From the NCBI GenBank assembly GCA_050175015.1, contig JBFXJJ010000005.1, positions 108,953 to 172,952 on the forward strand: DNA of 64,000 bases. Reading direction: 5' to 3'. The notes under the pieces are model-generated. The model was not told where the DNA came from, did no database searches, and worked only from the letters and a program-made list of their open reading frames with translations. Every line of letters starts with the position of its first letter. Positions within the stretch are counted from its first letter, which is position 1. Position numbers and translations under genes: made by a program. Source of the stretch: Alphaproteobacteria bacterium (GTDB lineage: Bacteria > Pseudomonadota > Alphaproteobacteria > JBFXJJ01). Below are positions 1 through 64,000 of the stretch, one piece after another.

Positions 1-761
1 AGGAAAAAGACCGCAAAAGAAAGTCGGTAATAACAATTGATAGTATAAGAGAAATCAAAGATTTTCTGGCTTTAACTTCTTTTTTCGGCGGCTATAGGAT
101 AGTTATTATTGATACCGCTGATGACTTAAATGAACAAGCTGCCAATGCTCTTTTAAAAATCTTAGAAGAACCACCTAAAAAAGTTATTATGATATTAATC
201 AGTAATAACCTTGGAAAAATAAAACCGACTATTTTATCTAGGTGCCGTAAAATATATATGAATAAGCCTTATTATTCTATTGCAACCCATATTATAAAAA
301 CGTTTATTCCTGATTGCTTGGATAATGATATTAGTAAAGCTTTAATGCTAGGCAATGGAAGTATAGGTTTAGCCTTAGAAGTTCTTTCCAGCAATGGAAT
401 TGAAATCTGCCAAAGATTTGCCAATTTATTTGCTAAACTGCCGTTAACTAAACCAGCTGAAATTAATGATTTTGCCGAATTTATTACCAGTGATGATACA
501 AACTATAAAATGGCCAAAAATCTTATTCCTGATGTCTTGTCGAGAGCAATAAAAAATGATGTTCAAAAAAATCATAGCTCATTAGAAAATATTATAGTTG
601 ATAATATGATTAAACAGGGTTTAGATATAGAAGATTTACTAAATATAAGAAATGAAATCTGCCTTAAATTTGAGTTAACTGATAGGCTTAATCTTGATAA
701 AAAATTGGCAGTTATGGACATTTTTTTTAAAACTACTGAGGTCATAAAAACAAAATGCTAA
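1..761 (+). CDS. holB: DNA polymerase III delta-prime subunit, 5' part outside window
   Basis: Frame open from base 3; encodes IIDTADDLNEQAANALLKILEEPP and PTILSRC clamp-loader motifs; upstream of tatD. Confidence 0.9.
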   Translation, partial: EKDRKRKSVITIDSIREIKDFLALTSFFGGYRIVIIDTADDLNEQAANALLKILEEPPKKVIMILISNNLGKIKPTILSRCRKIYMNKPYYSIATHIIKTFIPDCLDNDISKALMLGNGSIGLALEVLSSNGIEICQRFANLFAKLPLTKPAEINDFAEFITSDDTNYKMAKNLIPDVLSRAIKNDVQKNHSSLENIIVDNMIKQGLDIEDLLNIRNEICLKFELTDRLNLDKKLAVMDIFFKTTEVIKTKC

Positions 762-1534
762 TTGATAGCCATTGCCATATAGATTTTGAAAAACTGCAAA
801 CTAACATCACAAAAGTTATGGCAAATGCCCAAAATTCTGGGGTCGAGAAGATGCTTAGTGCAGGGGTTACAATAAAAGCATTTCCTAATCTTTATGACAT
901 AATTTCAAATTATGATAATGTTTTTTGCTCAGTCGGAACTCACCCTCATTATGCGGGTGATGAAGATGAAAAAAAAGTTACGCTAGAAGAGTTGATAGAA
1001 TTCTCAAAACGACCCAAAGTAATTGCTTTTGGAGAATGCGGCTTTGATTTTTATTATAATCATTCTAGCAAAAGTGAACAGGAAGAGATTTTAATAAAAC
1101 ATATTAATGCTGCTCAAGAAACAGGTCTTCCAATTATTATTCATACTCGTGATGCCGATGAAGATGCCGCCAGAGTTCTAATTGAATCCTATAAAAATAA
1201 AGAATTTAAAGGCGTTATTCATTGCTTTACCTCAGGATATGATTTTGCTATGAAGATGCTTGATGTTGGTTTCTATATTTCAGCCTCAGGCATTATAACT
1301 TTCAATACGGCTGATGAAATTAGGCAAACTATAAAAGAGGTTCCTCTGAATCGTCTTTTGGTGGAAACAGATTCTCCTTATTTAGCTCCAATACCTCATA
1401 GAGGCAAAACCAATGAGCCTTCTTTTGTTAAACTAGTTGCTGAAAAATTGGCAGAAATCAAAGGGGTTTCACTAGAAGAAATCAGTAATATTACATCTCA
1501 AAATTTTATGCGACTTTTCGAAAAATGCCAATGA
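755..1534 (+). CDS. tatD: TatD family deoxyribonuclease
   Basis: DSHCH, GECGFD, IIHTR, GVIHCF, LVETDSPYLAP motifs. Confidence 0.95.
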   Translation: MLIDSHCHIDFEKLQTNITKVMANAQNSGVEKMLSAGVTIKAFPNLYDIISNYDNVFCSVGTHPHYAGDEDEKKVTLEELIEFSKRPKVIAFGECGFDFYYNHSSKSEQEEILIKHINAAQETGLPIIIHTRDADEDAARVLIESYKNKEFKGVIHCFTSGYDFAMKMLDVGFYISASGIITFNTADEIRQTIKEVPLNRLLVETDSPYLAPIPHRGKTNEPSFVKLVAEKLAEIKGVSLEEISNITSQNFMRLFEKCQ

Positions 1535-2325
1535 AAACAAAAATAAGAATACTGGGCTGCGGAACAGCAAATGGAGTACCTTCGATTGCTCGAGGTTATG
1601 GCTTATGTAATCCAGATAATTTAAAAAATACAAGAACACGAACTTCCATAATTGTTGAAACCGAAACAACTAGAATTTTAGTTGATGCTGGACCAGATTT
1701 AAGAATGCAGCTTCTTGATGCTGGAATAAATCAAGTTGATGCCGTTTTGTTTACTCATGATCACGCGGATCATTTACATGGAATAGATGATTTGCGGGAA
1801 ATTAATCGTGTTACTGGTCATAAAATTCCAATATATGGCAGTAATGAAACAATGAAAACCATAGCAACAAGGTTTAGCTATGTTTTTGCTGCTAATAATA
1901 ATATGGAAGAAATTTTAGAGCAGCCGATATATCAACCTAATCTTGTAAAAAATATTATTGAAAACGATACAATGTTTAAAATTGGAGACATTGAGGTTAG
2001 GGGCTTTACTGCTAATCACGGCTGGCAAAAAGTTACAGCATATCGTTTTAATGATATTGTTTATATGACAGATACAGTCGAAATCTATGATATGGAAGCT
2101 GAATACTTAAAAAACATTAAGCTTTTTATTGTTGGTTGCGCATCTTATATCAAACACCCAATTCACGCTAATGTTGAAATGGTATTAGATTGGGTTAATA
2201 AGCTAAAACCTGAAAGAACTATTTTAACTCATATGGGATCAGGCTTAGATTACGATAAGCTAATTTCAGAATTACCCAAAAATGTTGAGCCGGCTTTTGA
2301 TGGTATGGCGATAATCGTTAACTAG
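1525..2325 (+). CDS. MBL-fold metallo-hydrolase (PhnP/YycJ-like)
   Basis: ILGCGT start, THDHADHLHG metal motif; usual neighbour of tatD. Confidence 0.9.
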   Translation: MPMKTKIRILGCGTANGVPSIARGYGLCNPDNLKNTRTRTSIIVETETTRILVDAGPDLRMQLLDAGINQVDAVLFTHDHADHLHGIDDLREINRVTGHKIPIYGSNETMKTIATRFSYVFAANNNMEEILEQPIYQPNLVKNIIENDTMFKIGDIEVRGFTANHGWQKVTAYRFNDIVYMTDTVEIYDMEAEYLKNIKLFIVGCASYIKHPIHANVEMVLDWVNKLKPERTILTHMGSGLDYDKLISELPKNVEPAFDGMAIIVN

Positions 2326-2499
2326 ATTTTTTTACAAATTATTCCAAAGCATTTATAATCCTATCACACGCTATCTTATTTATATGAAATACAAATAAAA
2401 TAAGATTACAGATTAAACATAAAAAAATAAATCGTTATAAATCAATCCATTAGAGTGCGCATGTTACACAAGAATACTATCTTGAATCTGCACCATATT

Positions 2500-2527
2500 A
2501 CTATTCATAATATATATTATGCGACAA
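2500..2527 (-). other. Candidate XerCD dif-like site
   Basis: Minus strand TTGTCGCATAA-TATATA-TTATGAATAGT; 11-6-11 layout with CGCATAA and TTATG inner arms as in dif; intergenic. Confidence 0.55.
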
Positions 2528-2686
2528 TCGGATATGGGGCGTAAAACCCCCATTTCGGAATTGTGTATGCTTTTGTTTATATGGTATTTTATTTAAAGAG
2601 ATTTTATAATTACATCTTACGTTTAAATTTCGGATAATATCTTTTTGATAGCAAACTACAGCTCTTTAATTTTCTAGGAGAACAAA

Positions 2687-3439
2687 ATGAAAAAAATAAA
2701 AGTCATCGCAGGCATCGTTATTGTTTTAATTATTGGCGGCATTATATTTGCTCCATCTTTAGATGATATAATTAAAAAATCTATTGAGTATTTTGGAAGC
2801 AAGGTTACAAAAACCGAAGTTAAATTAAAAAAAGTAGATTTATCTTTAAAAGACGGAAAACTGTCCCTCTATGATTTTTATATCAAAAATCCCAAAGGCT
2901 TCTCTAATAATAAAATGATATCTTTCGGTAATATTACTGTTGATATTGATGTCAAATCATTAACATCTGATGTTATAAAAATAGAAACTATCCTAGTATC
3001 TAAGCCATCAGTTTTATTTGAGATGGGCAAAGAAAAGAGCAATCTAGCAACACTTCTTGATACTTTATCTTCATCTTCAGACACCTCACCTGAGCCTGAG
3101 AAGAATGAAACCAAAGAAGCTCCAGCTGAAGGCAAAAAAATAATAATAAAAAAACTCACCGTTGAAAAAGGCTCAATTGGCATTAATATAAGATCTTTAG
3201 GCGACAAAAAATTAACGGTTCCATTGCCTTCTATTACTATGACAAATATAGGTGAAGACAAAAAAGGTGCATCCCCCTCTGAAATAGCTAAACAGATTGT
3301 ACAGAAAATAACATCTGTCGCTCAAAATGCTGCGATATCTGCAGATGCCGTCAAAAATGCTTTGGGTAATATTTCGGATAATATTAAAAATGGTGCATCT
3401 AATGTAACCAATTCTATTAAAGGATTCTTTAATAAATAG
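2687..3439 (+). CDS. AsmA-like/DUF748-like membrane-anchored protein
   Basis: N-terminal TM anchor, NPKGF motif, beta-rich body; GGAG RBS. Confidence 0.6.
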   Translation: MKKIKVIAGIVIVLIIGGIIFAPSLDDIIKKSIEYFGSKVTKTEVKLKKVDLSLKDGKLSLYDFYIKNPKGFSNNKMISFGNITVDIDVKSLTSDVIKIETILVSKPSVLFEMGKEKSNLATLLDTLSSSSDTSPEPEKNETKEAPAEGKKIIIKKLTVEKGSIGINIRSLGDKKLTVPLPSITMTNIGEDKKGASPSEIAKQIVQKITSVAQNAAISADAVKNALGNISDNIKNGASNVTNSIKGFFNK

Positions 3440-3473
3440 GCGCACTAGCTAAAAATTAATATACAAAATAATA

Positions 3474-3507
3474 AAAAGAGGAGAGCTTTCCGCCCTCCTC
3501 TTTTTTT
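3474..3507. terminator. Bidirectional intrinsic terminator
   Basis: AAAAGAGGAG...CTCCTCTTTTTTT hairpin between convergent genes. Confidence 0.75.
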
Positions 3508-3577
3508 GTAGCATACGTTATTTGTATCAATTTTAATTTGCTTACGATTAAATGCTAAACGCTCTAAACGATTTATT

Positions 3578-4597
3578 TTAATAATTATTAGCGATGTCTA
3601 TAATAGCTCTATACGTTCCCGTCACAGCTAAAGCTAATTTATCATAATCGAGAGTGTCTGGTAAATCGGTTGCTTTATGATAATTAGGATTACGATAAAA
3701 AGCCGTATCAGTAATCATAACTGATGGTATTTTGTCCGCATAATTTAGGTGATCTGAAAACATTAATCCAGGGATAATACTGGGAGCCACAAGTAGTTTT
3801 GCTGGAAGTTTTGTGCTTGAAAGCCCTTTGTATACATTATGTACAAGCTTGCGCCCCTTTATATTGCCAACAACGGTTATAAAATCACCGACATCACCAT
3901 AAATATATTTCATAAATGAAACAGGATATTTTTGAGACCCCTTCTCTGTTCTGTAATAGCCAAGCATTTCCAATGCAATCATTGCTGTTGTTTTTGGCTT
4001 TTCTTTAGAAATTAATTGGTAATGCCTAGCGCTTCCCATATTGCTTGTTGCGAAAAACGGCGGTTCCTCATTAGCATAAAAAACCATATCTATCTGCTTG
4101 TTTAATTTTGGATTGTTTTGTTTTAATAATTTTGCAATTTCTAGTAAAGCGGCAACCGCACTAGCATTATCATCTGCTCCAGGATTATTGACTGTGTCGT
4201 AGTGAGCTCCAACAATAATTCGTTCTTTTTGATTACCATCGCCATAAGAAACTATAAGATTAGTAAACTTCTCATTACTATTAAATGGTGAACCAAGCGC
4301 AAATTCTTGCTTAGTTACTTTATAGCCGCTTTGAGTAAGGCTTTTTTCTATGTAGGCTGTCGCTTCATCTAAATCTTTTCTAAAAAACCAGCAACGTTTT
4401 AACGACGCTAAATAATTAACATCTTTTTTTATTGCAGCAATATCTGGAGATACTTCAACCCAAGTCGTTGATTCTTGAATATTTTCTTTAAGCCCAAAAT
4501 CAAACATAAAATAAACAGAAGCGCTTAAAACGAGCGAAATAACAAGAATTTTTTTGGTAATTTGATAAAATGTGGTGTTTAATTTTTTATTACGCAT
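3578..4597 (-). CDS. M28 family metallopeptidase
   Basis: VGAHYDT, PGADDNASA, NEEP, SDH, YH zinc-ligand motifs; N-terminal TM. Confidence 0.88.
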   Translation of the reverse strand: MRNKKLNTTFYQITKKILVISLVLSASVYFMFDFGLKENIQESTTWVEVSPDIAAIKKDVNYLASLKRCWFFRKDLDEATAYIEKSLTQSGYKVTKQEFALGSPFNSNEKFTNLIVSYGDGNQKERIIVGAHYDTVNNPGADDNASAVAALLEIAKLLKQNNPKLNKQIDMVFYANEEPPFFATSNMGSARHYQLISKEKPKTTAMIALEMLGYYRTEKGSQKYPVSFMKYIYGDVGDFITVVGNIKGRKLVHNVYKGLSSTKLPAKLLVAPSIIPGLMFSDHLNYADKIPSVMITDTAFYRNPNYHKATDLPDTLDYDKLALAVTGTYRAIIDIANNY

Positions 4598-4617
4598 AAA
4601 AGTTCCTTTTTACAAAA

Positions 4618-4657
4618 AAATAAGCGAGAAAACATTTTTTGTTCTCTCGCTTATTTA
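4618..4657 (-). terminator. Intrinsic terminator
   Basis: AAATAAGCGAGA...TCTCGCTTATTT hairpin with T-tract on minus strand. Confidence 0.65.
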
Positions 4658-4695
4658 ATTAGCAGTTTTATCAATATCAATTCAATATAAAAAGC

Positions 4696-5328
4696 TTATC
4701 TTGTTTTTGCTTTCATCATCTGAGCAACATTAACAGCATTTGGTTCGGGATTAAATTTTATCCAGCTTTTTAAAGTCTTTTCATCCACACCTTGGGCTTT
4801 ATCTAAATTTTTCAACCCCCAAAAACTAGGTATAAGTCTTTCCCTGCGTCCGTGCCTTGAACACTCAAAAACTTCAGCGTAAAGATTAGTTCCAGTAAAA
4901 TCAGCATTTGCCACATCACTACCATCTAAATTTGTTATATGTGGTGTTATTACAGAATTTTTAAAAATAACACTTGTTAAATCGCATTTCGCCAAATCTG
5001 GATATATCGGATACTTACTTGTTTTTTGGGGTACTATCTTAGAATTTTCAAAACTTGCACCTGGAATTTTTGCTCCTGGAATTGTTAAGCCTTGGAAAAC
5101 TTTGTTACTTAAATCAGCTTTAGGAAGTTCAACGCCTTCTCTAACAGCTTGCTCTAGAACTCTTTGAAAAGTTCCTCTGCCCTCATATAGAATTTTGCCA
5201 TCTAAATCATTGATATATGTTGTTTCTCGAAAAAGATCAATAAGACCTTTTTTACCACAAGGATATGATTGAGCATTTTTTGCTTCAAACTCTGTAACTC
5301 TTTCTTTTGTCATCATCGCAGACTCCAA
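4696..5328 (-). CDS. Pentapeptide-repeat-containing protein
   Basis: ADLSN, AKIPG, ASFEN, CDLTS, ADFTG, TNLYA repeats. Confidence 0.65.
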   Translation of the reverse strand: MESAMMTKERVTEFEAKNAQSYPCGKKGLIDLFRETTYINDLDGKILYEGRGTFQRVLEQAVREGVELPKADLSNKVFQGLTIPGAKIPGASFENSKIVPQKTSKYPIYPDLAKCDLTSVIFKNSVITPHITNLDGSDVANADFTGTNLYAEVFECSRHGRRERLIPSFWGLKNLDKAQGVDEKTLKSWIKFNPEPNAVNVAQMMKAKTR

Positions 5329-5467
5329 GTTTAAATAGATAATTTATCATTAAATATAGTTTAATTAGTTGATATTGTCAACTTTTATGTCAATTTTATT
5401 GACGCAAAAACATAAAAAAACAAAATTTAATTCCTTACTTGGTATAAAGTGTTAGCATAATATTTTA

Positions 5468-7534
5468 TTAGAAGGGATAAAGTTCGGGTAAATCAGCATT
5501 TTTTTGTCGTTTATTATTTTGGGCTTTAAATTCATTATATGCTTTTTTAAATACGACAGAAAAATTGTGGCTATCCCATTCATAATTATTGCCATAAGCA
5601 CAATCGGCTAAAATAACAACTTCGGCTTCCAACTCGATAGAAGACAATCTGGCTGCAATTTCGTAAGGATTTTTAGGGGGATTATCTGACCACATCACCT
5701 CTCCCCATTCCACAAGAGATTTATAAACCAACTTGGCGTTGTTTTCTTGGCAATACTGCCAGATTTTAAGCGATGCCAAATTGTTATTTTTTATTCTTAA
5801 CTTTTTTAAGACATAAAAAAACAGCAAAAGGAGAAGAACCAATAACGATGATATAAAGCAGATAACAATTCCCTTTTTATCAATACGCTTAAATTTTGAT
5901 GTTTTTTCTTCCTTTTTAATTTCCTCCGCCGTTTTTTCAATAATATTAATAGTTCTTCCTGCAATAATTTCTTGGCTTTTTTCTTCGGTTTGCAAATTAA
6001 ACCAATCAAGATATAAACCTGGTATTTTTTTTAAGCCTTCTTCATAAAAAAGATAAATAATGGTCTTAGTTTTTATGCCGATTATACCTCTCTTATCAAA
6101 CGTATTCTGACTCTGATTGTGAGAAACATAAGTCTTTACGCCCTCAATTTTATCAACTTCAAAATCAGGTAGCTGTTCGGCAGAAAGTCCTGATGCTCTA
6201 ATCTCTATTGTTTGACGCAAGGCTTTTCCCTGCTCAAAATTATCATCTTTGCTATCCCAGTTAGAACTGACAGAAAGGCTATGTGCAGGCAGCCAATATT
6301 TTGCTTCAAGCGACTGAGGCTGAGGTTTAACATTGATTGTAATGTCGTTGCTGCTGATATTAACTATTTCTCTGTCATTTGTTATTGTTTTAACTGCTAT
6401 GGACGGTATTTTTAAAATGCCGCTTTTTTGTGGAAAGATAACATATTTTTTAACTATCACGTTATAATTGGTATCATCAATTTTCTCTTGCGTATTAACG
6501 ACATCACTAGTTGGATAAATTAAAAAATTATCCAAAACCGGTTCTTCAATATTAACCTTATTAATGCCTAAAGCGTCATAAAATTTTACGGTCATTACAA
6601 CCTGTTCTTGCAAATATGGCGTTTTATTATCAACATCAATACTAGCAAAAAGATTAGATTTATTTTGAACATTTGAGATATTATGGCTTTCATAAACCAT
6701 AAAATCCCCGCCTTTAATCAACATTTTTTGAGGAGCATTATTCGCAATATTCCAATAGCCAACATAGGTTTCAGGAATTATGACCGCACCTGTTTTGTTG
6801 GGAAAGTAAGAATATACAAAATCTTTTACTGCCATTAAGGTGTTATTAAAATAAGTTGTTTTGATAACGCTTGAGGTTTTATTAACTGTAATGTTTTCAG
6901 GTTCAATGATATTGATATCATTAGGAATCTCTTCGGCGATAGTTCCAAGAGCAATCAGGCTTATGTTTCTGGTAACAACTTGATTTTCAAAGAAATGAGG
7001 CGGATTTTTCTCCCAACTATCGATTATTTCTAAATTTTTAAATAACGGCAGATTTTCTTTAACGGCAATTTCTGGCTTTGGTTGGACATTAATTGTTACT
7101 TCTCGGCTGGTAAGCTTAACTTTAATGTTGTTTTGAGAAATAAGCCCTTCAAAATAAGACGGCAATATGGTTATTTTCCCCGTTTTATTTGGAATAACAG
7201 CAAATTTTTGTTCAACTATGTTATAGTTTTTGCCATTGACCTTTTTTTTGGTCATTGTGGGACGGTTGGATAATTGGGCAATAAAATAACCGTTTTCTTG
7301 CGGCGGAAAACTTTGACCTGTAATAATGCCGACACTATCAATTATTCTGATTGTATAAATGGTTTCGGTCTTTAAGTATGGTTTTAAATTGTCAACTTCA
7401 ACTTCAATAGAAACGCCAAAAGATGAGCTGTTATCATCGGTTTGAGATAAAGCCTTTACATTTTGCAGCATAAGAAACACGGTGCAAAAACAAAAAAACT
7501 TTATTAAAAATCTAAAACTCATTATGCCCACCAT
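5468..7534 (-). CDS. batD: BatD family protein with duplicated BatD-like unit
   Basis: Signal peptide, two similar VDN.(K/T)PYL...F.(I/V)(I/F)P.K(T/S)G units, C-terminal TM, LPELYP end; last gene of moxR-VWA operon. Confidence 0.75.
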   Translation of the reverse strand: MVGIMSFRFLIKFFCFCTVFLMLQNVKALSQTDDNSSSFGVSIEVEVDNLKPYLKTETIYTIRIIDSVGIITGQSFPPQENGYFIAQLSNRPTMTKKKVNGKNYNIVEQKFAVIPNKTGKITILPSYFEGLISQNNIKVKLTSREVTINVQPKPEIAVKENLPLFKNLEIIDSWEKNPPHFFENQVVTRNISLIALGTIAEEIPNDINIIEPENITVNKTSSVIKTTYFNNTLMAVKDFVYSYFPNKTGAVIIPETYVGYWNIANNAPQKMLIKGGDFMVYESHNISNVQNKSNLFASIDVDNKTPYLQEQVVMTVKFYDALGINKVNIEEPVLDNFLIYPTSDVVNTQEKIDDTNYNVIVKKYVIFPQKSGILKIPSIAVKTITNDREIVNISSNDITINVKPQPQSLEAKYWLPAHSLSVSSNWDSKDDNFEQGKALRQTIEIRASGLSAEQLPDFEVDKIEGVKTYVSHNQSQNTFDKRGIIGIKTKTIIYLFYEEGLKKIPGLYLDWFNLQTEEKSQEIIAGRTINIIEKTAEEIKKEEKTSKFKRIDKKGIVICFISSLLVLLLLLFFYVLKKLRIKNNNLASLKIWQYCQENNAKLVYKSLVEWGEVMWSDNPPKNPYEIAARLSSIELEAEVVILADCAYGNNYEWDSHNFSVVFKKAYNEFKAQNNKRQKNADLPELYPF

Positions 7535-7539
7535 AAAAA

Positions 7540-9711
7540 TTATTGGTATCGTTTCATAGAATGTATCATTTTTAATTTATGACGAAGCAATGCTTCAGGA
7601 TCTTCTGGGATACGATTTAGAAGATTCTTGGAATTTTGTTCATCTTCTGACGGCGGTTTTTCTGATTCTTTATAGTTACCGCCTGTTTTGTTGGTATTAT
7701 TATCACCTTTACCGCCCTTGCCTTCACCATCACTTTGGTTATTAGTATCGCCCCCTGTGGAGTTGCTTAAATCTTGCTGCTTATCATTTTGACCGCTGTT
7801 TTGGTTGTTATTCGAATTGCTATCAGATTGATTGTTATTTTGACCATTGCCATTAGCATTATTGTTTTGGTCTGAAGAAGCGCCGCCCTTACTGTTCTTA
7901 TTATCTTGATTAGAGCTGCCTCCAGATGTTGAGTTGTTACTATTATTGTTTGCTGAATTGCCGCCACCATTTGAATTATGATCGTTAGACTTGTTTTGCT
8001 CTTGGTCGTTATTATTATTTGATTGTTTCTGGTCATTATCAGAGTTATTGCTGCCAGAACCGTTATTGTTATTATTGCTTCCGCCATCAGAATTATCGCT
8101 AGACCCGCCGCCAGATGCTCCGCCGTTGTCCGAGTTTCCGTTTCCGTTTCCATTATTATAGTTATTTTCAGAATTATTATCAGAGCTATTATCACCTGAG
8201 CTTGAGTTTCCTCCGTTGTTCCCATTTTCGCCTTGGTTTTGGTTATCTGATGACGAGTTTGAGCCGCCATTTCCCTTGTTATTGCCCCCATTAGCATCAC
8301 CGCCGTTGCCGCTGTGTTTATCATCATTATTATTAGCAGAGCTGTTGTCTTTTCCGCCGTTCCCATTTTCGTCAGGATTAGTATCCTTAGATTGCGGCGG
8401 ATTATCTTCTAAAAGCTTTTTGATAATATCACGATTAAAAATAGCATTGCTGTGGTTAGGATTTAATGAAATAACCTCATCATAGGCTGCAATAGCTTCT
8501 TCAAACTTTTGAGACCAAGCTAAGGCATTGCCTAAATTATAAAGATATGTTTCATCGTGATTTTTAGAATATTCTAAGATGGCGTTATTGTAATCCTGAA
8601 GACGGTAAAAAGCTTTGCCTCTAAGTAATGGATTTTTTAAATAATCCAAACTGATACTGGCTTTACCCTCATCAATTAGTTTAATTCCAAGCTGTTCTTT
8701 AGAAAGTAATAAGGTTCTGTAATCAAAGGCATTAGCACTTTTGTTTAAGCCTAAAAAAGCAATAAAAACAACAACTCCAAGAAAATCTTTGCGAAACAGC
8801 GGTAATAAAGCAAGCAAAATGACTGGAATCAAGATATACCCGTTATCTTTTGATTTTGTTTCTTTAGTTGTTATCGCGTCTTTAACGCCTTTAAAAAACA
8901 AGAGCGTTTTTTTAGGACTTAATAGCTGTTCAATATCAATATTATCTTCGGCTTCGATAAATACCCCTCCGCCTAACATTGCCAATTTTTGCAATAGGCT
9001 GTGATCTTCTTTGCCTAAGGCTAATACTGATGTTATGCACCCTTTCCTATATGAATCTTGAGCCGTATCAAGCATATCATCATCTGCGTCTGATGGGTTG
9101 TCCGTCAACAGTATAATATTTCCTGAAGATGCGTAGGATTGTTTTATGAGCTGGCAGCTAAAATCAATCGCCCTATCTATCTTTTTACCTTGCGAAGGCA
9201 TAATGCTTGAGTGCAAAAGCGGTAGAAAATTCTTAATGATTTCATTATCATCGGTAAGAGGTGTTATTGCATATGGTTCATCGGTAAAAATTACTAACGA
9301 TTTTTCTTGATTGTTAAGTTTTTCTAAAATGTCGTTGAGTTTAAACCAAGCTTTGATTAAACGGCTAGGATTTTCATCGGTGGTATTCATACTAGAAGAC
9401 ATATCTAAGGCAATAACAGTGGGCGGTTCACTTCCCAAAAACTGCTCTCCTGTTTTTTGATATGAAAAGCCCGCAAGAGCTAAAATTAATAATATCCAAG
9501 CTGTTATAAGAAAAAAATTGATTTTAATATTTTCCTTAGTTCTTTTGGCTATCTGATGATTCAACAGATGTTTTTGGCACACTTTAAGCCAATTATTATG
9601 CTGTTTACTGGCATTTTTTATAAGTTTGGGAATAAAGAAAATAAGCCCTAAACCCAATAGCCAGTAAGGTCTGATAAACGATATTTCGGTAATATTTATA
9701 ATATCTACCAT
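7540..9711 (-). CDS. VWA + TPR protein (BatB/BatC-like fusion) with long N/G/S-rich linker
   Basis: DMSSSM MIDAS motif, LLTD, YNLGNALA TPR, IPEDPEALLRHK C-terminus. Confidence 0.85.
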   Translation of the reverse strand: MVDIINITEISFIRPYWLLGLGLIFFIPKLIKNASKQHNNWLKVCQKHLLNHQIAKRTKENIKINFFLITAWILLILALAGFSYQKTGEQFLGSEPPTVIALDMSSSMNTTDENPSRLIKAWFKLNDILEKLNNQEKSLVIFTDEPYAITPLTDDNEIIKNFLPLLHSSIMPSQGKKIDRAIDFSCQLIKQSYASSGNIILLTDNPSDADDDMLDTAQDSYRKGCITSVLALGKEDHSLLQKLAMLGGGVFIEAEDNIDIEQLLSPKKTLLFFKGVKDAITTKETKSKDNGYILIPVILLALLPLFRKDFLGVVVFIAFLGLNKSANAFDYRTLLLSKEQLGIKLIDEGKASISLDYLKNPLLRGKAFYRLQDYNNAILEYSKNHDETYLYNLGNALAWSQKFEEAIAAYDEVISLNPNHSNAIFNRDIIKKLLEDNPPQSKDTNPDENGNGGKDNSSANNNDDKHSGNGGDANGGNNKGNGGSNSSSDNQNQGENGNNGGNSSSGDNSSDNNSENNYNNGNGNGNSDNGGASGGGSSDNSDGGSNNNNNGSGSNNSDNDQKQSNNNNDQEQNKSNDHNSNGGGNSANNNSNNSTSGGSSNQDNKNSKGGASSDQNNNANGNGQNNNQSDSNSNNNQNSGQNDKQQDLSNSTGGDTNNQSDGEGKGGKGDNNTNKTGGNYKESEKPPSEDEQNSKNLLNRIPEDPEALLRHKLKMIHSMKRYQ

Positions 9712-10721
9712 CTAGCTTGTTTCTCCCGAAAATAAAATGCTGCCGACATTATTGATATAATTAAAGCTAAGGATAAGAAATAATGATAAATCTCAATTTT
9801 AGGTCTAATTATAAAATCGTCCTCATTGAGCGGTTCTAAGCTGTCTATAATATTATAAACCTCAACAAGCTCTTCGGTAGTTTCTGCCTTGAAAAACGCT
9901 CCTCCCGTTTTAACGGCTATCTGCTTAAGTTCAGCTTCATCATAATAATCATTTAAGTTATTAATTATAACGCCGTCTGGCGTTCTTAAGGTTTCTTTGT
10001 TTGACCCAAAACCAATAGTATAAACTTTAATCTTGCTCCTAACGGCTAAGCTTATTGCTTGTTCAACTGAAACATTGCCAATATTACTATGACCATCACT
10101 AAGCAAGATTATCGCTTTTTGTTTGCTGTCTCGTTCATAAAGATTTTTTACAGCAAGGGCTAGGGCGTCTCCTGTAGCGGTTTGCGGTCCTGCCATAGCA
10201 GGAAAAGCGCTAAAAAGCATTTCTTTAATAGTTTTTTTATCTAAAGTAAGCGGAACATATAAATAAGGTCTTGTTCCAAAAAGGATTAACCCTATTCTAT
10301 CACTAATTCTGCGTTCAACAAAATCGCTGCTGATTTTTTGTGCGATTAAAAGTCTTTCGACATATTGTTCGTCAATCTTATAATCAGGAATAGACATACT
10401 GCCTGATATATCTAAAACCAGCATTAAATCACGTGATTTGTTATTTAAAATTTTAGGACTGCCGATAATACAGGGCCTAGCTCCCGCAACCACGATTAAG
10501 GACCATATTAGATACATCATAAAAATTATAATTTGATTAGGTCTTATTCGATACCTGCTGTAAACACCTTTTAAGTTTTTTACCTCATAAAAGAAAGGAA
10601 CCTTCATTGCCTCACCTTTACCTTTATTAGATGAAGCCGAGAACAGCCTTATAACAAATGGTAAAGGCAGCAATATAAACATTTTATACCAGATAAAATC
10701 AATCATAAAAGCCTTATCCAT
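9705..10721 (-). CDS. batA: VWA domain protein (BatA-like)
   Basis: LDISGSM, DRIGLILFG, ILLSDG, VYTIGFG. Confidence 0.85.
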   Translation of the reverse strand: MDKAFMIDFIWYKMFILLPLPFVIRLFSASSNKGKGEAMKVPFFYEVKNLKGVYSRYRIRPNQIIIFMMYLIWSLIVVAGARPCIIGSPKILNNKSRDLMLVLDISGSMSIPDYKIDEQYVERLLIAQKISSDFVERRISDRIGLILFGTRPYLYVPLTLDKKTIKEMLFSAFPAMAGPQTATGDALALAVKNLYERDSKQKAIILLSDGHSNIGNVSVEQAISLAVRSKIKVYTIGFGSNKETLRTPDGVIINNLNDYYDEAELKQIAVKTGGAFFKAETTEELVEVYNIIDSLEPLNEDDFIIRPKIEIYHYFLSLALIISIMSAAFYFREKQARW

Positions 10722-11236
10722 TCTTTAACAAATACATTAATATTGTTTATACAATCTTTTGTTTTATCGTCTTTTTTTGGTTTTAAATATCCTGCGCAGC
10801 TTATTAATAAAACAATGTTTTTATCTAGGTTTTTAACCTTGCTGCGGCTTAAGATAAAATCACCCCATTTTTTTTCATACAATAAGGCAACTTCACCTTT
10901 TCCAAAGGCAACAATAGCAACCCGTTTGAGCAAAATAGAAATCTCACTTGCAAACGGTGCTATTTCCTCATCATATTGATGTTTTTCAAATAATTTTTCT
11001 AACCGTTGAAGCGCAATTCTTTTAGCCCGCCCCAGCCGTCCTTGATAGCAAAAAAAATTCCGCCATAGCCACATAAAGATTAATATAAATAAAACCAAAA
11101 CAGGAAGATACCAAATTGGGGCTAAAGGAAAAAATGAAGCATCATCAGAAAAGTGAATATCTTTTAGTTGAATTAGACTATCAAATATTTTTTTATCCAT
11201 ATTATCTGGAATATCAATAGGGTAATTTTCAATCAT
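10703..11236 (-). CDS. DUF4381-like membrane protein
   Basis: QLKDIH...FPLAPIW motif, LLKRVA; position in moxR operon. Confidence 0.75.
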   Translation of the reverse strand: MIENYPIDIPDNMDKKIFDSLIQLKDIHFSDDASFFPLAPIWYLPVLVLFILIFMWLWRNFFCYQGRLGRAKRIALQRLEKLFEKHQYDEEIAPFASEISILLKRVAIVAFGKGEVALLYEKKWGDFILSRSKVKNLDKNIVLLISCAGYLKPKKDDKTKDCINNINVFVKEWIRLL

Positions 11237-12309
11237 AAAGATGCCTTCAGTCTATTGTCATAATGCCCAGAAGATACAATAGAAACCGAATTTCTTTTTT
11301 GAGTATATAAACTAGAATAAAGTTCTGCCGCTAAATCATCATCGGTCCTGATTGTGATAAAACTAATACGATATTTATTGCAGAAAAGTCTTATCTTCTG
11401 TTCCTTATCACTAAACAATTTCACATAAGCTTGGCGCCAGTTTTCGTCATCAGCCCGCATCAAAGCGATGTTTTTACCATCAGAAATACGGTAAACGCCA
11501 TAAGGTGGCGGCTCTTTTTCTAAAATATCATAAACCTTAATGCAAACAACATCACAGTGCGCCTTCAAATACAATAATTGCTTCTCAACATCTTCATTAT
11601 AATCTGAAAAATCGCTGATAACAAAAACAAGGCTTCCTGATATGGCATTTTTTTTAATTTCTGCCAAGCTTTTAGATAAGCTGGCTGTAGATTTGGCATT
11701 GCTATCCAGCGAACCTTCGACTATAGCATTAAAAAGCCCCATAAGCCTTTTTCTACTGCGGTGCGCTTTAATCATAACGGCTTTTGAAGCGGATAAAACC
11801 AGCCCTCCAATACGATCGTGGTTTTCTAAAGCCGACCAGCCTATAATCGCACTTATTTTAGACGCTATAACTGACTTAAATGCGGTTCTGGTTGCGAAAC
11901 GCATTTGTGGTCTTAAATCAGTTAAGACTAAAACCATACGTTCGCGCTCTTCGTGAAAAACCTTAGTATGAGCTTGCCCCGTCTTGGCTGTAATACGCCA
12001 GTCTATGCATCGAATGTCATCGCCTTCCTGATAGATGCGGACTTCATCAAACTCCATTCCTCGACCACGAAACGGCGATCTATAAGCTCCCGAGCCATAT
12101 GTTCCAACTTTTTTGGTTGGCTTATTTAAAATGTTTTTGCCATTTAAGCGAACGGCAAGCAATTCATCTATCGTTACAGCGATACCTTGCTTATTATTGT
12201 TTTTACTTGATTTATGATACAAAAGTCCTTTTTCAGTTTTTAATATCTTTAAGAGTTTATCAAAAACTGTTTTAAATGATTTTGTTTGTTTTTTCAGCTT
12301 CTTAACCAT
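11233..12309 (-). CDS. DUF58 family protein
   Basis: GRGMEFDEVRIYQEGDDIRCIDWRITAK, VISDF. Confidence 0.92.
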   Translation of the reverse strand: MVKKLKKQTKSFKTVFDKLLKILKTEKGLLYHKSSKNNNKQGIAVTIDELLAVRLNGKNILNKPTKKVGTYGSGAYRSPFRGRGMEFDEVRIYQEGDDIRCIDWRITAKTGQAHTKVFHEERERMVLVLTDLRPQMRFATRTAFKSVIASKISAIIGWSALENHDRIGGLVLSASKAVMIKAHRSRKRLMGLFNAIVEGSLDSNAKSTASLSKSLAEIKKNAISGSLVFVISDFSDYNEDVEKQLLYLKAHCDVVCIKVYDILEKEPPPYGVYRISDGKNIALMRADDENWRQAYVKLFSDKEQKIRLFCNKYRISFITIRTDDDLAAELYSSLYTQKRNSVSIVSSGHYDNRLKASL

Positions 12310-12327
12310 AAATCATTAGAACCTACT

Positions 12328-13317
12328 TTAAGGAAGCGGAACTCTGTTTAACAAAACATCAATAAAGCTGTCAGGTGTAACCCCTTCAGCCTCAGCTTCA
12401 AAAGTCAATAATATTCTATGCCTTAAGGCATCGTGAACAACAGCGTGAACATCTTCAGGAGAAACAAAATCTTTTCCCAGCAGCCAAGCTCTTGCTCTAG
12501 CTGTACGGTCTATTGCAATCGTTCCTCGAGGTGATGCTCCATAGTTAATCCATCTTGCCAATTTATCGCCATATGGCGCTGGATTTCTTGTCGCTACAAC
12601 TAGCTGCACGATATATTCTTCTAAGGCCGGAGCCATATGTATTTCTAAAGCCGCATCTCTCGCATTAAAAATTGTTTCTTGAGGAATTTTTAAGAAAACG
12701 GGAGGCGGAACTTTTTTGGCTTCATCTCTGACAAGACTTAATATTTTTCTTTCAGATTCAACATCAGGCTGTCCTATTTTTACATATAAAAGAAAACGGT
12801 CTAATTGAGCCTCAGGCAAAGGATATGTCCCTTCCTGTTCAATAGGATTTTGGGTTGCCATAACCATAAAAAGACGAGGTAATTTATATGTTTTATTGCC
12901 AACTGTGGCTTGTCTTTCTGCCATTGCTTCTAAAAGTGCCGACTGCACTTTTGCAGGTGAACGGTTAATTTCATCGGCTAAAATAAGATTATTAAAAATA
13001 GGCCCTTGCCTAAACACGAATTCACTAGTTTCTGGTTTAAAAATATCACTGCCTGTAATATCGGCGGGAAGCAAATCAGGTGTGAATTGGATACGGCATG
13101 ACTTACCTTCAATTACATCACTAAGCTCTTTTATCGCTTTTGTTTTAGCAAGTCCAGGAGCGCCTTCCACTAGCAAATGACCATCTGCAATTAAGGATAT
13201 AATGATTTTTTCAACTAAATCATTCTGCCCAATAATTCTGGTTTTCATATATTCTAAAAGTCGAGATATGTCTTTTTGGGCTTTTTGAAATTTTTCATTA
13301 TTCTGAGACATTTCCAT
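12328..13317 (-). CDS. moxR: MoxR family AAA+ ATPase
   Basis: EGAPGLAKT, RIQFTPDLLPADITG, LADEINR, ATQNPIEQEGTYPLPEAQLDRF. Confidence 0.95.
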   Translation of the reverse strand: MEMSQNNEKFQKAQKDISRLLEYMKTRIIGQNDLVEKIIISLIADGHLLVEGAPGLAKTKAIKELSDVIEGKSCRIQFTPDLLPADITGSDIFKPETSEFVFRQGPIFNNLILADEINRSPAKVQSALLEAMAERQATVGNKTYKLPRLFMVMATQNPIEQEGTYPLPEAQLDRFLLYVKIGQPDVESERKILSLVRDEAKKVPPPVFLKIPQETIFNARDAALEIHMAPALEEYIVQLVVATRNPAPYGDKLARWINYGASPRGTIAIDRTARARAWLLGKDFVSPEDVHAVVHDALRHRILLTFEAEAEGVTPDSFIDVLLNRVPLP

Positions 13318-13327
13318 TTTTTATTTC

Positions 13328-14269
13328 CTAACCAATTTTCCTTATCAAAAGTTCATCAAGTTCTTTTTCTGCTTTTAATCTCATTTCTTCCAAATGGGTA
13401 ATTTTTAAAAGATTGATAGCTTTGCGGTAATTTTTAATCGCTTTTTCGAAAGGATTATCAATATTATCTCTGTCGGCAGCTTCTGCCCGTGCTAAATGAA
13501 GCATAGCCTCAGCTTGTCCCATAGGATTTGATGCTTTCTCAAAAAGATATACAGCTTTAGCTAAAGCTTTTTTGGAGTTTCTAATATCGCCGATGGAACG
13601 CCTTAAGATACCTATACCTGTAAGCGAGCTTGCTTCGCCAATTAAATCGCCGTTTTCCCTAAACAAAACAACGCTTTTTTCTAAGACATCGTGAGCAATA
13701 TCATTTTTCTTCAAAAGCATACAAATTCTAGCCATTGCAAGCAATGCTAAAGCTTCATTTAAGGTGTTGCCGCCCTTATGATAATAATTAGCCGATTTCT
13801 TGTATTCGTCCATGGCACTATCTTCCTGCCCTGCTCGTAAAGATATCGATGCTCTTAAATCATAGCCTTTTGCTATTCCGATATAATTTGTCTCTTGTTT
13901 AAAAATTTCGATTGCAGATAAAACAGCATCTTTCGCTTTTGTTATATCTTCGGCTTCGATAGCCGTTTCGCACAATTTTAGTAAGATATCACCTCTGGCA
14001 TTATTATGTTCTGCATCATTTAAAATATTTTTAGCATATTCATAAAGTTCTGATGCTCTAGATAGATTTTTCTGTGCAAATTCAACATCAGCACACCTTA
14101 CTATAGCCTCAGCTTCACCGAAAGTATCACCGTTATCTTTATATAGTTTTGCCGCCATATTAAAAGCTTCTTTGGCTTGTTCAAGTTCATCTTTGTTAAA
14201 CAAGTCTTCGCCTTCATTGGCGATTCTAGCTGCTTTTGTTACATAGTTGCCATCTAAAGTTCTAGGCAT
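13328..14269 (-). CDS. Tetratricopeptide-repeat protein
   Basis: Helical ~40-aa repeats (GDTFGEAEA, GDLIGEASSL, NPMGQAEAM); heads the moxR operon. Confidence 0.7.
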   Translation of the reverse strand: MPRTLDGNYVTKAARIANEGEDLFNKDELEQAKEAFNMAAKLYKDNGDTFGEAEAIVRCADVEFAQKNLSRASELYEYAKNILNDAEHNNARGDILLKLCETAIEAEDITKAKDAVLSAIEIFKQETNYIGIAKGYDLRASISLRAGQEDSAMDEYKKSANYYHKGGNTLNEALALLAMARICMLLKKNDIAHDVLEKSVVLFRENGDLIGEASSLTGIGILRRSIGDIRNSKKALAKAVYLFEKASNPMGQAEAMLHLARAEAADRDNIDNPFEKAIKNYRKAINLLKITHLEEMRLKAEKELDELLIRKIG

Positions 14270-14411
14270 TGTAAAAAAACTCCCCTTATTTATTATTTTC
14301 CCTTTGTACCTTAATATAGTATATTAATAATACTTTTGCTAGAGTTTGTAGCAATCTTGTTTTAAGATAGGAATTCCTAAAAAAGTTTTAACAAATGTGG
14401 TAATCACTTAA

Positions 14412-16625
14412 ATGAATGATATTTTTGAGCTTTCAGACAGCGACAATAATAACAGCTTAACTTATCAAGAGCCACTATGGCTTAAAACTCTAAACCCAGA
14501 ACAAAGAGAAGCTGTCATACATACCAATGGCCCACTCTTGGTTTTATCTGGCGCAGGTACGGGAAAAACCCGTGTGCTTGTTTCTAAACTTGCCTATATC
14601 ATTTTTAATAAAATTGCTAATCCATGGAATTGCTTAGCTGTTACTTTCACAAACAAAGCTGCGAATGAAATGAAAGCCCGTGTTTCTGAAATGACAGGCG
14701 TTGAAGTTTCAGCTTTATGGCTAGGAACTTTCCACAGTATCTGCGCTAAAATCTTAAGACGACACGCTGAAAAAGTTAGCTTAAAATCTAACTTCACAAT
14801 TATTGATGATAACGATCAAAAACATCTCATTACCACAATTATGCAGGAATTTGGGCTTGATACTAAAAAGTTTCTCCCCAAAGCTATGGTTGGAATCATA
14901 AGCCGCTGGAAAGACCAAGCTCTTACGCCTGATAAAGTAACGCCTTATGTTATCGGTTATGATTTTGCTGATGGTTTTGCTTTAAAAATCTATAAAGAAT
15001 ACAATAATCGCCTAAAAACTATGAATTCGGCTGATTTTGGCGATTTAATTTTGCTCTGCATTAATTTATTCACCGCTAACCAAGACATCTTGAACCTTTA
15101 TCAAGATAAATTTCGCTACATAATGGTTGATGAATATCAAGACACTAATGTCTCGCAGTATTTGTGGTTAAGACTGCTGGCAATGAAATATAAAAATATC
15201 TGCTGTGTTGGAGATGATGATCAATCAATTTACTCTTGGCGCGGCGCCGAAATATCAAATATTTTAAATTTTGAAAAAGACTTTAATAGCGCCAAAACCG
15301 TAAGGTTAGAAAGAAACTATCGTTCTACTAAAAACATATTAGATGGAGCATCTAATTTAATAGCTTTCAACAAACAGCGGCTTGGCAAAAGGTTGTTTCC
15401 CGCTTTTGAAAAAGATGAAGAAAACGAGCAGATTAAAGTTATCAAAAGTTTAAGCAGCGAAGATGAGGTTACATCTATTATTGAGGAAATTGAAAGCGAA
15501 CAGCGCCATAAAACTCCGCTTTCTCAAATGGCTATCTTAGTGAGAACAGCTGCCCTCACCCGTAATTTTGAAGAAAAATTGGTGGCTTATGGTATTCCAT
15601 ACAGAGTTATAGGCGGACTTCGTTTTTATGAACGTATGGAAATAAGAGATGTAATTGCATATTTACGAATTTTGCTGCAGCCAGATGACAGCCTTGCCTT
15701 TGAACGTGTTATTAATAAACCTAAAAGAGGCATTGGCGATAAGACTTTAGATACAATTAAAGATTATGCTAATCGCAATAACTTATCTTATTTTATGGCA
15801 GCTTACCAACTAATTGAAAATAAAGGGCTACCCACAAAAGTTTCCAAAACAATCGATGAGCTAATAAAAGACTTTGCTCGGTGGCATAATATGCTTGATG
15901 ATAAGTCACCTAGAGAACTCGTAAAAATCATACTTGAAGAAACTGGCTATCTTGAAATGTGGCAAAAAGATAAGTCTCAAGAAAGCGCCTCCAGAGTTGA
16001 AAACATAAAAGAACTTTTAAGTGTTCTAGATGACAATTTTGCAAGTATCGCTGCCTTTTTAGATCACGTAAGCTTAGTAATGGATAAAAATTCTGATAAT
16101 TATGGAACAGATTATCTCTCCATTATGACCATTCACGCAGCAAAAGGACTAGAATTTGACAATGTTTTTCTGCCAGCTTGGGAAGAAAATATCTTTCCCC
16201 ATTCAATGACACTCTCAGAAAATGGCGAAAATGGCGTTGAAGAAGAAAGACGCCTTGCTTATGTTGCTATAACCAGAGCAAGGAAAAAGGTCTTCATTTC
16301 CTTTGCCTATAGCCGCTTCATATACGGTAATTGGCAAAACAACGTTCCATCAAGATTCATTGATGAAATAGGACTTGATAATATTGTTTCTGATAAAGAC
16401 ACTAACCAATTCTCACAATTATCAGAAATGTCTTTTGACTGGCAGCGTATTTATGCTAAAAAAGCACAAATTCAAAATAATGTTTTCCACATAGGAGATA
16501 AAGTCTTCCATAAACGTTTTGGTAATGGCACAATTATTAGTATGGATTGTGATAAATTAGAAATTGACTTTGATGACAGTGGCTTGAAAAAAATAATATC
16601 TAGTTTTGTGGAAGTTCTAAGATGA
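14412..16625 (+). CDS. uvrD: UvrD/PcrA SF1 DNA helicase
   Basis: GAGTGKT, VDEYQDTN, GDDDQSIYSWRGA, NYRST, TIHAAKGLEF, EEERRLAYVAITRA. Confidence 0.95.
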   Translation: MNDIFELSDSDNNNSLTYQEPLWLKTLNPEQREAVIHTNGPLLVLSGAGTGKTRVLVSKLAYIIFNKIANPWNCLAVTFTNKAANEMKARVSEMTGVEVSALWLGTFHSICAKILRRHAEKVSLKSNFTIIDDNDQKHLITTIMQEFGLDTKKFLPKAMVGIISRWKDQALTPDKVTPYVIGYDFADGFALKIYKEYNNRLKTMNSADFGDLILLCINLFTANQDILNLYQDKFRYIMVDEYQDTNVSQYLWLRLLAMKYKNICCVGDDDQSIYSWRGAEISNILNFEKDFNSAKTVRLERNYRSTKNILDGASNLIAFNKQRLGKRLFPAFEKDEENEQIKVIKSLSSEDEVTSIIEEIESEQRHKTPLSQMAILVRTAALTRNFEEKLVAYGIPYRVIGGLRFYERMEIRDVIAYLRILLQPDDSLAFERVINKPKRGIGDKTLDTIKDYANRNNLSYFMAAYQLIENKGLPTKVSKTIDELIKDFARWHNMLDDKSPRELVKIILEETGYLEMWQKDKSQESASRVENIKELLSVLDDNFASIAAFLDHVSLVMDKNSDNYGTDYLSIMTIHAAKGLEFDNVFLPAWEENIFPHSMTLSENGENGVEEERRLAYVAITRARKKVFISFAYSRFIYGNWQNNVPSRFIDEIGLDNIVSDKDTNQFSQLSEMSFDWQRIYAKKAQIQNNVFHIGDKVFHKRFGNGTIISMDCDKLEIDFDDSGLKKIISSFVEVLR

Positions 16626-17935
16626 CTGAAAATTTAAAACAGCCGACAAAAAAGATTATTAAAAAAATTATTCGCAGGGTTGTAAAAAAAGCTGACGATA
16701 ATCATCAAGTTATTGCCCAAGAGAACACTAATAACCAGCAAAATCAACTTGAAAACCAAGCCAGTTTAGAACACCAAAATCCAGCGCCGTTAGGCAATCA
16801 AGAGCAGACACACCAAGAAGATAAATTAGGCATGGCATCAATGTTTTCCCGTATGATGGAAGGACAAGGCGCCATAACAGAAGAAGATTATAAAATCCAA
16901 GAAGAAATTGTTAAAAAAGAGCAGCTTATATTAGAAGAAGAAAAAAAATTATTGTTAGCAAAAGCTGCGACACAAAAAGCTTATGAAACTAATGCTAAAT
17001 TTGATGAAAGCGGTTGGGGAGGATATTTTTTTGAATTTGCTTCCGCTGCTTTTTTTGTAGTCTGCCAGAACCAAATTATTTATGTGAACAAAAAAGCACC
17101 AGAACTTTTGCATTATCGCTTTGAAAGTGATTTATTAGAAAAGAAATTTATTGATTTTATCGATGATAGCTCAAAATCATTATTCGAAAACTCTATAGAA
17201 ATTTTACTTGAAGAACACAAGACTATAGGAATTAGATTAGTTGGCAATGGTGGACGTAAAATAGATGTTGTTATTTCAGCTAGACATGTTCTTGATGATA
17301 ACTACTTTACATATTTGATAGAAGCTGTTGATATTACGCCTTTGAGAAAATTAGAAGAAAAAAATCAAAAAAATGAAGAGTTGTTAATCAAAGCATCAGG
17401 CTATGATACCATTACGAATCTACCAGAACGTAAGTTTTTTGACGACAGGCTAGAAAAGTTAATTGCAAGGTCTTTACGCTTTGCTGATGGCAAATTAGAA
17501 AAAATAAGAACCCTTGTCGCAATCTTGATTGTTGATATTGACGCTTTTTCAGAAATAGAAAAACTTTATGGCAAAACCACAGCTGACAAACTGCTTGCAG
17601 CCATAGCTGTAAGACTTTCTTCTTGCGTTGATGAGGCTGATACCGTTGCCAAAAATCAAGATGGTGATCAATTTTTATTGATTATAGAAGGCTATCCAAG
17701 CTCTAATAGAATTATTACAACGGAAGATGACATCAAAAATATTGCTGAATATATTTTGAAAACACTAAAAAAACCTTTCAATATTATGGGGGAAGATATT
17801 GAAATCAGATGCAGCATAGGTATTAGTTATTTCCCTAAACACGGGCGTACTTCCCCTCTTCTTCTACGCATTGCTCAAAGTGCCCTTGATGCTATCAAAA
17901 GCTCTGGAGGCAATCAATATTTGATTGCAGGATAA
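16622..17935 (+). CDS. PAS + degenerate GGDEF domain protein
   Basis: PAS ending DIT, YDTITNLP, VDID, active-site position reads DGDQF, SIGIS; ATGA overlap with uvrD. Confidence 0.8.
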   Translation: MTENLKQPTKKIIKKIIRRVVKKADDNHQVIAQENTNNQQNQLENQASLEHQNPAPLGNQEQTHQEDKLGMASMFSRMMEGQGAITEEDYKIQEEIVKKEQLILEEEKKLLLAKAATQKAYETNAKFDESGWGGYFFEFASAAFFVVCQNQIIYVNKKAPELLHYRFESDLLEKKFIDFIDDSSKSLFENSIEILLEEHKTIGIRLVGNGGRKIDVVISARHVLDDNYFTYLIEAVDITPLRKLEEKNQKNEELLIKASGYDTITNLPERKFFDDRLEKLIARSLRFADGKLEKIRTLVAILIVDIDAFSEIEKLYGKTTADKLLAAIAVRLSSCVDEADTVAKNQDGDQFLLIIEGYPSSNRIITTEDDIKNIAEYILKTLKKPFNIMGEDIEIRCSIGISYFPKHGRTSPLLLRIAQSALDAIKSSGGNQYLIAG

Positions 17936-18013
17936 TTTTTTTAATTATGCCTAAGATAAGTTCTTGACAAACCATAGAATAAACTTGTAAATATTTTTCT
18001 TGAGAAAATTTAT

Positions 18014-18090
18014 GGCGGCTTAGCTCAGTTGGTTAGAGCACAGGAATCATAATCCTGGTGTCCCCAGTTCAAATCTGGGAGCCGCTACCA
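18014..18090 (+). tRNA. tRNA-Met (CAT), elongator type
   Basis: GGCGGCT/AGCCGCT acceptor stem, CAGGA-ATCATAA-TCCTG anticodon arm, GTTCAAATC T-loop, encoded CCA. Confidence 0.93.
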
Positions 18091-18095
18091 AAATT

Positions 18096-18140
18096 AAAAA
18101 GAGGTTTCAAGTTTTTTATCTTGAAACCTCTTTTGTTTTT
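18096..18140 (+). terminator. Terminator after tRNA
   Basis: AAAAGAGGTTTCAAG...CTTGAAACCTCTTTT hairpin. Confidence 0.8.
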
Positions 18141-18227
18141 TTCATAACTTCCCCTGTTACTTTTTTAAATCAAAAAAGTTGTTACGTTACAAAAAACGTT
18201 AAATTAGATTGTTTTTAAATACCATAC

Positions 18228-18265
18228 AAAAAATCCGCTGTTTTTTTTATTGCAGCGGATTTTTG
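18228..18265 (-). terminator. Terminator of RTX gene
   Basis: AAAAAATCCGCTG...CAGCGGATTTTT hairpin. Confidence 0.75.
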
Positions 18266-18294
18266 TTATTTAGATTATTAAGCTGGTCAATAAA

Positions 18295-21200
18295 CTAAAC
18301 AGCTCTGGCGTGCCAGGTTTGCTCAAGTGTTGAAGCTAATGCATTGTTCAAGGTTTCGTCTTCGCTTATACTAGACATTCCTTGAGGATTAAATGATGAC
18401 ATCGCCTGTACCAACAAATCTACGCTGCTGCGATCAAGTTCAAAGCCGTCAGATATTGTAAACTGATCAATTTGAGCATCATCACTGCCATACCAGTTAT
18501 TAAACACGATAGCATCACTACTGCCCATAATTGATACTTTAAGGTTTTGTCCTTGTTGACTGAACCACAATTCATCATAATCAGCATTTGATATGTTCAT
18601 AATATCCGTGCCATCAGCATCTTGATTAACAATGCTGTCAACACCATCACCTCGTGCAAACTCATAAGTATCATTGCCAGCGCCACCGTAGAGCGTATCA
18701 TTACCGTCACCGCCACGTAAAGTATCAGCACCAGCACCGCCAATTAACACGTCGTTATCAGCTCCGCCTTCAAGAATATCATCTCCGGCATCACCTCTTA
18801 GGTAATCATTAGCCGAACCACCGAGTATGGTATCATTGCCGTTGTTACCATAAGCAACAACTCGAACCGTTGAGTTGGAACCATTAATAACGTCATCTCC
18901 GGCTGAACCAATAACATTCTCAATTGAAGTTGCCGCTAGGTCTAAAGTCATTGCTGTTTGCAGGGTTGCAACATCGGAACCTTCACCACCATTGATCTCA
19001 ATGTCATCGCTGTCAATGTAAAGACTATCATTACCGTCGCCGCCACGTAAAGTATCAGCACCAGCGCCGCCAATTAACACGTCGTTATCAGCTCCGCCTT
19101 CAAGAATATCATCGCCGGCATCACCTCTTAGGTAATCATTAGCCGAACCGCCTAGTATGGTATCATTGCCGTTGTTACCATAAGCAACAATTCGAACCGT
19201 TGAGTTAGAACCATTAATAACGTCATCTCCAGCTGAACCATTAACATTTTCAATTGAAGTTGCCGCCAAGTCTAAAGTCATTGCTGTTTGCAGGGTTGCA
19301 ACATCTGAACCTTCACCCCCACTTATTTCAACATCATCGCTGTCAATGTAAAGACTGTCATTACCGTCGCCGCCACGTAAAGTATCAGCACCAGCACCGC
19401 CAATTAACACATCGTTATCAGCTCCGCCTTCAAGTATATCATCTCCGGCATCACCTCTTAGGTAATCATTAGCCGAACCGCCTAGTATGGTATCATTGCC
19501 GTTGTTACCATAAGCAACAACTCGAACCGTTGAGTTAGAACCATTAATAACGTCATCTCCAGCTGAACCATTAACATTCTCAATTGAAGTTGCCGCCAAG
19601 TCTAAAGTCATTGCTGTTTGCAGGGTTGCAACGTCGGAACCGTCGCCGCCATTGATCTCAACATCATCGCTGTCAATGTAAAGACTGTCATTACCGTCGC
19701 CGCCACGTAAAGTATCAGCACCAGCTCCGCCAATTAATACATCATTATCAGCTCCGCCTTCAAGAATATCATCTCCGGCATCACCTCTTAGGTAATCATT
19801 AGCCGAACCGCCGAGTATGGTATCGTTGCCGTTGTTACCATAAGCAACAACTCGAACCGTTGAGTTGGAACCATTAATAACGTCATCTCCCGTTGAACCG
19901 TTAACGTTCTCAATTGAAGTTGCCGCTAGGTCTAAAGTCATCGCTGTTTGCATAGTTGCAACATCGGAACCTTCACCACCATTGATCTCAACATCATCGC
20001 TGTCAATGTAAAGACTGTCATTACCGTCGCCGCCACGTAAAGTATCAGCACCAGCGCCGCCAATTAACACATCGTTATCAGCTCCGCCTTCAAGTATATC
20101 ATCGCCAGCATCGCCTCTTAGGTAATCATTGCCGCCAAAGCCATAGATAATATCGGAATCAGATGTGCCATAAATAACATCACGTTCTTCTGTGCCTATA
20201 ATCTCATTCGGAGCGGCTGTTAATGTTGGATCTGTTAAGTCTATATCTCCGCCGTTTTTATCCTTTAAAAATTCAACAACAGCATTAGCATCAGAATAAT
20301 GGTTTTGAACACGCATTGTATCGTTACCATCATTTATCGATAAAACTAAATCATTGCCATCACGGGTGAACGTAACATCAGTAACCGAAAGTCCTGTCTT
20401 GAGCATAATAACATCGGCAACATCTCCTGTTTCGATAATAGTATCGTGATCAGAACCTGTGCCAAACAAATAAGTGTCAAATGAACCATGGCCACCCATT
20501 AAAATGTCGTTGCCTTCACCTCCGTCTAGAATATCATTACCAGCGAGGGTTATTAAAGTGTCATCGCCTGTGCCGCCAAATACATTGTCATCACCCGTGC
20601 CACCGGTAATATTATCATCACCACCCATACCAACTAACGTGCAGCCTAAATCATTGCCCGTTAAAGTTTCAGCTTCATCGGTGCCGTATTGTGGGAGGTT
20701 GGTTAAATCGCCAATATTAATAGAAAAATCATCAAAATTAATTTTCTCAATACGGTAGCCACTATCAGTAAGATCATATTGTCCGTATATATCAACGTGT
20801 TCAAAAGTGCTGTTGAGATAGATCTTCATTGTAGTATTTTCTTGAAAGAACGTAACATTTGAAGCAGATAAGCCTCCTGTAATGTAAAGAGTATCATAAC
20901 CTGATTCTTCTCTTATGGTATCAACTCCATAACCTATACCAAAAATATATGTGTCGTTATTAGAACCTCCTCGAAGATTATCATTCCCAGATCCGCCATC
21001 TAGAGTATCATTGCCTTCGTCACCATAAAGGACATCATTTCCAGAACCACCATACAAAATAACATCATCACTATCACCATAGAGACGGTCATCATCATCA
21101 CCGCCATATAAAATATCATGACCTTTTCCAGCATAAAGGCGATCATTTCCACTGCCTCCATCTAGAATGTCATCACCGTCGTCACCATAGAGATGGTCAT

Positions 21201-23505
21201 CGCCACTGCCGCCATATAAAATATCATTGCCTTTATAGCTATTTATAATGAGGGCAACTGTAGAATTAGAGCCATCAATAATATCATTGCCTGTAGAGCC
21301 GCGCGCTTCTTCAATGTTAGAAGCAGTTAAATTAATGAACATAGCTTCTTGTAAAATGACTGCGTCGTAGCCATCTCCACCATCTATTATTGTATCTGCG
21401 GCATCAATGTATAAAATATCATCACCAGCTCCACCATAAAGTTCGTCAGCGCCAGAGCCTCCGACCAAAGTATCATCACCTGCACCGCCATAGATTTTGT
21501 CAGCGCCAGTGTCGCCATTTAAGCTGTCATTGCCAGTGCCTCCTTTAAGAGTATCATTACCTTCTCTGCCAGTTATAGTGAGGTCAGCAGCTGAGTTAGA
21601 ACCATCAATAATATCATAACCTGTAGAGCCAAGAGCCTTTTCAATATTGGAGGCCGCTAAATCAAAGGTAATTGCTTCTTGTAAATAAACAGTGTCTATG
21701 CCGTCGCCGCCATCTATTATTGTATCTGCGGCATCAATTTGAATTGTATCATTGCCAGCCCCGCCATAAAGTTCATCAGCGCCAGAGCCTCCGACCAAAG
21801 TATCATCACCAACTCCACCCTTAAGTGTGTCATTGCCGTCATTCCCAGCTAAAGTAAGACCTACCGTTGAGTTGGAACCATCAATAATATCGTCGCCTGT
21901 AGAGCCATAAACTTTCTCAATATTGGATGAAGTTAAATCAAAAGTTCTTGCTTCTTGCAAATATGCTGTATCATCTCCATCACCACCATCTATTATGGTA
22001 TCGGCAGCATCAATATATAATTTATCATTTCCAGCCCCGCCATAAAGTTCATCAGCGCCAGATTCGCCATAAAGAGTGTCTCTTCCAGAACCACCATATA
22101 TTTTATCGTTGCCATTTCCTCCACGAAGACGTTCCCCTGTGGAGTTGGCATACATTATATCTGCATCATTGTTGAAGGTGATTTTTTCAACTAAATTTCC
22201 TCCAAAGTGGTTTTTAACCGTTATCTGGTCTTGGCTGTCAATTTTATTGATAACCAAATCATTATCAGAGCAAGTTTCTACATAATCTTCAATATTACCT
22301 GTTATCTTTATCGTATCAGTTCCGCTTTCATCATAGATACGGTCTTGACCATCGCCAGCAACAAATTGATAGATATTGTTTTCTGTACCGCCAAGCAGAA
22401 TATCATCACCAATTCCGCCATTTAAGGTCTTAGCGCTGCTGGTGCCATAAATTATGTCAGAATTGTTATTAAAGGATATTTTTTCTATGGCACTACCATC
22501 AAAGTTATTGGTAACAGTTATTTTATCTCCTGTTGTGTTTTCAATAACTAAATCATTGCCAGAGCGGTAGGCGTTATAATCTGCAATATCTTCATTAACA
22601 ACTATGCTGTCATTATCACCACTGTCATCAAATATGGTATCTTCCCCATCACCTGAGTTAAAAACATAAGTATCGTTTCCTGCCCCACCATTAAGAACAT
22701 CGTTGCCCGCAAAACCTATGATTTTATCATCACTTGTTGTGCCAATAAGAGTTTCTGCACCATTGTTTCCTATCAACAATTTGCTGCCATTATCTCTTGT
22801 TGCAGAAACCGAGACACTTAAACTTGCTTCATCGTAATTTACAGAAAAATTGTTAGCATCTCCGATTTCGAAAATAATATTATTAAGTTTTTTTGCTGTT
22901 AACTCATTGTATAAATTATCTATTGCTTGGAATCTTAAAACACTAAGAGGACCGTTATCCTCTATAAATCCGTTAGGGTTAGTTCCATGAAAACCGTTAT
23001 TAGAAAAAGACTCTAAATAATAATCTCTGCCATCTTTTTTGGGAATTGAGCTATAAATATTAGTATTGAAATTAAATTTGCCAAGGAGAAATGAAGTAAA
23101 AGTGTTGCAACAAGGTCCTTCGGTGTCATAATCAATCCCCTCACCATTTAGTCTTAAGCCATCCATTAATTTGGCATAAAATAGAGCTTTTTTAAAGCAT
23201 TCTATTGCAACATCAGAAGATTCTAGATGGACATATCTTGCATTAAAATATTCTATTTCTGCTGTATTGGTGCCACTACCCCAAACAAAGTTTGAATCAT
23301 AGCTGGTTTGATATATATCTCCAGAAAATGTTTCAAATTTAAATTTCATACCTTCTGTGAGATTACCTTTAGTTACTTCAACATTAGTTATTTTTATACT
23401 ACCATCATCTTTTGTTTCGACTAGCCGAAAACCACTATGGCGGCTCATATCTACTAACGGAACATCAAAATCTTCAAAAAATATTTCAAAACTGTAACTA
23501 ATCAT
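18295..23505 (-). CDS. Large RTX calcium-binding T1SS substrate with a unique ~240-aa N-terminal head
   Basis: Many GGxGxDxLx nonapeptides; C-terminal LWFSQQGQNL...LVQAMSSF RTX tail; no Sec signal. Confidence 0.93.
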   Translation of the reverse strand: MISYSFEIFFEDFDVPLVDMSRHSGFRLVETKDDGSIKITNVEVTKGNLTEGMKFKFETFSGDIYQTSYDSNFVWGSGTNTAEIEYFNARYVHLESSDVAIECFKKALFYAKLMDGLRLNGEGIDYDTEGPCCNTFTSFLLGKFNFNTNIYSSIPKKDGRDYYLESFSNNGFHGTNPNGFIEDNGPLSVLRFQAIDNLYNELTAKKLNNIIFEIGDANNFSVNYDEASLSVSVSATRDNGSKLLIGNNGAETLIGTTSDDKIIGFAGNDVLNGGAGNDTYVFNSGDGEDTIFDDSGDNDSIVVNEDIADYNAYRSGNDLVIENTTGDKITVTNNFDGSAIEKISFNNNSDIIYGTSSAKTLNGGIGDDILLGGTENNIYQFVAGDGQDRIYDESGTDTIKITGNIEDYVETCSDNDLVINKIDSQDQITVKNHFGGNLVEKITFNNDADIMYANSTGERLRGGNGNDKIYGGSGRDTLYGESGADELYGGAGNDKLYIDAADTIIDGGDGDDTAYLQEARTFDLTSSNIEKVYGSTGDDIIDGSNSTVGLTLAGNDGNDTLKGGVGDDTLVGGSGADELYGGAGNDTIQIDAADTIIDGGDGIDTVYLQEAITFDLAASNIEKALGSTGYDIIDGSNSAADLTITGREGNDTLKGGTGNDSLNGDTGADKIYGGAGDDTLVGGSGADELYGGAGDDILYIDAADTIIDGGDGYDAVILQEAMFINLTASNIEEARGSTGNDIIDGSNSTVALIINSYKGNDILYGGSGDDHLYGDDGDDILDGGSGNDRLYAGKGHDILYGGDDDDRLYGDSDDVILYGGSGNDVLYGDEGNDTLDGGSGNDNLRGGSNNDTYIFGIGYGVDTIREESGYDTLYITGGLSASNVTFFQENTTMKIYLNSTFEHVDIYGQYDLTDSGYRIEKINFDDFSINIGDLTNLPQYGTDEAETLTGNDLGCTLVGMGGDDNITGGTGDDNVFGGTGDDTLITLAGNDILDGGEGNDILMGGHGSFDTYLFGTGSDHDTIIETGDVADVIMLKTGLSVTDVTFTRDGNDLVLSINDGNDTMRVQNHYSDANAVVEFLKDKNGGDIDLTDPTLTAAPNEIIGTEERDVIYGTSDSDIIYGFGGNDYLRGDAGDDILEGGADNDVLIGGAGADTLRGGDGNDSLYIDSDDVEINGGEGSDVATMQTAMTLDLAATSIENVNGSTGDDVINGSNSTVRVVAYGNNGNDTILGGSANDYLRGDAGDDILEGGADNDVLIGGAGADTLRGGDGNDSLYIDSDDVEINGGDGSDVATLQTAMTLDLAATSIENVNGSAGDDVINGSNSTVRVVAYGNNGNDTILGGSANDYLRGDAGDDILEGGADNDVLIGGAGADTLRGGDGNDSLYIDSDDVEISGGEGSDVATLQTAMTLDLAATSIENVNGSAGDDVINGSNSTVRIVAYGNNGNDTILGGSANDYLRGDAGDDILEGGADNDVLIGGAGADTLRGGDGNDSLYIDSDDIEINGGEGSDVATLQTAMTLDLAATSIENVIGSAGDDVINGSNSTVRVVAYGNNGNDTILGGSANDYLRGDAGDDILEGGADNDVLIGGAGADTLRGGDGNDTLYGGAGNDTYEFARGDGVDSIVNQDADGTDIMNISNADYDELWFSQQGQNLKVSIMGSSDAIVFNNWYGSDDAQIDQFTISDGFELDRSSVDLLVQAMSSFNPQGMSSISEDETLNNALASTLEQTWHARAV
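18700..20130 (-). repeat. 330-bp (110-aa) tandem repeat in RTX gene, four full copies plus a partial
   Basis: TC(A/G)CCTCTTAGGTAATCATT recurs at 18791, 19121, 19451, 19781, 20111. Confidence 0.92.
22221..22748. repeat. Shared RTX linker, copy 1 (in full-length gene)
   Basis: Near-identical DNA to 24304-24831 and 26410-26878; encodes IGTTSDDKIIG...KIDSQDQI. Confidence 0.93.
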
Positions 23506-23550
23506 AACTTATATCCTTGTAAAAAGTATTATTGTTAAATAACCAAATTA

Positions 23551-24108
23551 TTATTTTGTAACTTTATATTTATGCTTTTTAGTAAAAGGTATTAATATAT
23601 ATAAAAGTGGCATAAATAATTGTAGTTCGATAAGAGCCGATGTAATGTTACCTGGTAATTCTGGGTATTCCCAATGGTTAAAAACTTTTCTTACGCTGAA
23701 ACAATATAAACCTATTCTTAACGCTACAAAAAAAACCATAGATAGTTGTTGTAATGAAATTATAAACAAAATCATTTTTTTATTTAGATACTTAAGCATA
23801 AAATATCCTGCAAGACATAATCCAAAACAAACAAGAATTGTAATATTACTTTTAAGAATATAATAAGTTGGAGGGCATACATGATCTGGAGCTTTATCGG
23901 ATATAATAGTATTTGTAATTATATAATAATTAAAACTAAATGTTAGACAAAGCGAGCATCCAAAAAATAATATAAATGAGCCATTTTTTATAATTTTTTT
24001 GATTTTATCTTTTTTAAGTGAGAACTTTTCATTTTTTAAGTTGTTATTTTTAATGTTTATCTCTCCATAATTGGTTTTATATATTTCTTCTCTATTAAAA
24101 TCACTCAT
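23551..24108 (-). CDS. Multi-TM membrane protein, putative immunity partner of head 1
   Basis: About four hydrophobic segments, very AT-rich, ends 45 bp before RTX start. Confidence 0.6.
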   Translation of the reverse strand: MSDFNREEIYKTNYGEINIKNNNLKNEKFSLKKDKIKKIIKNGSFILFFGCSLCLTFSFNYYIITNTIISDKAPDHVCPPTYYILKSNITILVCFGLCLAGYFMLKYLNKKMILFIISLQQLSMVFFVALRIGLYCFSVRKVFNHWEYPELPGNITSALIELQLFMPLLYILIPFTKKHKYKVTK

Positions 24109-24167
24109 AAAAAATACTCTCTAATTTCAAGTGTTAACTTTTTACTGAAGATAACTATACTCTATAT

Positions 24168-24277
24168 TTAATCTAAAATGCACATAATTTTTTGTTATAT
24201 TTTACTAACATAAGGCTACCGTGGGTTGAGTAACAGTATTTACAATTTCAGCTCTAAATAATTACTAATACAGCCGC
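24168..24277 (-). promoter_or_regulatory. Conserved cassette leader (copies at ~26274-26383 and ~28968-29050)
   Basis: TAATTTTTTGTTA...GGTTGAGT...GCTCTAAATAATTACTAA block precedes three cassette membrane genes. Confidence 0.65.
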
Positions 24278-25570
24278 CTAAGAGGCTATTTTAAAATGTG
24301 ATTTTATCTGGTCTTGGCTGTCAATTTTATTGATAACCAAATCATTATCAGAGCTGGTTTCTACATAATCTTCAATATTACCTGTTATCTTTATCGTATC
24401 AGTTCCGCTTTCATCATAGATGCGGTCTTCGCCATCACCAGCAACAAATTGATAGATGTTATTCTCTGTGCCGCCAAGCAGAATATCATCACCAATACCG
24501 CCATTTAAGGTCTTAGCACTGCTGGTTCCATAAATTATGTCTGAATTGTTATTAAAGGATATTTTCTCTATGGCATTACCATCAAAGTTATCAGTAACAG
24601 TTATTTTATCTCCTGTTGTGTTTTCAATAACTAAATCATCGCCAGAGCGGTAGGCGTTATAATCTGCAATATCTTCATTAACAACTATGCTGTCATTATC
24701 ACCACTGTCATCAAATATGGTATCTTCCCCATCACCTGAGTTAAAAACATAAGTATCATTGCCAGCACCACCATTAAGAACATCATTGCCTGCTAAGCCT
24801 ATAATTTTATCATCACTTGTTGTGCCAATAATAGTGTTATTTAAATTTTCGCCGATAAAATAACTTTTATTACCAACCGTTATTTTTAAGCTAACATCTC
24901 TATTTTCACTATCAGTGTAACTTTCATCCCCCATCCATTCAAAAGTTACATTTTCTAAATCTGTAAGAGCTCCTTCGTAATTATTAAAAAACACAGCACT
25001 CATATCTCTTATTGCTGTTGCAATCAAAACATCTTGCCCCGTGTTGCCATCAATAAAACTGCTAAACCTTCCTGGAAATTGACCGTCGAAAGTGTCAAAA
25101 ACATTTATACCATTAAAATAAGTAGAGGCCATTGTCTGTGTCCAAGTATTACAATTGGGACCTGTGGCATCATAATCAAGCAAGCCAAACGATGTTGATA
25201 GTGAACTTCTTAATTTGGCATCAAAAACAAGTTTATTATATGCTCTTAAAGCATCATTACCTTGAAAAAAGATGAATGTTTGAGCATTATAATTTGTTAT
25301 AAATTCTTGAGTTGTGTCTCTTTCTCTATCATTAACATAAGTTTTAACTCCCCAAATAATTTCATTTCCTTGGTTATCTATATATGTTTGTCCTGAAGAT
25401 TCGACAAAAGCAAAATCAATATTGCCATCGACAACGATTAAATCAATTGCTTTTACAGTCAAACTTCCATCATCATTAGTTATTAATAAATCATAGCCAG
25501 AGTGCATAAGAGTGGTTTGAGGGGCATCAATTGATCTGGTATGAGCACGCAATTCGTAAGTAACAGACAT
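24278..25570 (-). CDS. Orphan RTX cassette 2: alternative head + shared linker, truncated
   Basis: Own AGGAG RBS; ~245-aa head, then the linker, ending SQDQIKSHFKIAS; lacks RTX C-terminal secretion tail. Confidence 0.85.
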   Translation of the reverse strand: MSVTYELRAHTRSIDAPQTTLMHSGYDLLITNDDGSLTVKAIDLIVVDGNIDFAFVESSGQTYIDNQGNEIIWGVKTYVNDRERDTTQEFITNYNAQTFIFFQGNDALRAYNKLVFDAKLRSSLSTSFGLLDYDATGPNCNTWTQTMASTYFNGINVFDTFDGQFPGRFSSFIDGNTGQDVLIATAIRDMSAVFFNNYEGALTDLENVTFEWMGDESYTDSENRDVSLKITVGNKSYFIGENLNNTIIGTTSDDKIIGLAGNDVLNGGAGNDTYVFNSGDGEDTIFDDSGDNDSIVVNEDIADYNAYRSGDDLVIENTTGDKITVTDNFDGNAIEKISFNNNSDIIYGTSSAKTLNGGIGDDILLGGTENNIYQFVAGDGEDRIYDESGTDTIKITGNIEDYVETSSDNDLVINKIDSQDQIKSHFKIAS

Positions 25571-25588
25571 AAAAAACTCCTTCTAAAA

Positions 25589-26209
25589 TTAATTAATAAT
25601 TATTCCGAAAAATAAATAAATGAATGTTGGTAAAAACATTGCAAAAACAAAACAGATATATGTTGCTATTCTCAGATATGTTTTATTATTGACGTTGAGC
25701 TTTTTGCCAAAATTGGTAAAAAAGAAGAGCAAACCGAATAATGAATTTATAATATCAGCAAACCAGCTATATTTGTGGGCAAAACTAAATAATATAAAAC
25801 CAAAATGACAGAAAAAGTTTTTTAATGATATTTGACCTATATATTTAACACATAATTCTTTTTGATAATCCCGCATCCCAAAAGATACTGCAGAAGGATT
25901 ATTTATTTTGACAAGCATTATTATTAACATAATAAAAAATGTTATTAGTGAGATCATAGCAATAATTTTTATAAAGATTTCTTTTGAAAAAGCGTTATAT
26001 GCGAGGTATACAAAGACAATCCAAGTTAGGCTATATAAAAAAGCAATGTTCCAGTTTAATCTCATTCCTGTAGATAAATTATTTATAAGCATAAAAACAC
26101 TAAAACAAAGCAATAAAAACAACCATATTATGGATAAAATTTTAAGTACTTTGGTTATTTTTAGCTGTTTAATGCTATTCAAATTTATGCTTTTGTTAAA
26201 TGTTTCCAT
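25589..26209 (-). CDS. Multi-TM membrane protein, putative immunity partner of head 2
   Basis: Five to six hydrophobic segments; ends 18 bp before cassette 2. Confidence 0.6.
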   Translation of the reverse strand: METFNKSINLNSIKQLKITKVLKILSIIWLFLLLCFSVFMLINNLSTGMRLNWNIAFLYSLTWIVFVYLAYNAFSKEIFIKIIAMISLITFFIMLIIMLVKINNPSAVSFGMRDYQKELCVKYIGQISLKNFFCHFGFILFSFAHKYSWFADIINSLFGLLFFFTNFGKKLNVNNKTYLRIATYICFVFAMFLPTFIYLFFGIIIN

Positions 26210-26383
26210 TATTATATCCTTAAAATAATAAAATTTGTTTTCTGCAAAATATCGTTACACAATATATGCCGTTTTAATCTAAAATGCACATAATTTTTTG
26301 TTACATTTGTCCAACATAAAACCATCTTAGGTTGAGTGATAGCGTTTACAATTTCAGCTCTAAATAATTACTAATACAGCCGT

Positions 26384-27878
26384 CTAAGAGGCTATTTTAA
26401 AATGCGATTTTATCTGGTCTTGACTGTCAATTTTATTGATAACCAAATCATTATCAGAGCTGGTTTCTACATAATCTTCAATATTACCTGTTATCTTTAT
26501 CGTATCAGTTCCGCTTTCGTCATAGATGCGGTCTTCGCCATCACCAGCAATAAACTGATAGATATTGTTTTCTGTACCGCCAAGCAGAATGTCATCGCCA
26601 ATACCGCCATTTAAGGTCTTAGCACTGCTGGTGCCATAAATTATGGCTGAATTGTTGTTAAAGGATATTTTCTCTATGGCATTACCATCAAAGTTATCAG
26701 TAACAGTTATTTTATCTCCTGTTGTGTTTTCAATAACCAAATCATCGCCAGAGCGGTAGGCATTATAATCTGCAATATCTTCATTAACAACTATGCGGTC
26801 ATTATCACCACTGTTATCAAATATGGTATCTTCCCCATCACCTGCATTAAAAACATAAGTATCATTGCCAGAACCACCTAAGAGGATATCGTCAAAACTA
26901 CTACCAGTTATATTATCTTCACCGTCCCCTCCAATAAAAACTATACCATTTTTCTCATAATCACTTATATTTGGAACATCAAAAAAACCATAAACAGGCA
27001 TATCAGATGAAGAAAGTGTATCTCCGTTATTAGTACCATATATAATCGGACGATCTTGAACGTCAAGAAATCTGGTAATCCCAGAATTTCATAAATTGTT
27101 TAATAAAGTATCTCCTCCTAGTTTCATAAGAGTTAATTTTTCAATAGGATTAATAATTTGTGAACTTGTTATAAAATTATTTTCAGCATCAAAATCATCT
27201 TGAGTATATGGCTCTCTTGCTAAAGGAACTTGTGTAAATTCAATTTCAACTTTTCGGCCTATTTTAGATGGATCAATATTATTTTTAATAAAAGCATTGC
27301 CAATGCTTGCCGTAAAATCATCACTTTGTAAGTCAAAATTTTCTTTATAATATGTACCATCTTCTAATTGATAATCATGTAAGGGGGCTACAGCTAAATT
27401 TAAAATGCTTCTATTTCCATTCGCATCAACAGTAAAGCGTATAGCATCTTCTAATTTAAAGGATGTTGATCCCCAAACGTAAAATCTTTCAAGATAATCA
27501 TTAAATCCCATACTGTCATCGTAAAAATCATACTGTTCTATATTAAATATAAACGAAGTAAGTTTTGGATTTAAAAGATTACAAAGATGATCCGCTATCT
27601 GTTCCTTATCAAAATCTCCACTTGGAACGTCATATTTATATGTTCCATCAGAATTTTTTTTAAAAAAACGCTGGATTATTTTAAACTGTGACGCAACAGC
27701 AAATCGGCCTGCTCCATTAGTCATAAAATTAGCACCATCAACTTCTATTGAAACAACATCCGCTTCTGGTCTAAAAGCTTTCTGAGGTTAAATCGCTGGG
27801 AGTTGTTTCTTGTCCATATAAATATAAATTTGTTATTGTTTCTGGGGTAAGTCTATGAGTGTCATTATAAATAGTCAT
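26384..27878 (-). pseudogene. Orphan RTX cassette 3 with frameshift and nonsense codon
   Basis: GGAG RBS + ATG 27878 (MTIYNDTHRLTPETITNLYLYGQETTP); frameshift near 27772; in-frame TGA 27089-27091; frame continues into linker ending SHFKIAS. Confidence 0.85.
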
Positions 27879-27915
27879 TTTTATATTCTCCTAAAAGTCA
27901 CATTTATTATTAGCG

Positions 27916-28887
27916 TCATCGAAAAATCTCGCTCCATTCGACTTCAACAAATTCGCCACAATTAGTAATTACAACAATTCCTTTAGCAAAAGTTTCATAC
28001 CCTATACTACCATCTTCGTTCTCGTATCGTTTAAGATAGCTAAAAAAAGCAGTATCGGCAGCTTTACCTCGCAATTTAAGATTAGTGAAAACTTTAGGGC
28101 AACCATCATAATCTCTCCAGAAAGAAGGGCTGTCTTGGCAATCAAAGACAACAAAACCAGGATTAATTGTTAAAAATTCTTGGACATTATTATATTTAAT
28201 CAGTCTCTTTTTTACTCCATTAATAGTAGTGTAATCTTTTTGATTTTTAATTATTGAAGATATTAGAATTTGCGTCTTATTTTCTTCAGATAACCAACGC
28301 ATTTTTTTAAAGCAAAATCCTGAATAATTAAGACCACAAACAATAATTAAAATTGCTAAAGGAATGAATAGAGGGATAATATATATTTTTTTAACACTCG
28401 GTTTGGAATGTTTGTTTATATTAACCTCTTCGTCCTGTTTTCTATTTATAAATAATTTCAATCCAAACAGCGGCAAAAAAATAAAAATAGTAGATAGTAT
28501 TATTAAAAACATCACCAATAAAAAAATTGAGCATATTATTGTCAAAATAGTATTAGAAAAGCCTACAAAACTAAGCAAATGGCTTATAAAGAACCATAAA
28601 ATCATATATAAGCGCATGCAATATTCTTCAGCTGATACAAAAAGAAAACAAAGTATAAGTATGAACAGGAATGCTCTAACAGTTCTATCATTCAAAAATA
28701 CTATGGTTTTTCTTAACATTTTATTTTCTCTAGATAATAAAAGTCTTATGTTTATGGAACAGCTTTTTGATTGTTTTTCTTTTACATTCAGCGTTGTATC
28801 TTGCTTTGTTTTATCAAATTCATCTGAATTTTTTTCGATAACATTTCCAGAGATATCTTCGATTGTTTTATTGTCATTGTTAGTCAT
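27916..28887 (-). CDS. Membrane protein with soluble C-terminal domain, putative immunity partner of head 3
   Basis: TM segments, then LNYSGFC...ITNCG domain; ends 37 bp before cassette 3 start. Confidence 0.6.
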   Translation of the reverse strand: MTNNDNKTIEDISGNVIEKNSDEFDKTKQDTTLNVKEKQSKSCSINIRLLLSRENKMLRKTIVFLNDRTVRAFLFILILCFLFVSAEEYCMRLYMILWFFISHLLSFVGFSNTILTIICSIFLLVMFLIILSTIFIFLPLFGLKLFINRKQDEEVNINKHSKPSVKKIYIIPLFIPLAILIIVCGLNYSGFCFKKMRWLSEENKTQILISSIIKNQKDYTTINGVKKRLIKYNNVQEFLTINPGFVVFDCQDSPSFWRDYDGCPKVFTNLKLRGKAADTAFFSYLKRYENEDGSIGYETFAKGIVVITNCGEFVEVEWSEIFR

Positions 28888-29056
28888 TTAAAGCTATAAC
28901 CTTTACTTAGAGACGTAATATGCAAAAATTGCTTTATAGCTTATACCCATTTGAACTTAAAGCCGTGTAATTTTTTTGTTATATTTTGCTAACAAAATGA
29001 TACTATAGGTTGAGTTGAGAAGAGCTGTTTTTGGCTCTAAATAATTACTAAAAATA

Positions 29057-29160
29057 TTATGCCGCAGATTTAATTTTTGATGTTATTTTATCACCATTTG
29101 ATAAAATGGTGTTATCGTAGAAAAGTTTTGTTCTTGTTCTGTTAAAGGTGTTTCGCTCAT
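29057..29160 (-). pseudogene. Possible vestigial head of a fourth cassette
   Basis: GGGGAG RBS and ATGA-coupled start after ankyrin gene; MSETPLTEQEQ, then another frame LSNGDKITSKIKSAA*. Confidence 0.4.
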
Positions 29161-30791
29161 AGATTAACTCCCCAATGATTAGTATTTTTTTTATCTTTAA
29201 ATAAGTAGATTATTATAAAAAATAAAAAATTTGATAAATGAATAAAAAATAAAAAAAACATAGTATATGTCATAGCTGAATATGGTATTTCAATTTGAAG
29301 CTTTTTAGGATCACAAAACATCAAAAATAAAGAGAACATGCTTAAAGAATAAAAAATAATTAAACCTGAAAACAAGGTTGTTATTGGTGGATTATTTTTT
29401 TGTAAATCTATTTTAGTAAAAAAAGCATCTATTGGAAACACAGTTGAACATATTATAATGATTAAAAGATAAACATAAATATAACTATCTGAGCTTAAAT
29501 GTCTTATAGAAAAAGTTTGTTTATTGTAGTCGAAAAGCCAAACGTTCTTCCATATATCAGTTAAATAAATAGGACCGCTACAAGAATTGCCATAGTAAGC
29601 CCTGATAAAATCACCTATAAAAATAGCAATAAAAAATACCCAAAATGCAATTTCTCCTTTTTTTGATTTGCCTAAAAAACATTCCTCATGTTGAGGCATA
29701 CGATATCTAAAAAAAGTAGACACAACAAAAATTAAAGCTAAGGTAACAGGGATAGTAGCTATAGCATATTGGTTTTTCTGCCATAGCAATACAACCTGTA
29801 ATAAGATTATGTAGGAAACACTAAAAACACTATAACAACGATAAAGCAACCCTGTTTTAAATTTATTGATGGCTTTATCTGCTGTCTCACCGTTATTATC
29901 CTTAATATTAGCATCGGCTCCAGCATCAATAAGCGTTTGCATAATTTCAATATTATTATTAGTGCTGGCTATAAATAAGGCGGTTTGCCCTTCATTGTCT
30001 TTAATATTAACCTTTGCTCCATTAGCAATAAGTAACTTTACAACATCTAAACGATTGAAAGTCGTCGCATAAAATAAAGCCGTACATCCATTATTATCAA
30101 GAGCATTAATATTGGCTCCAGATTTTATCAAAAAATCAACAATGTCTTTATTTTTCGAGGCTAACATCAATGGAGTAATGCCGTCATTATTCACTTGATT
30201 GATGTCAAGTCCGAGATTTAAAAATGTTTTTATAATTTCAGGATTAGAATTGCAGGCAGCAAGATGAAGCGCTGAAGATGCTTTTGCTGTTTTATCATTA
30301 ACATTTGCTCCTAATCTAATTAAAGTTTTTATAACTTCAGGGTTTTTATTAAGCCTAGCTGCAAGTAATATGGGGGTTATCTCATGTATGAAGAATTTGT
30401 GCTTTGTTTCATCAAATTCAATGTTAACACCTTTAAACTTAATATTAAGATTATCTCCTGATTTAACGGCTTTTTCTATGTGCTCAGAGGAGCCATAGAT
30501 TATAATATCTAAAAAACTTTTTTGAAAAAAACCTAATTTTTGAAAAAAACCTAATATATCGGCCAAAATTGATAGAGGAATATAACTAATAATAAAAGAA
30601 AAAACGAAGTAGAAAATTATTTCTTCAATAGAGAAAGATTGGAAAAACTTGAAAAAAATTAAAGCTACATATAAAGGTGTATATATTAAAAGCCACATAG
30701 ATAGAAAGATTCTATTAAAATTCAGCGAATTGAATCTAAGAGATAATTTATCTTTAGAAAAAAGATTTAGCAGCAAATAGCGTATGTTCAT
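29157..30791 (-). CDS. Ankyrin-repeat multi-pass membrane protein
   Basis: TPILLAA, SALHLAA, GITPLMLA, GCTALFYA, GQTALFIA repeats between TM regions. Confidence 0.85.
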   Translation of the reverse strand: MNIRYLLLNLFSKDKLSLRFNSLNFNRIFLSMWLLIYTPLYVALIFFKFFQSFSIEEIIFYFVFSFIISYIPLSILADILGFFQKLGFFQKSFLDIIIYGSSEHIEKAVKSGDNLNIKFKGVNIEFDETKHKFFIHEITPILLAARLNKNPEVIKTLIRLGANVNDKTAKASSALHLAACNSNPEIIKTFLNLGLDINQVNNDGITPLMLASKNKDIVDFLIKSGANINALDNNGCTALFYATTFNRLDVVKLLIANGAKVNIKDNEGQTALFIASTNNNIEIMQTLIDAGADANIKDNNGETADKAINKFKTGLLYRCYSVFSVSYIILLQVVLLWQKNQYAIATIPVTLALIFVVSTFFRYRMPQHEECFLGKSKKGEIAFWVFFIAIFIGDFIRAYYGNSCSGPIYLTDIWKNVWLFDYNKQTFSIRHLSSDSYIYVYLLIIIICSTVFPIDAFFTKIDLQKNNPPITTLFSGLIIFYSLSMFSLFLMFCDPKKLQIEIPYSAMTYTMFFLFFIHLSNFLFFIIIYLFKDKKNTNHWGVNL

Positions 30792-31086
30792 ATGGCAATC
30801 CGTGTTTAAATTTAATCTTTAAGTATTTTATAACTCTTTTTTTTTATGACTATCAACTAAAAAGAGAGATAAAATTGTGATTTTTTTAGATTCGTTATAT
30901 TTTAATGGTAAAACAGGCTAGTTTTTATCGTTTCAGCTTTGTTGATAGAGCGTCATCTTATGTTAAAAAAATGTAACAAAGCCACTAATTATAGAAGATT
31001 TTTATCTTTTTATTATTTTAATTCTTGAGTGTTGTTTAGCTTTTTTGTAAGTTACTTTTAGTTTTCAACTAAAGGTTTTATTTAGA

Positions 31087-33279
31087 ATGGTCTCCCAAAT
31101 AATCTCTCCCAATTTTGAAGCATCAAAAAGCGAACAAAAAGCCCCCAATCTTGATACAGGATTGATTGCTCTGGTTATGATTGGCCGCTTTTTTGAACGT
31201 CCTGCTGATCCTTTCCAAATTAAGCATAGTTTAGGCAAAGGTGAGTTACTGCTTTCGGAAATAGATATTCTGCGGGCAGCAAAGCTGCTTGATTTAAAAG
31301 CCAAAGCTATCTCTTCTGATTTTGACCGTATTGCCTCCAAAACGCCGCTGCCTTGTATTGCTCAGAGCAATGATGGGGAGTGGTTTATTATTGGACGGGC
31401 TGCGGAAGATAAAATCTTAATTCATAAGCCTGGGCAAAAAAATCCAGAAATCATCGCTAAAGAAGCTTTTATGAGTTTATGGTCTGGGCGTTTGATTCTT
31501 TTTACCAGCCGCAAAACCACCGTTGGCGGACGCCGCCGTTTTGATGTCTCGTGGTTTATTCCTGCGGTTGTTAAATATCGCCGTTTATTTGCCGAGGTTC
31601 TTCTGGCATCGTTTTTCTTGCAACTCTTTGCTCTAGTTTCACCTTTGTTGTTTCAGGTTATTATTGATAAGGTTCTGGTGCATCACGGCCGCAGCACGCT
31701 TGATGTTATCTTTTTTGCTTTATTATCTATCGCCATTTTTGAAAGTGTTTTAGGCGCACTTCGCACTTATGTGTTTTCGCATACGACTAACCGAATTGAT
31801 GTCGAACTTGGAACACAGTTGTTTCGGCATTTAACAGGACTGCCTTTGGCTTATTTTGGCGCCCGCCGTGTTGGTGATACGGTTGCTCGTGTCAGAGAGC
31901 TTGAAAATATCCGCAGTTTTTTAACTGGTTCGGCTTTGACATTAGTAATCGATCTTGCTTTTACATTCGTCTTTTTTACAGTGATGTTTTATTATGCCCC
32001 TATTCTTTCTTGGATTGTGGTTGGCTCTATTCCTTTTTATGTTGTCTTATCCTTGCTAATTTCACCGCTCCTGCATCAAAGAGTTGAAACCAAATTTAAG
32101 CACGGCGCAGAAAACCAAGCCTTTTTAGTAGAAACCATTACAGGAATAGAAACCGTTAAAGCTATGGCTTTGGAACCACAGTCTCACCGCCGCTGGGAAG
32201 AACAGCTTGCGGCTTATGTTGCTAGCTCTTTTAAGGTTAGCAATCTTGGCAATGTCGGACAGCAGACAATTCGCTTAATTCAAAAAGCGACTTCAGCTTT
32301 AACTCTGTTTTTTGGCGCCAAATTGGTTATGGATAACAGCTTGTCCGTTGGGCAGCTTGTAGCATTTAATATGCTGGCGGGCAATGTTTCTTCCCCAATC
32401 CTGCGTTTAGCTCAGGTGTGGCAGGATTTTCAGCAAGTTAGAATATCGATTGACCGTTTAGGTGATATTTTAAATAATCCTCCTGAGCCTTCGGTTGAAA
32501 CTGGTAGAGCTCCTACAACAGCGCTTAAAGGTCATGTTGTTTTTGAAAATGTTTCTTTTCGTTATGATCCTTCGGGTTCACGCATTTTATCCGATATTAA
32601 ACTTGATATTATGCCTGGTGAAACTATCGGCATTGTTGGTTCCTCAGGTTCGGGCAAAAGTACGCTCACCAAACTAATTCAGAGACTTTATATTCCAGAG
32701 CAAGGACGGATTATGGTTGATGATATTGATATTTCAACCGCAGATCCTGCTTGGCTCAGAAGGCAGATAGGTGTCGTTTTACAGGAAAATATGCTGTTCA
32801 ACCGCTCGGTTAGAGATAATATTGCTATTACCAATCCTTCCGTTCCTATGGAACGGGTCATTGAAGCTTCTAAGCTTGCAGGAGCTCATAGCTTTATTGC
32901 GGAACTTTCTGATGGTTATGACACAATAATAGGCGAAAGAGGTACCTCGCTTTCGGGCGGTCAACGCCAGAGAATTGCAATCGCTAGAGCTTTGCTTACC
33001 AATCCCCGAATTCTAATATTTGATGAAGCAACTTCCGCTCTCGACTATGAATCTGAAAAAGCAATTCAAGATAATATGGAGAAAATCTGTCAAGGCAGGA
33101 CAATGTTTATTATTGCGCATAGATTATCAACGGTGCGAAGCTGTTCTCGCATTATTGTGATTGAACGCGGCGAAATTGTTGAAATCGGAAGTCATAAGTC
33201 ATTATTAAAATCAGGCGGGCGCTATGCTAACCTGTGGCGCTGCCAAACTGATGATGCCGTTAAAGAGGTGTCATTATGA
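31087..33279 (+). CDS. hlyB: Type I secretion ABC transporter, HlyB family
   Basis: C39-like N-domain without the catalytic Cys (LDTGL), GDTVARVRELENIR, GSSGSGKST, LSGGQRQR, IFDEATSALD. Confidence 0.95.
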   Translation: MVSQIISPNFEASKSEQKAPNLDTGLIALVMIGRFFERPADPFQIKHSLGKGELLLSEIDILRAAKLLDLKAKAISSDFDRIASKTPLPCIAQSNDGEWFIIGRAAEDKILIHKPGQKNPEIIAKEAFMSLWSGRLILFTSRKTTVGGRRRFDVSWFIPAVVKYRRLFAEVLLASFFLQLFALVSPLLFQVIIDKVLVHHGRSTLDVIFFALLSIAIFESVLGALRTYVFSHTTNRIDVELGTQLFRHLTGLPLAYFGARRVGDTVARVRELENIRSFLTGSALTLVIDLAFTFVFFTVMFYYAPILSWIVVGSIPFYVVLSLLISPLLHQRVETKFKHGAENQAFLVETITGIETVKAMALEPQSHRRWEEQLAAYVASSFKVSNLGNVGQQTIRLIQKATSALTLFFGAKLVMDNSLSVGQLVAFNMLAGNVSSPILRLAQVWQDFQQVRISIDRLGDILNNPPEPSVETGRAPTTALKGHVVFENVSFRYDPSGSRILSDIKLDIMPGETIGIVGSSGSGKSTLTKLIQRLYIPEQGRIMVDDIDISTADPAWLRRQIGVVLQENMLFNRSVRDNIAITNPSVPMERVIEASKLAGAHSFIAELSDGYDTIIGERGTSLSGGQRQRIAIARALLTNPRILIFDEATSALDYESEKAIQDNMEKICQGRTMFIIAHRLSTVRSCSRIIVIERGEIVEIGSHKSLLKSGGRYANLWRCQTDDAVKEVSL

Positions 33280-34694
33280 TTAAGCCTAAAATGCCTGAAA
33301 AAATTTTGAGCATAGCTTTAAAAGCAAAGACGTTTTTTATTACGGTTTGGCAGTTTTTACAATCTCTTGCCGAAGGACCCGAGCAAAAGACTTTAGAAAA
33401 ACAGTTTTTACCTGCCGTTTTGGAAATTACAGAAACGCCGCCCTCTCCTCTTGGCAGAACTATGATTTATGTAATTATAACCGTCTTTACGACAGCCTTG
33501 TTATGGGCAACTTTTTCTAAAGTTGACATTGTAGCGATTGCTCCAGGAAAGTTAGTTCCAAGCGGTTATAGTAAAATAATTCAGCCGCTAAAAATTGGCA
33601 TTATTGCTAATATTTTTGTGGAAGACGGGCAAAAAGTTGTCAAAGATGAACCTCTGATTGAAATCAGAGCCGAAGAAACTGGGGCTAATAAAATTCGTCT
33701 GGGGCAGGAGCTTAAGTTTGCTAAGCTTGATGTTGCAAGGCTTTCAGCGCTTCTAGAGCCTATTCCCGAAAAGGCATTCAATCCAGATGATGTAGAATCT
33801 GAACTGCTATCCCAGCATAAAACATTGCTAATCGGAGAACTAGAAAAGTATCGTGCCAGCTTATCGGTTATTGAAAAACAAATTGTGCAAAGTGAAGCCG
33901 AAAAAGCGGTATCTGAAGCCGAAATCAGAAAAATTGAACGTATGCTACCCAATCTTAAAGAAAGGGTGGACGCTAAATATAAGCTGAAAGAACAAGGAAT
34001 TGTTGCTCCTATGACATATTTAGAATTAGAACAAGATTTGATTGATTTAGAAGAGCAGCTTAATATTCAGAAAAAAAGTGTCGCCGAAATTAAAGCGCAG
34101 CTTGAAACTCAAAAAATGCAATATACTGAAACCAAAAACTCATTTAAAAATGATGTGCTTTACCGCATTAATGAAGCTCGCAACAATGTCTCGATGCTAA
34201 AAGAAGAATTATCTAATGCTGAGTGGCTAGAAGAAATGACAACTATAAAGGCTCCAGAAGCCGGCATTATTCAAGAGTTGTCAGTTCATACTGTTGGCGG
34301 AGTTGTTACAGAAGCTCAGCCGTTAATGAAACTTGTTCCCAAGGATAGTGTTTTAGAAGTCGAAGCTATGGTGCTAAACAAAGATATCGGCTTTGTTAGG
34401 GAAGAACAGCAGGCAGTAATCAAAATCGATAGTTTTCCTTTCACCAAATATGGCACAATCGATGCAACCGTTATTGATATATCACCTGATGCGATTGAAA
34501 ATGAAGAACTGGGATACGTCTATAAGGCAAAGCTTAGCCTTGCAAAAGACCATCTGATGGTAGAGGGCAAAAAAGTTATGCTCTCCCCGGGTATGACTAT
34601 CGTCGCCGAAATCAAAACAGGACAACGACGCCTTATCGAATTCCTGCTCTCCCCTATGATTAAATATACCGCCGAAAGTATGAGAGAAAGATAA
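33276..34694 (+). CDS. hlyD: Type I secretion membrane fusion protein, HlyD family
   Basis: FLPAVLEI.ETPPSP, coiled coil, FPFTKYG, LSPGM...EIKTGQRRLIEFLLSP...RER. Confidence 0.95.
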   Translation: MIKPKMPEKILSIALKAKTFFITVWQFLQSLAEGPEQKTLEKQFLPAVLEITETPPSPLGRTMIYVIITVFTTALLWATFSKVDIVAIAPGKLVPSGYSKIIQPLKIGIIANIFVEDGQKVVKDEPLIEIRAEETGANKIRLGQELKFAKLDVARLSALLEPIPEKAFNPDDVESELLSQHKTLLIGELEKYRASLSVIEKQIVQSEAEKAVSEAEIRKIERMLPNLKERVDAKYKLKEQGIVAPMTYLELEQDLIDLEEQLNIQKKSVAEIKAQLETQKMQYTETKNSFKNDVLYRINEARNNVSMLKEELSNAEWLEEMTTIKAPEAGIIQELSVHTVGGVVTEAQPLMKLVPKDSVLEVEAMVLNKDIGFVREEQQAVIKIDSFPFTKYGTIDATVIDISPDAIENEELGYVYKAKLSLAKDHLMVEGKKVMLSPGMTIVAEIKTGQRRLIEFLLSPMIKYTAESMRER

Positions 34695-34738
34695 CTTTGT
34701 TGCCTAAACTAAGCTACTCTAAGAGCTGCTACCAAATT

Positions 34739-34768
34739 AAAGCTAGAGATTATTCTCTAGCTTTTTTT
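34739..34768 (+). terminator. Terminator after hlyD
   Basis: AAAGCTAGAGA-TTAT-TCTCTAGCTTTTTTT. Confidence 0.8.
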
Positions 34769-34933
34769 ATTCAAAACTTTGTTTCATTAACTATCTTAGA
34801 GCCAAGATTTAATCATTTGCTTTAAAAAAATATCCAAAATAACATTTAAGCATTATAAGACTTTGACATTAAGCTTTATAGTTCTTATTTTCTAATAAAA
34901 ATTATAATAATATTTATCTCAAGGCATCAAAAT

Positions 34934-35707
34934 ATGAAACAAAATATAGAAAATTTAATCGATATTATGGCACTTTTGCGCACCCCAGAAAAAGGCTGTC
35001 CTTGGGATATAAAACAGAGTTTTGATACTATAGCGCCTTACACCATTGAAGAAGCCTATGAAGTTTATGATGCTATCGAAAAAAATGATATGGCAGCGTT
35101 AAAAGATGAGCTGGGAGATTTATTGCTTCAGGTAGTATATCATTCCCGTATGGCAGAAGAACAAAATATCTTTAGTTTTAATGATGTTGCCGCAATTATT
35201 TGTGAAAAGATGATTAGAAGGCACCCCCATGTTTTTGGAGAATCTGATAAAAAAGATTGGCATGAAAAACCAATGGCATCATGGGAAACCCAGAAAGCCA
35301 AAGAAAGGCAAAAACAAAAAACTTTAGACGGTGTTGCACTTGCTCTCCCTGCTCTTATGAGAGCCATAAAACTTCAGGCAAGAGCCGCTAGAGTTGGCTT
35401 TGATTGGCCTGATGTTAAACAAGTGTTTGATAAGATTAAAGAAGAAATCTTGGAACTAGAAGTCGAAATTGAAAATAACAACCAGATAAATATTGTTGAT
35501 GAAATGGGCGACTTGCTTTTTGCGCTTGCTAATCTTGCTCGCAAATTAAATGTTGATGCTGAACAGGCTTTAAGAAAAACTAATCAAAAATTCATTAATA
35601 GGTTTGAATATATTGAAAAAAAACTGGCTGAAAAAGGACAGAAGCCTGAAGATGCAACTTTAGATGAAATGGAAGCTTATTGGCAGGAAGCTAAAAAATA
35701 TACCTAG
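34934..35707 (+). CDS. mazG: Nucleoside triphosphate pyrophosphohydrolase
   Basis: GCPWD, IEEAYEV, DELGDLLLQV, RRHPHVF, GFDW. Confidence 0.95.
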   Translation: MKQNIENLIDIMALLRTPEKGCPWDIKQSFDTIAPYTIEEAYEVYDAIEKNDMAALKDELGDLLLQVVYHSRMAEEQNIFSFNDVAAIICEKMIRRHPHVFGESDKKDWHEKPMASWETQKAKERQKQKTLDGVALALPALMRAIKLQARAARVGFDWPDVKQVFDKIKEEILELEVEIENNNQINIVDEMGDLLFALANLARKLNVDAEQALRKTNQKFINRFEYIEKKLAEKGQKPEDATLDEMEAYWQEAKKYT

Positions 35708-35933
35708 AACGAAGTTCGTTCATATGAGAGGTTTTAAGGTTGTATAAAAAGTTTTGCTTTTGCTTTTACAAAAAGCAAAGCTGTTGGCAAGCATTTACCG
35801 TAAGGCAAAAAAATTCGTATAATTAAATAGCTTGTATTCTAAAAACGGCTTTTTATTTAAAATTTTCTGTTTTGTAAACTTTTGTTATATTTTATTACAA
35901 TATATTAACAATAATAATTAGTAAAATAACATT

Positions 35934-36020
35934 TTATTGCAAAATATTATAACCATAATTAGGATAAAACATAGTTATGGTTAAAAATAATATCATTATA
36001 AAATTAAATTTACTAAACAT
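35934..36020 (-). CDS. Inverted start/signal-peptide module of locus 1 (28-aa OFF-state peptide)
   Basis: GAAAGG RBS; MFSKFNFIMILFLTITMF-YPNYGY-NILQ*; YPNYGY is encoded by the inverted repeat. Confidence 0.8.
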   Translation of the reverse strand: MFSKFNFIMILFLTITMFYPNYGYNILQ

Positions 36021-36537
36021 GGTCTTGACCTTTCATAAAAATGGTAACAAGATTTTAATTTATATTTGTTTTAATTCTGCGCTAGTTTCTAGCAATTATC
36101 AAGAATAAAAAATGCGCGAAATATTATTTTTTTAATATTTAAGATTTAATTTATTAAAATTTGTTACAAAACTATAAACTACAAAGAAGTTTTAAATTGA
36201 ATATAAAAGCAGATACTTCCTATTGAGTAATACATTGAAATTATTGTATTTTATTCCAAGCAAAACTGTTGGGTAACTTGAGGGTAACATTATTTACTAT
36301 AATTTAAAAATATAGCAAAGATGTTTTAAGATTAATATATTGATAAATAATATTTTATTACCATATTTATAAATATTTTAGGGTAACATATAGGTAACTT
36401 TTAAATATTATTTTTTAATATAATTATTTTTTGCATAAATTTAACAATCACATAACACATTGATTTATAATATTTTTAATATAAATATTTTTATTAAAAT
36501 GCTTTAATTTTAAGGATATATCCTAATTATGGTTATA
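35948..36537. promoter_or_regulatory. Invertible switch 1 (19-bp IRs, 552-bp internal segment), OFF orientation
   Basis: TATAACCATAATTAGGATA 35948-35966 and TATCCTAATTATGGTTATA 36519-36537; promoter-like TTGATA-N17-CAGAAT on minus strand 36102-36074. Confidence 0.85.
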
Positions 36538-39227
36538 GTCAAACAGCCATCACAACCTGCTCAGAATTACAGGCGATAAACAATAATCCATCTGGAGATT
36601 ACTATCTAACAAATAATATCGATTGTACTAGCATTGAAAATTTCGAACCTATAGCGTCTTTTTCTGGCTACTTTAATGGTATGGGGTTCACCATATCAAA
36701 TCTAAAAATCAGTCGAAGTTCACAAGACAATATTGGACTGTTTGGCTCTACTAACAATGCTGTTATTATTAATGTTGTATTATCTAATATTAATATAAAG
36801 GGGCAAGCTAATGTTGGCGGATTAGCGGGGTATATGAACAAGTCCTATGTTAACGGCGTTAAAATTTCTGGCTTGGTTGAAAGCAGCAGTTCTTGTGTTG
36901 GAGGTTTATCGGGACGCACAGACAACACTGGTATCTATAGCTGTTCTTTTATTGGTCATAGCAAAGGTCTTAGTGTTGATACAGGTGGAATAGTAGGATA
37001 TTTCCTTACAAATTCAAGTCTTTCTAATAGTTATGCTTCAGGTGTAGTTGAAGGCACGGGATTGGTTGGAGGTTTAGTTGGACGTATGGAAATGAATACG
37101 TCTATAACTAACAGTTACGCAGATAGCTCTGTTACAGGAAGTGATCTGCATGTCGGAGGCTTGGTAGGCTGGCAGGCTTCATCTTCTGTAATTAATAGAA
37201 GTTACGCCGCTGGCGCTGTTTCGGGACCAGAAGGATACGTTGGAGGTTTAGTTGGTTGGGATTATGATAACACTCTGACTGTTACATCATCTTATTGGGA
37301 TATGCAAACTTCTGGACAAGCGACAACAGCAGGAAACAAGGGGACAGGATTAACTACCACTCAAATGAAAACACAAAGCTCTTTTGTTGATTGGAATTTT
37401 GTTGATGTTTGGAAAGCACCAGAAACTAACTATGCAAAATTAAGTTGGGAAGAGACCGTTCCAATTTCAACCTGCGAGGGACTCCAAAATATAAGCAACA
37501 ACCTTGGCGGCAGTTATTATTTAGTAAATGACATTGATTGCAGCGATACAGTTAACTGGAATAGTGGCAAAGGCTTCAGACCTATTGGGCTAAGTGATTT
37601 TTGGAACATAAGTTCTTTTCGTGGAACATTTGATGGTAAAGGTTACAAGATAACAAATCTTTATATTAATAGAACGGACGCCAGCTGTGATCTTGGTTAT
37701 GGATTGTTCGGTTACGCTATACAGGCCATCATTCAGAATGTGGGAATTGAGCAAGCTAATATTAAAGGGCGTTGGATAACAGGAGCATTGATTGGCTTGG
37801 CTACCAGTAATGTTTTTGTAACCAATTGCTATTCTTCAGGAGATATTTCTGCACTAAAACAAGGGGGGCTTGCTTGCGGGCATGACGGCTTATCTCGTGC
37901 TGGAGGACTAATTGGCCAATTGTGGAGCAGCAACTCTAGAATTTATAATGTTTATTCTAATGCTAAAGTCAGCGGTACAGGTGAAGAAATTGGAGGTTTA
38001 GTTGGAGTATTTTATGGATATGCCAATTCAACATCTTATATAAAAAATTCGTATTCTACAGGACTTGTTGCCTGCTCTACCAATTACTGCGGCGGTTTTT
38101 TGGGGCATTTATATGAAAACGCTTATATTATCAACAGTTATTGGGATATGCAAACTTCAGGAAAAGCCTCAAGTGCTGCGGGAGTTGGCAAATCTACATC
38201 AGATATGAAAAGTAAAAGCACATTTTCAGGCTGGGACTTTACTAATGTTTGGTATCTTATTTACGGTGATTATCCACGATTAAAAACCCCCTATCCTGTT
38301 TGCACAGGCTGTGCAGTATTAGAAGATGGCGTGTGTGTAGCGGGCGGCAGTTGTTCTGGTGAACACCCGACGTGTAATGTTACGGGCTGGGTTGGACTTT
38401 GCGAATGTTCATCTAGCACTTGCGGTGATGGTCGAGCTTGTTCTGACGGTGTTTGCGTAAACTGTGATTCTGACTCAGCTTGCGGAGCTTGTGGTTGTGG
38501 GACATCTCAAAAACCAACGGGAACAGGCGCTTGTATGAACAACAGTATGTGCTGCCCTGGCGAATGCAATATGGCAACGGGGGCTAACTCTTGCGGTTAT
38601 AGCGACGACTTATGCCCAACAGGTGTATCCTGCAATCGCTCAACCCTTTCCTGTTGTGCAAATGAGCTTCCTTATTGGCGAAGTGAAAATTGCCGATCTT
38701 GTTCATCGACCAGTGGACTTTCTGGAAATTGTCAAACGCCTGGTATGATGTGCAACTCTCGTTACGACTGTATCGTATGTCTAGCTAATAGCCAGTGTAC
38801 TTGTGAAGACGGTGAAGTAGCAGACGGTATGGGTGGCTGTGTTGAACCTTACTGTTACAGTGACAGCGAATGCGGAGTTGATGAATGCGTTAATGCTGGC
38901 TTGTATAATGCTTTTTGCTCTAACTGCAGTTCAGTAAACAAAGTATGGCACAGCACTTCTTGTGAGAGCTGTCCTGCTGGTTCGGTATATTCTAACGGCG
39001 TTTGCGTATGCTCTGACGGCAAGATGTGGAACTCAGCCAACAATCTGTGCTTATCTCGAGGCGTTATCAGCTCAGGCGGCATCTTAGACTTAAAAACATC
39101 TAATACCATAAATGCGTCAGATGAGAGATACGCCAGAATTAAACGTAAAATGAACCGCATAACCAGCAGTGCTTACGCTGGAGCAGCGCAGAAAAAAATT
39201 GAAGAGGAGGAGGAATCCCAAGAGTAA
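36519..39227 (+). CDS. GLUG-repeat, Cys-rich exported protein body (headless until switch 1 inverts)
   Basis: Frame open from 36498 with no ATG until 36681; repeated VGGLVG motifs, SYWDMQTSG, Cys-rich C-terminal third. Confidence 0.85.
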   Translation, partial: YPNYGYSQTAITTCSELQAINNNPSGDYYLTNNIDCTSIENFEPIASFSGYFNGMGFTISNLKISRSSQDNIGLFGSTNNAVIINVVLSNINIKGQANVGGLAGYMNKSYVNGVKISGLVESSSSCVGGLSGRTDNTGIYSCSFIGHSKGLSVDTGGIVGYFLTNSSLSNSYASGVVEGTGLVGGLVGRMEMNTSITNSYADSSVTGSDLHVGGLVGWQASSSVINRSYAAGAVSGPEGYVGGLVGWDYDNTLTVTSSYWDMQTSGQATTAGNKGTGLTTTQMKTQSSFVDWNFVDVWKAPETNYAKLSWEETVPISTCEGLQNISNNLGGSYYLVNDIDCSDTVNWNSGKGFRPIGLSDFWNISSFRGTFDGKGYKITNLYINRTDASCDLGYGLFGYAIQAIIQNVGIEQANIKGRWITGALIGLATSNVFVTNCYSSGDISALKQGGLACGHDGLSRAGGLIGQLWSSNSRIYNVYSNAKVSGTGEEIGGLVGVFYGYANSTSYIKNSYSTGLVACSTNYCGGFLGHLYENAYIINSYWDMQTSGKASSAAGVGKSTSDMKSKSTFSGWDFTNVWYLIYGDYPRLKTPYPVCTGCAVLEDGVCVAGGSCSGEHPTCNVTGWVGLCECSSSTCGDGRACSDGVCVNCDSDSACGACGCGTSQKPTGTGACMNNSMCCPGECNMATGANSCGYSDDLCPTGVSCNRSTLSCCANELPYWRSENCRSCSSTSGLSGNCQTPGMMCNSRYDCIVCLANSQCTCEDGEVADGMGGCVEPYCYSDSECGVDECVNAGLYNAFCSNCSSVNKVWHSTSCESCPAGSVYSNGVCVCSDGKMWNSANNLCLSRGVISSGGILDLKTSNTINASDERYARIKRKMNRITSSAYAGAAQKKIEEEEESQE

Positions 39228-39326
39228 CTTAGAAAATACCCAAAGTTTTGGTCTCGCTTTTAAAAAAGCGAGTGCCGTCTGCAAAGACAATAAGCCTATA
39301 GCTTATAAAAAATACTAATTAAAGAT

Positions 39327-39430
39327 AAGGAGGTGATAAATAGAAATTTAAAAAAACTTTGCAAGAACAAACCCTGATAAAAAAACGAGGAAGCTTTGCT
39401 TTAAGGTTAAGCTTCCTCGTTTGTTTTTTT
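39327..39430 (+). repeat. Conserved 3' element: perfect SD, invariant 52-bp core, terminator
   Basis: 39327-39378 identical to reverse complement of 60987-61038 and of the copy ending 63985; followed by CGAGGAAGC...GCTTCCTCG hairpin. Confidence 0.85.
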
Positions 39431-39490
39431 CATAGCAATTATTTAAGCCATTCTAACCGAAACAAGCTGTCCTTCATAAAAAATCTATAG

Positions 39491-40789
39491 CTATGCGGTC
39501 TCTGAATAGCTCATTGTTTTTTGCTGCAAAAAATTCTCAACTTTTTGTAAATCAGACAACGAAATCAAGGTTTCAAGATTAACATATTCGTCATCATCTA
39601 ATCGAGAAACTACTTGAGATTTTTTATATATAAAGGCGATTGCATCACCTGCATAAACAGGAATTTTGAAATTATGAGAAATTGCTTCTTTCGTAAGCTC
39701 AGAATCAATAAGTTTTAGAAGCTCCTCTATCCCTTCCCCTGTTATCGCTGACACTGCGGTAACTTTATATTTGCGTTCCTGAATATTCATAACTTCTGTT
39801 TTATGGTCATCTGGAATAAGATCTATCTTATTAAATACTTCAATAAGACCGTGTTCAACTTTATCTTGGAGACCTAAATTGCAAAGCACCTGCTCAACGT
39901 CTTTTTTCTGATAAATACTGTCTTTATGAGAAATATCTCTTATATGAAGAATAATGTTAGATTGCAGCACCTCTTCTAATGTTGCTCTAAATGCCATAAT
40001 AAGTTCTGTCGGCAAATCGGAAATAAAGCCAACCGTATCAGATAAAATAACTTTTTTCCCTGATGGGAGATTAAGCAGTCTCATCGTAGGATCAAGCGTT
40101 GCAAAAAGCTGATCTTTGGCAAAAACATTAGCAGCCGACAAATAGTTAAAAAGCGTTGATTTTCCAGCATTAGTATAGCCAACCAAAGCAACTACAGGAT
40201 AGGGGACTTTCTGCCTCGATTTACGGTGAAGTTCTCTGGTTTTTTTTACATTTTCTAATTGTTTTTTTATTTTGGCAATGCGTTCGCCAATAAGCCTGCG
40301 GTCAATTTCAATCTGGGTTTCACCAGGACCACCGATAAAGCCTAAACCACCGCGTTGTCTTTCCAAGTGGGTCCAACTGCGAACTAAGCGGCTTTTTTGA
40401 TATTCTAAGTGAGCCAATTCAACTTGAAGAATACCTTCTCTTGTTTTTGCTCTAGCGCCGAATATTTCTAAAATTAGCGCGGTACGATCAATGACCTTAC
40501 AATTCCAGGCTTTTTCAAGATTTCTCTGCTGAACTGGAGACAAGCTACAATTTATTATCGCAAGCTTAATTTCATCATCTTGAATTCTTTGAGCAATTAA
40601 ATCTATATTTCCTTTGCCCAGTAATGTTGAGGGCTTTATCTGTTTAATCAAAAAGCCGAGACTAAAAACAATTTCTTGTTCAATCGCTTCAGCTAAACCA
40701 CACACTTCAGCTAAACAAGATGTTATATCTCGGCTTTCTTTGTCATCACTAAAATAAGGATGAATTACACAAGCTTTATTTTTAAGCAA
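39491..40789 (-). CDS. hflX: GTPase HflX
   Basis: GGPGETQIEIDRR, GYTNAGKST, FATLDPT, DTVGF, NKID. Confidence 0.96.
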   Translation of the reverse strand: MLKNKACVIHPYFSDDKESRDITSCLAEVCGLAEAIEQEIVFSLGFLIKQIKPSTLLGKGNIDLIAQRIQDDEIKLAIINCSLSPVQQRNLEKAWNCKVIDRTALILEIFGARAKTREGILQVELAHLEYQKSRLVRSWTHLERQRGGLGFIGGPGETQIEIDRRLIGERIAKIKKQLENVKKTRELHRKSRQKVPYPVVALVGYTNAGKSTLFNYLSAANVFAKDQLFATLDPTMRLLNLPSGKKVILSDTVGFISDLPTELIMAFRATLEEVLQSNIILHIRDISHKDSIYQKKDVEQVLCNLGLQDKVEHGLIEVFNKIDLIPDDHKTEVMNIQERKYKVTAVSAITGEGIEELLKLIDSELTKEAISHNFKIPVYAGDAIAFIYKKSQVVSRLDDDEYVNLETLISLSDLQKVENFLQQKTMSYSETA

Positions 40790-40791
40790 GG

Positions 40792-41043
40792 CTAAACTTC
40801 TTGAAAATCTTTATCTTCTTCAAATAGTTGAATTGGAGTAACTGGCATAATCGTTGAAATAGCATGCTTATAGACAAGCTGCGAATGCCCATCTCTTCTA
40901 AGCAACATAGAAAAACTGTCAAACCACGTAATAATGCCTTGAAGCTTAACTCCGTTTATTAAAAATACCGTAACAGGAGCTTTATTTTTCCTCACATGGT
41001 TTAAAAAAACGTCCTGTACACTCTGGTTTTTATCTGTTGGCAT
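40792..41043 (-). CDS. hfq: RNA chaperone Hfq
   Basis: [27 protein letters not shown]. Confidence 0.97.
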
Positions 41044-41248
41044 CTCTTATCCTTTAAATTAAATGTATATTCTAGCATCAAGTATATACTAAAGATTATA
41101 ACTATCACAAAAAATATCTTTTATTACCACTATTTTTTCAAAAAAGATATACTTTTTTATTTGAAGTATTTGTAATACATTTTTTTATAATTTCAATCTC
41201 TAGTTATGTTATTTTTTGTTACATTTTTTTGTTATTGTAAAAAAATGA

Positions 41249-42625
41249 TTAAAAATACTCTAAACCTACAGAAAAGAATTTTTCGACATTCTTGACCGAA
41301 CCCGTTGCGGCAAAAACCACGATACGGTCTCCGACTTCAATTTCAGTAAGTCCTGTAGGATTAATTACTTGGTCATCTCGCACAATAGCACCAAGCATAA
41401 CTCCGGGAGGAAACCTAATATCTCTCAATGGTTTTCCTATTAACGGCGAAGTTTCTAACGCATCCGCCTCTATAATTTCACCAAAACCCTCATGGATAGA
41501 ATAAGCTGAATGTATCCGCCCTTTTCTAACTTTTTGAAGAATGGTTGAAACCGTTATAGCTCTTGGGTCAATAACCGTGTCAACTCCAAGATTGTGAATC
41601 AAGCTATTATAAGTAGGGTTATTAATCAAGGTTGCCGTTCTTGGCACACCAAAGCGTTTAGCTAACAGAGATGACAAAAGATTGACTTCGTCATCATTTG
41701 TAACCGCTATTGTTGCTTCTGAAGAATAAATCCCCGCTTCCTGCAAGATATCACTTTCTAAAGCATCACCATTAATGACAACGGCTTCTTCCAATTCCGC
41801 AGCAATCATTTTGGCTCTGTCTGAATCTATTTCAATAACTTTACAATATAAATTATTACTTTTCTTTTCTAATTCTTTAGCCATACAAAAGCCAACGCCG
41901 CCGCCGCCAAAAATTAATATTCTTCTGGCCTCAGCAGCTTCACAGCCGAATGTCGACATAGCTCTTTCAGTCTGCTTTGAATCGACAACGAAATAAACCT
42001 CATCATCTTTTTTAATTTGCTCATCAGCTTTAGGCAAAATTGGCTTGTTGTCTCTTATAATTCCAACTATCACCATATTTAAATCTGGAAACAAGTTAGA
42101 AATTTGTCGCATAGGGGTATTTATAACAGGACATTCGTCGCTGCATCTAACGCTAATCAACCTTACCTTATCATCTACTAAAGGTATTACTTCAATAGCC
42201 CCAGGGATCTCGAGTTTACGAATAACAGCTTTAGCAATTTCTACTTCTGGAGAAATAATAACATCTACAGGCATATTGTCATCGTCGTAAAGGCTTGCCC
42301 ACAATGGTTGGAGATAATCCTGGGAACGAATCCTCGCAATTTTAACTGGAACGTTAAACAAAGAGTGTGCAACTTGGCACGAAACCATATTTATTTCGTC
42401 GGTGTTCGTAACCGCAATAAGCATATCAGCATCACGGGCGCCTGCCCTTTCTAAGACCTTAGGATGAGACGCGTGTCCAAGTACCGTTTGTACATCTAAA
42501 TTACTGCTAATTTTTTCAATTAGTTCTGAACTGTTATCAATTATGGTAACATCGTTATTATCGCTTAACAAATAACGTGCAATAGTTGAACCTACCTGTC
42601 CAGCTCCACAAATAATAACCTTCAT
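41249..42625 (-). CDS. trkA: Trk potassium transporter NAD-binding subunit
   Basis: MKVIICGAGQVG and a second GGGGVG RCK domain. Confidence 0.95.
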   Translation of the reverse strand: MKVIICGAGQVGSTIARYLLSDNNDVTIIDNSSELIEKISSNLDVQTVLGHASHPKVLERAGARDADMLIAVTNTDEINMVSCQVAHSLFNVPVKIARIRSQDYLQPLWASLYDDDNMPVDVIISPEVEIAKAVIRKLEIPGAIEVIPLVDDKVRLISVRCSDECPVINTPMRQISNLFPDLNMVIVGIIRDNKPILPKADEQIKKDDEVYFVVDSKQTERAMSTFGCEAAEARRILIFGGGGVGFCMAKELEKKSNNLYCKVIEIDSDRAKMIAAELEEAVVINGDALESDILQEAGIYSSEATIAVTNDDEVNLLSSLLAKRFGVPRTATLINNPTYNSLIHNLGVDTVIDPRAITVSTILQKVRKGRIHSAYSIHEGFGEIIEADALETSPLIGKPLRDIRFPPGVMLGAIVRDDQVINPTGLTEIEVGDRIVVFAATGSVKNVEKFFSVGLEYF

Positions 42626-44007
42626 TATTTATCCCCTATAATGCCTAACATTTTTAATTTACGGTGCAGTGCGGAACGTTCCATTTCCACCTGTCTCGCC
42701 GTTTCTGAGATATTGTCACCACATCTAGCTAATTTTGCTAGTAAATATTCTTTTTCAAACATATCTCTAGCCTCTCTAATAGGCAATGACATAATTTCAC
42801 TTTTTTTATCCCAAGAAAAAACCTTTGGAGCTGCGGAATAAATTTCTGAAGGAAGCATATTGATGGTTATTTGATTCCCTGAAACTTCTGAAGACATAAT
42901 CAAAATCCAGTCTATAATGTTTTTTAACTGCCTTACATTTCCAGGCCAGTCATAAGACTGCATAGCCATTAACGCATCTTCAGCGAAAGTTTTAATATTC
43001 TCATTAGCAATATTGTTAGATTTTCGCATAAAATATTCAGCTAATTTAGGAATATCATCTTTCCTTTCTTTAAGACTTGGCATTTTAATCGGAACAACAT
43101 TAAGCCTATAAAATAAATCTTCCCTAAATTTATTATTTCTAATAGCTTCTTGTAAATTACGGTTAGAGGTTGCTATTACTCGAACATCGACCTCAATTTT
43201 TTTATTTCCCCCAACTCTAAAAAAAGTCTGTTCCTGAAGAACTCTAACTATTTTTCCTTGAGTCTCAATAGGCATATCCGCAACTTCATCAAGTAGTAAT
43301 GTTCCACCATGAGCTTGCTCAAAAAAACCTGTTTTGGCATCGGATATATCGTTATCGCTTTTTTCTTTACCAAAAAGCTCTAGCTCCATTCTTTCTGGAT
43401 GCATCCCTGCACAATTAATAACGACAAAAGGATTGTTTTTTCTTCTTGAAAGCTTATGAATAAGTCTTGCAGCAACTTCTTTGCCAGATCCCTGCTCACC
43501 AGTGATAAGCACTCTGGAATTAGTTGGAGCAACCAGCTCAATATTTTTACGAACCGCATTTATTATTGCTGAGAAACCTATCAAATCTTCATCTGGAGAA
43601 AATCTTTGTTTAAGTTCAATATTTTCACGCTTAAGATTTGCGTTTTCAATAGCCCTTTCAACAATCAACAAAAGGCGATCAGATTTAAAAGGCTTTTCAA
43701 TATAATCATAGGCGCCCTTTTTGATAGCAGCAACCGCTGTTTCAATATTGCCATGACCACTAATCATAACTACAGGAAGATATGGATATTCCTTGTTTAT
43801 CTCCGATAGAATATCAAGACCGTCAAGCTTACTGCCTTCTAACCAAATATCAAGAATGACAATATCTGGCCTCTTCGTTCTTAATGCTTCAAATGCAGTT
43901 TCAGAATTATTAGCCTCACGAATGGTATACCCTTCGTCGCTTAAAATTCCTCCAATTAACATTCTTATATCATCTTCATCATCAACGATAAGAATATTTT
44001 TACTCAT
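42625..44007 (-). CDS. ntrX: Response regulator NtrX
   Basis: Receiver (LDIWL, ISGHGNIETAV), AAA+ lacking GAFTGA, FREDLFYRLNV, MERSALHRKLK. Confidence 0.93.
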   Translation of the reverse strand: MSKNILIVDDEDDIRMLIGGILSDEGYTIREANNSETAFEALRTKRPDIVILDIWLEGSKLDGLDILSEINKEYPYLPVVMISGHGNIETAVAAIKKGAYDYIEKPFKSDRLLLIVERAIENANLKRENIELKQRFSPDEDLIGFSAIINAVRKNIELVAPTNSRVLITGEQGSGKEVAARLIHKLSRRKNNPFVVINCAGMHPERMELELFGKEKSDNDISDAKTGFFEQAHGGTLLLDEVADMPIETQGKIVRVLQEQTFFRVGGNKKIEVDVRVIATSNRNLQEAIRNNKFREDLFYRLNVVPIKMPSLKERKDDIPKLAEYFMRKSNNIANENIKTFAEDALMAMQSYDWPGNVRQLKNIIDWILIMSSEVSGNQITINMLPSEIYSAAPKVFSWDKKSEIMSLPIREARDMFEKEYLLAKLARCGDNISETARQVEMERSALHRKLKMLGIIGDK

Positions 44008-46206
44008 CTAGCTGTCCATATTTTTAAAACGTAATGAAACTTTAGCTCCGCCATTTTCATTATCATCTATTAGCAATTCACCCTTATGGTCTTCCATAAT
44101 CTTTTTCACAATAGCCAAACCTAAACCTGTTCCTTTGGCTCTTGTAGTTACATAAGGTTCGGTTAACTTTTCCCTTGTTTCTTTATCGGGTAATCCTTTG
44201 CCGTTATCAATAACCGTTATTTTTATATAATTTTTTTCATTTAATACAAGTATTAAAATGTTTCCTTTAAAATTTTCTTCATGTTTTTCTTTATCATGTA
44301 CTGCTTCAATAGCATTTTTTATAATATTAGTAACAGCTTGGTTTAGCTGTCTATTATCACAACGCATATAAATCTTAGGTTCTTCAATTTTAGTCTCAAA
44401 AGTTATTTCAGGATATGCTGTTTTTTGTAGAAAAACTGCACTTTGTACAATTTCACAGATATTATATTCTTTCATTTGAGGAGCAGGCATACGTGCAAAA
44501 GCTGAAAATTCGTCAACCATACGCCCAATATCAGCAACCTGCCTAATAATTGTTGCTATGCAAGTATCAAAAGTCTCAACATCTTCCTTAATCTGCTTTT
44601 TATATTTCTTAGAAAGCCTTTCTGCCGAAAGCTGAATAGGAGTTAAAGGATTTTTGATTTCATGTGCAATGCGCCTTGCAACATCTGCCCAAGCAGCCTT
44701 TCTTTGTGCTTGCTCTAATTCTGTAATGTCATCAAAAGTAAAAACATAACCAACGACTTCGTTGTTACGCATTTCTGCAGCAAGCCTAACCAATAATATT
44801 TTATCATTAGCTTTAATTTCACCATTAAATGGCTTGCTCGGCTTATCATATACGATATCAAAAGCATTAGTAAATTCAGGTATTGCTTTGATAATATGAA
44901 GTTCTTTAAGCTCTTCTGGCTGGCGGCTTAACAAATCACAAGCCGAACGATTAATAATTGAAATATTGCCATTGCTATCAAGTCCGACAACTCCAGCAGA
45001 TACTCCGGCCAAAACCGTTTCTATGAATCTACGGCGTTTATCAATCTCATAATTAGTTTCAACCAACCGTTCTCTTTGCGACAAAAGCTGGCTAGTCATA
45101 CGGTTAAAAGCACGACTTAATATACTCAACTCATCAGCGTAGGAATTTTCCTCAACTTTAACTTCTAAATCGCCTTCTCTAACTTGCCCTGCAGCATCAA
45201 TTAAAGCCGTAATAGGCTTTAAAAGCTGCGTTGCTAAATTAAGTCCAATCCACATTGAAGCGGTTAGCAGTAACAGAGCCGCCAAAATAAAAATCATCGA
45301 AAAGGTTATTTCGATATTTGAGCGTTGTCCTTCTAATCTTTTATATTCAGATACCGATTTGTTAGCCCTGTCCATATGAGCAAGAACTCTTGGATCAACA
45401 AAACGTCCAACATACAAATAAAAATCGCCTACCGTATCAAGTTTAGCTAAAGCTCGAACTCTATCTGAAGTCTCGCCAGTTAAAACCGCTATTTCACCTC
45501 TGTTAGCCTTATCAACCGCCCAATAAGGAACTTCTTCAAAACGCAATGAAAAGGTATAGCCCGTGTAAGCTATAACCTTACCATCAATATTAAAAATTAC
45601 GGCTTCGTTAAGTCCTTGCTCCATTGATGTTGTGGTTAACACCTGTTTAATTTGATTAACATTAAAGCCTGAGTGATAAATTTCTCTATTAATAGCATTA
45701 GCAACGACTAAAACATCTCCCGTAATAATTTGGCGATGTTCTTTTAAATACGCCTCTGCAACAATAAGCGATTCATTAACTGCTGTTTTAACATTATCAC
45801 TAAACCAGCTTTGCAAGCCGGCGTTAAAAAATAAGGCTGAAAATACTGCTACTAAAATAGTAGGTGTTGCCGCAACTAATCCAAACAAAAAGACTAATCT
45901 CACTTGCAACTTAGAGCCTGCTTTGCCCTCTTTTCTAGCTCCCCAAACCTGAACCATTCTTCTTATGATAACGATACTAAGAATTAAAAGTATTGTTAGA
46001 TCAATATTAAGTAGAATTAAAACCTTTTTAGAATCATATTCTCTAGAATCGGCCTGAGTTAAAGCAAAATATGTGGCCAATCCAGATATAACGGCACAAA
46101 AAGAAAGACCTATGGCTAATTTTCGTGAAAGGTTATTTTTTCTTGCCCAAATGCCAAGTTTTAAAAAAAGACGGCTTTTTTGAAAATCAGTTTTGCCAAT
46201 AACCAT
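44008..46206 (-). CDS. ntrY: Sensor histidine kinase NtrY
   Basis: TM/HAMP/PAS, AWADVARRIAHEIKNPLTPIQLSAERL, EPYVTTRAKGTGLGL. Confidence 0.93.
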   Translation of the reverse strand: MVIGKTDFQKSRLFLKLGIWARKNNLSRKLAIGLSFCAVISGLATYFALTQADSREYDSKKVLILLNIDLTILLILSIVIIRRMVQVWGARKEGKAGSKLQVRLVFLFGLVAATPTILVAVFSALFFNAGLQSWFSDNVKTAVNESLIVAEAYLKEHRQIITGDVLVVANAINREIYHSGFNVNQIKQVLTTTSMEQGLNEAVIFNIDGKVIAYTGYTFSLRFEEVPYWAVDKANRGEIAVLTGETSDRVRALAKLDTVGDFYLYVGRFVDPRVLAHMDRANKSVSEYKRLEGQRSNIEITFSMIFILAALLLLTASMWIGLNLATQLLKPITALIDAAGQVREGDLEVKVEENSYADELSILSRAFNRMTSQLLSQRERLVETNYEIDKRRRFIETVLAGVSAGVVGLDSNGNISIINRSACDLLSRQPEELKELHIIKAIPEFTNAFDIVYDKPSKPFNGEIKANDKILLVRLAAEMRNNEVVGYVFTFDDITELEQAQRKAAWADVARRIAHEIKNPLTPIQLSAERLSKKYKKQIKEDVETFDTCIATIIRQVADIGRMVDEFSAFARMPAPQMKEYNICEIVQSAVFLQKTAYPEITFETKIEEPKIYMRCDNRQLNQAVTNIIKNAIEAVHDKEKHEENFKGNILILVLNEKNYIKITVIDNGKGLPDKETREKLTEPYVTTRAKGTGLGLAIVKKIMEDHKGELLIDDNENGGAKVSLRFKNMDS

Positions 46207-46227
46207 TCAACTTACTCGTAGGAAAAT

Positions 46228-47196
46228 TTATATAAAGAATTCATTTATCATATTTTTTGCTATATCTAAAGACGTAATTAAATTAAATCTTTCTCTAAAC
46301 TCTGTTGCGTTCTTAAAATTGCGGCTGTACCAGCAAATGTGTTTGCGAGCTATTTTTATGCCATTCCTAATCCCATAATATTGCAAAATCTCATCATAAT
46401 GTTCTAAAACAATTTTTCTCTTTTCTTCATTTGAAAACTCTGGTTTTGCAAATAATTCCCCTTCATTTAAAGCTTTAGAAATATCTGATACAGCCCACGG
46501 ACGTCCAAGAATTCCACGCCCAATCATAACCCCGTTGCAATTAGTTTTAGAAATCATATTCATAGCATCTTGAGAAGAATAAATATCGCCATTGCCAATA
46601 ACTGGAATTGATAATTTATTCTTTACTGCGGCAATAACATCAAGATTTGCAATCCCAGAATACATTTGCTCCCGTGTTCGACCGTGAACAATAACGGCAT
46701 CAGCCCCTTCCGACTCGGCGATATGTGCTATCTCTGGAGCATTAATGTTTTTCTCGTCCCAACCAGAGCGAATTTTTACGGTTAACGGGATATTAATTGC
46801 ATTTCGCGCAGCTTTAACAATAGCGCCAACCCTGGCAGCATCTTTCATTAATGCGGCACCGCTGATATTAGTTATAAGCTTGCGTACAGGACACCCCATA
46901 TTAATATCGATAAGGCTTGCCCCGCTTGCTTCGCTCATTTTAGCAGCTTCAGCAATCGTTTCAGGATCGTTGCCAACGATTTGAACAGCTATTGGGTATT
47001 CATCTTGGTATGTTTTAGCTCTATTTATAGTTTTTTTATGAGATCTTACTATAGAATTTGCCGCAATCATCTCTGTGAAAAGCAAGGCTTTAGAGAATTT
47101 TCGCACCATAATACGAAAAGGTCTATCGGTTACGCCAGCCATAGGTGCAACCATAATCTTGTCATTTAATTCTAAAGAGCCTATAAAAAGAGACAT
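46228..47196 (-). CDS. dusB: tRNA-dihydrouridine synthase B (NifR3)
   Basis: APMAGVTD, DINMGCP, VHGRTR, GNGDI. Confidence 0.95.
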   Translation of the reverse strand: MSLFIGSLELNDKIMVAPMAGVTDRPFRIMVRKFSKALLFTEMIAANSIVRSHKKTINRAKTYQDEYPIAVQIVGNDPETIAEAAKMSEASGASLIDINMGCPVRKLITNISGAALMKDAARVGAIVKAARNAINIPLTVKIRSGWDEKNINAPEIAHIAESEGADAVIVHGRTREQMYSGIANLDVIAAVKNKLSIPVIGNGDIYSSQDAMNMISKTNCNGVMIGRGILGRPWAVSDISKALNEGELFAKPEFSNEEKRKIVLEHYDEILQYYGIRNGIKIARKHICWYSRNFKNATEFRERFNLITSLDIAKNMINEFFI

Positions 47197-47239
47197 AATT
47201 TCGTAACTTATAATATTTTTTAAAAAAACTGAACCTTAA

Positions 47240-48388
47240 ATGAAAAAGAAATGTATAGCACTGATTGTTGCCGCAGGTAAAGGACACCGTTTTGGCAACG
47301 AGCTTCCTAAACAGTATCATCAATTAGGAAATAAAATGGTCTTAGCTCAAAGTCTAGGAATATTTGCTAACCACTATCTCGTTGATGGAGTTGCCGCCGT
47401 TATTAATTTTGATGATATGCCTTTTTACGAAATTGCGGCTCAAGGTTTAAACTTGCTGCCACCTATTAAAGGCGGTAAAACGAGGCAAGATTCAGTTCGC
47501 CTTGGGCTTGAGGCTATCAAAGAACAGCAGCCTGACATCGTTTTAATCCATGATGGCGCCAGACCGTTTATAAGCTATGATTTAATCACTAATACCATCG
47601 AAGCTCTTAATGACTATGATGGCGTTATTCCTGCTATCCCTGTTAAAGATACTTTAAAAAAAGTTCAGAATAATATCATAACCCAAACCGTAGATCGTAA
47701 TGAATTATGGCGGGCGCAAACTCCGCAAGGCTTTAACTTTGAAAAGATTAGAACAGCTCATTTAAAAGCGCAAAATTTAGAACTAACAGATGACGCCGCC
47801 GTATTTGAGTATAGCGGTCTTGATGTTCTCATTATTAACGGCGATGAAGGTAATGAAAAAATAACCCTTAAAGAAGATTTAGAAAAATTCAATATTGGTA
47901 AAGAAAACAGCCGTGATACCAAAATTGGAAGCGGATTTGACGTTCACCAAATATGCAATGATAAAAAAATGTATCTTTGCGGAGTTGAAATTGATTGTCC
48001 TTTCGGGCTTAAAGGACATTCTGATGCCGATGTCGCTTTGCACGCCTTAGCCGATGCTCTTTTTGGCGCTGTAGGTGCTGGTGATATTGGTCTTCATTTT
48101 CCACCCTCCGATGATAAATGGCAAGGCGCCGCCTCAGAAATATTTGTAAAAAAAGCGGTAGCCACCATATCAGCTATGGGGGGAACAATTAACAATATTG
48201 ATTTAACCATAATCTGCGAAAAACCTAAAATATCAAATTACAGATTGGCAATGTTAAAAAAATTATCAGAAATCACAGGACTTTCACCTTCCAATATAAG
48301 CTTAAAAGCAACAACAACAGAAAAACTAGGCTTTACAGGACGAGGCGAAGGTATCGCAGCTCAAGCAGTTGCGGCTATAAAAATTTAA
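47240..48388 (+). CDS. ispDF: Bifunctional IspD/IspF
   Basis: AAGKGHRF, IHDGARP, QTPQGF; GFDVH, GHSDADV, KATTTEKLGFTGR. Confidence 0.95.
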   Translation: MKKKCIALIVAAGKGHRFGNELPKQYHQLGNKMVLAQSLGIFANHYLVDGVAAVINFDDMPFYEIAAQGLNLLPPIKGGKTRQDSVRLGLEAIKEQQPDIVLIHDGARPFISYDLITNTIEALNDYDGVIPAIPVKDTLKKVQNNIITQTVDRNELWRAQTPQGFNFEKIRTAHLKAQNLELTDDAAVFEYSGLDVLIINGDEGNEKITLKEDLEKFNIGKENSRDTKIGSGFDVHQICNDKKMYLCGVEIDCPFGLKGHSDADVALHALADALFGAVGAGDIGLHFPPSDDKWQGAASEIFVKKAVATISAMGGTINNIDLTIICEKPKISNYRLAMLKKLSEITGLSPSNISLKATTTEKLGFTGRGEGIAAQAVAAIKI

Positions 48389-48539
48389 GTTCTATGCCTA
48401 AAATTTTAATCAAACGATTGAAAGCTGTTGCTTCCTAAAAAACAAAGAAACCTTTTAGTTTGAGGCTTTTATGTTTAATTATACAAATCTATCTTAAGAC
48501 ATAGTTCCGCTATCGAAACATTAAAACTACAATGGAAGT

Positions 48540-48857
48540 TTAAATGGTTTCCTGACCTATCCAATTTAAGAAATCTTCACTACCGCCATTGATTGGCAAT
48601 GATATTATGCAGGGACACTCATAACTATGATGCCTTTTTACCTCGTCTAACACGTCACTTAATAAAGTTTTTTTGGTTTTGACAATCATTGCGGTTTCTT
48701 TATCGTTCTTTATTTCGTTACGCCAGCGATATATTGATGTTATATCACCTAAAATATTGGCACAGGAAACCAATTTTTTTGCCACTAGATTCTGGGCAAT
48801 AATAACAGCTTCATCTTTAGTTGATGCCGTTATGTAAACCACGATGTAATCTGACAT
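48540..48857 (-). CDS. cutA: Divalent-cation tolerance protein CutA
   Basis: SCANI, SIYRW, HSYECPCII; start placed at MSDYIVV. Confidence 0.9.
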   Translation of the reverse strand: MSDYIVVYITASTKDEAVIIAQNLVAKKLVSCANILGDITSIYRWRNEIKNDKETAMIVKTKKTLLSDVLDEVKRHHSYECPCIISLPINGGSEDFLNWIGQETI

Positions 48858-48916
48858 ATTTAAGCCTTCATAAATAATTGCAATATTGTTTGTTAAAGAT
48901 AACATTTTTTAGGAAA

Positions 48917-49903
48917 TCAAGCTGTCAAATTAACATCATTACTCTGATATAAATATGAAATATTTTTTGTATTTTGAGGAACTAATGGAATAATTTTGCT
49001 ATAAGCTGAAACCCCTATTTTCTGTGTACTGATACTTTGAGAATATCCATCGGCTAAAGACGTAACTCCATCATTCTCTTTTTCATCTGTTTTCTCTTCT
49101 GCGTCTTGTTTTTTCAGTTCCTGTTTGGCTTCGGTTTTAACTTTTTCCGCAGTCATTGCAACTTGCTTGTCAGCTGCTGATGGTTCCATCGGAGCAAGAG
49201 CGGCTTTCTTTACAATCTCCATTTTTTGAATGGTGGCTTCAGGATTATCATTAACTGGAGAGGTGTCAATTTTGACTTCGCCCTCTACGGCATATTGGTT
49301 GCCATCAGGACCTTCTTCCATAGTATAGCTAGGAGCTCCCGCATATCCTCCTCCAGCCATTGTATGAGCCTGCTCGTGCTGTCTTACTTCACGATCAGTC
49401 TTCTGCAAATCATCGACTTGCTGCTCCTCGTCATCTGTTAACTCTTCAGATTCTCCAGATGAGACAGAATTGGAAGCTTGAGCTGGTGGAGAACCACCTT
49501 GATTCGCTCCCCCTACGCTATCAACTTCTAAATTTTCGGAATGTGATTGCTGTAAAATCTCACCACCATCGTCATTTTCTTCTGTTAAATCTGAGTTCGT
49601 TTGATTTTGTTTCTTATTTTTAGAATTAGTTAACTCTTCATCTATATCATCATCTAATGAAGCATATTCTTGAACCGAATATAAAGAAGATAAACTCACA
49701 GGAGGTATTTCATTAAAGGCATTTATTAAAGAATCGCTTTGCTTAATGTCAGAAGTATCATCAAGCAATGAAAATTTAGATAAGTCTTGTGTGGCGTCAG
49801 AAGATTTTTGAGTTTTTTTGCTCGCAGCGGAGGATATAGGCGACACAGGGTCGCTTATATTCATCATTGTTTTCAAAAATGATGTTCCAACCTTATTTAT
49901 CAA
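48917..49903 (-). CDS. SprA-related family protein
   Basis: DREVRQHEQAH, GPDGNQYAVEGEV, AALAPMEPSAAD. Confidence 0.8.
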   Translation of the reverse strand: MINKVGTSFLKTMMNISDPVSPISSAASKKTQKSSDATQDLSKFSLLDDTSDIKQSDSLINAFNEIPPVSLSSLYSVQEYASLDDDIDEELTNSKNKKQNQTNSDLTEENDDGGEILQQSHSENLEVDSVGGANQGGSPPAQASNSVSSGESEELTDDEEQQVDDLQKTDREVRQHEQAHTMAGGGYAGAPSYTMEEGPDGNQYAVEGEVKIDTSPVNDNPEATIQKMEIVKKAALAPMEPSAADKQVAMTAEKVKTEAKQELKKQDAEEKTDEKENDGVTSLADGYSQSISTQKIGVSAYSKIIPLVPQNTKNISYLYQSNDVNLTA

Positions 49904-50037
49904 AGCTTTTCCTATAACTTTGGAGCAATTAAAACTTAAAGATTGTATTATATCTTATTTTTTATTATAAATCAATTTTATGTAGGGTGATAAAGTTTTA
50001 CTTTATTTGTCTTAAATTTATCTTTATAAGCAGTATT

Positions 50038-50493
50038 ATGAAAAAAAATGTTCTTATAATTAATGGTCCTAATTTAAACCTTTTAGGTAAAAGAGAACCA
50101 AATATTTATGGAAGTACAACTTTGAATGAAGTTAAGGAAAAATGCCAGGATAAGGCATCTTCCTATAACACTGAGGTTGTATTTTTTCAATCTAACAAAG
50201 AAGGGGAAATAATTGATGTTATTCAAGATGCCCCTAACAAATACAATGGCATAATCATTAATCCTGGGGCATACTCTCATACCTCTATAGCTATTATGGA
50301 CGCTTTAAAAGTCGTCAAAATGCCAATTATTGAAGTTCATATCAGCAATATTTTTAAAAGGGAAGAATTTCGCCGTCATTCCTACGTTTCGCTCGTAGCT
50401 GATGGCGTAATCTGCGGTTTAGGAACAGCAGGATATGAACTCGCCTTAGACGCTATTATTAAAATCATCAACCAGCATGGAGATAAATTCTAA
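50038..50493 (+). CDS. aroQ: Type II 3-dehydroquinate dehydratase
   Basis: NGPNLNLLGKREP, INPGAYSHTS, EVHISN; start placed at MKKNV. Confidence 0.96.
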   Translation: MKKNVLIINGPNLNLLGKREPNIYGSTTLNEVKEKCQDKASSYNTEVVFFQSNKEGEIIDVIQDAPNKYNGIIINPGAYSHTSIAIMDALKVVKMPIIEVHISNIFKREEFRRHSYVSLVADGVICGLGTAGYELALDAIIKIINQHGDKF

Positions 50494-51000
50494 ATGCCTA
50501 ATACAAATCCCAATACTAATAATTCAATATCAGATAAAAGAACCATTAAAGAATTAGCCAAAATAATTGAAGAAAACGGGCTTACCGAAATTGAATATGA
50601 AACTGAGACTTTCAGAGTTAGAATGGCTAAAAATCCTATTGTAAGCAACTATATAAGCAGTGTTCCAACTGCTCCAGTTGTTGCTGCAGCTCCGCAAGCC
50701 ATTACAGCTAAAACTGATACTTCTGCTAATGTGGCTCCTGCTGCTAACAATGATTATGCTAATAATCCTAATGTAGTAAAATCACCTATGGTTGGTGTTA
50801 TTTACTTGTCTCCAGAACCTGGAGCACCATCTTATATAAAAGAAGGCGATTCTGTAAGCGCAGATCAAACATTGCTCTTAATTGAGGCAATGAAAACCTT
50901 TAACCCTGTAAAAGCTAACAAAAATGGCAAAATCACCAAAATTTTAGTAGGTGATGGTATGCCTGTTGAATATGGTGAACCTCTTTTGGTTTTGGAATAA
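50494..51000 (+). CDS. accB: Biotin carboxyl carrier protein
   Basis: SPMVG, IEAMKT biotinylation motif. Confidence 0.96.
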   Translation: MPNTNPNTNNSISDKRTIKELAKIIEENGLTEIEYETETFRVRMAKNPIVSNYISSVPTAPVVAAAPQAITAKTDTSANVAPAANNDYANNPNVVKSPMVGVIYLSPEPGAPSYIKEGDSVSADQTLLLIEAMKTFNPVKANKNGKITKILVGDGMPVEYGEPLLVLE

Positions 51001-51003
51001 AAA

Positions 51004-52353
51004 ATGTTTGAAAAAGTACTTATAGCAAATCGAGGCGAAGTCGCTTTAAGAATTCATCGTGCTTGCCGAGAAATGGGCATCAAAACGGTTGCCGTTCATT
51101 CCGTTGCTGACGAAGAAGCAATGCATGTAAAACTTGCAGACGAATCTGTTTGTATTGGTCCATCTAAGGCCAGTGAATCATATCTTAATAAAGCCGCAAT
51201 TATTTCTGCGGCTCTGATTACTGGAGCTGATGCTGTCCACCCTGGATATGGGTTCTTGTCAGAAAACGCCGATTTTGCAGAAATGGTAGAAGCCCATGGA
51301 ATAACCTTTATTGGTCCTACCCCTGAGTTAATTAGGACAATGGGCGATAAAGTTCTTGCTAAAAAAGCCGCTATTGAAGCTGGTCTTCCTGTTGTTCCTG
51401 GTTCTGATGGTGCGATTGAAACCACCGATGAAGCTTTAAAAATTGCTGAAGAAATTGGTTATCCGGTTTTAATTAAAGCTGCGGCAGGCGGCGGCGGACG
51501 TGGCATGAAATCTGCTAACAATGCCAAAGAATTAAAAGAAGCATTTTCTGTAGCTTCAACTGAAGCAAAAGCGGCCTTTGGTGATGGCACCGTTTATATG
51601 GAAAAATATCTTCAAAAACCAAGGCATATTGAACTTCAAATTATTGCTGACCATCATGGCAATGTAGTTCATTTAGGAGAAAGAGACTGCTCCATTCAAC
51701 GTAAACACCAAAAAATGATTGAAGAAGCTCCGTCACCCTCACTTAATATGGAACAGCGCAATAAAATTGGTGATGTTGTATGTAAAGCTATCAAAAAACT
51801 AGGGTATCGCAATGCAGGAACCATCGAATTTTTATATGAAGATGGCGAATTCTATTTCATTGAAATGAACACTAGACTTCAAGTGGAACACCCCGTAACT
51901 GAAATGATAAGCGAAATAGACATCGTTAGAGAACAGATTAGAATTGCGAGCGGTGCTCCGCTTAGTTTTTCACAAGAGGATTTAATTCTTAGAGGCTGTG
52001 CTATTGAATGCCGTATTAATGCTGAAAATTCAGAAACTTTCATACCTTCTCCTGGAAAAGTTACTAATTGGCACGCTCCAGGTGGTTTGGGTGTTAGAGT
52101 TGATTCTGGAATTTATTCTGGATACAGGATTCCGTCGAATTACGACAGTATGATTGCCAAACTTATCGTTTATGGCAGAACCAGAAATGGTTGTTTGATG
52201 CGCCTTAGACGGGCTTTAGAAGAATTTGTGGTTGAAGGTGTTGATACAACAATTCCTATCCATCAAGAAATCATTTCTGAGCCTGATTTTATTAACGGCA
52301 ATTACAATATTCATTGGTTAGAGAATTTTATTAAGAGAAAAAACAAAAGTTAA
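51004..52353 (+). CDS. accC: Biotin carboxylase
   Basis: ANRGEVA, HPGYGFLSEN, GGGGRGM, EMNTRLQVEH. Confidence 0.97.
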   Translation: MFEKVLIANRGEVALRIHRACREMGIKTVAVHSVADEEAMHVKLADESVCIGPSKASESYLNKAAIISAALITGADAVHPGYGFLSENADFAEMVEAHGITFIGPTPELIRTMGDKVLAKKAAIEAGLPVVPGSDGAIETTDEALKIAEEIGYPVLIKAAAGGGGRGMKSANNAKELKEAFSVASTEAKAAFGDGTVYMEKYLQKPRHIELQIIADHHGNVVHLGERDCSIQRKHQKMIEEAPSPSLNMEQRNKIGDVVCKAIKKLGYRNAGTIEFLYEDGEFYFIEMNTRLQVEHPVTEMISEIDIVREQIRIASGAPLSFSQEDLILRGCAIECRINAENSETFIPSPGKVTNWHAPGGLGVRVDSGIYSGYRIPSNYDSMIAKLIVYGRTRNGCLMRLRRALEEFVVEGVDTTIPIHQEIISEPDFINGNYNIHWLENFIKRKNKS

Positions 52354-52372
52354 TTTATAAAGAGCTCACCAA

Positions 52373-53035
52373 ATGGAAGAACTTACTCCTATTTTGGTTT
52401 TAAAAGCCTATTTGCTGGGCGTGTTTCCTATGGCACGCTCGGCAAATGAGGAAGAAGTTGTCTGGGTTTGTCCAGAAAAAAGAGGTATAATTCCCCTTGA
52501 TACTTTTCATATATCAAGAACAACCAAAAAAATTATAAAAAAGCATACCTTTGAGATAAAGTTTAATCAAAACTTTAAACAAGTCATAAATCTATGCGCA
52601 GCAAAAACGAATAAAAGACCAGATACTTGGATAAACGCCCCGATTAAAAACATTTATATCGACTTATTTGATATGGGATTTGCGCATAGTGTAGAATGTT
52701 TTTTAGACGGCAAAATGGTTGGAGGTCTTTATGGCGTATCACTAGGCGGAGCATTCTTTGGAGAAAGTATGTTTAGCCGTGCTGACAATGCCTCAAAAGT
52801 CGCATTATGCTATCTAATAGCTAGGCTTAAAGCTTGTGGTTTTACCTTATTAGATGCTCAATTTTTAACTACACATTTAGAACAATTTGGCAGTATCGAA
52901 ATTTCTAAAGAAGATTATTTAGAGAATCTTAATCAAGCAACTCAAATTCAAGCATCTTTTAATAACTGCTCATTTGATGCGGTTGAACAAGTTATGCATA
53001 ATATGCTCTACAACAACGCAAACCACAACGCATAA
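52373..53035 (+). CDS. aat: Leucyl/phenylalanyl-tRNA-protein transferase
   Basis: GVFPMA, AHSVE, GGLYGV, FFGESMFS, ASKVAL. Confidence 0.95.
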   Translation: MEELTPILVLKAYLLGVFPMARSANEEEVVWVCPEKRGIIPLDTFHISRTTKKIIKKHTFEIKFNQNFKQVINLCAAKTNKRPDTWINAPIKNIYIDLFDMGFAHSVECFLDGKMVGGLYGVSLGGAFFGESMFSRADNASKVALCYLIARLKACGFTLLDAQFLTTHLEQFGSIEISKEDYLENLNQATQIQASFNNCSFDAVEQVMHNMLYNNANHNA

Positions 53036-53176
53036 ACAGTCCATTTTAGTATTTGCCTAACAGCAAATGTCTGCTAACAGCCTCGCTTTTAGTAAAAATT
53101 TATTTCCTAAGCACAAGAACGCTTTAGCAAATTATATTATCTGAAAATTATGATAAAAAATACCGTATTATAAAAT

Positions 53177-53764
53177 TTAATCGTCTAAATCAGATATTTC
53201 TTCATCTGGCTCATTGGTAATAATAGCATTCTTAAGATTACTTCTTTTGCTTTCTGCTTCGGCATAATCCTTAGCGTCTTGCTCATTTCCACATTTCAAG
53301 ACCCAAATATCATATACCGAGTGCTCTATTGCAGAAAGAGCGGGACTTGATGAAAACATCCAACCAGAAAAAACTTTAACCGGCTTTTCACTAGGCTTTC
53401 TTTCAGATATTTTTAAAAACGCTGAATTTTCAGGAGTTTCTTCAGGAGGCGTTTTAAAGCAAGCTTTTGCCATAATTTCTAAAGTTCCAAAATGAACCAC
53501 ATAATCTTTATATAGTTCACCCTCTTTATCATATTCTGCTTCTTGATATGAGCTTGCACCATCTTCCTGCAAAGTTTTTTCTTGATCTATTTTAGAATCT
53601 AACTTAGGGGCAACAGGAGCAATAATAAGGCTGCTTTTTCCTGTAATTTTATCAAGAGCCCTTAAAACAACGTGTGTTGTTTTTATTTCAGATGCAAAAG
53701 CAGAAAAACTGAGCAAAACAAACACCGATATTAATACAATAAATTTCTTATAATTTTTCATCAT
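53177..53764 (-). CDS. DUF2155 domain protein
   Basis: LRALDKITG, FSGWMFSSSPALSAIEHSVYDIW. Confidence 0.9.
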   Translation of the reverse strand: MMKNYKKFIVLISVFVLLSFSAFASEIKTTHVVLRALDKITGKSSLIIAPVAPKLDSKIDQEKTLQEDGASSYQEAEYDKEGELYKDYVVHFGTLEIMAKACFKTPPEETPENSAFLKISERKPSEKPVKVFSGWMFSSSPALSAIEHSVYDIWVLKCGNEQDAKDYAEAESKRSNLKNAIITNEPDEEISDLDD

Positions 53765-53768
53765 TCGT

Positions 53769-54215
53769 TTATTTCTTTGTAACTAAAAAAATGATTTCCC
53801 CGACCGTATCTTCTAAAGACTTGTAATCATTAGTCTTAGAAATTTTTTCATCAGGTTTTAACATATCTTTAGATTTTCCAGGCTCAAGCCTAACATAATT
53901 GCCACCAAGGACACCATCTCCAGAAATATTTGCAATTGTATCTATTGGCAACGCTACGTTATTATTAATAGTCATCTCAATATTGGCCAAATAAGTATCT
54001 TTATCAAGTTCTCTTTTAGTAACAGAACCAACCTTAATACCACTGATTCTAACATCTGTTCCAACATCAAGACCACCAGCTTTAGCAAAAGTAGCTTTTA
54101 CTTTATAACCGTCAACCGTTTTTAAATCCGCTTTCTTATATGCAAATGTTAAGAAAAATGCTGCAACAGCAATAACTAAAATGCCTAAAACGGTCTCGAC
54201 AGGATTACGATTCAT
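53769..54215 (-). CDS. mlaD: MlaD/MCE family protein
   Basis: ETVLG, GLDVGTDVRISGIKVGSV, GVLGGNYVRLEPG. Confidence 0.9.
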   Translation of the reverse strand: MNRNPVETVLGILVIAVAAFFLTFAYKKADLKTVDGYKVKATFAKAGGLDVGTDVRISGIKVGSVTKRELDKDTYLANIEMTINNNVALPIDTIANISGDGVLGGNYVRLEPGKSKDMLKPDEKISKTNDYKSLEDTVGEIIFLVTKK

Positions 54216-54715
54216 TATTGTTCTCCATTATTTTCTTTTGGTGGCAAGCCTCGGAGGCTACGACCAATAGCAATTATTTTATCCAGCAAATCTTCTACTA
54301 ACATTGCATCTTGAGTATATGTAATAGCTCCACCATCAGGAATCATTTCATACATTCCGCCCGGCTCAATAGAAATATATTTCTTGCCCAAAAGCCCATT
54401 GGTATGAATTGAAGCACTGCTGTCTTCCGGCATTTGAATGTATGATGGCAAAGAAATTTTAACATCTACTCCATAATTATCATTAAGGTTTATGGCAACA
54501 ATTTTCCCAATATCTAAACCAGCTACTCTCACTTTATCTCCAGCAAGGATACCATCCGTTTTATTAAAGTGAGCGCTAATTACATAATTTTGGCTATGGA
54601 TATTCTTAAATTTAGCCGTACCTTTAGGAAACAACAATATTACGGCAAGAGAAACAGCCAAGGTTAAACTGCCGACGATAAGCTCTCTGTTTTCTTTAGA
54701 TATTGATTTAAACAT
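54215..54715 (-). CDS. mlaD: Second MlaD/MCE family protein
   Basis: GDKVRVAGLDIG, GLLGKKYISIEPGG. Confidence 0.85.
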   Translation of the reverse strand: MFKSISKENRELIVGSLTLAVSLAVILLFPKGTAKFKNIHSQNYVISAHFNKTDGILAGDKVRVAGLDIGKIVAINLNDNYGVDVKISLPSYIQMPEDSSASIHTNGLLGKKYISIEPGGMYEMIPDGGAITYTQDAMLVEDLLDKIIAIGRSLRGLPPKENNGEQ

Positions 54716-54884
54716 ATAATCAAAACACCCAAAATAATTAAAATAATTAATCTTTGTTAAAACAAAATATGATTTAAAATAATAACATTTTGTATCATTA
54801 ATTAGGATATAAGGTATAGTTTTTTTTATAAAATTATGGCAAAAAATATTTTTAATACCTTGAGGGTAGTAATTTAGGTTATTT

Positions 54885-56681
54885 ATGCAAGAAAATTTAT
54901 CAAAACCACCTCAAAAGTTTTTTATATCGAATGATAGGCTTGAAAAGAATAAATACATTTCAAAACGCTTATTATTAGGAATAATTTTGGGTATATGCGC
55001 CCTAATACCTTTTATATCTCTATTTCTAAATGGCTCTGAAAATATTTTGGTTGCTGGATTTGCTAAGATTTTCATCTCTTGGGGAGAAATATTAAATAAT
55101 AATCAGCCTCAAAACGAAACATATAATTACTTTCAAGCAATTACACCAATATTATATAAAATCATTATAAAAACCGTTATTATATTAAACTGTAGCCCTA
55201 ACTTCGTTATAACTTTTATATTAGCGCCTATTTGCAATATACTTTTTGCCATATCCTGCTTTGCACTATTGCAAAAAATAACAGGAAAGCCCTTTTTTGC
55301 ATTCCTTGCAAGTTTAGCTGTTTTAGCAATTATGGATATTAATGGCATCATTTTGGCAGGATCTCCCAAAGGTTTAAGCCTGCCATTTTTAATAATGTTT
55401 TTTTACTTTAATGTCAGCAAAAGTTTTGTTGGCAAACTGATTTCAATTGCATTAGCAATTAATTTATACCCGCCTTTTGCCTTATTAATTCTGTTAACTA
55501 TGATTTTTCAAGACAATATTTTTAAAGATATTATTAAAATAAAAAAACTTAGTCTTAATAATGGATTATTTATTGCTCTAGTATTTGAAATTTGTTTAAG
55601 CATCTATTTTTATTATAAAAGTGCTTTAACTTATGGCAATATAGCGTTTCTTAATCAAGCTTGGGATATGAATGTTTTTCATTCAGGACAATTCTTTGAC
55701 TTTTTTAACCATAACATAAAAGCATTTTTGTTTACAAATCAGAGAAGCGCTTTTATGGCAGGAATTGGCTCTTCCTATGGTTCAATATGTTCCATATTTC
55801 TTACTGCACTAATATTATTTATCAATATGTTAACACACTTTTGTTCAACAAAAAAGTTAAGTATTTTTATTCCCAAAGACGCCGCATTATTTCATAATAT
55901 ATTCAAAGCAGTAATAGTTTTTTATCTCTTGTCTTCCCTGTTTTCCTTTATTTTTTATTTACCATCAGCTGTTACGGCAACAGTGTTACTAATAATAACG
56001 CCGATTAATGGTTTTCTAATTGCAGCAGGCAAAAACGATTATATGTTCTTTAGAAAAAACAATTTATTACAAAAAATATCAGCTTTGCTTATATTATTAT
56101 TGTCTATCGTAGTTCTTTATAATGCGGGCGAAACAAGCCTGAAGAGACGGCTATTATCTCAAGATGAAGTTGAACTGGCTAATTTTATTAAAAACAATTC
56201 TTCTAAGCAACCCACTGTCATTGCAGGCTTAAGCCCCGCTCTTGGAAATTTAGAAATTGCAGCCAATGTCCAGACTATAGGCTCACGCCATCACTTAATG
56301 CCATTTAGCAGCGATTTTTTCATAAAACAATTCAATCAAATTAGTGAAATGTTGAATGCTATGTTTAGTTTTGATAAGCAGCTGATTGATATTTTTATAT
56401 CTAAAAACAACATATCTTATCTGTTGCTTGATAACACAACTCAAAAAACTAATCTTGATGCCGAAACCATTTATAATAATCCTGAATATAATTGGTATTT
56501 TAAAACATTTAAGCCAACTAAAGGCGCAACTCCTGCCTTTTTAAAATATCAAAATTCGTGTCTAAGTCTTAAAAATTCTAGTTTTATTTTGATTGATGCT
56601 CAATGTCTTCTTGATGCTAAAATAAAAACTTCGCCTCAAATACCAAAAAAGACTAGAAGAACGCCGTTTATTGTTAAATAA
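54885..56681 (+). CDS. Polytopic membrane protein, possibly GT-C-like
   Basis: About 11-12 hydrophobic segments and a soluble C-terminal tail; family assignment is a guess. Confidence 0.5.
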   Translation: MQENLSKPPQKFFISNDRLEKNKYISKRLLLGIILGICALIPFISLFLNGSENILVAGFAKIFISWGEILNNNQPQNETYNYFQAITPILYKIIIKTVIILNCSPNFVITFILAPICNILFAISCFALLQKITGKPFFAFLASLAVLAIMDINGIILAGSPKGLSLPFLIMFFYFNVSKSFVGKLISIALAINLYPPFALLILLTMIFQDNIFKDIIKIKKLSLNNGLFIALVFEICLSIYFYYKSALTYGNIAFLNQAWDMNVFHSGQFFDFFNHNIKAFLFTNQRSAFMAGIGSSYGSICSIFLTALILFINMLTHFCSTKKLSIFIPKDAALFHNIFKAVIVFYLLSSLFSFIFYLPSAVTATVLLIITPINGFLIAAGKNDYMFFRKNNLLQKISALLILLLSIVVLYNAGETSLKRRLLSQDEVELANFIKNNSSKQPTVIAGLSPALGNLEIAANVQTIGSRHHLMPFSSDFFIKQFNQISEMLNAMFSFDKQLIDIFISKNNISYLLLDNTTQKTNLDAETIYNNPEYNWYFKTFKPTKGATPAFLKYQNSCLSLKNSSFILIDAQCLLDAKIKTSPQIPKKTRRTPFIVK

Positions 56682-56714
56682 TATATAAAATTTAATTTTT
56701 TAGAGGTCACAACT

Positions 56715-57380
56715 ATGAAAATAAAAACTATTGTTTTTTCTTTTTTCCTTTTAGGAATAGCAGGTTGTTCTGCAACCTATACCGCGGTATCAAAAAAAGA
56801 TTTAATTGTTCAAAGCAAAATGAACAAAACCATTTTTTTACAACCAGTTTCTCCAGCAAAGAGAGTTGCTTTTATTGAAGTAAGAAATACGTCTGCTTCC
56901 CCTGAGTTTGATATGTCAAAAGAAGTTAAAGAGGCAATCGCAGCAAGAGGTTACCGTATAACTGACGATCCTGAAGAAGCAAATTTTCTACTTCAAGCCA
57001 ACGTTTTGCATATATCATATGATGGAGAATCATCTGGCAGCGCAATTGGAAGCGCCTTGACTGGGGGCGCTATAGGTGGCGCAACTGGAGCCGCCGTATC
57101 AAACGGATCAACCTCAACCGCAATTGGAGGAGCCCTTGTGGGTGGATTAGCCGCAACGGTTGCTGATGCTATGGTCAAAGACGTTACATTCAATATCATT
57201 ACTGATATCCGCTTATCACAAAGAAATTTTAATGCTGATGATATCAATGAAAATCCAGACAACTGGAAAAGATACACTGCCCGCATTATCAGTACCGCCA
57301 ACCAAGTTAATCTTAAATTAGAAGAAGCCATACCAGAGCTAAAAAAAGGCATTGCTAATTCTATAGCTGGTGTATTTTAA
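56715..57380 (+). CDS. traT: TraT-family outer-membrane lipoprotein
   Basis: IAGC lipobox, TIFLQPV, GYRITDDPEEANFLLQANVL, glycine zipper, STANQVNL. Confidence 0.85.
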   Translation: MKIKTIVFSFFLLGIAGCSATYTAVSKKDLIVQSKMNKTIFLQPVSPAKRVAFIEVRNTSASPEFDMSKEVKEAIAARGYRITDDPEEANFLLQANVLHISYDGESSGSAIGSALTGGAIGGATGAAVSNGSTSTAIGGALVGGLAATVADAMVKDVTFNIITDIRLSQRNFNADDINENPDNWKRYTARIISTANQVNLKLEEAIPELKKGIANSIAGVF

Positions 57381-57709
57381 TTATTTAAAATCAATATGTT
57401 ATTAACTTAAAAACGAACGGGGCTTAAATAAGCCCCGATTCTATTAAGTCCCTCAAAAGACGAATCAACACCCCATAAAAAGTTTCATAAATCAATACTT
57501 AAAAAAAAAATTTTAAATAATTCATATTTTTTTATAAAAAGTTCTTTTAAATCAACATTAAAGCTTTGGGTACAAAACTATATGTAGGGTCATATGAAAT
57601 TTATAAACACTATTTTTAGTATTTTTTTCTGGACATCAGAACATTAATTTTAAATATATGCTTTATGAATTTGATTTTTTATCTTTGTTATTGTTTTTGA
57701 GGAGTTATT

Positions 57710-58372
57710 ATGCAAGAAGCATCAATTGAAGCCGTTGTTGGCCCTATGTTTGCAGGCAAAACTACCACTCTAATTTCCAGAGCAGAAAAATATAGCAACG
57801 AAGCTATAGTATTTAAGCCTTCTTTTGATACTCGTTATGCTTTAACCGATATAAAATCACATAATGGCAAAGTTTTTCAGGCAGTAAGTGCTTCAAGTGT
57901 TCAAGATTTATCTGTTCCTGAAAATATAAAAACCGTTATTATCGATGAAGTTCAATTTTTTACCGAGCCATATTTCAAAGGAAATATTATCAATGCCATA
58001 ATGGACTTGAAGCGCCGAGGTATCACAGTAATATGTGCAGGTCTTGATAAAAACTGGCAAGGTCAAGACTTTGATATAACATCAAAAGTCATTAACATTG
58101 CAGACAGAATCACCATTCTTAAAGCAAAATGTGCCGTTTGCGGCGAACCTGCCGGTTATTCCTTTAAAAAAAGCGGCTCAGACGCTGAAATTGAACTAGG
58201 AGCCGCTGATATTTATGAGCCTAGATGCCACAAACATTTTTATAATTTCACCCAATATGTCGGTGATTTAAGATGCATTGATGCAAAAAAACTTTTTTCA
58301 AACAATGCCTTACTGGAAAGTATCTTTGGACTTCCTCCTGCCAATGAAAACAACCATTTAGATAACGCCTAA
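57710..58372 (+). CDS. tdk: Thymidine kinase
   Basis: GPMFAGKTT, IDEVQFF, CAGLD, CAVC, YEPRC. Confidence 0.95.
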   Translation: MQEASIEAVVGPMFAGKTTTLISRAEKYSNEAIVFKPSFDTRYALTDIKSHNGKVFQAVSASSVQDLSVPENIKTVIIDEVQFFTEPYFKGNIINAIMDLKRRGITVICAGLDKNWQGQDFDITSKVINIADRITILKAKCAVCGEPAGYSFKKSGSDAEIELGAADIYEPRCHKHFYNFTQYVGDLRCIDAKKLFSNNALLESIFGLPPANENNHLDNA

Positions 58373-58505
58373 GGTTTAAGCTAAACTTATTAAAAAATCG
58401 ACAAAATAATTTGCGATAAATATTGCGCTTAAGAGGTTTTCCGAGTATAATTCTTTCTCAATATTAAAGGGTTTTTACAATTTTAAGCTTGTATTTAAGG
58501 GTTTA

Positions 58506-60572
58506 TTGCAAATGGCAAACAATGTTTTAGAAAATATAAATAATATTTTATATGCCAAAGAAGTTCAAAAATACTTAGAATCTTTTGCTCCATTATCTGC
58601 AATAGAAACTATGGGAAAAATAAAAGATATCTGGGAAAAAGAAGGTTTTCTTGAGCCTTCAGAATTAACTGCAAAACTATATAAAATGCAGCTGACTGAA
58701 AAAAATGGAACAGCTCTTTTTAAAAAAGAAAAACTCGTTGATAACATTATTAATGCCGGCTCTCCAAAGGATAAACTAACAGGTTTTGAAGCTAAACCTA
58801 AAACTCCGTTATTAACTGGTTTAGCCCATCTCTACGGTTTAGAAACTGGTAATCCTGTGGCTATTGTTGAAGGCGATTTCAGCAATATGGGCGGTACAAA
58901 TAATAAATATCGTGAAGAAATGAAAAGCTCTAGAGCTTTTGATGGTTTTGCAGAATGTGACTTAGCTGCACGTATTTCTGCCCGCCTCTCTCTCGAACAA
59001 TTACAAGAATTAGCCGCCTCTAAAAATAACGAACTTTCATCTAAAGGTGAAAAACCAAATTGCAAGGTTTTTGCTGTACGCTCTGGCGGTGATGAAATAC
59101 GAATGATTGTTACTGGCATTAAGGTTTCTGATGTTGATGACTTTATTAATGCTAAGGTTCATCCTCAAATTGAAGAATTTACTGCTTGTGCTGGTCTTCA
59201 CGATCACCCACATACCAAAGATCCAACCAATCCTTATAGAACAGGTTTTGGTCTTGCTTTTGCGGTCGATGATTTATCTAACCCTAAATTGGATCCGTTA
59301 AATATTGTTGAAGCTTTAGATAAGCGTATTAAACTGGCAAAACTCGATTTAGGATACAAACGCAAAGGTAAAGTAGCACCAGAAATTGAAACCGCAGTTC
59401 GCTCCGAGATGCAAAAGCAAGGTATTGATGCCGCAAAAATCAATCAAGCCATAAAAATGATGCGTGCAGATGCTTTAAAAAGTTCTGCTAAATATCAAAA
59501 AATGAAACACGGCGTTGCTCCTCTTGATTTTATTCATCAAGCTCGCGATGATAAACAAGGTGAAACAGCTTACGGAAAACTTGCCAATCTTGAAATTAAG
59601 AAACCTAAGTTGCTGTTTGGCAAAATAAAAACTGAACGTGAGTTTTTCGAAAATCCTGATATTACAAGAAAGAATCAAGTTAGCAGTTATCTTGATATGA
59701 TTCTTGGTGCTAATAAGAACGATGCCGATAGATTAATCGCCGTAAAAGCTCTTGAAGCTACAAGAGATATTGACCCACCTACTGGCTTAAACGCTGTTAA
59801 AAGTTTATATGATGATACGGATATGTTCATCTCTGATAGTAAGCAATTAAAAAAAGCTGCGGCTGAAAAAGGACAAATACTCGATGAAGCAAAACCTAAG
59901 GCGGTTCACATTGAACTTGGCAACCTAGCTGGAATCAACGAAATATCACACCAGCACGCCGATGCCGTATTAAAAGATTTTGCTGATATTGCTAAGAAAA
60001 ATGCCAAAGAACTTGGGCTTGGAGATTATGACTTTGCGTTTTATCACGAAGGTGGCGGTAAAATTAAAATGCTGGTTCCGCCTTATGTTAAGTCAGGTAA
60101 AGACAGTAACGAATATGCTCCTGTTTCTAGCGATTTAGTAGAAAAATTCTCTAAAAAAATGGGCGTAGATATTGAGCAAAGAATTAATAGAAAACCTCTT
60201 TTTGACTATTTCTCAGAAAAAGGCTTATCGGTTGATGATAATGATGGTAAACCTTTGAAATTAGGCAATGGGGAACCTATTTATAATGTTTCTAAGCCCA
60301 AAGAAAAGAAATGTTTTAGCGATATCCCTCACCCAAAGCGTCCTTGGGAAAGAGGCATTGCAGTAACAACTGTTGGCGTTGATTTACAGCCTAATGTTAA
60401 AGGTGAAACTCAGCTTAAAAACCTATCTCTTAAAGCTGAAGCTTTAATTCTTAAAAAACGTGATAACGTTAGGCAAATAGCACAAGAAAATGAAGAATCT
60501 GCTAAACGAGCTTCTTCGCCTGAATTAATGAAAGGTGGCTTATTATGCAAAATAATCGACAAAGGGAGATAG
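58506..60572 (+). CDS. Hypothetical protein with two GGDEF-like (palm) domains
   Basis: LLTGL...EGDFSNMGGTN...RSGGDEI and DPPTGL...IELGNLAGIN...HADAVLK...EGGGK. Confidence 0.55.
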   Translation: MQMANNVLENINNILYAKEVQKYLESFAPLSAIETMGKIKDIWEKEGFLEPSELTAKLYKMQLTEKNGTALFKKEKLVDNIINAGSPKDKLTGFEAKPKTPLLTGLAHLYGLETGNPVAIVEGDFSNMGGTNNKYREEMKSSRAFDGFAECDLAARISARLSLEQLQELAASKNNELSSKGEKPNCKVFAVRSGGDEIRMIVTGIKVSDVDDFINAKVHPQIEEFTACAGLHDHPHTKDPTNPYRTGFGLAFAVDDLSNPKLDPLNIVEALDKRIKLAKLDLGYKRKGKVAPEIETAVRSEMQKQGIDAAKINQAIKMMRADALKSSAKYQKMKHGVAPLDFIHQARDDKQGETAYGKLANLEIKKPKLLFGKIKTEREFFENPDITRKNQVSSYLDMILGANKNDADRLIAVKALEATRDIDPPTGLNAVKSLYDDTDMFISDSKQLKKAAAEKGQILDEAKPKAVHIELGNLAGINEISHQHADAVLKDFADIAKKNAKELGLGDYDFAFYHEGGGKIKMLVPPYVKSGKDSNEYAPVSSDLVEKFSKKMGVDIEQRINRKPLFDYFSEKGLSVDDNDGKPLKLGNGEPIYNVSKPKEKKCFSDIPHPKRPWERGIAVTTVGVDLQPNVKGETQLKNLSLKAEALILKKRDNVRQIAQENEESAKRASSPELMKGGLLCKIIDKGR

Positions 60573-60721
60573 AAGACTTAGGCGGAAATAAGCCTTCTGA
60601 TAAAACCAACACTGAAATTGTTGATGAAGCTCTTGAGACTTATTACGAAAGAGGAGAAGAATCTCCTATGGTCAGAAATTTAAAAAAACGCTTAAAAGAA
60701 GATGAAATAGACCAAGCTTAA
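60545..60721 (+). CDS. Small acidic 58-aa protein overlapping the upstream gene
   Basis: AAAGGTGG RBS; MQNNRQREIEDLGGNKPSDKTNTEIVDEALETYYERGEESPMVRNLKKRLKEDEIDQA. Confidence 0.5.
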   Translation: MQNNRQREIEDLGGNKPSDKTNTEIVDEALETYYERGEESPMVRNLKKRLKEDEIDQA

Positions 60722-60926
60722 TAAGTGCCGCATTTTTTAATAATAATTTGTCTTTAATCTCTTATAACGCATATTTTACTTAGAGTATTTTGCGTTTAAT
60801 TATATCTGTTATGACAATATAAAAAAGTTTTGATTTTAGTCTTACAAAAGCAAAAGTTGTTTATTAAGACTTAGCCGCAAGGCAAAACAAGAGCAAACAA
60901 CTAGTCGCAAAAGGCACTAAACACCA

Positions 60927-61038
60927 CAAAAAAAGCGAGAGATTTCTTAAAGATTTAGGTCATTTAAGGAATCCCTCGTTTTTTAAATCAGGGTTTGTTC
61001 TTGCAAAGTTTTTTTAAATTTCTATTTATCACCTCCTT
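60927..61038 (-). repeat. 112-bp direct repeat, copy A (SD element + terminator)
   Basis: Identical by eye to 63874-63985. Confidence 0.92.
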
Positions 61039-61186
61039 ATTTTTTCTTTTTTTATAAGCTAGAAGCTTGTTGTCTTCGCAGACGGCGCTCGCTTTTTTTA
61101 AAAGCGAGAGCAAAACCTTGTTTCTTTGATTGTTTAAGCAATAACCTATCTCAAACGTTCGCCGCCCTCGCAAAACTCTTTTATTC

Positions 61187-63184
61187 TTATGGCACTGCCT
61201 CAACTTCTTTATCGGCAAAACCCGCATAAGCACTGTTAGTAATCCTGTTCATTTTACGTTTAATACGATCATACCGACTTTCAGGTGTGTTCTGTGTTGC
61301 CTTGCTTTTGGTATCAATAACACCTTTGGTCGAGATTAGACTTTTCTTAGCACAAATGTTGCTGGCTGAGTTCCACAATTTTCCATCGCTGCAAAGGCAG
61401 ATACCATTATGATACGTCGAACCACTAGGACAACTCTCACACGATCCACTAACCCAAACCTTGTTAGTTGAACTGCAATTTGAACAAAAGGCGTTATATT
61501 GCCCTGCATTAATACATTTATCGACACCGCATTCACTATCCGCAAAGCACAAAGGTTCAACGCAACCTCCTGAACCGTCAGCGACAAAACCATCATCACA
61601 AGTACATTGCATATTGGCAAAACAACTTACGCAATCATAATTGGAGTTGCACATCATACCTTGTGTTGTGCAATTACCAGAAAGTCCACTGGTAGAAGAG
61701 CAAGAACGGCAATTTTCACTTCGCCAATAAGGAAGCTCATTCGCACAACAAGAAAGGGTTGAGCGATTGCAGGATACTCCTGTTGGGCATAAGTCATCAC
61801 TGTAACTACAGGAATTTGCGCCTGTTGCCTTGTTACATTCACCTACACAGCACAAACTATTGTTCATACAAGTTCCCGTTCCCGTTGGTTGTTGTGAGGT
61901 TCCGCAACCACAAGCGCCACAACCATCAGAGGCATCACAGTCAGCACAAGTTCCTGTTGCCGAACAGCTTCGTCCCGCATCGCAGCTTGATGATGAACAT
62001 TCACAAATACCGTTGTTATTTGTTACAACACAGTTTGGGTGTTCTCCTGAGCAACTATCACCAGCTACGCAGATGCCGTCATTCATAACTGCACATCCCG
62101 TGCAGTTTTGTTTTCTCAATTCAGGGTAATTGTTGGTTGGCATATACCAAACGGTATCAAAATCCCAGCCCGAAAACGTATTTTGTGTTTTCAGGTCTGT
62201 CGTAGTTTTACCTATACCTCCTGAACTTGTTGCTACACCGGAAATCTGAGTATCCCAATAGCTGTTAATGCCACAGGAACCGCTACACAAAGCAATTAAG
62301 CCGCCTACATATCCATTGACACCACTGCTTCCATTATAGCTACCATAACCACTGCCACTTCCTCCTGCTCCAGCTCTAGCTCCAGAAACAGCAACCACAG
62401 CATAACTATTATTGATACTATTAGAAGAAGAATATCCCACAAGACCACCAACATAACCTCCACCGCCGCCGCCGCCGCCAGCACCACCATAGTATCCATT
62501 ACTACCATTGCCACCATTGGCTCCAGACGCAACTCCTGTAACATATACATCATTTAAAATAGTACTGTTTGCATAACCTATTATGCCGCCAATAGCACCG
62601 CCACTACCGCCACCAGCACCACCATAACTCCAAGTATTAATGCTCGCACCGCTACCGCAACCACCACCGCCATTACCAAATCCTCCACTGCCACCAGAAC
62701 CACAATTGGCATTGCCACCATTGCCACCTCTACGATTACTGATATCTCCGTAACCGCTAGAATCACTATAAACTCCACCACAGCCACATCCTCCCCGACC
62801 AGAAGCACTGCCAACACCGCCAACTCCAACCGAACCACTTGCTGAATTGGTGCCATTTTGCCCATTAGCACCAGAAAAATTAATCCCAGACAAACCGATA
62901 TTAAAAATTTCAGCGCCGTCAGTATATCCAAAAAGACCGATATAATAATTAGTTGGCCTGTTGATTACCAAATTACTTATTGCAAATCCTCTGCCATTAA
63001 GCTTACCTAGAAAAGGTGCCGTTTTACTACCAATAGGCACAAAGCCAGCGCCGCTATTCCAATTGATGGTATCACTGCAATCTATATCGTTTGCGAGGTA
63101 GTAGCTGCCTGCAAGATTATTGCTCATTGCTTGCAGTCCTACGCAGGTTGTAATGACTGTTTGACTATAACCATTACTAGGATA
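61187..63184 (-). CDS. GLUG-type, Gly-rich and Cys-rich exported protein body (headless until switch 2 inverts)
   Basis: YPSNGYSQTVITTC continues in frame into the 646-aa ORF; Cys-rich part and RY.RIKRKMNRIT.SAYAG tail shared with locus 1. Confidence 0.85.
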   Translation of the reverse strand, partial: YPSNGYSQTVITTCVGLQAMSNNLAGSYYLANDIDCSDTINWNSGAGFVPIGSKTAPFLGKLNGRGFAISNLVINRPTNYYIGLFGYTDGAEIFNIGLSGINFSGANGQNGTNSASGSVGVGGVGSASGRGGCGCGGVYSDSSGYGDISNRRGGNGGNANCGSGGSGGFGNGGGGCGSGASINTWSYGGAGGGSGGAIGGIIGYANSTILNDVYVTGVASGANGGNGSNGYYGGAGGGGGGGGYVGGLVGYSSSNSINNSYAVVAVSGARAGAGGSGSGYGSYNGSSGVNGYVGGLIALCSGSCGINSYWDTQISGVATSSGGIGKTTTDLKTQNTFSGWDFDTVWYMPTNNYPELRKQNCTGCAVMNDGICVAGDSCSGEHPNCVVTNNNGICECSSSSCDAGRSCSATGTCADCDASDGCGACGCGTSQQPTGTGTCMNNSLCCVGECNKATGANSCSYSDDLCPTGVSCNRSTLSCCANELPYWRSENCRSCSSTSGLSGNCTTQGMMCNSNYDCVSCFANMQCTCDDGFVADGSGGCVEPLCFADSECGVDKCINAGQYNAFCSNCSSTNKVWVSGSCESCPSGSTYHNGICLCSDGKLWNSASNICAKKSLISTKGVIDTKSKATQNTPESRYDRIKRKMNRITNSAYAGFADKEVEAVP

Positions 63185-63744
63185 TATCCTATGTTTTTAA
63201 GCATTTTAATAAAAATTTTTTGATTAAAAATATTAAAAATCAATATGTTATGCGTTTGTTAAATTTTGGTAAAAAAGGGTTATATTAAAAAATAATGTTT
63301 AAACGTTACCTATATGCTACCCTAAAAAGATATAAATTTTCATATAAAACACCTTAATATCAATATGTTATATAAAAACAATATTTTTTAAATAACATAT
63401 TTTAAGAAAGAATAGATACCCGTATGTTACCCATCAGTTATTTTTATAAAAATATTTAGTTATTTCAATGTGTTATCTTTGTTGTTTTTTGTTGTTAAAA
63501 TGCAAAAAAGATTGTTAAAAAGATGTTACAAAAAGTTTAAGAATAAAAAGCTACCAAAACTTTTTTATCCAAATTAGCTGCTTAGTTAAAAAATATTATA
63601 CTTGCCAAAGTCGCAAAATCACGGCAAAATAAAGCCAAGTATAATAATATATTTTAATGAAAGGATAAGGTTATGAAAAATAAATATAAGCTTATTAGTA
63701 TAATGTTTTTGATTATAACGCAGCTGTATCCTAGTAATGGTTAT
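63167..63744. promoter_or_regulatory. Invertible switch 2 (18-bp IRs, 542-bp internal segment), OFF orientation
   Basis: ATAACCATTACTAGGATA 63167-63184 and TATCCTAGTAATGGTTAT 63727-63744; promoter-like TTGCCA-N17-CAAAAT 63602-63630. Confidence 0.85.
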
Positions 63745-63783
63745 TATTTATTGTTAAAAAATGTTTCATATATTAAAATATGA
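63673..63783 (+). CDS. Inverted start/signal-peptide module of locus 2 (36-aa OFF-state peptide)
   Basis: AAGGATAAGG RBS; MKNKYKLISIMFLIITQL-YPSNGY-YLLLKNVSYIKI*. Confidence 0.8.
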   Translation: MKNKYKLISIMFLIITQLYPSNGYYLLLKNVSYIKI

Positions 63784-63873
63784 CATTTTTATTAAATATT
63801 TATTATTAATATGGTTTTTATATTATTTTTTTCATTTATGCAACTTTATTTTTAGTTTTAAATCTTAGACTCG

Positions 63874-63985
63874 CAAAAAAAGCGAGAGATTTCTTAAAGA
63901 TTTAGGTCATTTAAGGAATCCCTCGTTTTTTAAATCAGGGTTTGTTCTTGCAAAGTTTTTTTAAATTTCTATTTATCACCTCCTT
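63874..63985 (-). repeat. 112-bp direct repeat, copy B
   Basis: Identical by eye to 60927-61038. Confidence 0.92.
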
Positions 63986-64000
63986 TTTATTTAAATCGCC

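Follow-up and report, generated by a model that had tools for sequence, protein, structure and literature searches.

Two startless β-helix protein genes each adjoin a repeat-bounded segment that is predicted to invert and to supply their promoter, start codon and export signal

In the 64,000-nucleotide stretch of DNA analysed here (referred to as the window), two paralogous genes for β-helix proteins lack a start codon at their 5′ end, and each adjoins a short segment with inverted repeats at its ends. Because the gene beginnings sit backwards in these adjacent segments, a single flip would probably give each gene back its promoter, start codon and export signal at once. We estimate a probability of roughly three in four that both loci are ON/OFF switches operated by site-specific DNA inversion (invertons), each carrying a start-and-export cassette. 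Specifically, the invertible segment of about 590 bp would comprise a promoter, a ribosome-binding site (RBS) and a start codon together with the n- and h-regions of a Sec-type signal peptide, with the recombination sites being 19-bp arms inside coding sequence that would encode the c-region of this peptide (YPNYGY at locus 1, YPSNGY at locus 2). In the OFF state the cassettes would point away from the genes, leaving the bodies without promoter, start codon and export signal and yielding a peptide of 28 residues at most. A recombinase encoded outside the window would then invert the segment and join cassette and body in frame, so that the ON state would produce secreted precursors of 920 and 683 aa.

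The segment of locus 1 is bordered by a perfect 19-bp inverted repeat (19/19 bases complementary) with 552 nt between its arms. The arm distal to the gene in the OFF orientation (35948–35966) encodes YPNYGY on the minus strand, in frame with the cassette ORF, and the gene-proximal arm (36519–36537) encodes YPNYGY in the gene frame, its last base beginning the next Ser codon. At locus 2 (63166–63745), the gene-proximal arm (63166–63184) encodes YPSNGY and lies 542 bp from a distal arm (63727–63745) to which it is complementary at 18 of 19 positions, the sole mismatch being the outermost base. A census of perfect inverted repeats over the whole window (gap 50–3000) revealed these two, at 19 and 18 bp, to be the longest, and among 100 block shuffles none attained 19 bp and one attained 18 bp. 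With at most 3 mismatches allowed, the repeat sequence occurs 4 times in the window, versus 0.07 expected, and none of 100 shuffles reached this count.

Downstream of the proximal arm, the gene body of locus 1 (36519–39227, plus strand; 902 codons and a stop) encodes two GLUG/M26-N-type β-helix modules and a Cys-rich C-terminal domain, and that of locus 2 (61187–63184, minus strand; 665 codons and a stop) encodes one β-helix module and the same Cys-rich domain. The frame of locus 1 is open from 36498, with the first in-frame ATG, GTG or TTG located at 36681 and only ATT, ATA and ATC as start-like triplets in between. In locus 2, the first in-frame ATG is at 63127 and is likewise not preceded by any ATG, GTG or TTG. 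These first methionines are not at equivalent positions; they correspond to mature-type residue 62 in locus 1 and to residue 20 in locus 2. Judged from their sequences, both bodies are nonetheless intact and under purifying selection, with a pN of 0.281 versus a pS of 0.745 over 571 aligned codons.

Within the segment of locus 1, the minus strand carries a cassette ORF (35967–36020) consisting of an ATG at 36020 and 17 further codons (MFSKFNFIMILFLTITMF), the predicted product of which resembles signal-peptide n- and h-regions (best 10-residue hydropathy 2.72). In the OFF state, this frame reads through the distal arm to give an ORF of 28 aa. An RBS-like AAAGG is read 8 nt upstream of the ATG (36029–36033, minus strand), in a context (ATGAAAGG) common to both loci, and a promoter-like TTGATA-N17-CAGAAT (36074–36102, minus strand; 9/12 consensus matches) faces the ORF. 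The plus strand of locus 2 has a corresponding cassette ORF of an ATG and 17 codons (63673–63726; MKNKYKLISIMFLIITQL) with AAAGGA upstream (63660–63665), and a promoter-like TTGCCA-N17-CAAAAT (63602–63630) that keeps its position relative to the locus 1 element. This element might serve as the cassette promoter and is conserved in position inside a stretch otherwise just 50–55% conserved; promoter-like sites as such are not above background in this AT-rich segment (16 versus 10.7 ± 3.6 in shuffles), and the other conserved candidates in the segment face the opposite way.

In silico inversion of the locus 1 segment yielded an in-frame precursor of 18 + 902 = 920 aa, and that of locus 2 an in-frame precursor of 683 aa with the same layout. 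When the segment interior was shuffled 20,000 times, an in-frame ATG with a hydrophobic peptide of 12–40 aa arose after the flip in 182 (locus 1) and 153 (locus 2) shuffles, so that fewer than 1% pass a test that both real loci pass. Based on the hydropathy test, the –3/–1 rule and the architecture of homologs, the signal peptide would probably be cleaved after GYS, and the mature protein would start with QT-x-ITTC as in homologs. A Cys located directly after the signal peptide marks lipoproteins; no such lipobox-type Cys directly follows the hydrophobic region here, in keeping with the predicted GYS/Q type of cleavage. The features that the initial annotation had put forward for locus 1 were all recovered in this analysis: the frame open from 36498 without ATG until 36681 (GTG and TTG being absent as well), the perfect repeat around 552 bp (which exceeds shuffles), the opposite-strand promoter-like hexamers (not enriched over shuffles) with RBS and ATG, the 920-aa flip product, and a plausible Sec signal whose c-region would be encoded by the repeat, in frame in both arms.

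The assembled orientation of both loci corresponds to the OFF state, and no ON allele or flipped molecule was seen in the assembly. Inverted repeats can mislead assemblers, and the orientation or presence of the segment might in principle reflect a mis-join at these short repeats. We consider this extremely improbable, as nothing specific points to it, typical k-mers or reads exceed 19-bp repeats, the same architecture occurs at two diverged loci, and mixed orientations that confuse an assembler would themselves indicate inversion.

Alternatively, the segments might be fossil or foreign: MITE-like insertions or recombinase-less switches could have cut off the 5′ ends before the gene duplicated, turning both genes into silent pseudogenes. 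Their terminal inverted repeats, length of about 590 bp, AT-richness and presence in two copies would suit such an origin, as would the non-expressing orientation of both copies and a window that holds no recombinase. However, no target-site duplication surrounds the terminal repeats, the flanks differing at both loci, and neither a leftover 5′ gene end nor a residual start or signal peptide was found outside the element. Instead, an in-frame start and signal peptide come from within the element in both copies, which sit at the same codon of the paralogous genes. Moreover, the two segments (67.7% identical over 600 bp) have diverged about as much as the genes, yet the bodies stayed open with a pN of 0.28 versus a pS of 0.75, and no further copies of repeat or segment occur in the window beyond loci 1 and 2. 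The arms are also identical within each locus at positions where the loci differ. Together, these observations make a fossil element improbable.

This co-variation of the arms concerns repeat positions 8 and 10, at which the two loci differ while both arms within each locus agree, and it bears equally on whether the loci exchange parts. Shufflon-like antigenic variation, in which the repeats of loci 1 and 2 and perhaps others recombine and move cassettes or bodies instead of or besides local flips, would be in line with an identity of 16 to 17 of 19 bases among the four arms across loci, with the shared junction of the paralogous genes, and with the Mollicutes precedent (PMC3047005, PMC4534519). 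The two differing positions are near-central in the repeat, however, and match within each locus. Core differences are known to block cross-recombination between heterospecific recombinase sites, and by this analogy recombination between loci 1 and 2 would be blocked; we infer that the two central differences keep the loci from recombining together. Furthermore, the arms of the two loci in direct orientation would delete about 27 kb with hfq, hflX, accBC and ispDF, and a complete private cassette is already present at each locus. No alternative body or C-terminal variant was found within or beside the segments, and beyond the distal side of each cassette there is no gene body, but only the 28-aa ORF at locus 1. 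Exchange between loci therefore appears slightly less probable still than a fossil element, and local inversion remains our preferred reading.

The predicted products are non-catalytic IgA1-protease-like β-helix modules followed by a Cys-rich domain. Locus 1 matches Pfam Peptidase_M26_N (3.4e-10) and Glug (1.1e-7), with 40.0 bits for PF05342 (cutoff 27.7) and 32.3 bits for PF07581 (cutoff 20.5). The locus 2 module, 50–53% identical to those of locus 1, reaches 15.3 bits for PF05342, which is below the cutoff. A sequence search of the PDB returned 6xjb at 2.7e-8, and the AF2 model of the first module is a confident parallel β-helix (pLDDT 95.2, pTM 0.93) for which Foldseek returned 3n6z, 6xjb, 7jgj and 7uvk at E-values of 5e-9 to 1.3e-5, the best match being the IgA1-protease β-helix domain (3n6z, 5e-9; 6xjb, 1.8e-6). 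This fold fits an exported protein, and the proteins are probably exposed or secreted, with their display being phase-varied. While the Pfam, PDB sequence and fold matches thus resemble the N-terminal β-helix of IgA1 protease (M26/Zmp) and GLUG proteins, both products differ from the protease in having neither an HExxH motif nor a catalytic domain, and their Cys-rich C-terminal domain of about 320 aa had no match in our searches. An M26 IgA1 metalloprotease as enzyme was accordingly rejected, as the NCBIfam Zmp match also covers the non-catalytic region only and stays far below its cutoff.

No close relatives were found, the best being 37% identical, and a plasmid search was likewise without match. 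Among more distant homologs, 58 first-module starts were retrieved from 77 fetched loci, and a strict test revealed a contiguous ATG and hydrophobic stretch at the junction in 50 of these. Seven of the other eight have a GTG or TTG start or narrowly miss the thresholds, and in the remaining one a contiguous signal peptide is interrupted by an in-frame stop. None of these starts has the switch repeat. The distance from Met to the conserved Q (median 23 aa) compares with 25 aa in both window genes after the flip, and the β-helix cap QT-x-ITTC...DIDC is nearly invariant across 43 aligned modules. The central proposal of the initial annotation, that one inversion would control transcription, translation and export, is consistent with each in silico test applied here and gains support from the second locus, arm co-variation, selection on the bodies and homolog architecture.

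The part of the segment that is most conserved between the loci is, however, not the cassette but the opposite, gene-proximal end (36364–36518 in locus 1, 75–92% identical to locus 2 in 40-nt windows; the block in locus 2 is at 63185–63432, minus strand). In and near this block, locus 1 has two pairs of heptamer boxes spaced 11 bp apart (36271–36398, plus strand), with GGGTAAC at 36271, 36282 and 36381 and AGGTAAC at 36392, as well as an ATTGAT/IHF-consensus-like site at 36333–36345 and a second IHF-like site at 36453–36465. Locus 2 has IHF-like sites at 63238–63250 and 63358–63370 and, with the motif read from the minus strand, box pairs at 63305–63322 and 63415–63432. All 4 window matches to RGGTANC-N4-RGGTANC fall inside the two switches (0 expected), and no RNA-fold signal was detected in the block. 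These boxes and IHF-like sites might form a platform with an accessory or regulatory part in recombination or transcription.

The same end also contains conserved promoter-like elements directed towards the gene in the present orientation, and the simple switch model leaves both this conservation and these elements unaccounted for. This might in turn indicate that the present orientation is the working one, with one or more promoters in the gene-adjacent block, an internal or non-canonical start, export (if any) by a different path, for instance through the products of the neighbouring type I secretion genes, and some other role for the repeat. The highest non-coding conservation does adjoin the gene, the gene-facing TTGATA-16 and TTGATT-17/18 elements are conserved in position, and a C39-ABC transporter and HlyD are encoded at 31087–34694. 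Nevertheless, no in-frame ATG, GTG or TTG precedes mature-type residue 62 at locus 1 and residue 20 at locus 2, the methionines are not homologous, and an internal start would remove the conserved cap. Homologs, moreover, have N-terminal signal peptides, and neither RTX repeats nor a Pfam type I secretion signal were found in the two proteins. Expression from the present orientation thus seems quite improbable, more so than a fossil element or exchange between loci, and the inversion model is retained.

No recombinase gene was found in the 64-kb window upon scanning 45 ORFs of at least 150 aa at 1e-5 plus 5 small ORFs; rescans at lax thresholds covered 6 ORFs that had given no match, as well as the GLUG ORF read from where its open frame begins upstream. 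Recombinases acting in trans away from their switch are known, as in the case of Mpi and RecV. In a more ambitious and tentative reading, which we regard as possible and clearly less probable than the inversion model itself, the loci would represent the first ON/OFF inverton outside Mollicutes to combine a private start-and-export cassette with a recombination site that codes for the c-region. Under this reading, the members of a small switch family would be mutually insulated by repeat cores that differ between loci and match within each, and an intasome-like accessory module, made up of IHF-like sites and paired GGGTAAC boxes of the arm type, would work with an unlinked recombinase. The location of this module at one segment end only could then bias or regulate which way the switch turns.

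If the flip occurs, a single recombination would switch the transcription of a large β-helix protein, its translation start and its export at once, with an OFF state that would be essentially leak-free. Annotation would truncate such genes (848 versus 920 aa with a start at 36681, and 646 versus 683 aa) and label their signal peptide as missing. A startless exported-protein gene with an in-frame arm and an outward Met-hydrophobic mini-ORF at the other arm could therefore serve as search signature, and both the box module and the co-variation of the repeat cores could be used to test how parallel switches stay separate and how their direction is controlled. If general, this arrangement would define a class of phase-variable genes that are truncated by gene callers and missed by inverton finders limited to intergenic regions or to long repeats and CDS pairs.

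The initial annotation had likened locus 1 to invertible promoters such as fimS and Mpi. This comparison holds for the short repeat-bounded segment beside the regulated gene, as in Bacteroides-type switches and in E. coli fimS (PMC9096935, PMC2784873), where the promoter lies within the segment and a recombinase determines whether the switch is ON or OFF. In those systems, however, the repeats do not code for protein and the RBS, start codon and signal peptide stay with the gene, whereas here all three would be invertible and the repeat is coding. The cwpV switch of Clostridioides difficile also turns a surface-protein gene ON or OFF by an upstream inversion, with imperfect 21-bp repeats and a recombinase gene located elsewhere, but its segment is described as having no promoter or ORF and as acting via a terminator in the OFF transcript, which makes it the opposite extreme from the present switch (PMC2784873).

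Gene-altering inversions, shufflons and partial intergenic invertons also have one repeat arm inside a CDS, with the other lying outside it or in an opposing CDS, so that inversion alters the protein (Milman 2023, PMC9881135; Chanin 2023, PMC10028968). In our loci, the gene frame runs through the proximal arm and the short cassette ORF through the distal one. Gene-altering inversions typically keep a fixed upstream part and swap C-terminal parts, while here the body is fixed and an N-terminal start would be connected or removed (PMC9881135). Because the Milman pipeline, as outlined there, accepts only repeats of 22 bp or more and pairs of CDSs on opposite strands, a 19-bp case would fall outside its listing; the supplementary tables of both studies might hold similar cases.

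A closer precedent than invertible promoters is found in the expression-site inversions of Mollicutes, namely the HvsR-mediated vsa system of Mycoplasma pulmonis and mba/UU172 of Ureaplasma parvum, in which a silent body acquires promoter, RBS and 5′ coding end by inversion (PMC3047005, PMC4534519). The principle is for that reason less new than initially implied. Those systems have, and ours are predicted in silico to have, a crossover in coding sequence, in-frame joining, and a mobile piece with promoter, RBS and signal-peptide 5′ end. As described, however, vsa and mba/UU172 serve several silent bodies from one expression site or alternate two genes, resulting in antigen replacement. No adjacent recombinase was found in the window. 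Since each of our genes has a private cassette with nothing on the other side, the switch would be purely ON/OFF. The Mollicutes products are, moreover, lipoproteins of wall-less cells, while ours are β-helix proteins without lipobox in a probable alphaproteobacterium. A one-gene ON/OFF toggle in such an organism would be a new variation on a known principle and, if true, would extend the mechanism of Mollicutes antigen families to a Gram-negative, probably host-associated bacterium.

The GLUG beta-helix gene of locus 1 occupies a plus-strand frame that is open from 36498 to a stop at 39227, in which the earliest ATG, GTG or TTG lies at 36681 and is preceded by just ATT, ATA and ATC codons. 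The initial annotation had pointed to the lack of ATG over this stretch, which was reproduced and found to extend to GTG and TTG. The perfect 19-bp inverted repeat it had described was confirmed at 35948–35966 and 36519–36537, with 552 bp separating the two arms, and the opposite-strand promoter, ribosome-binding site (RBS) and start codon it had placed between them were all re-found as sequence features. Specifically, a promoter-like TTGATA-N17-CAGAAT (36102→36074, minus strand) is accompanied by an RBS-like AAAGG located 8 nt 5′ of an ATG at 36020, which opens a minus-strand run of 18 hydrophobic codons (referred to as the cassette ORF). In the assembled orientation (referred to as OFF), this ORF reads through the distal arm, at the far end from the gene, and stops four codons on, yielding a 28-aa ORF. 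In-silico inversion of 35948–36537 brought the cassette ORF in frame with the startless gene body and returned the anticipated 920-aa protein (18 + 902 codons). Locus 1 also holds an incomplete third arm copy at 35972–35986, which is without counterpart in locus 2.

This second locus emerged when the repeat sequence was matched to the window at up to 3 mismatches, yielding four matches against 0.07 expected, a number reached in 0 of 100 shuffles. Its arms (63166–63184 and 63727–63745, with 542 bp between them) adjoin a paralogous gene body on the minus strand (61187–63184) that is startless as assembled, with its first ATG at 63127, while at the far end of the segment an AAAGGA precedes an ATG at 63673, from which 18 hydrophobic codons lead into the distal arm. 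Flipping this segment in silico likewise produced an in-frame precursor, of 683 codons. The segments of both loci are homologous: blastn gives 67.7% identity across 600 bp, and their MAFFT alignment has a mean column identity of 81%. No further paralog or switch copy was found elsewhere in the window, where looking for a third switch or a third conserved gene-side block returned low-complexity noise only. When perfect inverted repeats with a gap of 50–3000 bp were counted over the whole 64 kb, the switch repeats ranked as the two longest (19 and 18 bp; the runner-up has 16 bp), and 100 composition-preserving block shuffles produced a repeat of 18 bp once and one of 19 bp never. Moreover, when the interiors were shuffled and flipped, an in-frame ATG followed by a 12–40-residue peptide with a strongly hydrophobic 10-mer arose at locus 1 in 182 trials and at locus 2 in 153, out of 20000 each, and both real loci pass this same test. 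The switch anatomy is real and well supported, and an origin as an assembly artefact is scarcely credible.

The architecture of homologs was examined by scanning genomes with the motifs YYL[VA]NDID and CSDT[VI]NWN, which yielded 77 loci with distant GLUG genes; neither the window's own genome nor close relatives are in the collection scanned, and the best of the 77 is 37% identical. By tblastn, 179 module N-termini were located outside the window, 58 of which belong to the module that comes first in the ORF. In a strict test, 50 of these 58 starts had a contiguous ATG and hydrophobic stretch directly upstream, and the distance from this Met to the conserved Q had a median of 23 aa, versus 25 aa in both flipped window genes. 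Seven of the eight failures start with GTG or TTG or narrowly miss a threshold. The eighth, L068, is the only truly startless homolog and was rejected as an invertible locus, as it has an unbroken signal peptide that contains an in-frame stop, and flipping its 12-bp repeat restores nothing. In this nanoarchaeal metagenome-assembled genome (MAG) the stop sits inside an otherwise normal signal peptide (L068:9930–10060), and could reflect a pseudogene, a sequencing error or recoding. The switch repeat motif occurred in 0 of the 77 loci, and no junction repeats of at least 13 bp were found in the homologs save two chance-like 13-mers (L025 and L026). The richest relative is a MAG with 12 loci, in which ...CAS-A closes the signal peptide and QT-M-IT-x-C opens the mature protein, the same point where the window genes begin after the repeat.

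One gammaproteobacterial MAG (L002, L004, L007, L009, L010, L013, L019, L028, L042, L043, L060 and L065) carries arrays of GLUG beta-helix genes, with as many as 9 module-first starts in one locus (L004). Their signal peptides are contiguous and nearly identical (MA-x-KLS-x-FL...), and the arrays are a large paralog family whose 5′ ends are conserved and in which switch repeats are absent. Neither the switch DNA nor the Cys-rich domain of the encoded proteins was matched in a plasmid collection.

The second locus, the shuffles and the homolog architecture together support in silico the earlier proposal that promoter, start codon and signal peptide are switched by one inversion. We put the probability at roughly three in four that the segment is a toggle operated by site-specific inversion, supplying the promoter, the RBS, the start codon and the n- and h-regions of the signal peptide. 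The repeat arm itself, read in the gene frame after the in-silico flip, would encode the c-region, as the annotation had held, with cleavage predicted after GYS by the –3/–1 rule. The recombinase would be encoded elsewhere than in the window, as none was detected there among 45 ORFs of at least 150 aa scanned at 1e-5, in a lax-threshold Pfam and NCBIfam rescan of the GLUG ORF (read from where its frame first opens upstream) and 6 ORFs without match, or among 5 small non-overlapping ORFs.

Positions 8 and 10 of the repeat differ between the loci, and within each locus both arms have the same two bases there, the sole mismatch between arms being the outermost base at locus 2. These central differences and the agreement of the arms inside each locus fit recombination cores that may prevent the two switches from cross-reacting, an event that would remove ~27 kb, with hfq, hflX, accBC and ispDF, if it took place between arms in direct orientation. 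Shuffling between the two loci, as another use of the shared repeats, is correspondingly given little weight.

The segments might also be fossil elements, such as a MITE-type insertion that would have left two pseudogenes. This reading is unlikely, being opposed by bodies that are uninterrupted over 902 (locus 1) and 665 codons (locus 2) and by a pN of 0.281 that is below the pS of 0.745 over 571 aligned codons (dN/dS ~0.09, with synonymous sites saturated). Furthermore, target-site duplications were absent at both loci, and beyond the element neither showed an ORF with its own start and signal peptide that might be an original 5′ gene end. Because the switches have diverged roughly as much as the genes, the arrangement is older than the duplication, with both genes kept intact alongside it, which again opposes a killing insertion.

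The best-conserved stretch of the segment is its gene-side block (36364–36518; 63185–63340 in locus 2), with 75–92% identity between the loci in 40-nt windows, whereas the promoter and signal-peptide end has 50–70%. This block stays similar despite the saturation of neighbouring synonymous sites, and is made up of two units of ~110–120 bp, each with a heptamer pair GGGTAAC/AGGTAAC 11 bp apart, and all four window matches to RGGTANC-N4-RGGTANC (0 expected) fall in the two switches. Each unit also holds a match to WATCAANNNNTTR, which we take to be the IHF consensus; these are 4 of 21 matches in the window, for which 10.5 ± 3 are expected. Folded as RNA, the two strands of the block had z-scores of 0.10 and 0.89, and an RNA element was rejected for lack of a folding signal; the sole Rfam match, with nothing in or near the switches, was a tRNA at 18014. 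The block may be a protein-binding platform, comprising either arm-type or accessory sites of the recombinase or a response-regulator site. The block also contains positionally conserved promoter-like elements that face the gene in the present (OFF) orientation, but expression of the gene from this orientation is very improbable.

Several smaller motifs were observed as well. A perfect palindrome of 12–14 bp, (T)AGGATATATCCT(A), marks the inner edge of the proximal (gene-side) arm in both loci (36513–36524 and 63178–63191), and since it is missing from the distal arms the two switch ends are not equivalent. All four arms contain ATAACCAT (35950–35957 in the distal arm of locus 1), one base off what we take to be the alphaproteobacterial CtrA half-site TTAACCAT, and the conserved block of both loci contains TTAA-N7-ATAAC; both are candidate motifs in AT-rich DNA. 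Of the four window occurrences of the 12-mer ATCAATATGTTA, two lie in switch 2 (63239 and 63359), one in ORF 54885–56681 (55821) and one just past a traT-like gene (57390).

The locus 1 protein matched Pfam Peptidase_M26_N (3.4e-10) and Glug, and a PDB sequence search matched residues 106–325 of the pneumococcal IgA1 protease (2.7e-8). AF2 modelling of the first 300 mature residues from an alignment of 43 modules gave a parallel beta-helix (pLDDT 95.2, pTM 0.93) with fold matches to 3n6z and 6xjb/7jgj/7uvk (E 5e-9 to 1.3e-5). An HExxH motif is absent, so the module is the non-catalytic helix rather than a protease. The C-terminal domain (38250–39224 and 61190–62170) has 42 Cys in the last ~330 residues of both paralogs, is 67–71% identical between them and ends in a predicted helix that is R/K-rich and then E-rich. 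It has no Pfam family, an ESM Atlas search of the C-terminal 315 aa returned no usable match, and its AF2 model from a two-sequence alignment was unusable (pLDDT 36.9).

As for the surroundings, the gene order dus-ntrY-ntrX-trkA-hfq-hflX (39491–47196), a MoxR-DUF58-DUF4381-VWA-VWA/TPR-BatD operon (5468–14269), IspDF, DUF2155, ankyrin and RTX proteins and a G+C content of 35% were noted. From the first of these, IspDF, DUF2155, the low G+C and the ankyrin/RTX proteins we tentatively presume an alphaproteobacterium, possibly host-associated. An RTX and type I secretion island (18295–34694) comprises an RTX protein of 1736 aa with nonapeptide repeats in 19 stretches, three smaller ORFs that also bear RTX, several family-less ORFs, an ankyrin-repeat protein of 544 aa and a C39-peptidase ABC exporter together with HlyD. 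Hairpin-forming elements with 72% identity follow mazG (35748–35790) and the locus 1 gene (39242–39284), and may represent a terminator or REP-like repeat common to both; a terminator scan under its own rule returned no element. Neither ORF 54885–56681 (598 aa) nor ORF 58506–60572 (688 aa, TTG start) matched a Pfam or NCBIfam family or is paralogous to the switch genes. Between the convergent ORF 58506–60572 and locus 2 gene sits a low-complexity perfect inverted repeat of 16 bp with a gap of 318 (60674–60689 / 61008–61023), the third longest in the window.

In open-access text we found no description of a one-gene switch carrying both start codon and signal peptide, although the supplementary tables of the large surveys cited next may hold similar cases, and none among the listed papers that links GLUG proteins with inversion; the terms "start codon" and "signal peptide" are both absent from a 2025 phase-variation review and from the hCom2 inverton survey. 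Large surveys present "partial intergenic" or gene-altering inversions chiefly as exchanges of downstream parts (PMC10028968, PMC9881135), and locus 1 would fall outside the latter because its filters need repeats of at least 22 bp and opposed CDS pairs. With invertible promoters of the fimS type the gene keeps its own start, whereas the present genes do not, and the cwpV segment, described as containing neither promoter nor ORF (PMC2784873), is the opposite extreme from the present switch. The closest precedent is found in the Mollicutes, where according to PMC3047005 and PMC4534519 a sequence with promoter, RBS and ORF 5′ end is placed ahead of a previously silent gene in M. pulmonis vsa, and the mba and UU172 elements of Ureaplasma are proposed to work likewise. 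While vsa/mba is a lipoprotein system in which a single expression site serves several silent bodies, neither of which applies to the present genes, both share with the switches described here a moving 5′ cassette and an in-frame crossover within coding sequence.

Follow-up and report, generated by a model that had tools for sequence, protein, structure and literature searches.

Organization of Locus 1

The window, i.e., the whole stretch of 64,000 nucleotides that was analyzed, contains a headless gene body at 36519..39227 on the plus strand, to which we refer as locus 1. Its 902 codons encode two GLUG/M26_N-type domains, a cysteine-rich region and a basic C-terminal tail that is common to eight ORFs in the genome. 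Both domain families pass their Pfam cut-offs, with 39.1 bits for GLUG (PF07581; cut-off 20.5) and 40 bits for M26_N (cut-off 27.7). The open frame begins at 36498 (909 aa), and its earliest start codon lies at 36681, which a preliminary description of this DNA had stated for ATG and which also holds when GTG and TTG are counted.

The gene body adjoins a cassette of 590 bp, which holds a predicted promoter, a ribosome site, an ATG and the first 18 codons of a leader. The cassette is bracketed by a 19-bp inverted repeat (35948-35966 and 36519-36537, with 552 bp between), whose copies are exact reverse complements. This repeat is the longest of the four perfect inverted pairs of at least 15 bp listed for the window. 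When positions 35708-36700 were dinucleotide-shuffled 1000 times, no shuffle gave a perfect inverted repeat of more than 17 bp, and none reached 19 bp. The region is very AT-rich and holds 283 imperfect inverted-repeat pairs, so that chance matches, or a segment mis-oriented by the assembler, have to be considered. Such an artefact is extremely improbable in view of the shuffles, of a repeat far shorter than the assembler's word of 127 bases and of the recurrence of the same plan at 13 loci.

Each copy of the repeat belongs to a recombination site of two 7-bp arms around a 7-bp spacer. The flank-side site (35948..35968, minus strand) consists of an outer arm (35948-35954), a spacer (35955-35961) and an inner arm (35962-35968), and the body-side site (36517..36537, plus strand) of an inner arm (36517-36523), a spacer (36524-36530) and an outer arm (36531-36537). 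On the plus strand, 36519-36537 codes for the YPxxGY portion of the signal peptide c-region.

The leader ORF (35934..36020, minus strand) encodes 28 aa in the OFF state, where it reads through the site to a stop. Codons 1-18 (36020-35967) correspond to the n- and h-regions of a predicted signal peptide, while residues 19-24 are coded by the repeat, in agreement with the earlier claim that the repeat itself encodes the c-region. The leader is preceded by the ribosome-binding site GAAAGG (36029..36034, minus strand), which is part of an RBS-to-ATG motif found with at most two mismatches at 11 of 13 cassettes. A sigma70-like promoter with a 17-bp spacer is predicted at 36074..36102 on the minus strand and, as assembled, is directed away from the gene body. 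These three elements had likewise been described before. The promoter match at locus 1 is weak by itself (9 out of 12 positions), as the region contains 16 such sites and its shuffled versions 10.7 ± 3.6. It is nevertheless credible because the same spaced motif recurs in an equivalent position in 12 of the 13 cassettes, a count made in the cassette alignment from which the pattern was derived. No terminator match was found near the cassette. Locus 1 thus presents a promoter, recognized by motif and position only, that is aimed away from its gene and enclosed by short inverted repeats. The segment is not wholly intergenic, since it contains start codon, ribosome site and 18 codons.

Predicted Product of the Flipped Gene

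In-silico inversion with the crossover in the repeat yields the in-frame 920-aa protein of the preliminary description, with an ATG 18 codons ahead of the YP motif and 53 cysteines. Leader signal peptides were called by charge and hydropathy heuristics, and cleavage of the joined leader is presumed to follow GY[S/A], in line with general signal-peptide rules. The ON product would be a Sec-exported protein, possibly with a role in varying the cell surface; a Pfam search found no outer-membrane anchor family in it. The genome encodes two secretins. An Atlas search with the C-terminal part gave no usable match, and a single-sequence AlphaFold model (pLDDT 36) was unusable.

The public protein for this gene (P0003) has 883 aa, an internal start and no leader, which bears out the expectation that gene callers miss the switch. 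A rival reading is that the body is made in the present orientation as a cytoplasmic protein for which the leader is irrelevant. An ATG at 36681 does open an ORF of 848 aa, and many paralogs have a Met at codon 19. This alternative is nonetheless highly unlikely: the first Met varies between codon 19 and codon 291 among the bodies, 53 cysteines would suggest an oxidizing compartment, and most GLUG homologs listed start, as judged by eye, with a hydrophobic leader.

The pattern of repeat plus body start had no match in metagenome contigs and a single one, with one mismatch, when 400 further genomes of the class were scanned. The latter was dismissed as chance, as it has neither a partner repeat nor repeat pairs and a frame of only 18 aa. 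Among 40 class relatives, weak GLUG matches to the body protein occurred in two. Of the best 120 homologs listed for the first GLUG region, one protein starts with the YP motif, and it comes from this genome; none of these 120 is an ON-form protein.

A Family of Cassettes

The genome contains 13 complete cassettes of the same plan, all of them OFF, and a 14th that is mostly ON. They are scattered over nine contigs, with one cassette per gene and an OFF side that ends in a stop. The distance between sites is 525-566 bp in the complete cassettes, and the OFF-state peptides are dead ends of 23-40 aa in the 11 cassettes measured. A second cassette of the family lies in the same window (63167..63744, plus strand); it has 18-bp repeats (63167-63184 and 63727-63744), a leader ATG at 63673 and is OFF, and its headless body (61187..63184, minus strand) would give 683 aa once flipped.

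The common anatomy extends to the reading register. Flipping in silico places an ATG 18 codons ahead of YP in all 13 cassettes and gives long ORFs in 12 of them. Every one of the 13 leaders has one to three early K or R residues and no D or E in residues 1-20. Moreover, a non-switched member of the family has a contiguous leader with the same P-N-x-x-Y-A ending. In all 13 complete cassettes the two spacers agree exactly, although the cassette interiors match only about 66-77%. Between loci, all 14 spacers are distinct, which exceeds chance expectation only slightly (p about 0.04-0.05), with one base of difference in 12 of the 91 pairs.

Since 13 of the 14 cassettes are OFF, locus 1 could also be a silent donor or a frozen relic, the 14th site alone being expressed and variation arising by exchange of body segments. 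Several bodies indeed have identical blocks in common, within which contigs break, and the cassette at C21:16241-16777 has decayed, without a body or a promoter match. However, the decayed copy exemplifies what relaxed selection leaves behind, whereas locus 1 and 11 other cassettes have an intact promoter motif, ribosome site, leader and set of accessory sites. Spacer identity within all 13 pairs and the unlike spacers, which would hamper leader exchange among loci, argue in the same direction and make a donor or relic improbable.

The 14th cassette provides evidence for both orientations at contig level. In the assembly it is ON with a minority OFF junction: contig C11 starts exactly at its repeat, and contig C21 begins with 108 bases of the non-leader end followed by the repeat and a typical outer flank. 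In public run X1, which was used for this cassette only and from which the assembly may itself derive, the contig breaks are exactly those expected of a mixture of the two orientations. One contig of 607 bp stops at the final base of the repeat, the contig with the flank opens 11 bases into the cassette, and in two records, counted together, the repeat is followed by the 11 letters that open the C11 body. Runs X2 and X3 have no coverage of this junction. When four junction sets were simulated, the set of ON plus a non-leader-to-body OFF junction alone reproduced the X1 pattern, at both word lengths. Three of the four junction types fit contig ends, the minority junction possibly being a library chimera, and the fourth (leader-to-flank) was not seen in the X1 contigs. 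A leader-like loose end at position 109 was examined as the missing junction and discarded, as it differs at seven positions and comes from the C10 cassette.

The proposal that one inversion switches promoter, start codon and signal peptide together is thus supported by 13 out of 13 paralogous cassettes in register and by a 14th that is ON with a minority OFF junction. Locus 1 is very probably one of 14 independent ON/OFF phase-variation switches and presumably flips as its architecture predicts.

Accessory Sites and a Candidate Invertase

Besides the recombination sites, the cassettes contain internal elements that the preliminary description had overlooked, as it had the candidate enzyme. 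At locus 1, these are, all on the minus strand, IHF-like site 1 (36453..36465), arm-type direct-repeat pair 1 (36381..36398), IHF-like site 2 (36333..36345), arm-type pair 2 (36271..36288) and IHF-like site 3 (36228..36240). Both repeat pairs have an 11-bp period. IHF-like sites were called with the IHF consensus WATCAANNNNTTR; sites 1 and 2 match it exactly and site 3 has one mismatch. IHF-like sites and 11-bp-period pairs alternate in each cassette. Altogether the cassettes hold 18 exact consensus matches on one strand and none on the other, against a mean of 0.76 and a maximum of 4 in 200 shuffles, and the genome has three genes of the HU/IHF family; IHF may bind here. The offset of the first pair steps helically, with values of 107-108 (three cassettes), 117-119 (nine) and 131 (one). 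The pairs share a common motif and resemble the arm sites of integrases.

A profile of the 26 cassette pairs, which themselves score 21.8-31.3 bits, finds one site in this range elsewhere in the genome (29.1 bits; the next scores 15.5). It is located 190 bp upstream of a lone integrase gene (G000:C1:263738-265012), hereafter the C1 integrase, which lies between xerD and lptF and encodes an arm-binding DUF4102 protein of the IntSXT type. Its Arm-DNA-bind_3 domain (PF13356) scores 49.7 bits (cut-off 27), and R256, K281, H349, R352, H375 and Y384, the R-K-H-R-H-Y catalytic set, are invariant across 12 aligned proteins. Within 600 bp upstream, four exact half-sites are present for the C1 integrase and none on the same strand for the other 14 integrases. 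The gene has no tRNA or island beside it and no T-loop fragment upstream, and no core site was found near it.

Relatives of the C1 integrase, collected by an alignment search, a single-protein locus search having returned none, offer a comparison. In 12 of 14 mobile relatives, an 11-bp-period pair occurs just before the start, with GTTACCT in four, and 12 of 14 have a tRNA or a displaced tRNA fragment. The 7-base anticodon loop between symmetric arms in these relatives resembles the 7-bp spacer of the cassettes. The distance from spacer to pair differs, at 130-141 bp in the mobile relatives vs. 113-137 bp in the cassettes. IHF-consensus sites are irregular in the mobile relatives, and the cassette pair motif was found in none of five genomes with integrase relatives. 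Pair motif and protein similarity do not track, because GTTACCT pairs belong to more distant relatives (43-45% identical, 34% in the arm domain) and the closest ones (50-63%) have GTTAGC or GGTAGC pairs.

It seems fairly probable that the cassettes are flipped in trans by a domesticated C1 integrase. Alternatively, another enzyme, e.g., XerC/XerD or one of three 354-aa integrases, could flip them, the pairs being bound instead by a distinct regulator, which would act on the C1 integrase gene as well. The genome has 17 Phage_integrase matches and 14 tyrosine recombinases besides the C1 integrase (no match to a serine recombinase was obtained), and M. penetrans reportedly uses one recombinase on many unlike sites (PMC3047005). 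The mismatch between motif and protein similarity and the lack of a core site near the gene point the same way. Yet in the relatives, pairs of this kind occupy the arm-site position of their islands, none of the 14 remaining integrases is preceded by the motif on the same strand, and the 354-aa trio adjoins tRNA genes, as ordinary islands do. Another enzyme is consequently possible but rather doubtful.

Comparison with Known Inversion Systems

The preliminary description named fimS and Mpi as parallels, but vsa of Mycoplasma pulmonis and mba/UU172 of Ureaplasma are closer. IHF assists inversion at fimS, and FimB and FimE are not known to have an arm-binding domain. Mpi is a serine recombinase, one enzyme acting in trans on many loci. 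In M. pulmonis vsa and U. parvum mba/UU172, as described in PMC3047005, inversion sets a promoter, a ribosome site and the 5′ end of an ORF before a silent 3′ part; one repeat lies within the coding sequence, and the signal peptide is encoded in the 5′ part that changes place. Similarly, the flip of locus 1 would join promoter, RBS and 5′ coding end in frame to a headless body. In those systems, however, one start block is swapped among alternative bodies at one locus, whereas here each gene has its own cassette, 14 of them scattered, in a Gram-negative environmental host and with internal arm-type and IHF-like sites.

The mpl system of M. penetrans, in which promoter regions are inverted between 12-bp repeats by the recombinase MYPE2900 (as described in PMC3047005), also consists of many independent switches with locus-specific repeats, served by one tyrosine recombinase, as is proposed here. 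Unlike in mpl, the inverted segment here includes start codon and signal peptide, and it is mainly the 7-bp spacer that varies. ON/OFF promoter inversion of surface genes further resembles fimS (PMC9993118) and the Bacteroides BT CPS loci (bioRxiv 2023.03.11.532203), although those segments are intergenic. With one repeat in the coding sequence and one outside, locus 1 fits the descriptive class of partial intergenic invertons (Chanin et al., bioRxiv 10.1101/2023.03.11.532203), which are mostly described there as domain-swapping shufflons, unlike locus 1. "Signal peptide" and "start codon" are absent from the main text of that study, whose inverton tables could hold similar cases. Literature searches among open-licence papers retrieved none that combined all the features sought.

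The enzyme family itself is treated in PMC8138268 as integrases of phages, ICEs and islands, the shufflon invertase Rci being without an arm domain. Like these IntSXT/DUF4102 integrases, the C1 gene has an arm-binding domain, catalytic residues and repeat pairs before the gene; unlike the mobile ones, it is without tRNA or island and would serve as a host invertase.

Proposed Mechanism and Implications

In the OFF state, the promoter would fire into the flank, giving the 28-aa dead-end peptide and leaving the body without promoter, start and export signal. A crossover in the spacer would fuse leader and body into the 920-aa Sec-exported protein. The core site, a 7-bp spacer between 7-bp arms, would be of the tyrosine-recombinase type while encoding the end of the signal peptide, and locus-specific spacers would prevent recombination between loci. 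The C1 integrase would bind both repeat pairs, with IHF bending the intervening DNA, as in island and phage attachment sites. We lean slightly toward the view that an island integrase and its attachment-site hardware (arm pairs, IHF bends and a 7-bp overlap) were domesticated into a genome-wide invertase of 14 separately addressed switches in signal peptides.

Phase variation by start cassettes, described chiefly in pathogens of the Mollicutes, is hereby extended to an uncultured environmental alphaproteobacterium, in the one-switch-per-gene form that gene callers misannotate. As a testable enzyme and its binding sites are named, E. coli can serve as a host for reconstituting the mechanism, and the organism itself need not be cultured. 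If the C1 integrase is the invertase, it would mark a route from mobile-element integrases and attachment sites to host switches, and would provide designers of DNA memory or logic circuits with a single recombinase and at least 14 naturally occurring spacer codes. If the domestication reading is true, these would be natural orthogonal recombination addresses, all read by a single enzyme, and a free-living alphaproteobacterium could display any subset of its cysteine-rich exported proteins.

A proposed promoter and leader switch at locus 1

The sequence features of the predicted switch at locus 1 are all present as first described. Its inverted repeats (35948-35966 and 36519-36537) are reverse complements without a mismatch and have 552 bp between them; in dinucleotide shuffles of the region the longest perfect repeat was 17 bp, and 19 bp was reached in 0 of 1000. 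As the preliminary description held, the frame is open from 36498 with its first common start codon at 36681. The minus strand carries a leader ORF of 28 codons, together with a promoter-like site and a ribosome site. In-silico inversion, which joins leader and body (the ON state), indeed yields the claimed in-frame product of 920 aa. The expected oversight by gene callers is visible in the public protein for this gene (P0003), which has an internal start and lacks the leader. The body matches GLUG/M26_N and contains 53 cysteines; a protein family search found no anchor family in it. By itself, the promoter match is at chance level, and it is credible because the motif has a fixed place in 12 of the 13 complete cassettes (segments between two recombination sites) in the genome.

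The genome is 2.5 Mb in size and 99% complete, and the window belongs to its contig C5; a single run, labelled landfill metagenome, covers most of the window. The gene order ntrY-ntrX-trkA-hflX-mazG, typical of Alphaproteobacteria, and the labels on relatives of the integrase discussed below both indicate that class. Close upstream of locus 1 (window 18295-27001, 31087-34694) are a 1736-aa RTX-repeat ORF with shorter RTX-repeat ORFs after it, an ankyrin ORF and, for type I secretion, a pair of ABC and HlyD genes. A non-coding repeat of ~110 bp (about 39330-39400, 60930-61040 and 63880-63990) follows each of the two gene bodies and also occurs next to the second cassette, and the C5 contig end falls within it. 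A TraT-family protein (56715-57380) is flanked by large ORFs (54885-56681 and 58506-60572), both without Pfam matches.

The cassette family

None of the 13 complete cassettes is ON: in all of them, including the two in the window, the leader points away from the body (the OFF state). Their sites are 525-566 bp apart and consist of two 7-bp arms around a 7-bp spacer, with imperfect dyad symmetry. The flank-side arm begins with A in place of G in 8 of 13, locus 1 not being among them. The spacer is the same at both sites of each locus (13/13) and different among all loci, the latter only slightly beyond chance (p about 0.04-0.05). With the crossover placed in the spacer, in-silico flips put an ATG 18 codons upstream of a YP motif in all 13 and give ORFs of 540-920 aa in 12, six of which run off their contig. 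The remaining, decayed cassette (G000:C21:16241-16777), which flips to 54 aa, keeps its sites and its arm-type direct-repeat pairs; the promoter match is absent, the leader is weak and no body lies behind it.

The leaders have a basic stretch followed by a hydrophobic one. The predicted ends of the leaders, small residues at -3 and -1 with a proline at -6, agree with the rule for signal peptidase I. One family member without a cassette, a cysteine-rich 3372-aa ORF (363 Cys; G000:C1:47400-57552, L046), opens with an uninterrupted leader whose end shows this pattern too. It carries a basic C-terminal tail, RYxRIKxKMxRI, common to eight family ORFs and no others (window 39102-39227 and the ends of seven ORFs), which may act in sorting or anchoring. 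Identical blocks between bodies occur at the ends of contigs C6, C11, C27 and of C10, C17, and the contigs break there, pointing to exchanged segments or a recent duplication between bodies. No relative with cassettes was found in genomes of the same class or in homologue and metagenome-contig searches, the 40 relatives compared being kin at class level only.

Inside each cassette the order from the non-leader end is IHF-like site, pair, IHF-like site, pair, IHF-like site, promoter. The IHF consensus has 18 exact matches on one strand and 0 on the other (200 shuffles: mean 0.76, maximum 4), and three genes of the HU/IHF family are present in the genome. The period of the pairs is 11 bp; the first-pair offset varies in helical steps, being 107-108 in three cassettes, 117-119 in nine and 131 in the decayed one.

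Evidence for both orientations at a 14th cassette

Orientation evidence comes from a 14th cassette, which is broken in the assembly and is covered by public run X1; runs X2 and X3 lack coverage of the site, and locus 1 is unbroken in the assembly. The first base of contig C11 is exactly the repeat start, followed by a headless body (G000:C11:1-4786, L044) of 1594 aa with 176 cysteines, which has no Pfam match, is not GLUG and carries the shared tail. At the head of contig C21, 108 bases of the non-leader end precede the same repeat (G000:C21:1-127, L043) and a typical outer flank follows, an ON-type junction; 108 + 19 = 127 is the assembler overlap in bases. Among the X1 contigs, one of 607 bp (depth 15.8) ends at the final repeat base and the flank contig (depth 13.8) begins 11 bases within the cassette; two records, counted jointly, continue from the repeat into the opening 11 letters of the C11 body. 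The fourth junction did not appear in this run. The minority OFF junction may be a chimera; among four simulated junction sets, the observed ends arose only from ON plus the non-leader-to-body OFF junction, at both word lengths. Together, contig ends and simulation suggest that the ON orientation predominates at the 14th cassette beside a minority in OFF, at the level of contigs, which lose rare variants, and in a run that may be the assembly's own source.

A candidate invertase

No serine recombinase was matched in the genome, which has 17 tyrosine-recombinase matches. A genome-wide profile of 26 pairs found one outside site in the cassette score range (29.1 bits; next best 15.5), lying 190 bp ahead of the gene for a 424-aa integrase on contig C1. 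This lone gene and its upstream region (G000:C1:263738-265546, L047) lie between xerD and lptF, without a tRNA; the arm-binding domain is present and the catalytic columns are invariant. Within 600 bp upstream there are four exact half-sites, against none for the other 14 integrases (same strand). The two upstream pairs, at -190/-179 and -54/-42, are likely to represent autoregulation or an attachment-site relic.

Relatives of this integrase were examined at 15 of 93 loci (all 13 genome loci and two metagenome loci), 14 of them in the motif survey. A tRNA fragment lies upstream in 12 of 14, and 12 of 14 have an 11-bp-period pair directly before the start, 130-141 bp from the 7-base anticodon loop at the eight measurable loci. 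Four have pairs near-identical to the cassette sequence. Counting against the C1 integrase, the pairs of its closest relatives differ slightly in sequence, the IHF-like sites of relatives are irregular, the spacer-to-pair distances in relatives are a few bases off those of the cassettes, and a core site near the gene is lacking. On balance, the sequence patterns make it the rather probable cassette-flipping enzyme, with binding and catalysis presumed.

Related GCTAC-type pairs near other integrases and tRNA-His (G000:C2:67118, C2:87366, C10:10571, C4:199754, C20:3331, C20:20644) are typical arm sites of islands and differ in having sequences of their own. Small contigs C39, C26 and C42 carry integrases in tandem, a second tmRNA and additional tRNAs, and may be foreign to the host organism. 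A CRISPR-like repeat of at least 15 copies with a 66-bp period is found at G000:C16:9705-10651, with an inverted copy at 14684.

Proposed mechanism and relation to known systems

The integrase would act on the core sites while tethered via the pairs, with IHF bending the DNA between them, and strands would be exchanged across the 7-bp spacer. Given an asymmetric spacer and inverted sites, the product would be an inversion. Since the accessory sites move with the cassette, any orientation bias would have to stem from the outer arms or flanks.

According to PMC3047005, inversion at M. pulmonis vsa and Ureaplasma mba/UU172 places a promoter, a ribosome site and the 5′ end of an ORF in front of a silent body; M. 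penetrans mpl combines many promoter inversions and differing 12-bp repeats with one recombinase. The cassette family works like the former and is organised like the latter, while belonging to neither class. Partial intergenic invertons (bioRxiv 10.1101/2023.03.11.532203) are a descriptive class into which the family fits. PMC8138268 classes arm-binding recombinases among the integrases of phages, ICEs and islands, and states that Rci has no arm domain. No paper uniting these features was found in the main texts of the open-licence literature. For the organism, the OFF state would deprive a body of promoter, start and export signal together; the switch may serve evasion of phages or predators, or altered adhesion.

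Follow-up and report, generated by a model that had tools for sequence, protein, structure and literature searches.

Both of the invertible segments that we describe here are probably turned over by a domesticated heterobivalent integrase which, working with IHF, would assemble a single-arm intasome on a cassette that carries a promoter and a signal peptide. This reading is drawn from sequence, and it starts from two such segments (switches, from here on) in the window, by which we mean the whole stretch of 64,000 nucleotides that was analysed. As in every complete switch of the genome, each of the two contains an array of three IHF-type boxes (A1 to A3, counted from the gene) that alternate with two tandem pairs of GGGTAAC-type boxes (B1 and B2), and the whole is bounded by short inverted repeats. 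The features on which the argument depends are the following.

35948-35966: distal inverted repeat of switch 1, a proposed core-type site reading TATCC-N7-GGTTA inward; 19-nt perfect match with 36519-36537
35967-36020, minus strand: signal-peptide exon of switch 1 with its start codon (36018-36020), pointing away from the gene (OFF)
36074-36102, minus strand: promoter-like TTGATA-N17-CAGAAT of switch 1, in conserved blocks of a 12-copy alignment
36228-36240, minus strand: A3 box of switch 1, IHF-like, one mismatch to WATCAANNNNTTR
36271-36288, plus strand: B2 pair of switch 1, GGGTAAC-N4-GGGTAAC, proposed arm-type sites, found by the pair pattern
36333-36345, minus strand: A2 box of switch 1, exact IHF consensus WATCAANNNNTTR
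36381-36398, plus strand: B1 pair of switch 1, GGGTAAC-N4-AGGTAAC, proposed arm-type sites, found by the pair pattern
36453-36465, minus strand: A1 box of switch 1, exact WATCAANNNNTTR, halfway between the core and the B1 pair
36519-36537: gene-proximal inverted repeat of switch 1, a 19-nt perfect inverted repeat that encodes YPNYGY
36519-39227, plus strand: controlled gene 1, a GLUG / M26-N-like surface protein (PF05342, 3.1e-10; PF07581, 1e-07)
61187-63184, minus strand: controlled gene 2, a paralogue, with no Pfam match at E<=0.001
63167-63184: gene-proximal inverted repeat of switch 2; 18-nt perfect match with 63727-63744
63238-63250, plus strand: A1 box of switch 2, exact IHF consensus WATCAANNNNTTR
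63305-63322, minus strand: B1 pair of switch 2, found by the pair pattern
63358-63370, plus strand: A2 box of switch 2, exact IHF consensus WATCAANNNNTTR
63415-63432, minus strand: B2 pair of switch 2, found by the pair pattern
63463-63475, plus strand: A3 box of switch 2, one mismatch to WATCAANNNNTTR
63602-63630, plus strand: promoter-like TTGCCA-N17-CAAAAT of switch 2, conserved in the alignment
63673-63726, plus strand: start codon and signal-peptide exon of switch 2, in OFF orientation
63727-63744: distal inverted repeat of switch 2, an 18-nt perfect inverted repeat
G000:C1:263738-265012, minus strand: IntS, a 424-aa orphan tyrosine integrase, outside the window on another contig

The box coordinates reported in the first-pass annotation are all correct in both switches when checked against the window sequence. 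Indeed, the A boxes lie 53, 173 and 278 nt from the gene-proximal repeat, identically in the two switches, and the GGTAAC boxes start at 36272, 36283, 36382 and 36393, with their switch 2 counterparts on the opposite strand; in a pairwise alignment of switch 1 with switch 2 the islands of identity coincide exactly with the boxes. The pair pattern GGTANC-N4-RGGTANC matches the window four times (36272, 36382, 63305 and 63415), against 0.00 matches expected from shuffles. The IHF consensus matches 21 times, against 10.5 +/- 3.0 in shuffled sequence, where none of 100 shuffles reaches 21; taken alone the consensus is nonetheless weak evidence, because it is only twofold enriched in the window.

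Every segment is about 550 bp in length and, on the strand directed away from the adjoining gene, contains a hydrophobic signal-peptide exon with its ATG; upstream of this exon come a Shine-Dalgarno-like AAGGG and a conserved promoter of the TTGCAA-N17-CAAAAT type (the promoter was picked by a scan, and the match count of that scan, being equal to the shuffle expectation, lends no added support). The adjoining genes in the window, at 36519-39227 on the plus strand and 61187-63184 on the minus strand, are without a start codon at the repeat. Since the ATG, the signal peptide and the promoter are all found in the segment, and the genes beside it are start-less, we regard the switches as promoter-plus-signal-peptide cassettes, of which both window copies are OFF. 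When inversion is carried out in silico, an in-frame fusion of ATG and gene results in all 12 gene-linked switches, and the ATG comes to sit 54 nt ahead of the repeat, or 60 nt in a single copy; the repeats are themselves within coding sequence, where they encode YPxxGY. With fimS-type switches these segments share the short inverted repeats around a promoter-bearing segment that lies beside the regulated gene. A reading of the segments as MITEs or transposons was rejected, given that the repeats run in frame in the coding sequence and that inversion restores an intact signal peptide in 12 of the 12 gene-linked copies. In the copy on contig C4, the inner half of the proximal repeat contains a stop codon in the printed sequence, and inversion replaces that half.

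The genome from which the window comes is metagenome-assembled (2.53 Mb in 49 contigs, 35.5% G+C, 99.4% complete) and holds 13 complete switches, the two in the window and 11 further ones, all of them OFF in the assembly. One of these, at C21:16223-16795, is a complete switch without a gene behind it. A 14th switch is split across the starts of contigs C11 and C21 and has the opposite, ON orientation, as can be seen from the A1 end of its array, which adjoins a distal-type flank; its gene has a different, cysteine-rich product. The repeats contain TATCC-N7-GGTTA, an imperfect dyad that we propose as the core-type site, and their central 6 nt are the same in both arms of any one switch and different among all 14 switches. 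It had been suggested earlier that the complex controls not only inversion but also its direction, and for this we found no support: the sole hints of asymmetry are repeat position 13, where 8 of 13 switches have G in the gene-side repeat but A in the distal one, and the orientation tally of 13 OFF to 1 ON in the assembly. No inversion was seen in the only public sequencing run found to contain the sequence, which may be the source sample (about 14x): of its contigs that cover 35300-37300, one spans 35300-36556 in the OFF form, and there is no strand-changing joint in these contigs, which drop rare variants. No RNA run containing the sequence was listed.

How closely the array is held together across the family can be judged from a MAFFT alignment of 12 copies and from anchored distance measurements in 13. 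Pairwise identity among the 13 switches is 0.73 for A1, 0.78 for A2, 0.66 for A3 and 0.85 and 0.83 for the B pairs, against 0.38-0.50 in the five spacer windows and the 0.35 expected from base composition, which bears out the earlier remark, made on the two window copies, that the intervening DNA has diverged. The lengths of these diverged spacers are a different matter. The distance from the inverted repeat to A1 is 55 nt in three copies, 66 in nine and 67 in one, and that from A1 to B1 is 59-61 nt in 12 copies and 72 in one, while in all 13 switches B1 to A2 measures 47-49 nt, A2 to B2 50-52 nt and B2 to A3 42-44 nt; within the B pairs the spacing is 11 bp in 26 of 26 cases, with 110 bp between the pairs. 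Changes in spacer length thus amount either to no more than 2 nt or to steps of 11-12 nt, about one helical turn, and because the copies are related by descent these changes represent a few events and not 13 independent ones. Measured from the core, the four B boxes fall at 115-150 and 223-259 nt in all 13 switches. Where inverted repeat and A1 are 66-67 nt apart, as they are in 10 copies, the centre of A1 is about 68 bp from the overlap; the step from A1 to the B1 pair is then about 70 bp in nine copies and about 81 bp in the tenth, on C21. On the other side of the array, the distance from A3 to the -35 box falls into three classes (118-119, 130-133 and 143-144 nt), that is, into steps of about 12 nt, and the array may therefore be phased with the promoter as well. 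Loss of the spacing in further copies was what the first-pass annotation had named as grounds for giving up its proposal; the spacing is kept in the 13 complete paralogous switches, and this conservation, which we read as selection on both the boxes and their distances, is what most firmly establishes the array.

The A boxes, when placed in IHF orientation, show conserved TCAA and TTA, four central bases that are less conserved and an A-rich run on the 5' side. The IHF consensus, WATCAA-N4-TTA, has this same pattern of conservation. In the register used here, the 39 A boxes comprise 18 exact matches to the consensus, 18 with one mismatch and three others, of which two are shifted by a single base. 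Exact matches number 18 in the 7.6 kb of switch DNA (2.4 per kb), compared with 402 elsewhere in the genome (0.16 per kb). The genome encodes both IHF subunits (NCBIfam scores of 127 against a cut-off of 111 for ihfA and 128.4 against 119.95 for ihfB), and one HU-like protein besides. The proposal that the WATCAA boxes are IHF-type sites is consequently one that we can uphold, on the IHF-like conservation pattern and on the presence of ihfA and ihfB. What counts against the IHF reading is base composition, with an A+T-rich consensus in switch DNA that is itself about 81% A+T.

Among the 52 B boxes GGTAnC is kept in 48, and the strict pair GGTAnC-N4-RGGTAnC has 24 matches in the whole 2.53 Mb genome, of which 22 fall in switches. 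The first of the two elsewhere, at C1:265186, is part of a triple with an 11-bp period that occupies about -190 to -168 of intS, the gene for the orphan integrase listed above; a second pair of boxes is found upstream of intS at -54/-42, which makes five B boxes in total in this region. The other match outside the switches, at C2:67118, is similar to the GTAGCCCC boxes that precede a different integrase gene. IntS is made up of an arm-binding domain (Arm-DNA-bind_3, PF13356, 4e-13, residues 4-90), a SAM-like core-binding domain and a catalytic domain (Phage_integrase, PF00589, 5.8e-19, 68.9 bits), and in an alignment with XerH (5jjv) its TGCRKNE, HTLRHSFAS, GH and RYSH match the R, HxxR, H and Y motifs. 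What counts against a role for IntS is that only the box motif ties it to the switches, that its gene is on another contig and that the genome has about 16 tyrosine-recombinase genes.

Box pairs of this kind are also a feature of the relatives of IntS, which belongs to a large alphaproteobacterial family of P4/DUF4102 type. Its best relative is 63% identical, and matches at E<=1e-60 occur in 31 other genomes among 400 of the class. In 24 of 26 relatives the stretch from -100 to -30 of int contains a pair of 8-mers with an 11-bp period, compared with 2 of 26 when the same test is applied inside the gene and 100 of 5200 shuffles (1.9%). The 26 loci are those retrieved with 300 nt upstream; left out were L214, which has no upstream sequence, L216 and L222, where the match starts near residue 90, and rows without a locus. 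The sequence of the box varies with the integrase (TGTTAGC, TGTTACC, TGCTTCC, TGCTTAC, TGATTGC and others). For example, a 57%-identical paralogue in the same genome, an island integrase, has its own TGGTTCCTG pair at -55/-44. This paralogue adjoins what reads as a tRNA 3' fragment. In three of the genomes (G002, G047 and G329, the last with two islands) the pair upstream of int recurs 5.7-17 kb away, and three of the four far copies are about 70 nt from a tRNA gene, so that the pairs upstream of int and on the tRNA side stand at either end of an integrated island, as attP arms should once they have been split. The switch B1 pair, with GGTAAC read toward the core at about 125-138 nt, corresponds to the int-proximal arm in G002, whose distance from the duplicated tRNA segment is about 125 nt. 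Of the three tRNA-side ends checked, only the one in G002 has an exact IHF consensus on the stretch from the far arm pair to the tRNA, which is a point against the reading. Considered together, the 22 of 24 pairs that fall in switches, the pair upstream of an Arm-DNA-bind_3 integrase and the equivalent pairs upstream of int in relatives agree with the earlier suggestion that the GGTAAC boxes are arm-type sites, and the GGGTAAC pairs very probably are arm-type integrase sites.

The first-pass annotation had itself offered another explanation for these boxes, namely that the B pairs are Pho-box-like sites for a regulator of the OmpR/PhoB type, which with IHF bending would control the cassette promoter and intS. 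A Pho box consists of two direct repeats of 7 bp separated by 4 bp of A+T, and direct repeats with an 11-bp period are what all 26 of the switch pairs present. In addition, the genome encodes eight Trans_reg_C (OmpR-family) regulators, of which two, at C6:6146-6871 and C23:9395-10093, are about 4 kb from a switch, and the classes of about 12 nt in the distance from A3 to the -35 box are what a promoter-directed function could produce. Boxes of such a regulator would be expected to overlap or abut the -35 region, however, and here about 175 nt or more separate the -35 box from the nearest B pair upstream. No B pair is found at any other promoter in the genome (the other two of the 24 being the ones by integrase-type boxes), and the equivalent pairs that 24 of 26 relatives have upstream of int, along with those at tRNA-side ends, mark this type of box as an arm site. 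The distance and the distribution of the B pairs have thus weakened this alternative, eight candidate regulators notwithstanding, and we consider it unlikely.

It could also be that IntS and IHF do bind the array, but mainly in a transcriptional or architectural complex that silences or activates the cassette promoter, for instance, and that strand exchange is left to XerC/XerD or to a recombinase on a small contig. The five B boxes over the upstream region of intS suggest autoregulation, the array may be phased with the promoter in classes of about 12 nt, and recombinases are in no short supply, since the genome has about 16 tyrosine-recombinase genes, XerC- and XerD-like ones included. Nevertheless, the spacing of the array is tightest with respect to the inverted repeat and not to the promoter, and we know of no arm sites that lack a recombination role in the class of integrases to which IntS belongs. 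In addition, none of 12 of the 13 complete switches has a recombinase within 7 kb; the exception is the 13th, on C21, where a 354-aa integrase next to tRNA-like sequence lies at a distance of 3.7 kb. We find this explanation quite unlikely. The three 354-aa integrases of the genome (on C3, C8 and C21) were each considered as the invertase and set aside, as every one of them is beside tRNA-like sequence by alignment and without B boxes. Enzymes of the other familiar kinds were searched for too: against the NCBIfam models for tyrosine-type DNA invertases IntS scores 27.7 for a cut-off of 221, and all 10 recombinases scanned are far below cut-off; there is no match to the serine recombinase family PF00239 in this 99.4%-complete genome, and no IS110/Piv-type gene above cut-off. 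That the boxes might be relics without function, inherited from an ancestral att arm as the gene family was copied, is most improbable, for while all copies are paralogues whose shared descent alone would give some similarity, and the gene-less copy at C21:16223-16795 still keeps most of its boxes, the boxes stand far above the spacers in identity with lengths kept within 2 nt, and some boxes of that same gene-less copy are decaying (TGGGAAC, TAACTATATAAT), as expected once constraint is lost.

We return, then, to a domesticated integrase acting with IHF. The word domesticated was used of the integrase from the outset, and the surroundings of intS fit it well: the gene sits between a xerD-like gene and lptF in a neighbourhood of xerD-like, lptF/G, lptD, aroK and aroB, with no tRNA gene in the 14 kb around it and no att repeat or island adjoining, and it is for this housekeeping context, devoid of signs of a mobile element, that we call IntS domesticated. 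From the sites, their spacing and distribution, the protein domains and the IHF genes, all of which are observed, we infer binding, catalysis by IntS, folding geometry and stoichiometry as follows. The 18-19-nt inverted repeats would be the core-type sites of a tyrosine recombinase, with TATCC and GGTTA around a 7-bp overlap, the four GGGTAAC-type boxes would be arm-type sites for the N-terminal arm-binding domain of IntS, and the three WATCAA-N4-TTA boxes would be IHF sites, at which bending brings the arm sites back to both cores. One tetramer of IntS would place a protomer on each of the four half-sites that the two repeats provide as cores, and would hold the four B boxes with its N-terminal domains. 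IHF at A1 would fold the B1 pair onto the adjacent core, and IHF at A2 and A3 would steer the B2 pair toward the distant one.

The array is wholly inside the inverted segment, on one side of one core, so that every orientation would show the same single-arm (attL/attR-like) site opposite a bare (attB-like) partner; the two orientations would thereby be equivalent, and we propose that the result is a reversible toggle. Tyrosine recombinases require identity of the overlap between partners. The locus-specific overlaps of the 14 switches would in this way limit exchange to the partners of one switch. The earlier idea of an attP-like, intasome-like complex consequently survives in part: arm-type and IHF-type sites are both there, but they form a single arm, attL/attR-like in character, with the accessory sites on one side of one core.

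Searches outside this genome were made at several levels. BLAST of the switch against 40 relatives gave chance-level short matches only, none of the genomes compared is closer than class level, and the composite B-A-B pattern is found in none of 400 genomes of the class outside the genome's own. A scan of metagenomes with a B2-gap-B1 pattern returned 67 loci, not one of which is a switch or has an IntS-like gene, and no A boxes are present among the metagenome loci listed; they are tandem 11-bp arrays or unrelated repeat clusters with GGGTAGC- or GGGTAAC-like units, and the tandem arrays fit the pattern because 99 is 9 x 11. The 80 loci retrieved as relatives of the GLUG protein are all at or below 47% identity. 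With no relative found that has the system, the evidence comes from paralogues of shared descent in one metagenome-assembled genome.

It is worth asking which known machines the switches resemble, and there are several, each in part. The attP of phage lambda combines a heterobivalent Int with tandem arm-type sites and the IHF sites H1, H2 and H'. Like it, the present system has an integrase with an N-terminal arm-binding domain, tandem arm boxes about one helical turn apart, IHF-type boxes between core and arm sites, and, as proposed, a core of inverted half-sites with a 7-bp overlap. Unlike it, the accessory sites are on one side of one core, the partner sites share one chromosome in inverted orientation, 14 loci take the place of one att site, no Xis-like gene was seen, and the integrase is of P4/DUF4102 type by Pfam. 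The P4-type island integrases are closest to IntS itself, with the same set of domains and the same tandem pair upstream of int, the difference being that IntS is without a tRNA, an att repeat or an island and that its boxes are found at 14 invertible loci and not at two ends. As for the enzymes of the E. coli fimS switch, which act there with IHF and Lrp, FimB and FimE are small proteins without an arm-binding domain, encoded beside the switch that they act on. No recombinase of the FimB/FimE type is beside the switches here, where the invertase models fall far below cut-off, and the cassette further differs in that it also carries the start codon and signal peptide and in that its repeats are coding. 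Where the two do agree is in the segment and its accessory sites, since fimS is an invertible promoter segment between short inverted repeats that is turned over by a tyrosine recombinase and has IHF-type accessory sites in or next to it (PMC9993118), and the present switches likewise have a promoter segment bounded by inverted repeats together with IHF-type boxes, with a tyrosine recombinase as the proposed enzyme.

In their organisation across the chromosome, the switches are reminiscent of the Mpi-like global invertases of Bacteroides, in that here too a single unlinked recombinase is proposed to act on numerous dispersed surface-protein switches. The class to which Mpi belongs, that of the serine recombinases, is however absent from this genome, which also sets the switches apart from systems of the Hin/Gin type. 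The joining of a signal-peptide exon to a start-less gene body is paralleled in the MBA/UU172 locus of ureaplasma, in which inversion joins an N-terminal expression exon to a silent gene body (PMC3047005). No description of an arm-type or IHF scaffold in systems of the Mpi, mycoplasma or ureaplasma type was found in the literature searched. The parts of our proposal are all known, from lambda-type intasomes, from fimS with IHF and from global invertases; the combination was not found in that same literature.

The boldest form of the proposal, on which our own opinion is evenly balanced, is that domestication has turned a heterobivalent island integrase of P4 type into the master invertase for a phase-variable surface-protein family of 14 members, that the IHF and arm sites in each cassette support a single-arm intasome which is alike in both orientations and hence a reversible toggle, that a 6-nt barcode in the overlap prevents recombination between switches, and that this would be the first natural 'invertasome' in the style of lambda Int. 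The arm-binding domain is called essential for mobility in one published account, with integrases of phages and ICEs as its best-known bearers (PMC8138268). Recombinases of this kind are treated as markers of mobile elements, and a caution for annotation would follow, which is that an integrase with an arm-binding domain need not mean a mobile element. If the proposal is true, the architecture of the intasome would be reusable for phase variation, a directional machine having been made reversible by placing its accessory sites one-sidedly within the inverted segment, and one enzyme would be able to run many switches safely by means of locus-specific overlaps. The design is also compact and testable, comprising a core, an IHF site and an arm pair in fixed helical phase, and it may lend itself to engineered inversion switches with multiple channels.

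Each switch, a proposed invertible cassette of promoter and signal-peptide exon, is bounded by two inverted repeats, and in 8 of the 13 complete copies these differ at position 13, where the gene-side repeat has G and the distal one has A. This recurrent asymmetry belongs to the outer half-site and stays put on inversion; both switches in the window carry G/G pairs.

Three further sites in the window's own genome (G000) lie outside the window:

C10, 80112-80129: a third occurrence of the repeat that bounds the C10 switch
C21, 16223-16795: gene-less switch copy
C11, 1-19, and C21, 1-127: 14th switch, divided between two contig starts

The third C10 repeat sits 7.4 kb from its switch, inside a 20-bp gap separating two ORFs, with an overlap (central nucleotides, AATAAC) identical to the switch's own, and it forms an inverted pair with the proximal repeat. 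A larger alternative inversion could become possible through this copy, or the copy could be a relic. In the gene-less copy both the IHF-like A boxes and the B boxes (GGGTAAC-type pairs, proposed as arm-type integrase sites) are decaying. The gene that comes after this copy encodes a nucleoside hydrolase, and at a distance of 3.7 kb there is a 354-aa integrase adjoining a tRNA-like sequence.

The rival reading of the B pairs, as sites for an OmpR/PhoB-type regulator, has two regulator genes bearing on it, again outside the window:

C6, 6146-6871: OmpR-family regulator
C23, 9395-10093: OmpR-family regulator

Each is about 4 kb from a switch, making two of the genome's eight where about 0.4 would be expected by chance, a proximity that is not significant.

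Directly upstream of switch 1 in the window is a type I secretion pair, listed here with two other genes of the window:

18295-23505: RTX-repeat protein, 1736 aa
29157-30791: ankyrin-repeat protein
31087-34694: the pair itself, a C39-peptidase ABC exporter and an HlyD-type fusion protein

Among the metagenome pattern-scan loci L122-L187, many contigs from soil and peat (about 60% G+C) bear long arrays of 11-bp tandem repeats of GGGTAGCCTCA type, which flank a conserved GGTGGCTACCGGTTGGCTACCAGATAGCC-like centre on both sides; none of these contigs carries a gene like that of the candidate integrase IntS.

The split 14th switch is in the ON orientation, in which the signal-peptide exon would point toward the gene, opposite to the other copies, and its gene encodes a cysteine-rich protein dissimilar to the GLUG family of surface proteins. 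The contig break at this switch may be a sign of mixed orientations within the sample.

Follow-up and report, generated by a model that had tools for sequence, protein, structure and literature searches.

We analyzed a window of 64,000 nucleotides (that is, the whole stretch of DNA under study) from an uncultured alphaproteobacterium. It contains two paralogous GLUG-motif genes for surface proteins, and each gene adjoins a segment of roughly half a kilobase that is bounded by short, perfect inverted repeats. The gene bodies are as follows.

36498..39227, plus strand: locus 1 gene body, with GLUG / M26_N-like repeats and a Cys-rich C-terminal domain
61187..63166, minus strand: locus 2 gene body, a paralogue of that at locus 1

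The encoded proteins are 67% identical over the C-terminal 387 amino acids and 53% identical over the N-terminal 107 amino acids, and their frames are open for 909 and 667 codons. The locus 1 frame is open from 36498, and its first start candidate in the ORF listing is at 36681. Upstream of the repeat, neither gene has an ATG, GTG, or TTG start.

Inverted repeats and the segments between them

35948..35966: locus 1 gene-distal inverted repeat, 19 bp, 100% complementary to 36519-36537
36519..36537: locus 1 gene-proximal inverted repeat, reading YPNYGY in the frame of the gene
63167..63184: locus 2 gene-proximal inverted repeat, 18 bp, reading YPSNGY on the minus strand
63727..63744: locus 2 gene-distal inverted repeat, found by pattern and by repeat search

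The arms are 19 bp long and 552 nt apart at locus 1, and 18 bp long and 542 nt apart at locus 2, and are 100% complementary in both cases. The sequence TATCCTAATTATGGTTAT occurs at 35949-35966 (minus) and 36519-36536 (plus), and TATCCTAGTAATGGTTAT at 63167-63184 (minus) and 63727-63744 (plus). When up to three mismatches are allowed, these four sites are the only matches in the window, compared with 0.47 expected (100 shuffles, none of which reached four). An inverted-repeat pair that flanks a short segment is thus present above chance at both loci.

Comparison of the two loci shows repeat differences at positions 8 (A/G) and 10 (T/A) and at no others. These central changes are present in both arms of each locus, so that partner sites are identical. 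The gene-proximal sites lie in a block of about 38 bp that is the same at both loci apart from the two central repeat bases. All four sites taken together have nothing in common beyond the 18-19 bp. The initial annotation had read them as crossover sites that are the same inside a locus and have two different central bases between loci. The perfect repeats and the homology of the segments support a reading as crossover points of a pair of homologous invertible segments, and the two differing bases are confirmed.

35967..36518: locus 1 segment interior, 552 bp, with no frame longer than about 53 amino acids
63185..63726: locus 2 segment interior, 542 bp, homologous to that of locus 1
36370..36512: most conserved noncoding block, about 140 bp, with 80-90% identity to locus 2, lying at the far end of the segment from the ATG described below
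36271..36288, plus strand: direct-repeat pair A of locus 1, GGGTAAC-N4-GGGTAAC (pattern match)
36381..36398, plus strand: direct-repeat pair B of locus 1, GGGTAAC-N4-AGGTAAC (pattern match)
63305..63322, minus strand: direct-repeat pair B of locus 2, GGGTAGC-N4-AGGTAAC (pattern match)
63415..63432, minus strand: direct-repeat pair A of locus 2, GGGTAAC-N4-GGGTATC (pattern match)

The segments, which are the largest intergenic gaps in the window, are homologous over their whole length, with 30-65% identity across most of it. Identity in the conserved block exceeds that of coding DNA. A structured RNA was considered for this block and rejected, as four folds gave z-scores of -0.42 to +1.27, and the only Rfam match at E<=1 was a chance match to mir-144. 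A mobile-element origin was also set aside, the segment having no match in plasmid or phage collections.

The direct-repeat pairs have the same spacing at both loci, with pairs A and B 110 bp apart and 120 bases from pair B to the proximal repeat. Six matches to the pair pattern were found, compared with 0.17 expected, and four of the six are inside the segments, as are all four exact copies of GGGTAAC in the window.

Start cassettes and the outcome of inversion

The repeats are coding sequence, a property absent from the initial annotation. Each segment also contains an ATG with its ribosome-binding site, together with 18 codons of a signal peptide, all directed away from the GLUG-motif gene.

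35967..36020, minus strand: locus 1 start cassette, with ATG at 36020-36018 followed by 17 codons (MFSKFNFIMILFLTITMF) that lead into the distal repeat
63673..63726, plus strand: locus 2 start cassette, with ATG at 63673 followed by 17 codons (MKNKYKLISIMFLIITQL) that lead into the distal repeat

A GG-containing ribosome-binding site is directly upstream of the locus 1 ATG, and aaaggataaggtt precedes the ATG at 63673 in locus 2. In both loci the cassette codons stop exactly at the repeat; the peptides differ in sequence and are equal in length. A second gene body is lacking past the distal repeat, where the frame of locus 1 ends after a few codons (judged by eye) and no long frame was seen at locus 2. 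The cassette presumably carries a promoter. Consensus scans for promoters were at the level of chance in this AT-rich DNA (13 versus 9.9 expected, and 7 versus 7.7 expected), and one candidate pair occupies aligned positions in the two segments: TTGATA-17-CAGAAT at 36102-36074 (minus) and TTGCCA-17-CAAAAT at 63602-63630 (plus).

Inversion in silico yields uninterrupted in-frame products of 920 amino acids (locus 1) and 683 amino acids (locus 2), each with a K-rich n-region followed by a hydrophobic core at its N-terminus. In-frame fusion arises only after inversion, and the segment therefore holds an orientation-dependent expression signal. Because the cassettes are directed away from their genes, both loci are OFF in the assembly. 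We infer from this arrangement that inversion occurs at both loci. The repeat is predicted to encode the signal-peptide c-region (YP-xx-GY), with cleavage just after it and before QT, and the mature protein would lack the residues that the repeat encodes.

Related sequences are in keeping with these predictions. Three related proteins have YP-xx-GY with other centers, which gives five centers at five loci (N-Y, S-N, K-Y, N-N, and N-K, the three additional ones as amino acids only), and YP and GY-[SA]-Q are invariant in all five. At least six paralogues, two of them with different centers, are present in a related MAG, and a third locus of this kind probably lies just beyond the end of the window. 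Each of the two genes in the window thus has a putative inverton of its own, and the repeats vary from one locus to the next. In homologues at greater distance (P0009, P0012, P0015, and P0020), the signal peptide is ordinary, with ..CASA before QTMI(T/A/-)(T/N)C, and YP-xx-GY is absent; the protein can therefore do without the motif, whose position is that of the cleavage region. We found no paper that joins GLUG with phase variation in a literature search.

The ON state was seen at none of the eight family loci with a judgeable N-terminus (two in the window, P0003, P0004, P0121, P0008, P0010, and P0130). A signal peptide joined to YP-xx-GY was likewise absent from 105 matches to near-length proteins, from 15 matches of the N-terminal region to shorter proteins, from two matches to longer proteins, and from the best 150 matches of the C-terminal domain against 1.84 billion representatives, of which six had the full domain. 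Every family member found in the databases is annotated either with an internal Met as its start or as 'partial', which we attribute to the true start being inverted upstream. In one record annotated 'partial', from a contig of 88,569 bp, P0130 starts exactly at YPNKGY, and this protein start suggests that the contig ends at the repeat's inner edge. Such a break would follow from the behavior of graph assemblers where both orientations are present.

The recombinase and its sites

No recombinase domain was detected by Pfam searches of the 64-kb window, covering 47 ORFs and 17 further stop-to-stop frames of at least 50 amino acids; among these 17, Hfq gave the only match. Eight unannotated ORFs that were searched again at E<=1 also had no recombinase domain. 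The statement that the window lacks a recombinase gene therefore holds, and action in trans, which had been suggested along with it, is the simplest reading. We also scanned genome contigs, with 10-kb flanks, for TATCCTARWWATGGTTAT. At least 119 loci from unrelated taxa were found, with one match each, and about 140 chance matches were estimated. Among the 119 loci listed, no relatives of the genes or segments were found by tblastn or blastn; these searches gave one weak GLUG-like match (25% identity, L054), and matches of 22-26 nt that were the pattern itself. A second loose copy was present in 11 of the 119 listed loci, in none of them as a close inverted pair.

The reading that we consider reasonably probable is an ON/OFF switch, in which a start-codon cassette of about 570 bp is inverted by a trans-acting tyrosine recombinase, with locus-specific overlaps serving as insulation. 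The cassette (a 'partial intergenic inverton') would provide a gene outside it, which has no start of its own, with a start codon and its ribosome-binding site and with the initial 18 codons of the signal peptide. Crossover within the repeat would join or separate cassette and gene with the frame kept, because the repeats read as the signal-peptide c-region. The enzyme, encoded elsewhere, would serve at least the two loci here, probably the third past the window, and the six or more paralogues in the related MAG.

Within each site, a 7-bp overlap (TAATTAT or TAGTAAT) may be flanked by short half-sites, (A)TATCC on one side and GGTTAT(A) on the other; we would place the limits of the overlap at positions 6-12 of the repeat. 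The differences between the loci would then all be inside the overlap. Partner overlaps, so defined, are identical and variation between loci is confined to them (with three of the centers known at the protein level), as in the core sites of tyrosine recombinases. Among central dyad axes, the best is that on base 9 of the repeat, and no axis between bases near the repeat center is among the best scores. With the base-9 axis, ATATCC and GGTTAT agree at 5/6 positions, or at 6/7 in the proximal sites, a weak signal in AT-rich DNA; over 12 positions, the agreement at the proximal sites is 7 (locus 1) and 6 (locus 2), and at the distal sites base 9 is outside the top axes. On this site anatomy, we favor a tyrosine recombinase with a 7-bp overlap. 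The half-sites would be unusually short because the four sites have no likeness beyond 18-19 bp, and would resemble those of lambda-Int or Fim. Such an enzyme would probably need accessory or arm-type sites, for which the conserved GGGTAAC direct-repeat pairs are candidates.

A trans-acting 'master' serine invertase (Mpi- or Hin-like), which would cross over at a dinucleotide in the center and use the conserved 140-bp block as a recombinational enhancer, is improbable but is the strongest competitor to a tyrosine enzyme. Global serine invertases that act on many loci from a gene not nearby are an established kind, the conserved block and the paired repeats, which look like protein sites, resemble an enhancer requirement, and central differences that touch the crossover dinucleotide would block religation too. 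However, the best central axis is on a base and not between bases, and the differences between loci cover positions 8-12, which is more than a dinucleotide. Also, the identity of 18-19 bp is shorter than the sites of Hin-type enzymes, which are roughly 26 bp. Enhancer-dependent invertases already exclude deletions by topology, and locus-specific centers would be less necessary for them.

The initial annotation had likened the sites to those of Xer enzymes, and direct action of the housekeeping XerC/XerD on dif-like sites (TAA-N6-TTAT) would be the corresponding mechanism. We regard this as very unlikely. Locus 1 does contain TAA-TTATGG-TTAT, but locus 2 has TAG in that register, and the layout is therefore not conserved between loci. 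It also occurs 71 times in the AT-rich window, compared with 48 expected, and so is not diagnostic. In the register proposed, only one of the two differing bases is inside the 6-bp center. The dif site is described, in the part of the source cited here, as a motif of 28 nt in which palindromic parts lie on either side of a hexanucleotide (PMC3599477), a description that suits the Xer reading. However, the four sites here are common over 18-19 bp only, and so the two 11-bp arms of dif, and with them a two-arm structure of about 28 bp, are absent; agreement with the dif inner arm, counted by eye, is 3/4 at locus 1 and 2/4 at locus 2. Mollicute inversions are driven by Xer-family paralogues, according to the passages cited (PMC3599477, PMC3047005), but these are dedicated enzymes, and CodV rather than XerC bound the putative dif site (PMC3599477, in the same passages). 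The Xer resemblance is accordingly not supported.

It is highly improbable that there is no working switch at all, with the repeats as relics of a duplicated unit or an assembly artifact and the genes as silent pseudogenes or otherwise started. The lack of an ON form among the eight family loci and of a recombinase in the window would agree with this. However, segments that are only 30-65% identical keep perfect repeats, an ATG with a hydrophobic peptide of equal length, and an open frame across the repeat; the gene bodies are open; each locus has its central changes mirrored in both arms; and the related contig is seemingly broken exactly at the repeat, as judged from where P0130 starts. Least credible is inversion in trans by an IS110/Piv-type (DEDD) recombinase, which the initial annotation had named as a refuting case and which has only precedent in its favor (Moraxella pilin segments are inverted by Piv without a tyrosine or serine enzyme), as the window has no such domain, the conserved block gave no structured-RNA signal, and the site has no feature of that class.

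With a trans-acting tyrosine recombinase, unequal overlaps would keep the loci from recombining with each other. Recombination of the pairs in direct orientation, 36519 and 63727 (plus) and 35949 and 63167 (minus), would excise about 27 kb that contains accBC, ispDF, hfq-hflX, and ntrYX, and recombination between loci would otherwise delete or invert these housekeeping genes. The earlier suggestion that differing centers insulate the loci is thus plausible, and insulation would be the reason for the difference. Alternatively, the centers could differ by neutral drift and have no insulating role, with identity within a locus kept by the need to recombine.

A palindrome, AGGATATATCCT, adjoins one end of each segment.

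36513..36524: palindrome at locus 1, consisting of AGGATA (inside the segment) adjoining the first 6 bases of the proximal repeat
63179..63190: palindrome at the proximal end of locus 2 (exact match)

The palindrome is exact at these two places, and one additional match, with one mismatch, is within the locus 1 gene at 36995; the chance expectation is 0.17. In the present orientation, both exact copies are at the gene-proximal segment end. The palindrome had been taken as an extra half-site. Its position at one end of each segment stands, but a required role is weakened: in two related loci, the residues before YP are LS and AL, which AGGATA could not encode.

Relation to known switches and significance

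Phase-variable invertons have received much study in gut Bacteroides, enterobacteria, clostridia, and mollicutes; to our knowledge, there are few descriptions of them in low-GC, ankyrin- and RTX-rich alphaproteobacteria of the present type. The kind of switch proposed here is already known, and by analogy its closest counterparts are in Ureaplasma and Mycoplasma. In Mycoplasma penetrans, the mpl element consists of a promoter only, with noncoding 12-bp repeats. The element here differs in that it holds the start codon and signal peptide, and its repeat is translated. Shared features, as given in the portion of PMC3047005 that we cite for mpl, are a multigene surface-protein family in which each gene has its own small invertible element, and short repeats that differ between loci and are served by one trans-acting tyrosine recombinase (MYPE2900 for mpl), an enzyme that is a proposal in our case. 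The repeats of about 30 mpl loci are all different, and one tyrosine recombinase serves them (as cited in that portion of PMC3047005).

The mba locus and UU172 element of Ureaplasma parvum are also alike, as described in the relevant passages of PMC3047005 and PMC3599477. Short inverted repeats are within the 5' coding sequence, and inversion rejoins the promoter and signal-peptide 5' end to the gene body in frame. A tyrosine enzyme encoded elsewhere (XerC UU222) serves more than one locus, as we propose here, and between the two loci the repeats match only in part. However, in those passages the Ureaplasma 5' end alternates between two opposed genes, whereas here each gene has a private ON/OFF cassette. 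The Ureaplasma repeats are also longer (21-41 nt, by the same passages) than the 18-19 nt found here, which are confined to the signal-peptide c-region, and the host is a mollicute rather than an alphaproteobacterium.

Invertons that overlap one gene end are a defined class, and cases with no recombinase nearby are acknowledged, in the cited parts of two surveys (10.1101/2023.03.11.532203, PMC9881135). Unlike the arrangement here, those parts of the surveys (PhaVa and Milman et al.) stress shufflon-like swaps of homologous domains. The terms 'signal peptide' and 'start codon' do not occur in the searched passages of the PhaVa preprint, and a similar case may be in the supplementary inverton lists of the surveys. 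Bacteroides fragilis Mpi is also alike, in that a single trans-acting recombinase serves a large number of invertible promoters for surface structures at dispersed sites. Mpi is a serine recombinase, and its repeats have a shared consensus; the repeats there are noncoding, and here the centers are locus-specific. The fimS switch (FimB/FimE) and lambda-Int cores have very short half-sites around the overlap and require accessory protein sites within the element. In E. coli fimS, the recombinase genes adjoin the switch and the element is promoter-only, neither of which applies here, and arm-type binding by the GGGTAAC pairs is hypothetical in our case. The fim repeats are 9 bp (PMC3047005, in the passage cited).

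A more elaborate possibility, which we offer tentatively and think unlikely to hold in full, is that the switches of this family of secreted-protein genes are individually addressed. The site would be in the part of the signal peptide that is cleaved off, an overlap 'barcode' at each locus would prevent lethal 27-kb deletions, and a single heterobivalent, lambda-Int-like recombinase would bridge the core to the two GGGTAAC direct-repeat pairs of the cassette as arm-type sites and thereby set directionality. With crossover placed in the signal-peptide c-region, which is disposable, the mature protein would be left without a recombination scar. The family would also provide a natural series of cores, with equal half-sites and varied overlaps, that could serve to test overlap heterology as the insulation of many switches served by one enzyme.

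Start cassettes upstream of two paralogous genes

The site singled out by the initial annotation is an inverted repeat on the gene-proximal side of a segment that looks invertible. A second, homologous segment occurs in the window, and each lies upstream of one of two paralogous genes.

Features of the two loci
35949-35966 (-) and 36519-36536 (+): locus 1 repeat, 18-mer TATCCTAATTATGGTTAT
63167-63184 (-) and 63727-63744 (+): locus 2 repeat, 18-mer TATCCTAGTAATGGTTAT
36498-39227 (+): locus 1 gene, with Peptidase_M26_N and GLUG matches (Pfam)
61187-63190 (-): locus 2 gene, paralogue of the locus 1 gene
36020-36018 (-): ATG of the locus 1 cassette, MFSKFNFIMILFLTITMF then YPNYGY
63673-63675 (+): ATG of the locus 2 cassette, MKNKYKLISIMFLIITQL then YPSNGY
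36513-36524 and 63179-63190: palindrome AGGATATATCCT, exact

The repeat arms are perfectly complementary over 19 bp (locus 1) and 18 bp (locus 2) and are separated by 552 and 542 nt, respectively; the two segments can be aligned along their full length. With up to three mismatches allowed, the 18-mers match the 64 kb at only these four places, versus 0.47 expected. Past the 18 to 19 bp, the four sites, read from inside to outside, have nothing in common. The claim that repeats are identical within a locus and have locus-specific centres was borne out: the loci differ at positions 8 (A/G) and 10 (T/A) alone, and on the gene side these two positions lie in a stretch of about 38 bp with no other difference.

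According to the ORF listing, both genes lack an ATG, GTG or TTG start on the upstream side of the repeat. The first possible starts are at 36681 and 63127, and both frames stay open further back, across the repeats, which are read as YPNYGY (locus 1) and YPSNGY (locus 2). At the distal end of each segment, facing away from the gene, a purine-rich ribosome-binding site precedes an ATG and a run of exactly 18 codons leading directly into the distal repeat; both encoded peptides begin with basic residues and contain a hydrophobic core. When the segments were inverted in silico by a script, each locus yielded a single uninterrupted frame of ATG, 18 codons, repeat codons and the whole gene, with products of 920 aa (locus 1) and 683 aa (locus 2). 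These in-frame fusions, the perfect arms and the homology of the segments uphold the earlier view that the sites belong to invertible segments. In the assembled orientation, the small cassette frames stop soon past the distal repeat, and both genes are therefore OFF.

The paralogues are 67% identical across the Cys-rich C-terminal 387 aa and 53% across the first 107 aa. The regulated proteins have in common this C-terminal domain of about 380 aa with a basic tail, ..RIKRKMNRIT.SAYAG.. (61190-62317 (-), 37050-39227 (+)). It has no Pfam match, and about 6 cluster representatives carry it among the best 150 listed from 1.84 billion proteins. An element of about 60 nt, with copies 95-97% identical (39327-39385, 60980-61044 and 63927-63985), lies 3' of both genes, and its third copy is just past the locus 2 segment. 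This arrangement suggests a third paralogue on the minus strand that starts past the window end, in a tandem array of segment-gene-tail units.

The window is gene-dense and low in G+C (about 28-43%), with an alphaproteobacterial-looking gene set that includes ntrYX, fused ispDF, DUF2155, RTX proteins with a type I exporter, and ankyrin repeats.

Other features of the window
18295-23505 (-), 24278-27001 (-) and 31087-34694 (+): RTX region
29157-30791 (-): ankyrin-repeat protein, 544 aa
56715-57380 (+): TraT-like lipoprotein homologue
40795-41046 (-): Hfq, an 84-aa unlisted frame upstream of hflX (Pfam E = 1.7e-31)

One RTX-repeat protein of 1736 aa has 19 nonapeptide stretches and a G+C content of 41-43%, versus about 32% in its flanks; smaller RTX ORFs, a C39-peptidase ABC exporter and its HlyD partner are nearby. 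The ankyrin-repeat protein and the TraT-like lipoprotein are both typical of host-associated bacteria.

The repeat in the protein family

Database searches revealed a small family of homologues, and the closest relatives of the regulated genes are from MAGs labelled Alphaproteobacteria bacterium. Three members carry the motif: P0008 (..LS YPKYGY AQT), P0010 (..AL YPNNGY SQT) and P0130 (YPNKGY SQS..). Together with the window, five loci thus have five central dipeptides (N-Y, S-N, K-Y, N-N and N-K), those of the database members being defined at the amino-acid level only and from one repeat each, and the flanking YP and GY-(S/A)-Q are invariant in 5/5. By accession series, P0130, P0010, P0003, P0005, P0006 and P0007 belong to one MAG, on six contigs, so at least six paralogues occur in one genome, at least two of them with different centres. 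P0130 (1594 aa) has the same C-terminal domain and a Cys-rich N-terminus without GLUG; the switch is therefore not tied to one mature N-terminus. A loose core-pattern scan of genome contigs gave only chance matches among the at least 119 loci listed, none of them related.

In four distant homologues (P0009, P0012, P0015 and P0020), an ordinary signal peptide ending in ..CASA directly precedes QTMI(T/A/-)(T/N)C, and YP-xx-GY is absent; the window proteins have YP-xx-GY-S and then QT-(A/V)-ITTC. The repeat thus encodes the c-region of a signal peptide. On the basis of this alignment and the -3/-1 rule, cleavage is predicted after G-Y-S, in which case the mature protein would lose the recombination site, and YP-xx-GY is not needed by the protein itself.

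The palindrome is present at one end of each segment, as first described, and in both loci consists of AGGATA, within the segment, and the abutting gene-proximal repeat. The 5-9 bases that precede it are not conserved. AGGATA encodes R-I in the window and cannot encode the residues before YP in P0008 (L-S) and P0010 (A-L), so the palindrome is not constant across the family. Given its position within the segment, inversion would move it to the opposite end, and a role in directionality is possible.

Possible insulation of the loci, and the recombinase

A recombinase acting in trans had been proposed, and the window indeed contains no candidate gene. Pfam searches of the 47 window ORFs detected no recombinase domain of the tyrosine, serine or DEDD type, nor did a search of the 8 unannotated ones among them at E<=1; in the other 17 stop-to-stop frames, of at least 50 aa, Hfq was the sole match. 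No other non-coding gap is as large as the two segments, and no frame within them exceeds about 53 aa. The gene for the enzyme therefore lies over 27 kb away from locus 2 on one side and over 35 kb away from locus 1 on the other, unless a different replicon carries it. The available portion of PMC9881135 accepts that invertible regions may have no recombinase nearby.

Were one enzyme to act on identical cores, recombination between the direct cross-locus pairs, 36519(+)/63727(+) and 35949(-)/63167(-), would excise about 27 kb that include accB, accC, ispDF, hfq, hflX, ntrX, ntrY, dusB and others, and the other cross-locus pairs would invert the same DNA. Exchanges of this kind would occur frequently and would probably be lethal, a risk that would give the insulation proposed in the initial annotation a concrete selective reason. 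The differing centres may insulate the loci from one another. The differences could also reflect drift, with every change carried over to the other arm, as unequal arms no longer recombine.

Each site contains an imperfect dyad about base 9, made up of (A)TATCC and GGTTAT(A) (5/6 match, 6/7 at proximal sites), with a 7-bp centre of TAATTAT or TAGTAAT. Both DNA differences and the three protein-level differences (positions 8-12) fall inside this centre. Short conserved half-sites around a free centre that need match only its partner are the expected picture for a tyrosine-recombinase overlap; Cre, Flp, lambda Int and Xer all require spacer homology. In AT-rich DNA this dyad carries little statistical weight, and at the distal sites it does not score highest; we therefore consider a tyrosine recombinase moderately likely. 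The odd length of the centre is a mild argument against a serine invertase, whose cut falls on a central dinucleotide.

The more specific proposal of a Xer-type layout, TAA-N6-TTAT, did not hold. The layout is unspecific (71 in the window versus 48 expected), and locus 2 has TAG instead of TAA, leaving its sites unmatched in this register. As described in the accessible text of PMC3599477, dif spans 28 nt, with palindromic parts flanking a central hexanucleotide; the sites here are without 11-bp arms, and resemblance to dif was rejected as evidence. By analogy with Ureaplasma XerC UU222 (PMC3599477, same portion), a dedicated Xer-family paralogue is quite possible.

Besides the repeats, the best conserved DNA is a non-coding block of about 140 bp at the segment end opposite the ATG (36370-36512 / 63191-63333), which is 80-90% identical between loci; adjoining coding DNA is 60-70% identical and the remainder of the segment 30-65%. 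A fold test gave no RNA fold signal for this block, and Rfam gave no match. Each segment also has two direct-repeat pairs, GGGTAAC-N4-RGGTAWC, with 11-bp spacing and 110 bp between pairs.

Direct-repeat pairs
36271-36288 (pair A) and 36381-36398 (pair B): locus 1
63305-63322 (pair B) and 63415-63432 (pair A): locus 2

Pair B is 120 bases from the proximal repeat in both loci. The paired pattern has 6 window matches at up to one mismatch, versus 0.17 expected, and 4 of them are the segment pairs. All 4 exact GGGTAAC copies in the window are inside segments, a number that is itself unremarkable (at least 4 in 31/100 shuffles). The pairs resemble sites bound by a winged-helix or arm-binding protein. 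They could serve the recombinase as arm-type or accessory sites, or be operators for a regulator of the cassette promoter.

Known systems and the state of family members

By function, the two loci are each a "partial intergenic inverton" in the terms used in the available parts of 10.1101/2023.03.11.532203 and PMC9881135. In the literature consulted, the most similar systems are the Ureaplasma mba/UU172 elements and the Mycoplasma penetrans mpl family. As the accessible sections of PMC3047005 and PMC3599477 describe, mba and UU172 have repeats within the 5' coding sequence that give in-frame fusions; these repeats are bound by XerC, whose gene lies elsewhere and which drives their inversion. 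Each mpl gene has a private small invertible element, and about 30 repeats, all different, are served by one tyrosine recombinase (as cited in the same portion of PMC3047005). In contrast to these systems, the loci described here have a private ON/OFF cassette carrying start codon and signal peptide, a site in the c-region predicted to be cleaved off, constant half-sites between which the overlap alone varies, and an alphaproteobacterial host. Our literature search found no paper linking GLUG proteins with phase variation; a similar case may sit in the supplementary inverton lists of the two survey papers.

P0130 is annotated "partial" on a contig of 88,569 bp, and its first residues are YPNKGY. 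Judged from this protein start, the contig probably ends at the inner repeat edge, where a graph assembler stops if two versions exist beyond the repeat; as a single case, this is no more than suggestive of inversion in nature. A signal peptide is joined to the gene in 0/8 family loci with a judgeable N-terminus. P0008 and P0010 extend upstream into non-signal sequence; the gene models of P0003, P0004 and P0121 begin at an internal Met, in the position where those of the window genes do. The count speaks against a busy switch, and would be in keeping with a large family whose members are mostly OFF in most cells.

The models of P0001, P0003, P0004 and P0121 start at an internal Met, and that of P0002 at a codon that is ATA in the window, in each case about 20 residues past the repeat. 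These internal starts arise because the true start sits upstream in inverted orientation; for invertible loci of this kind they represent a systematic annotation error.
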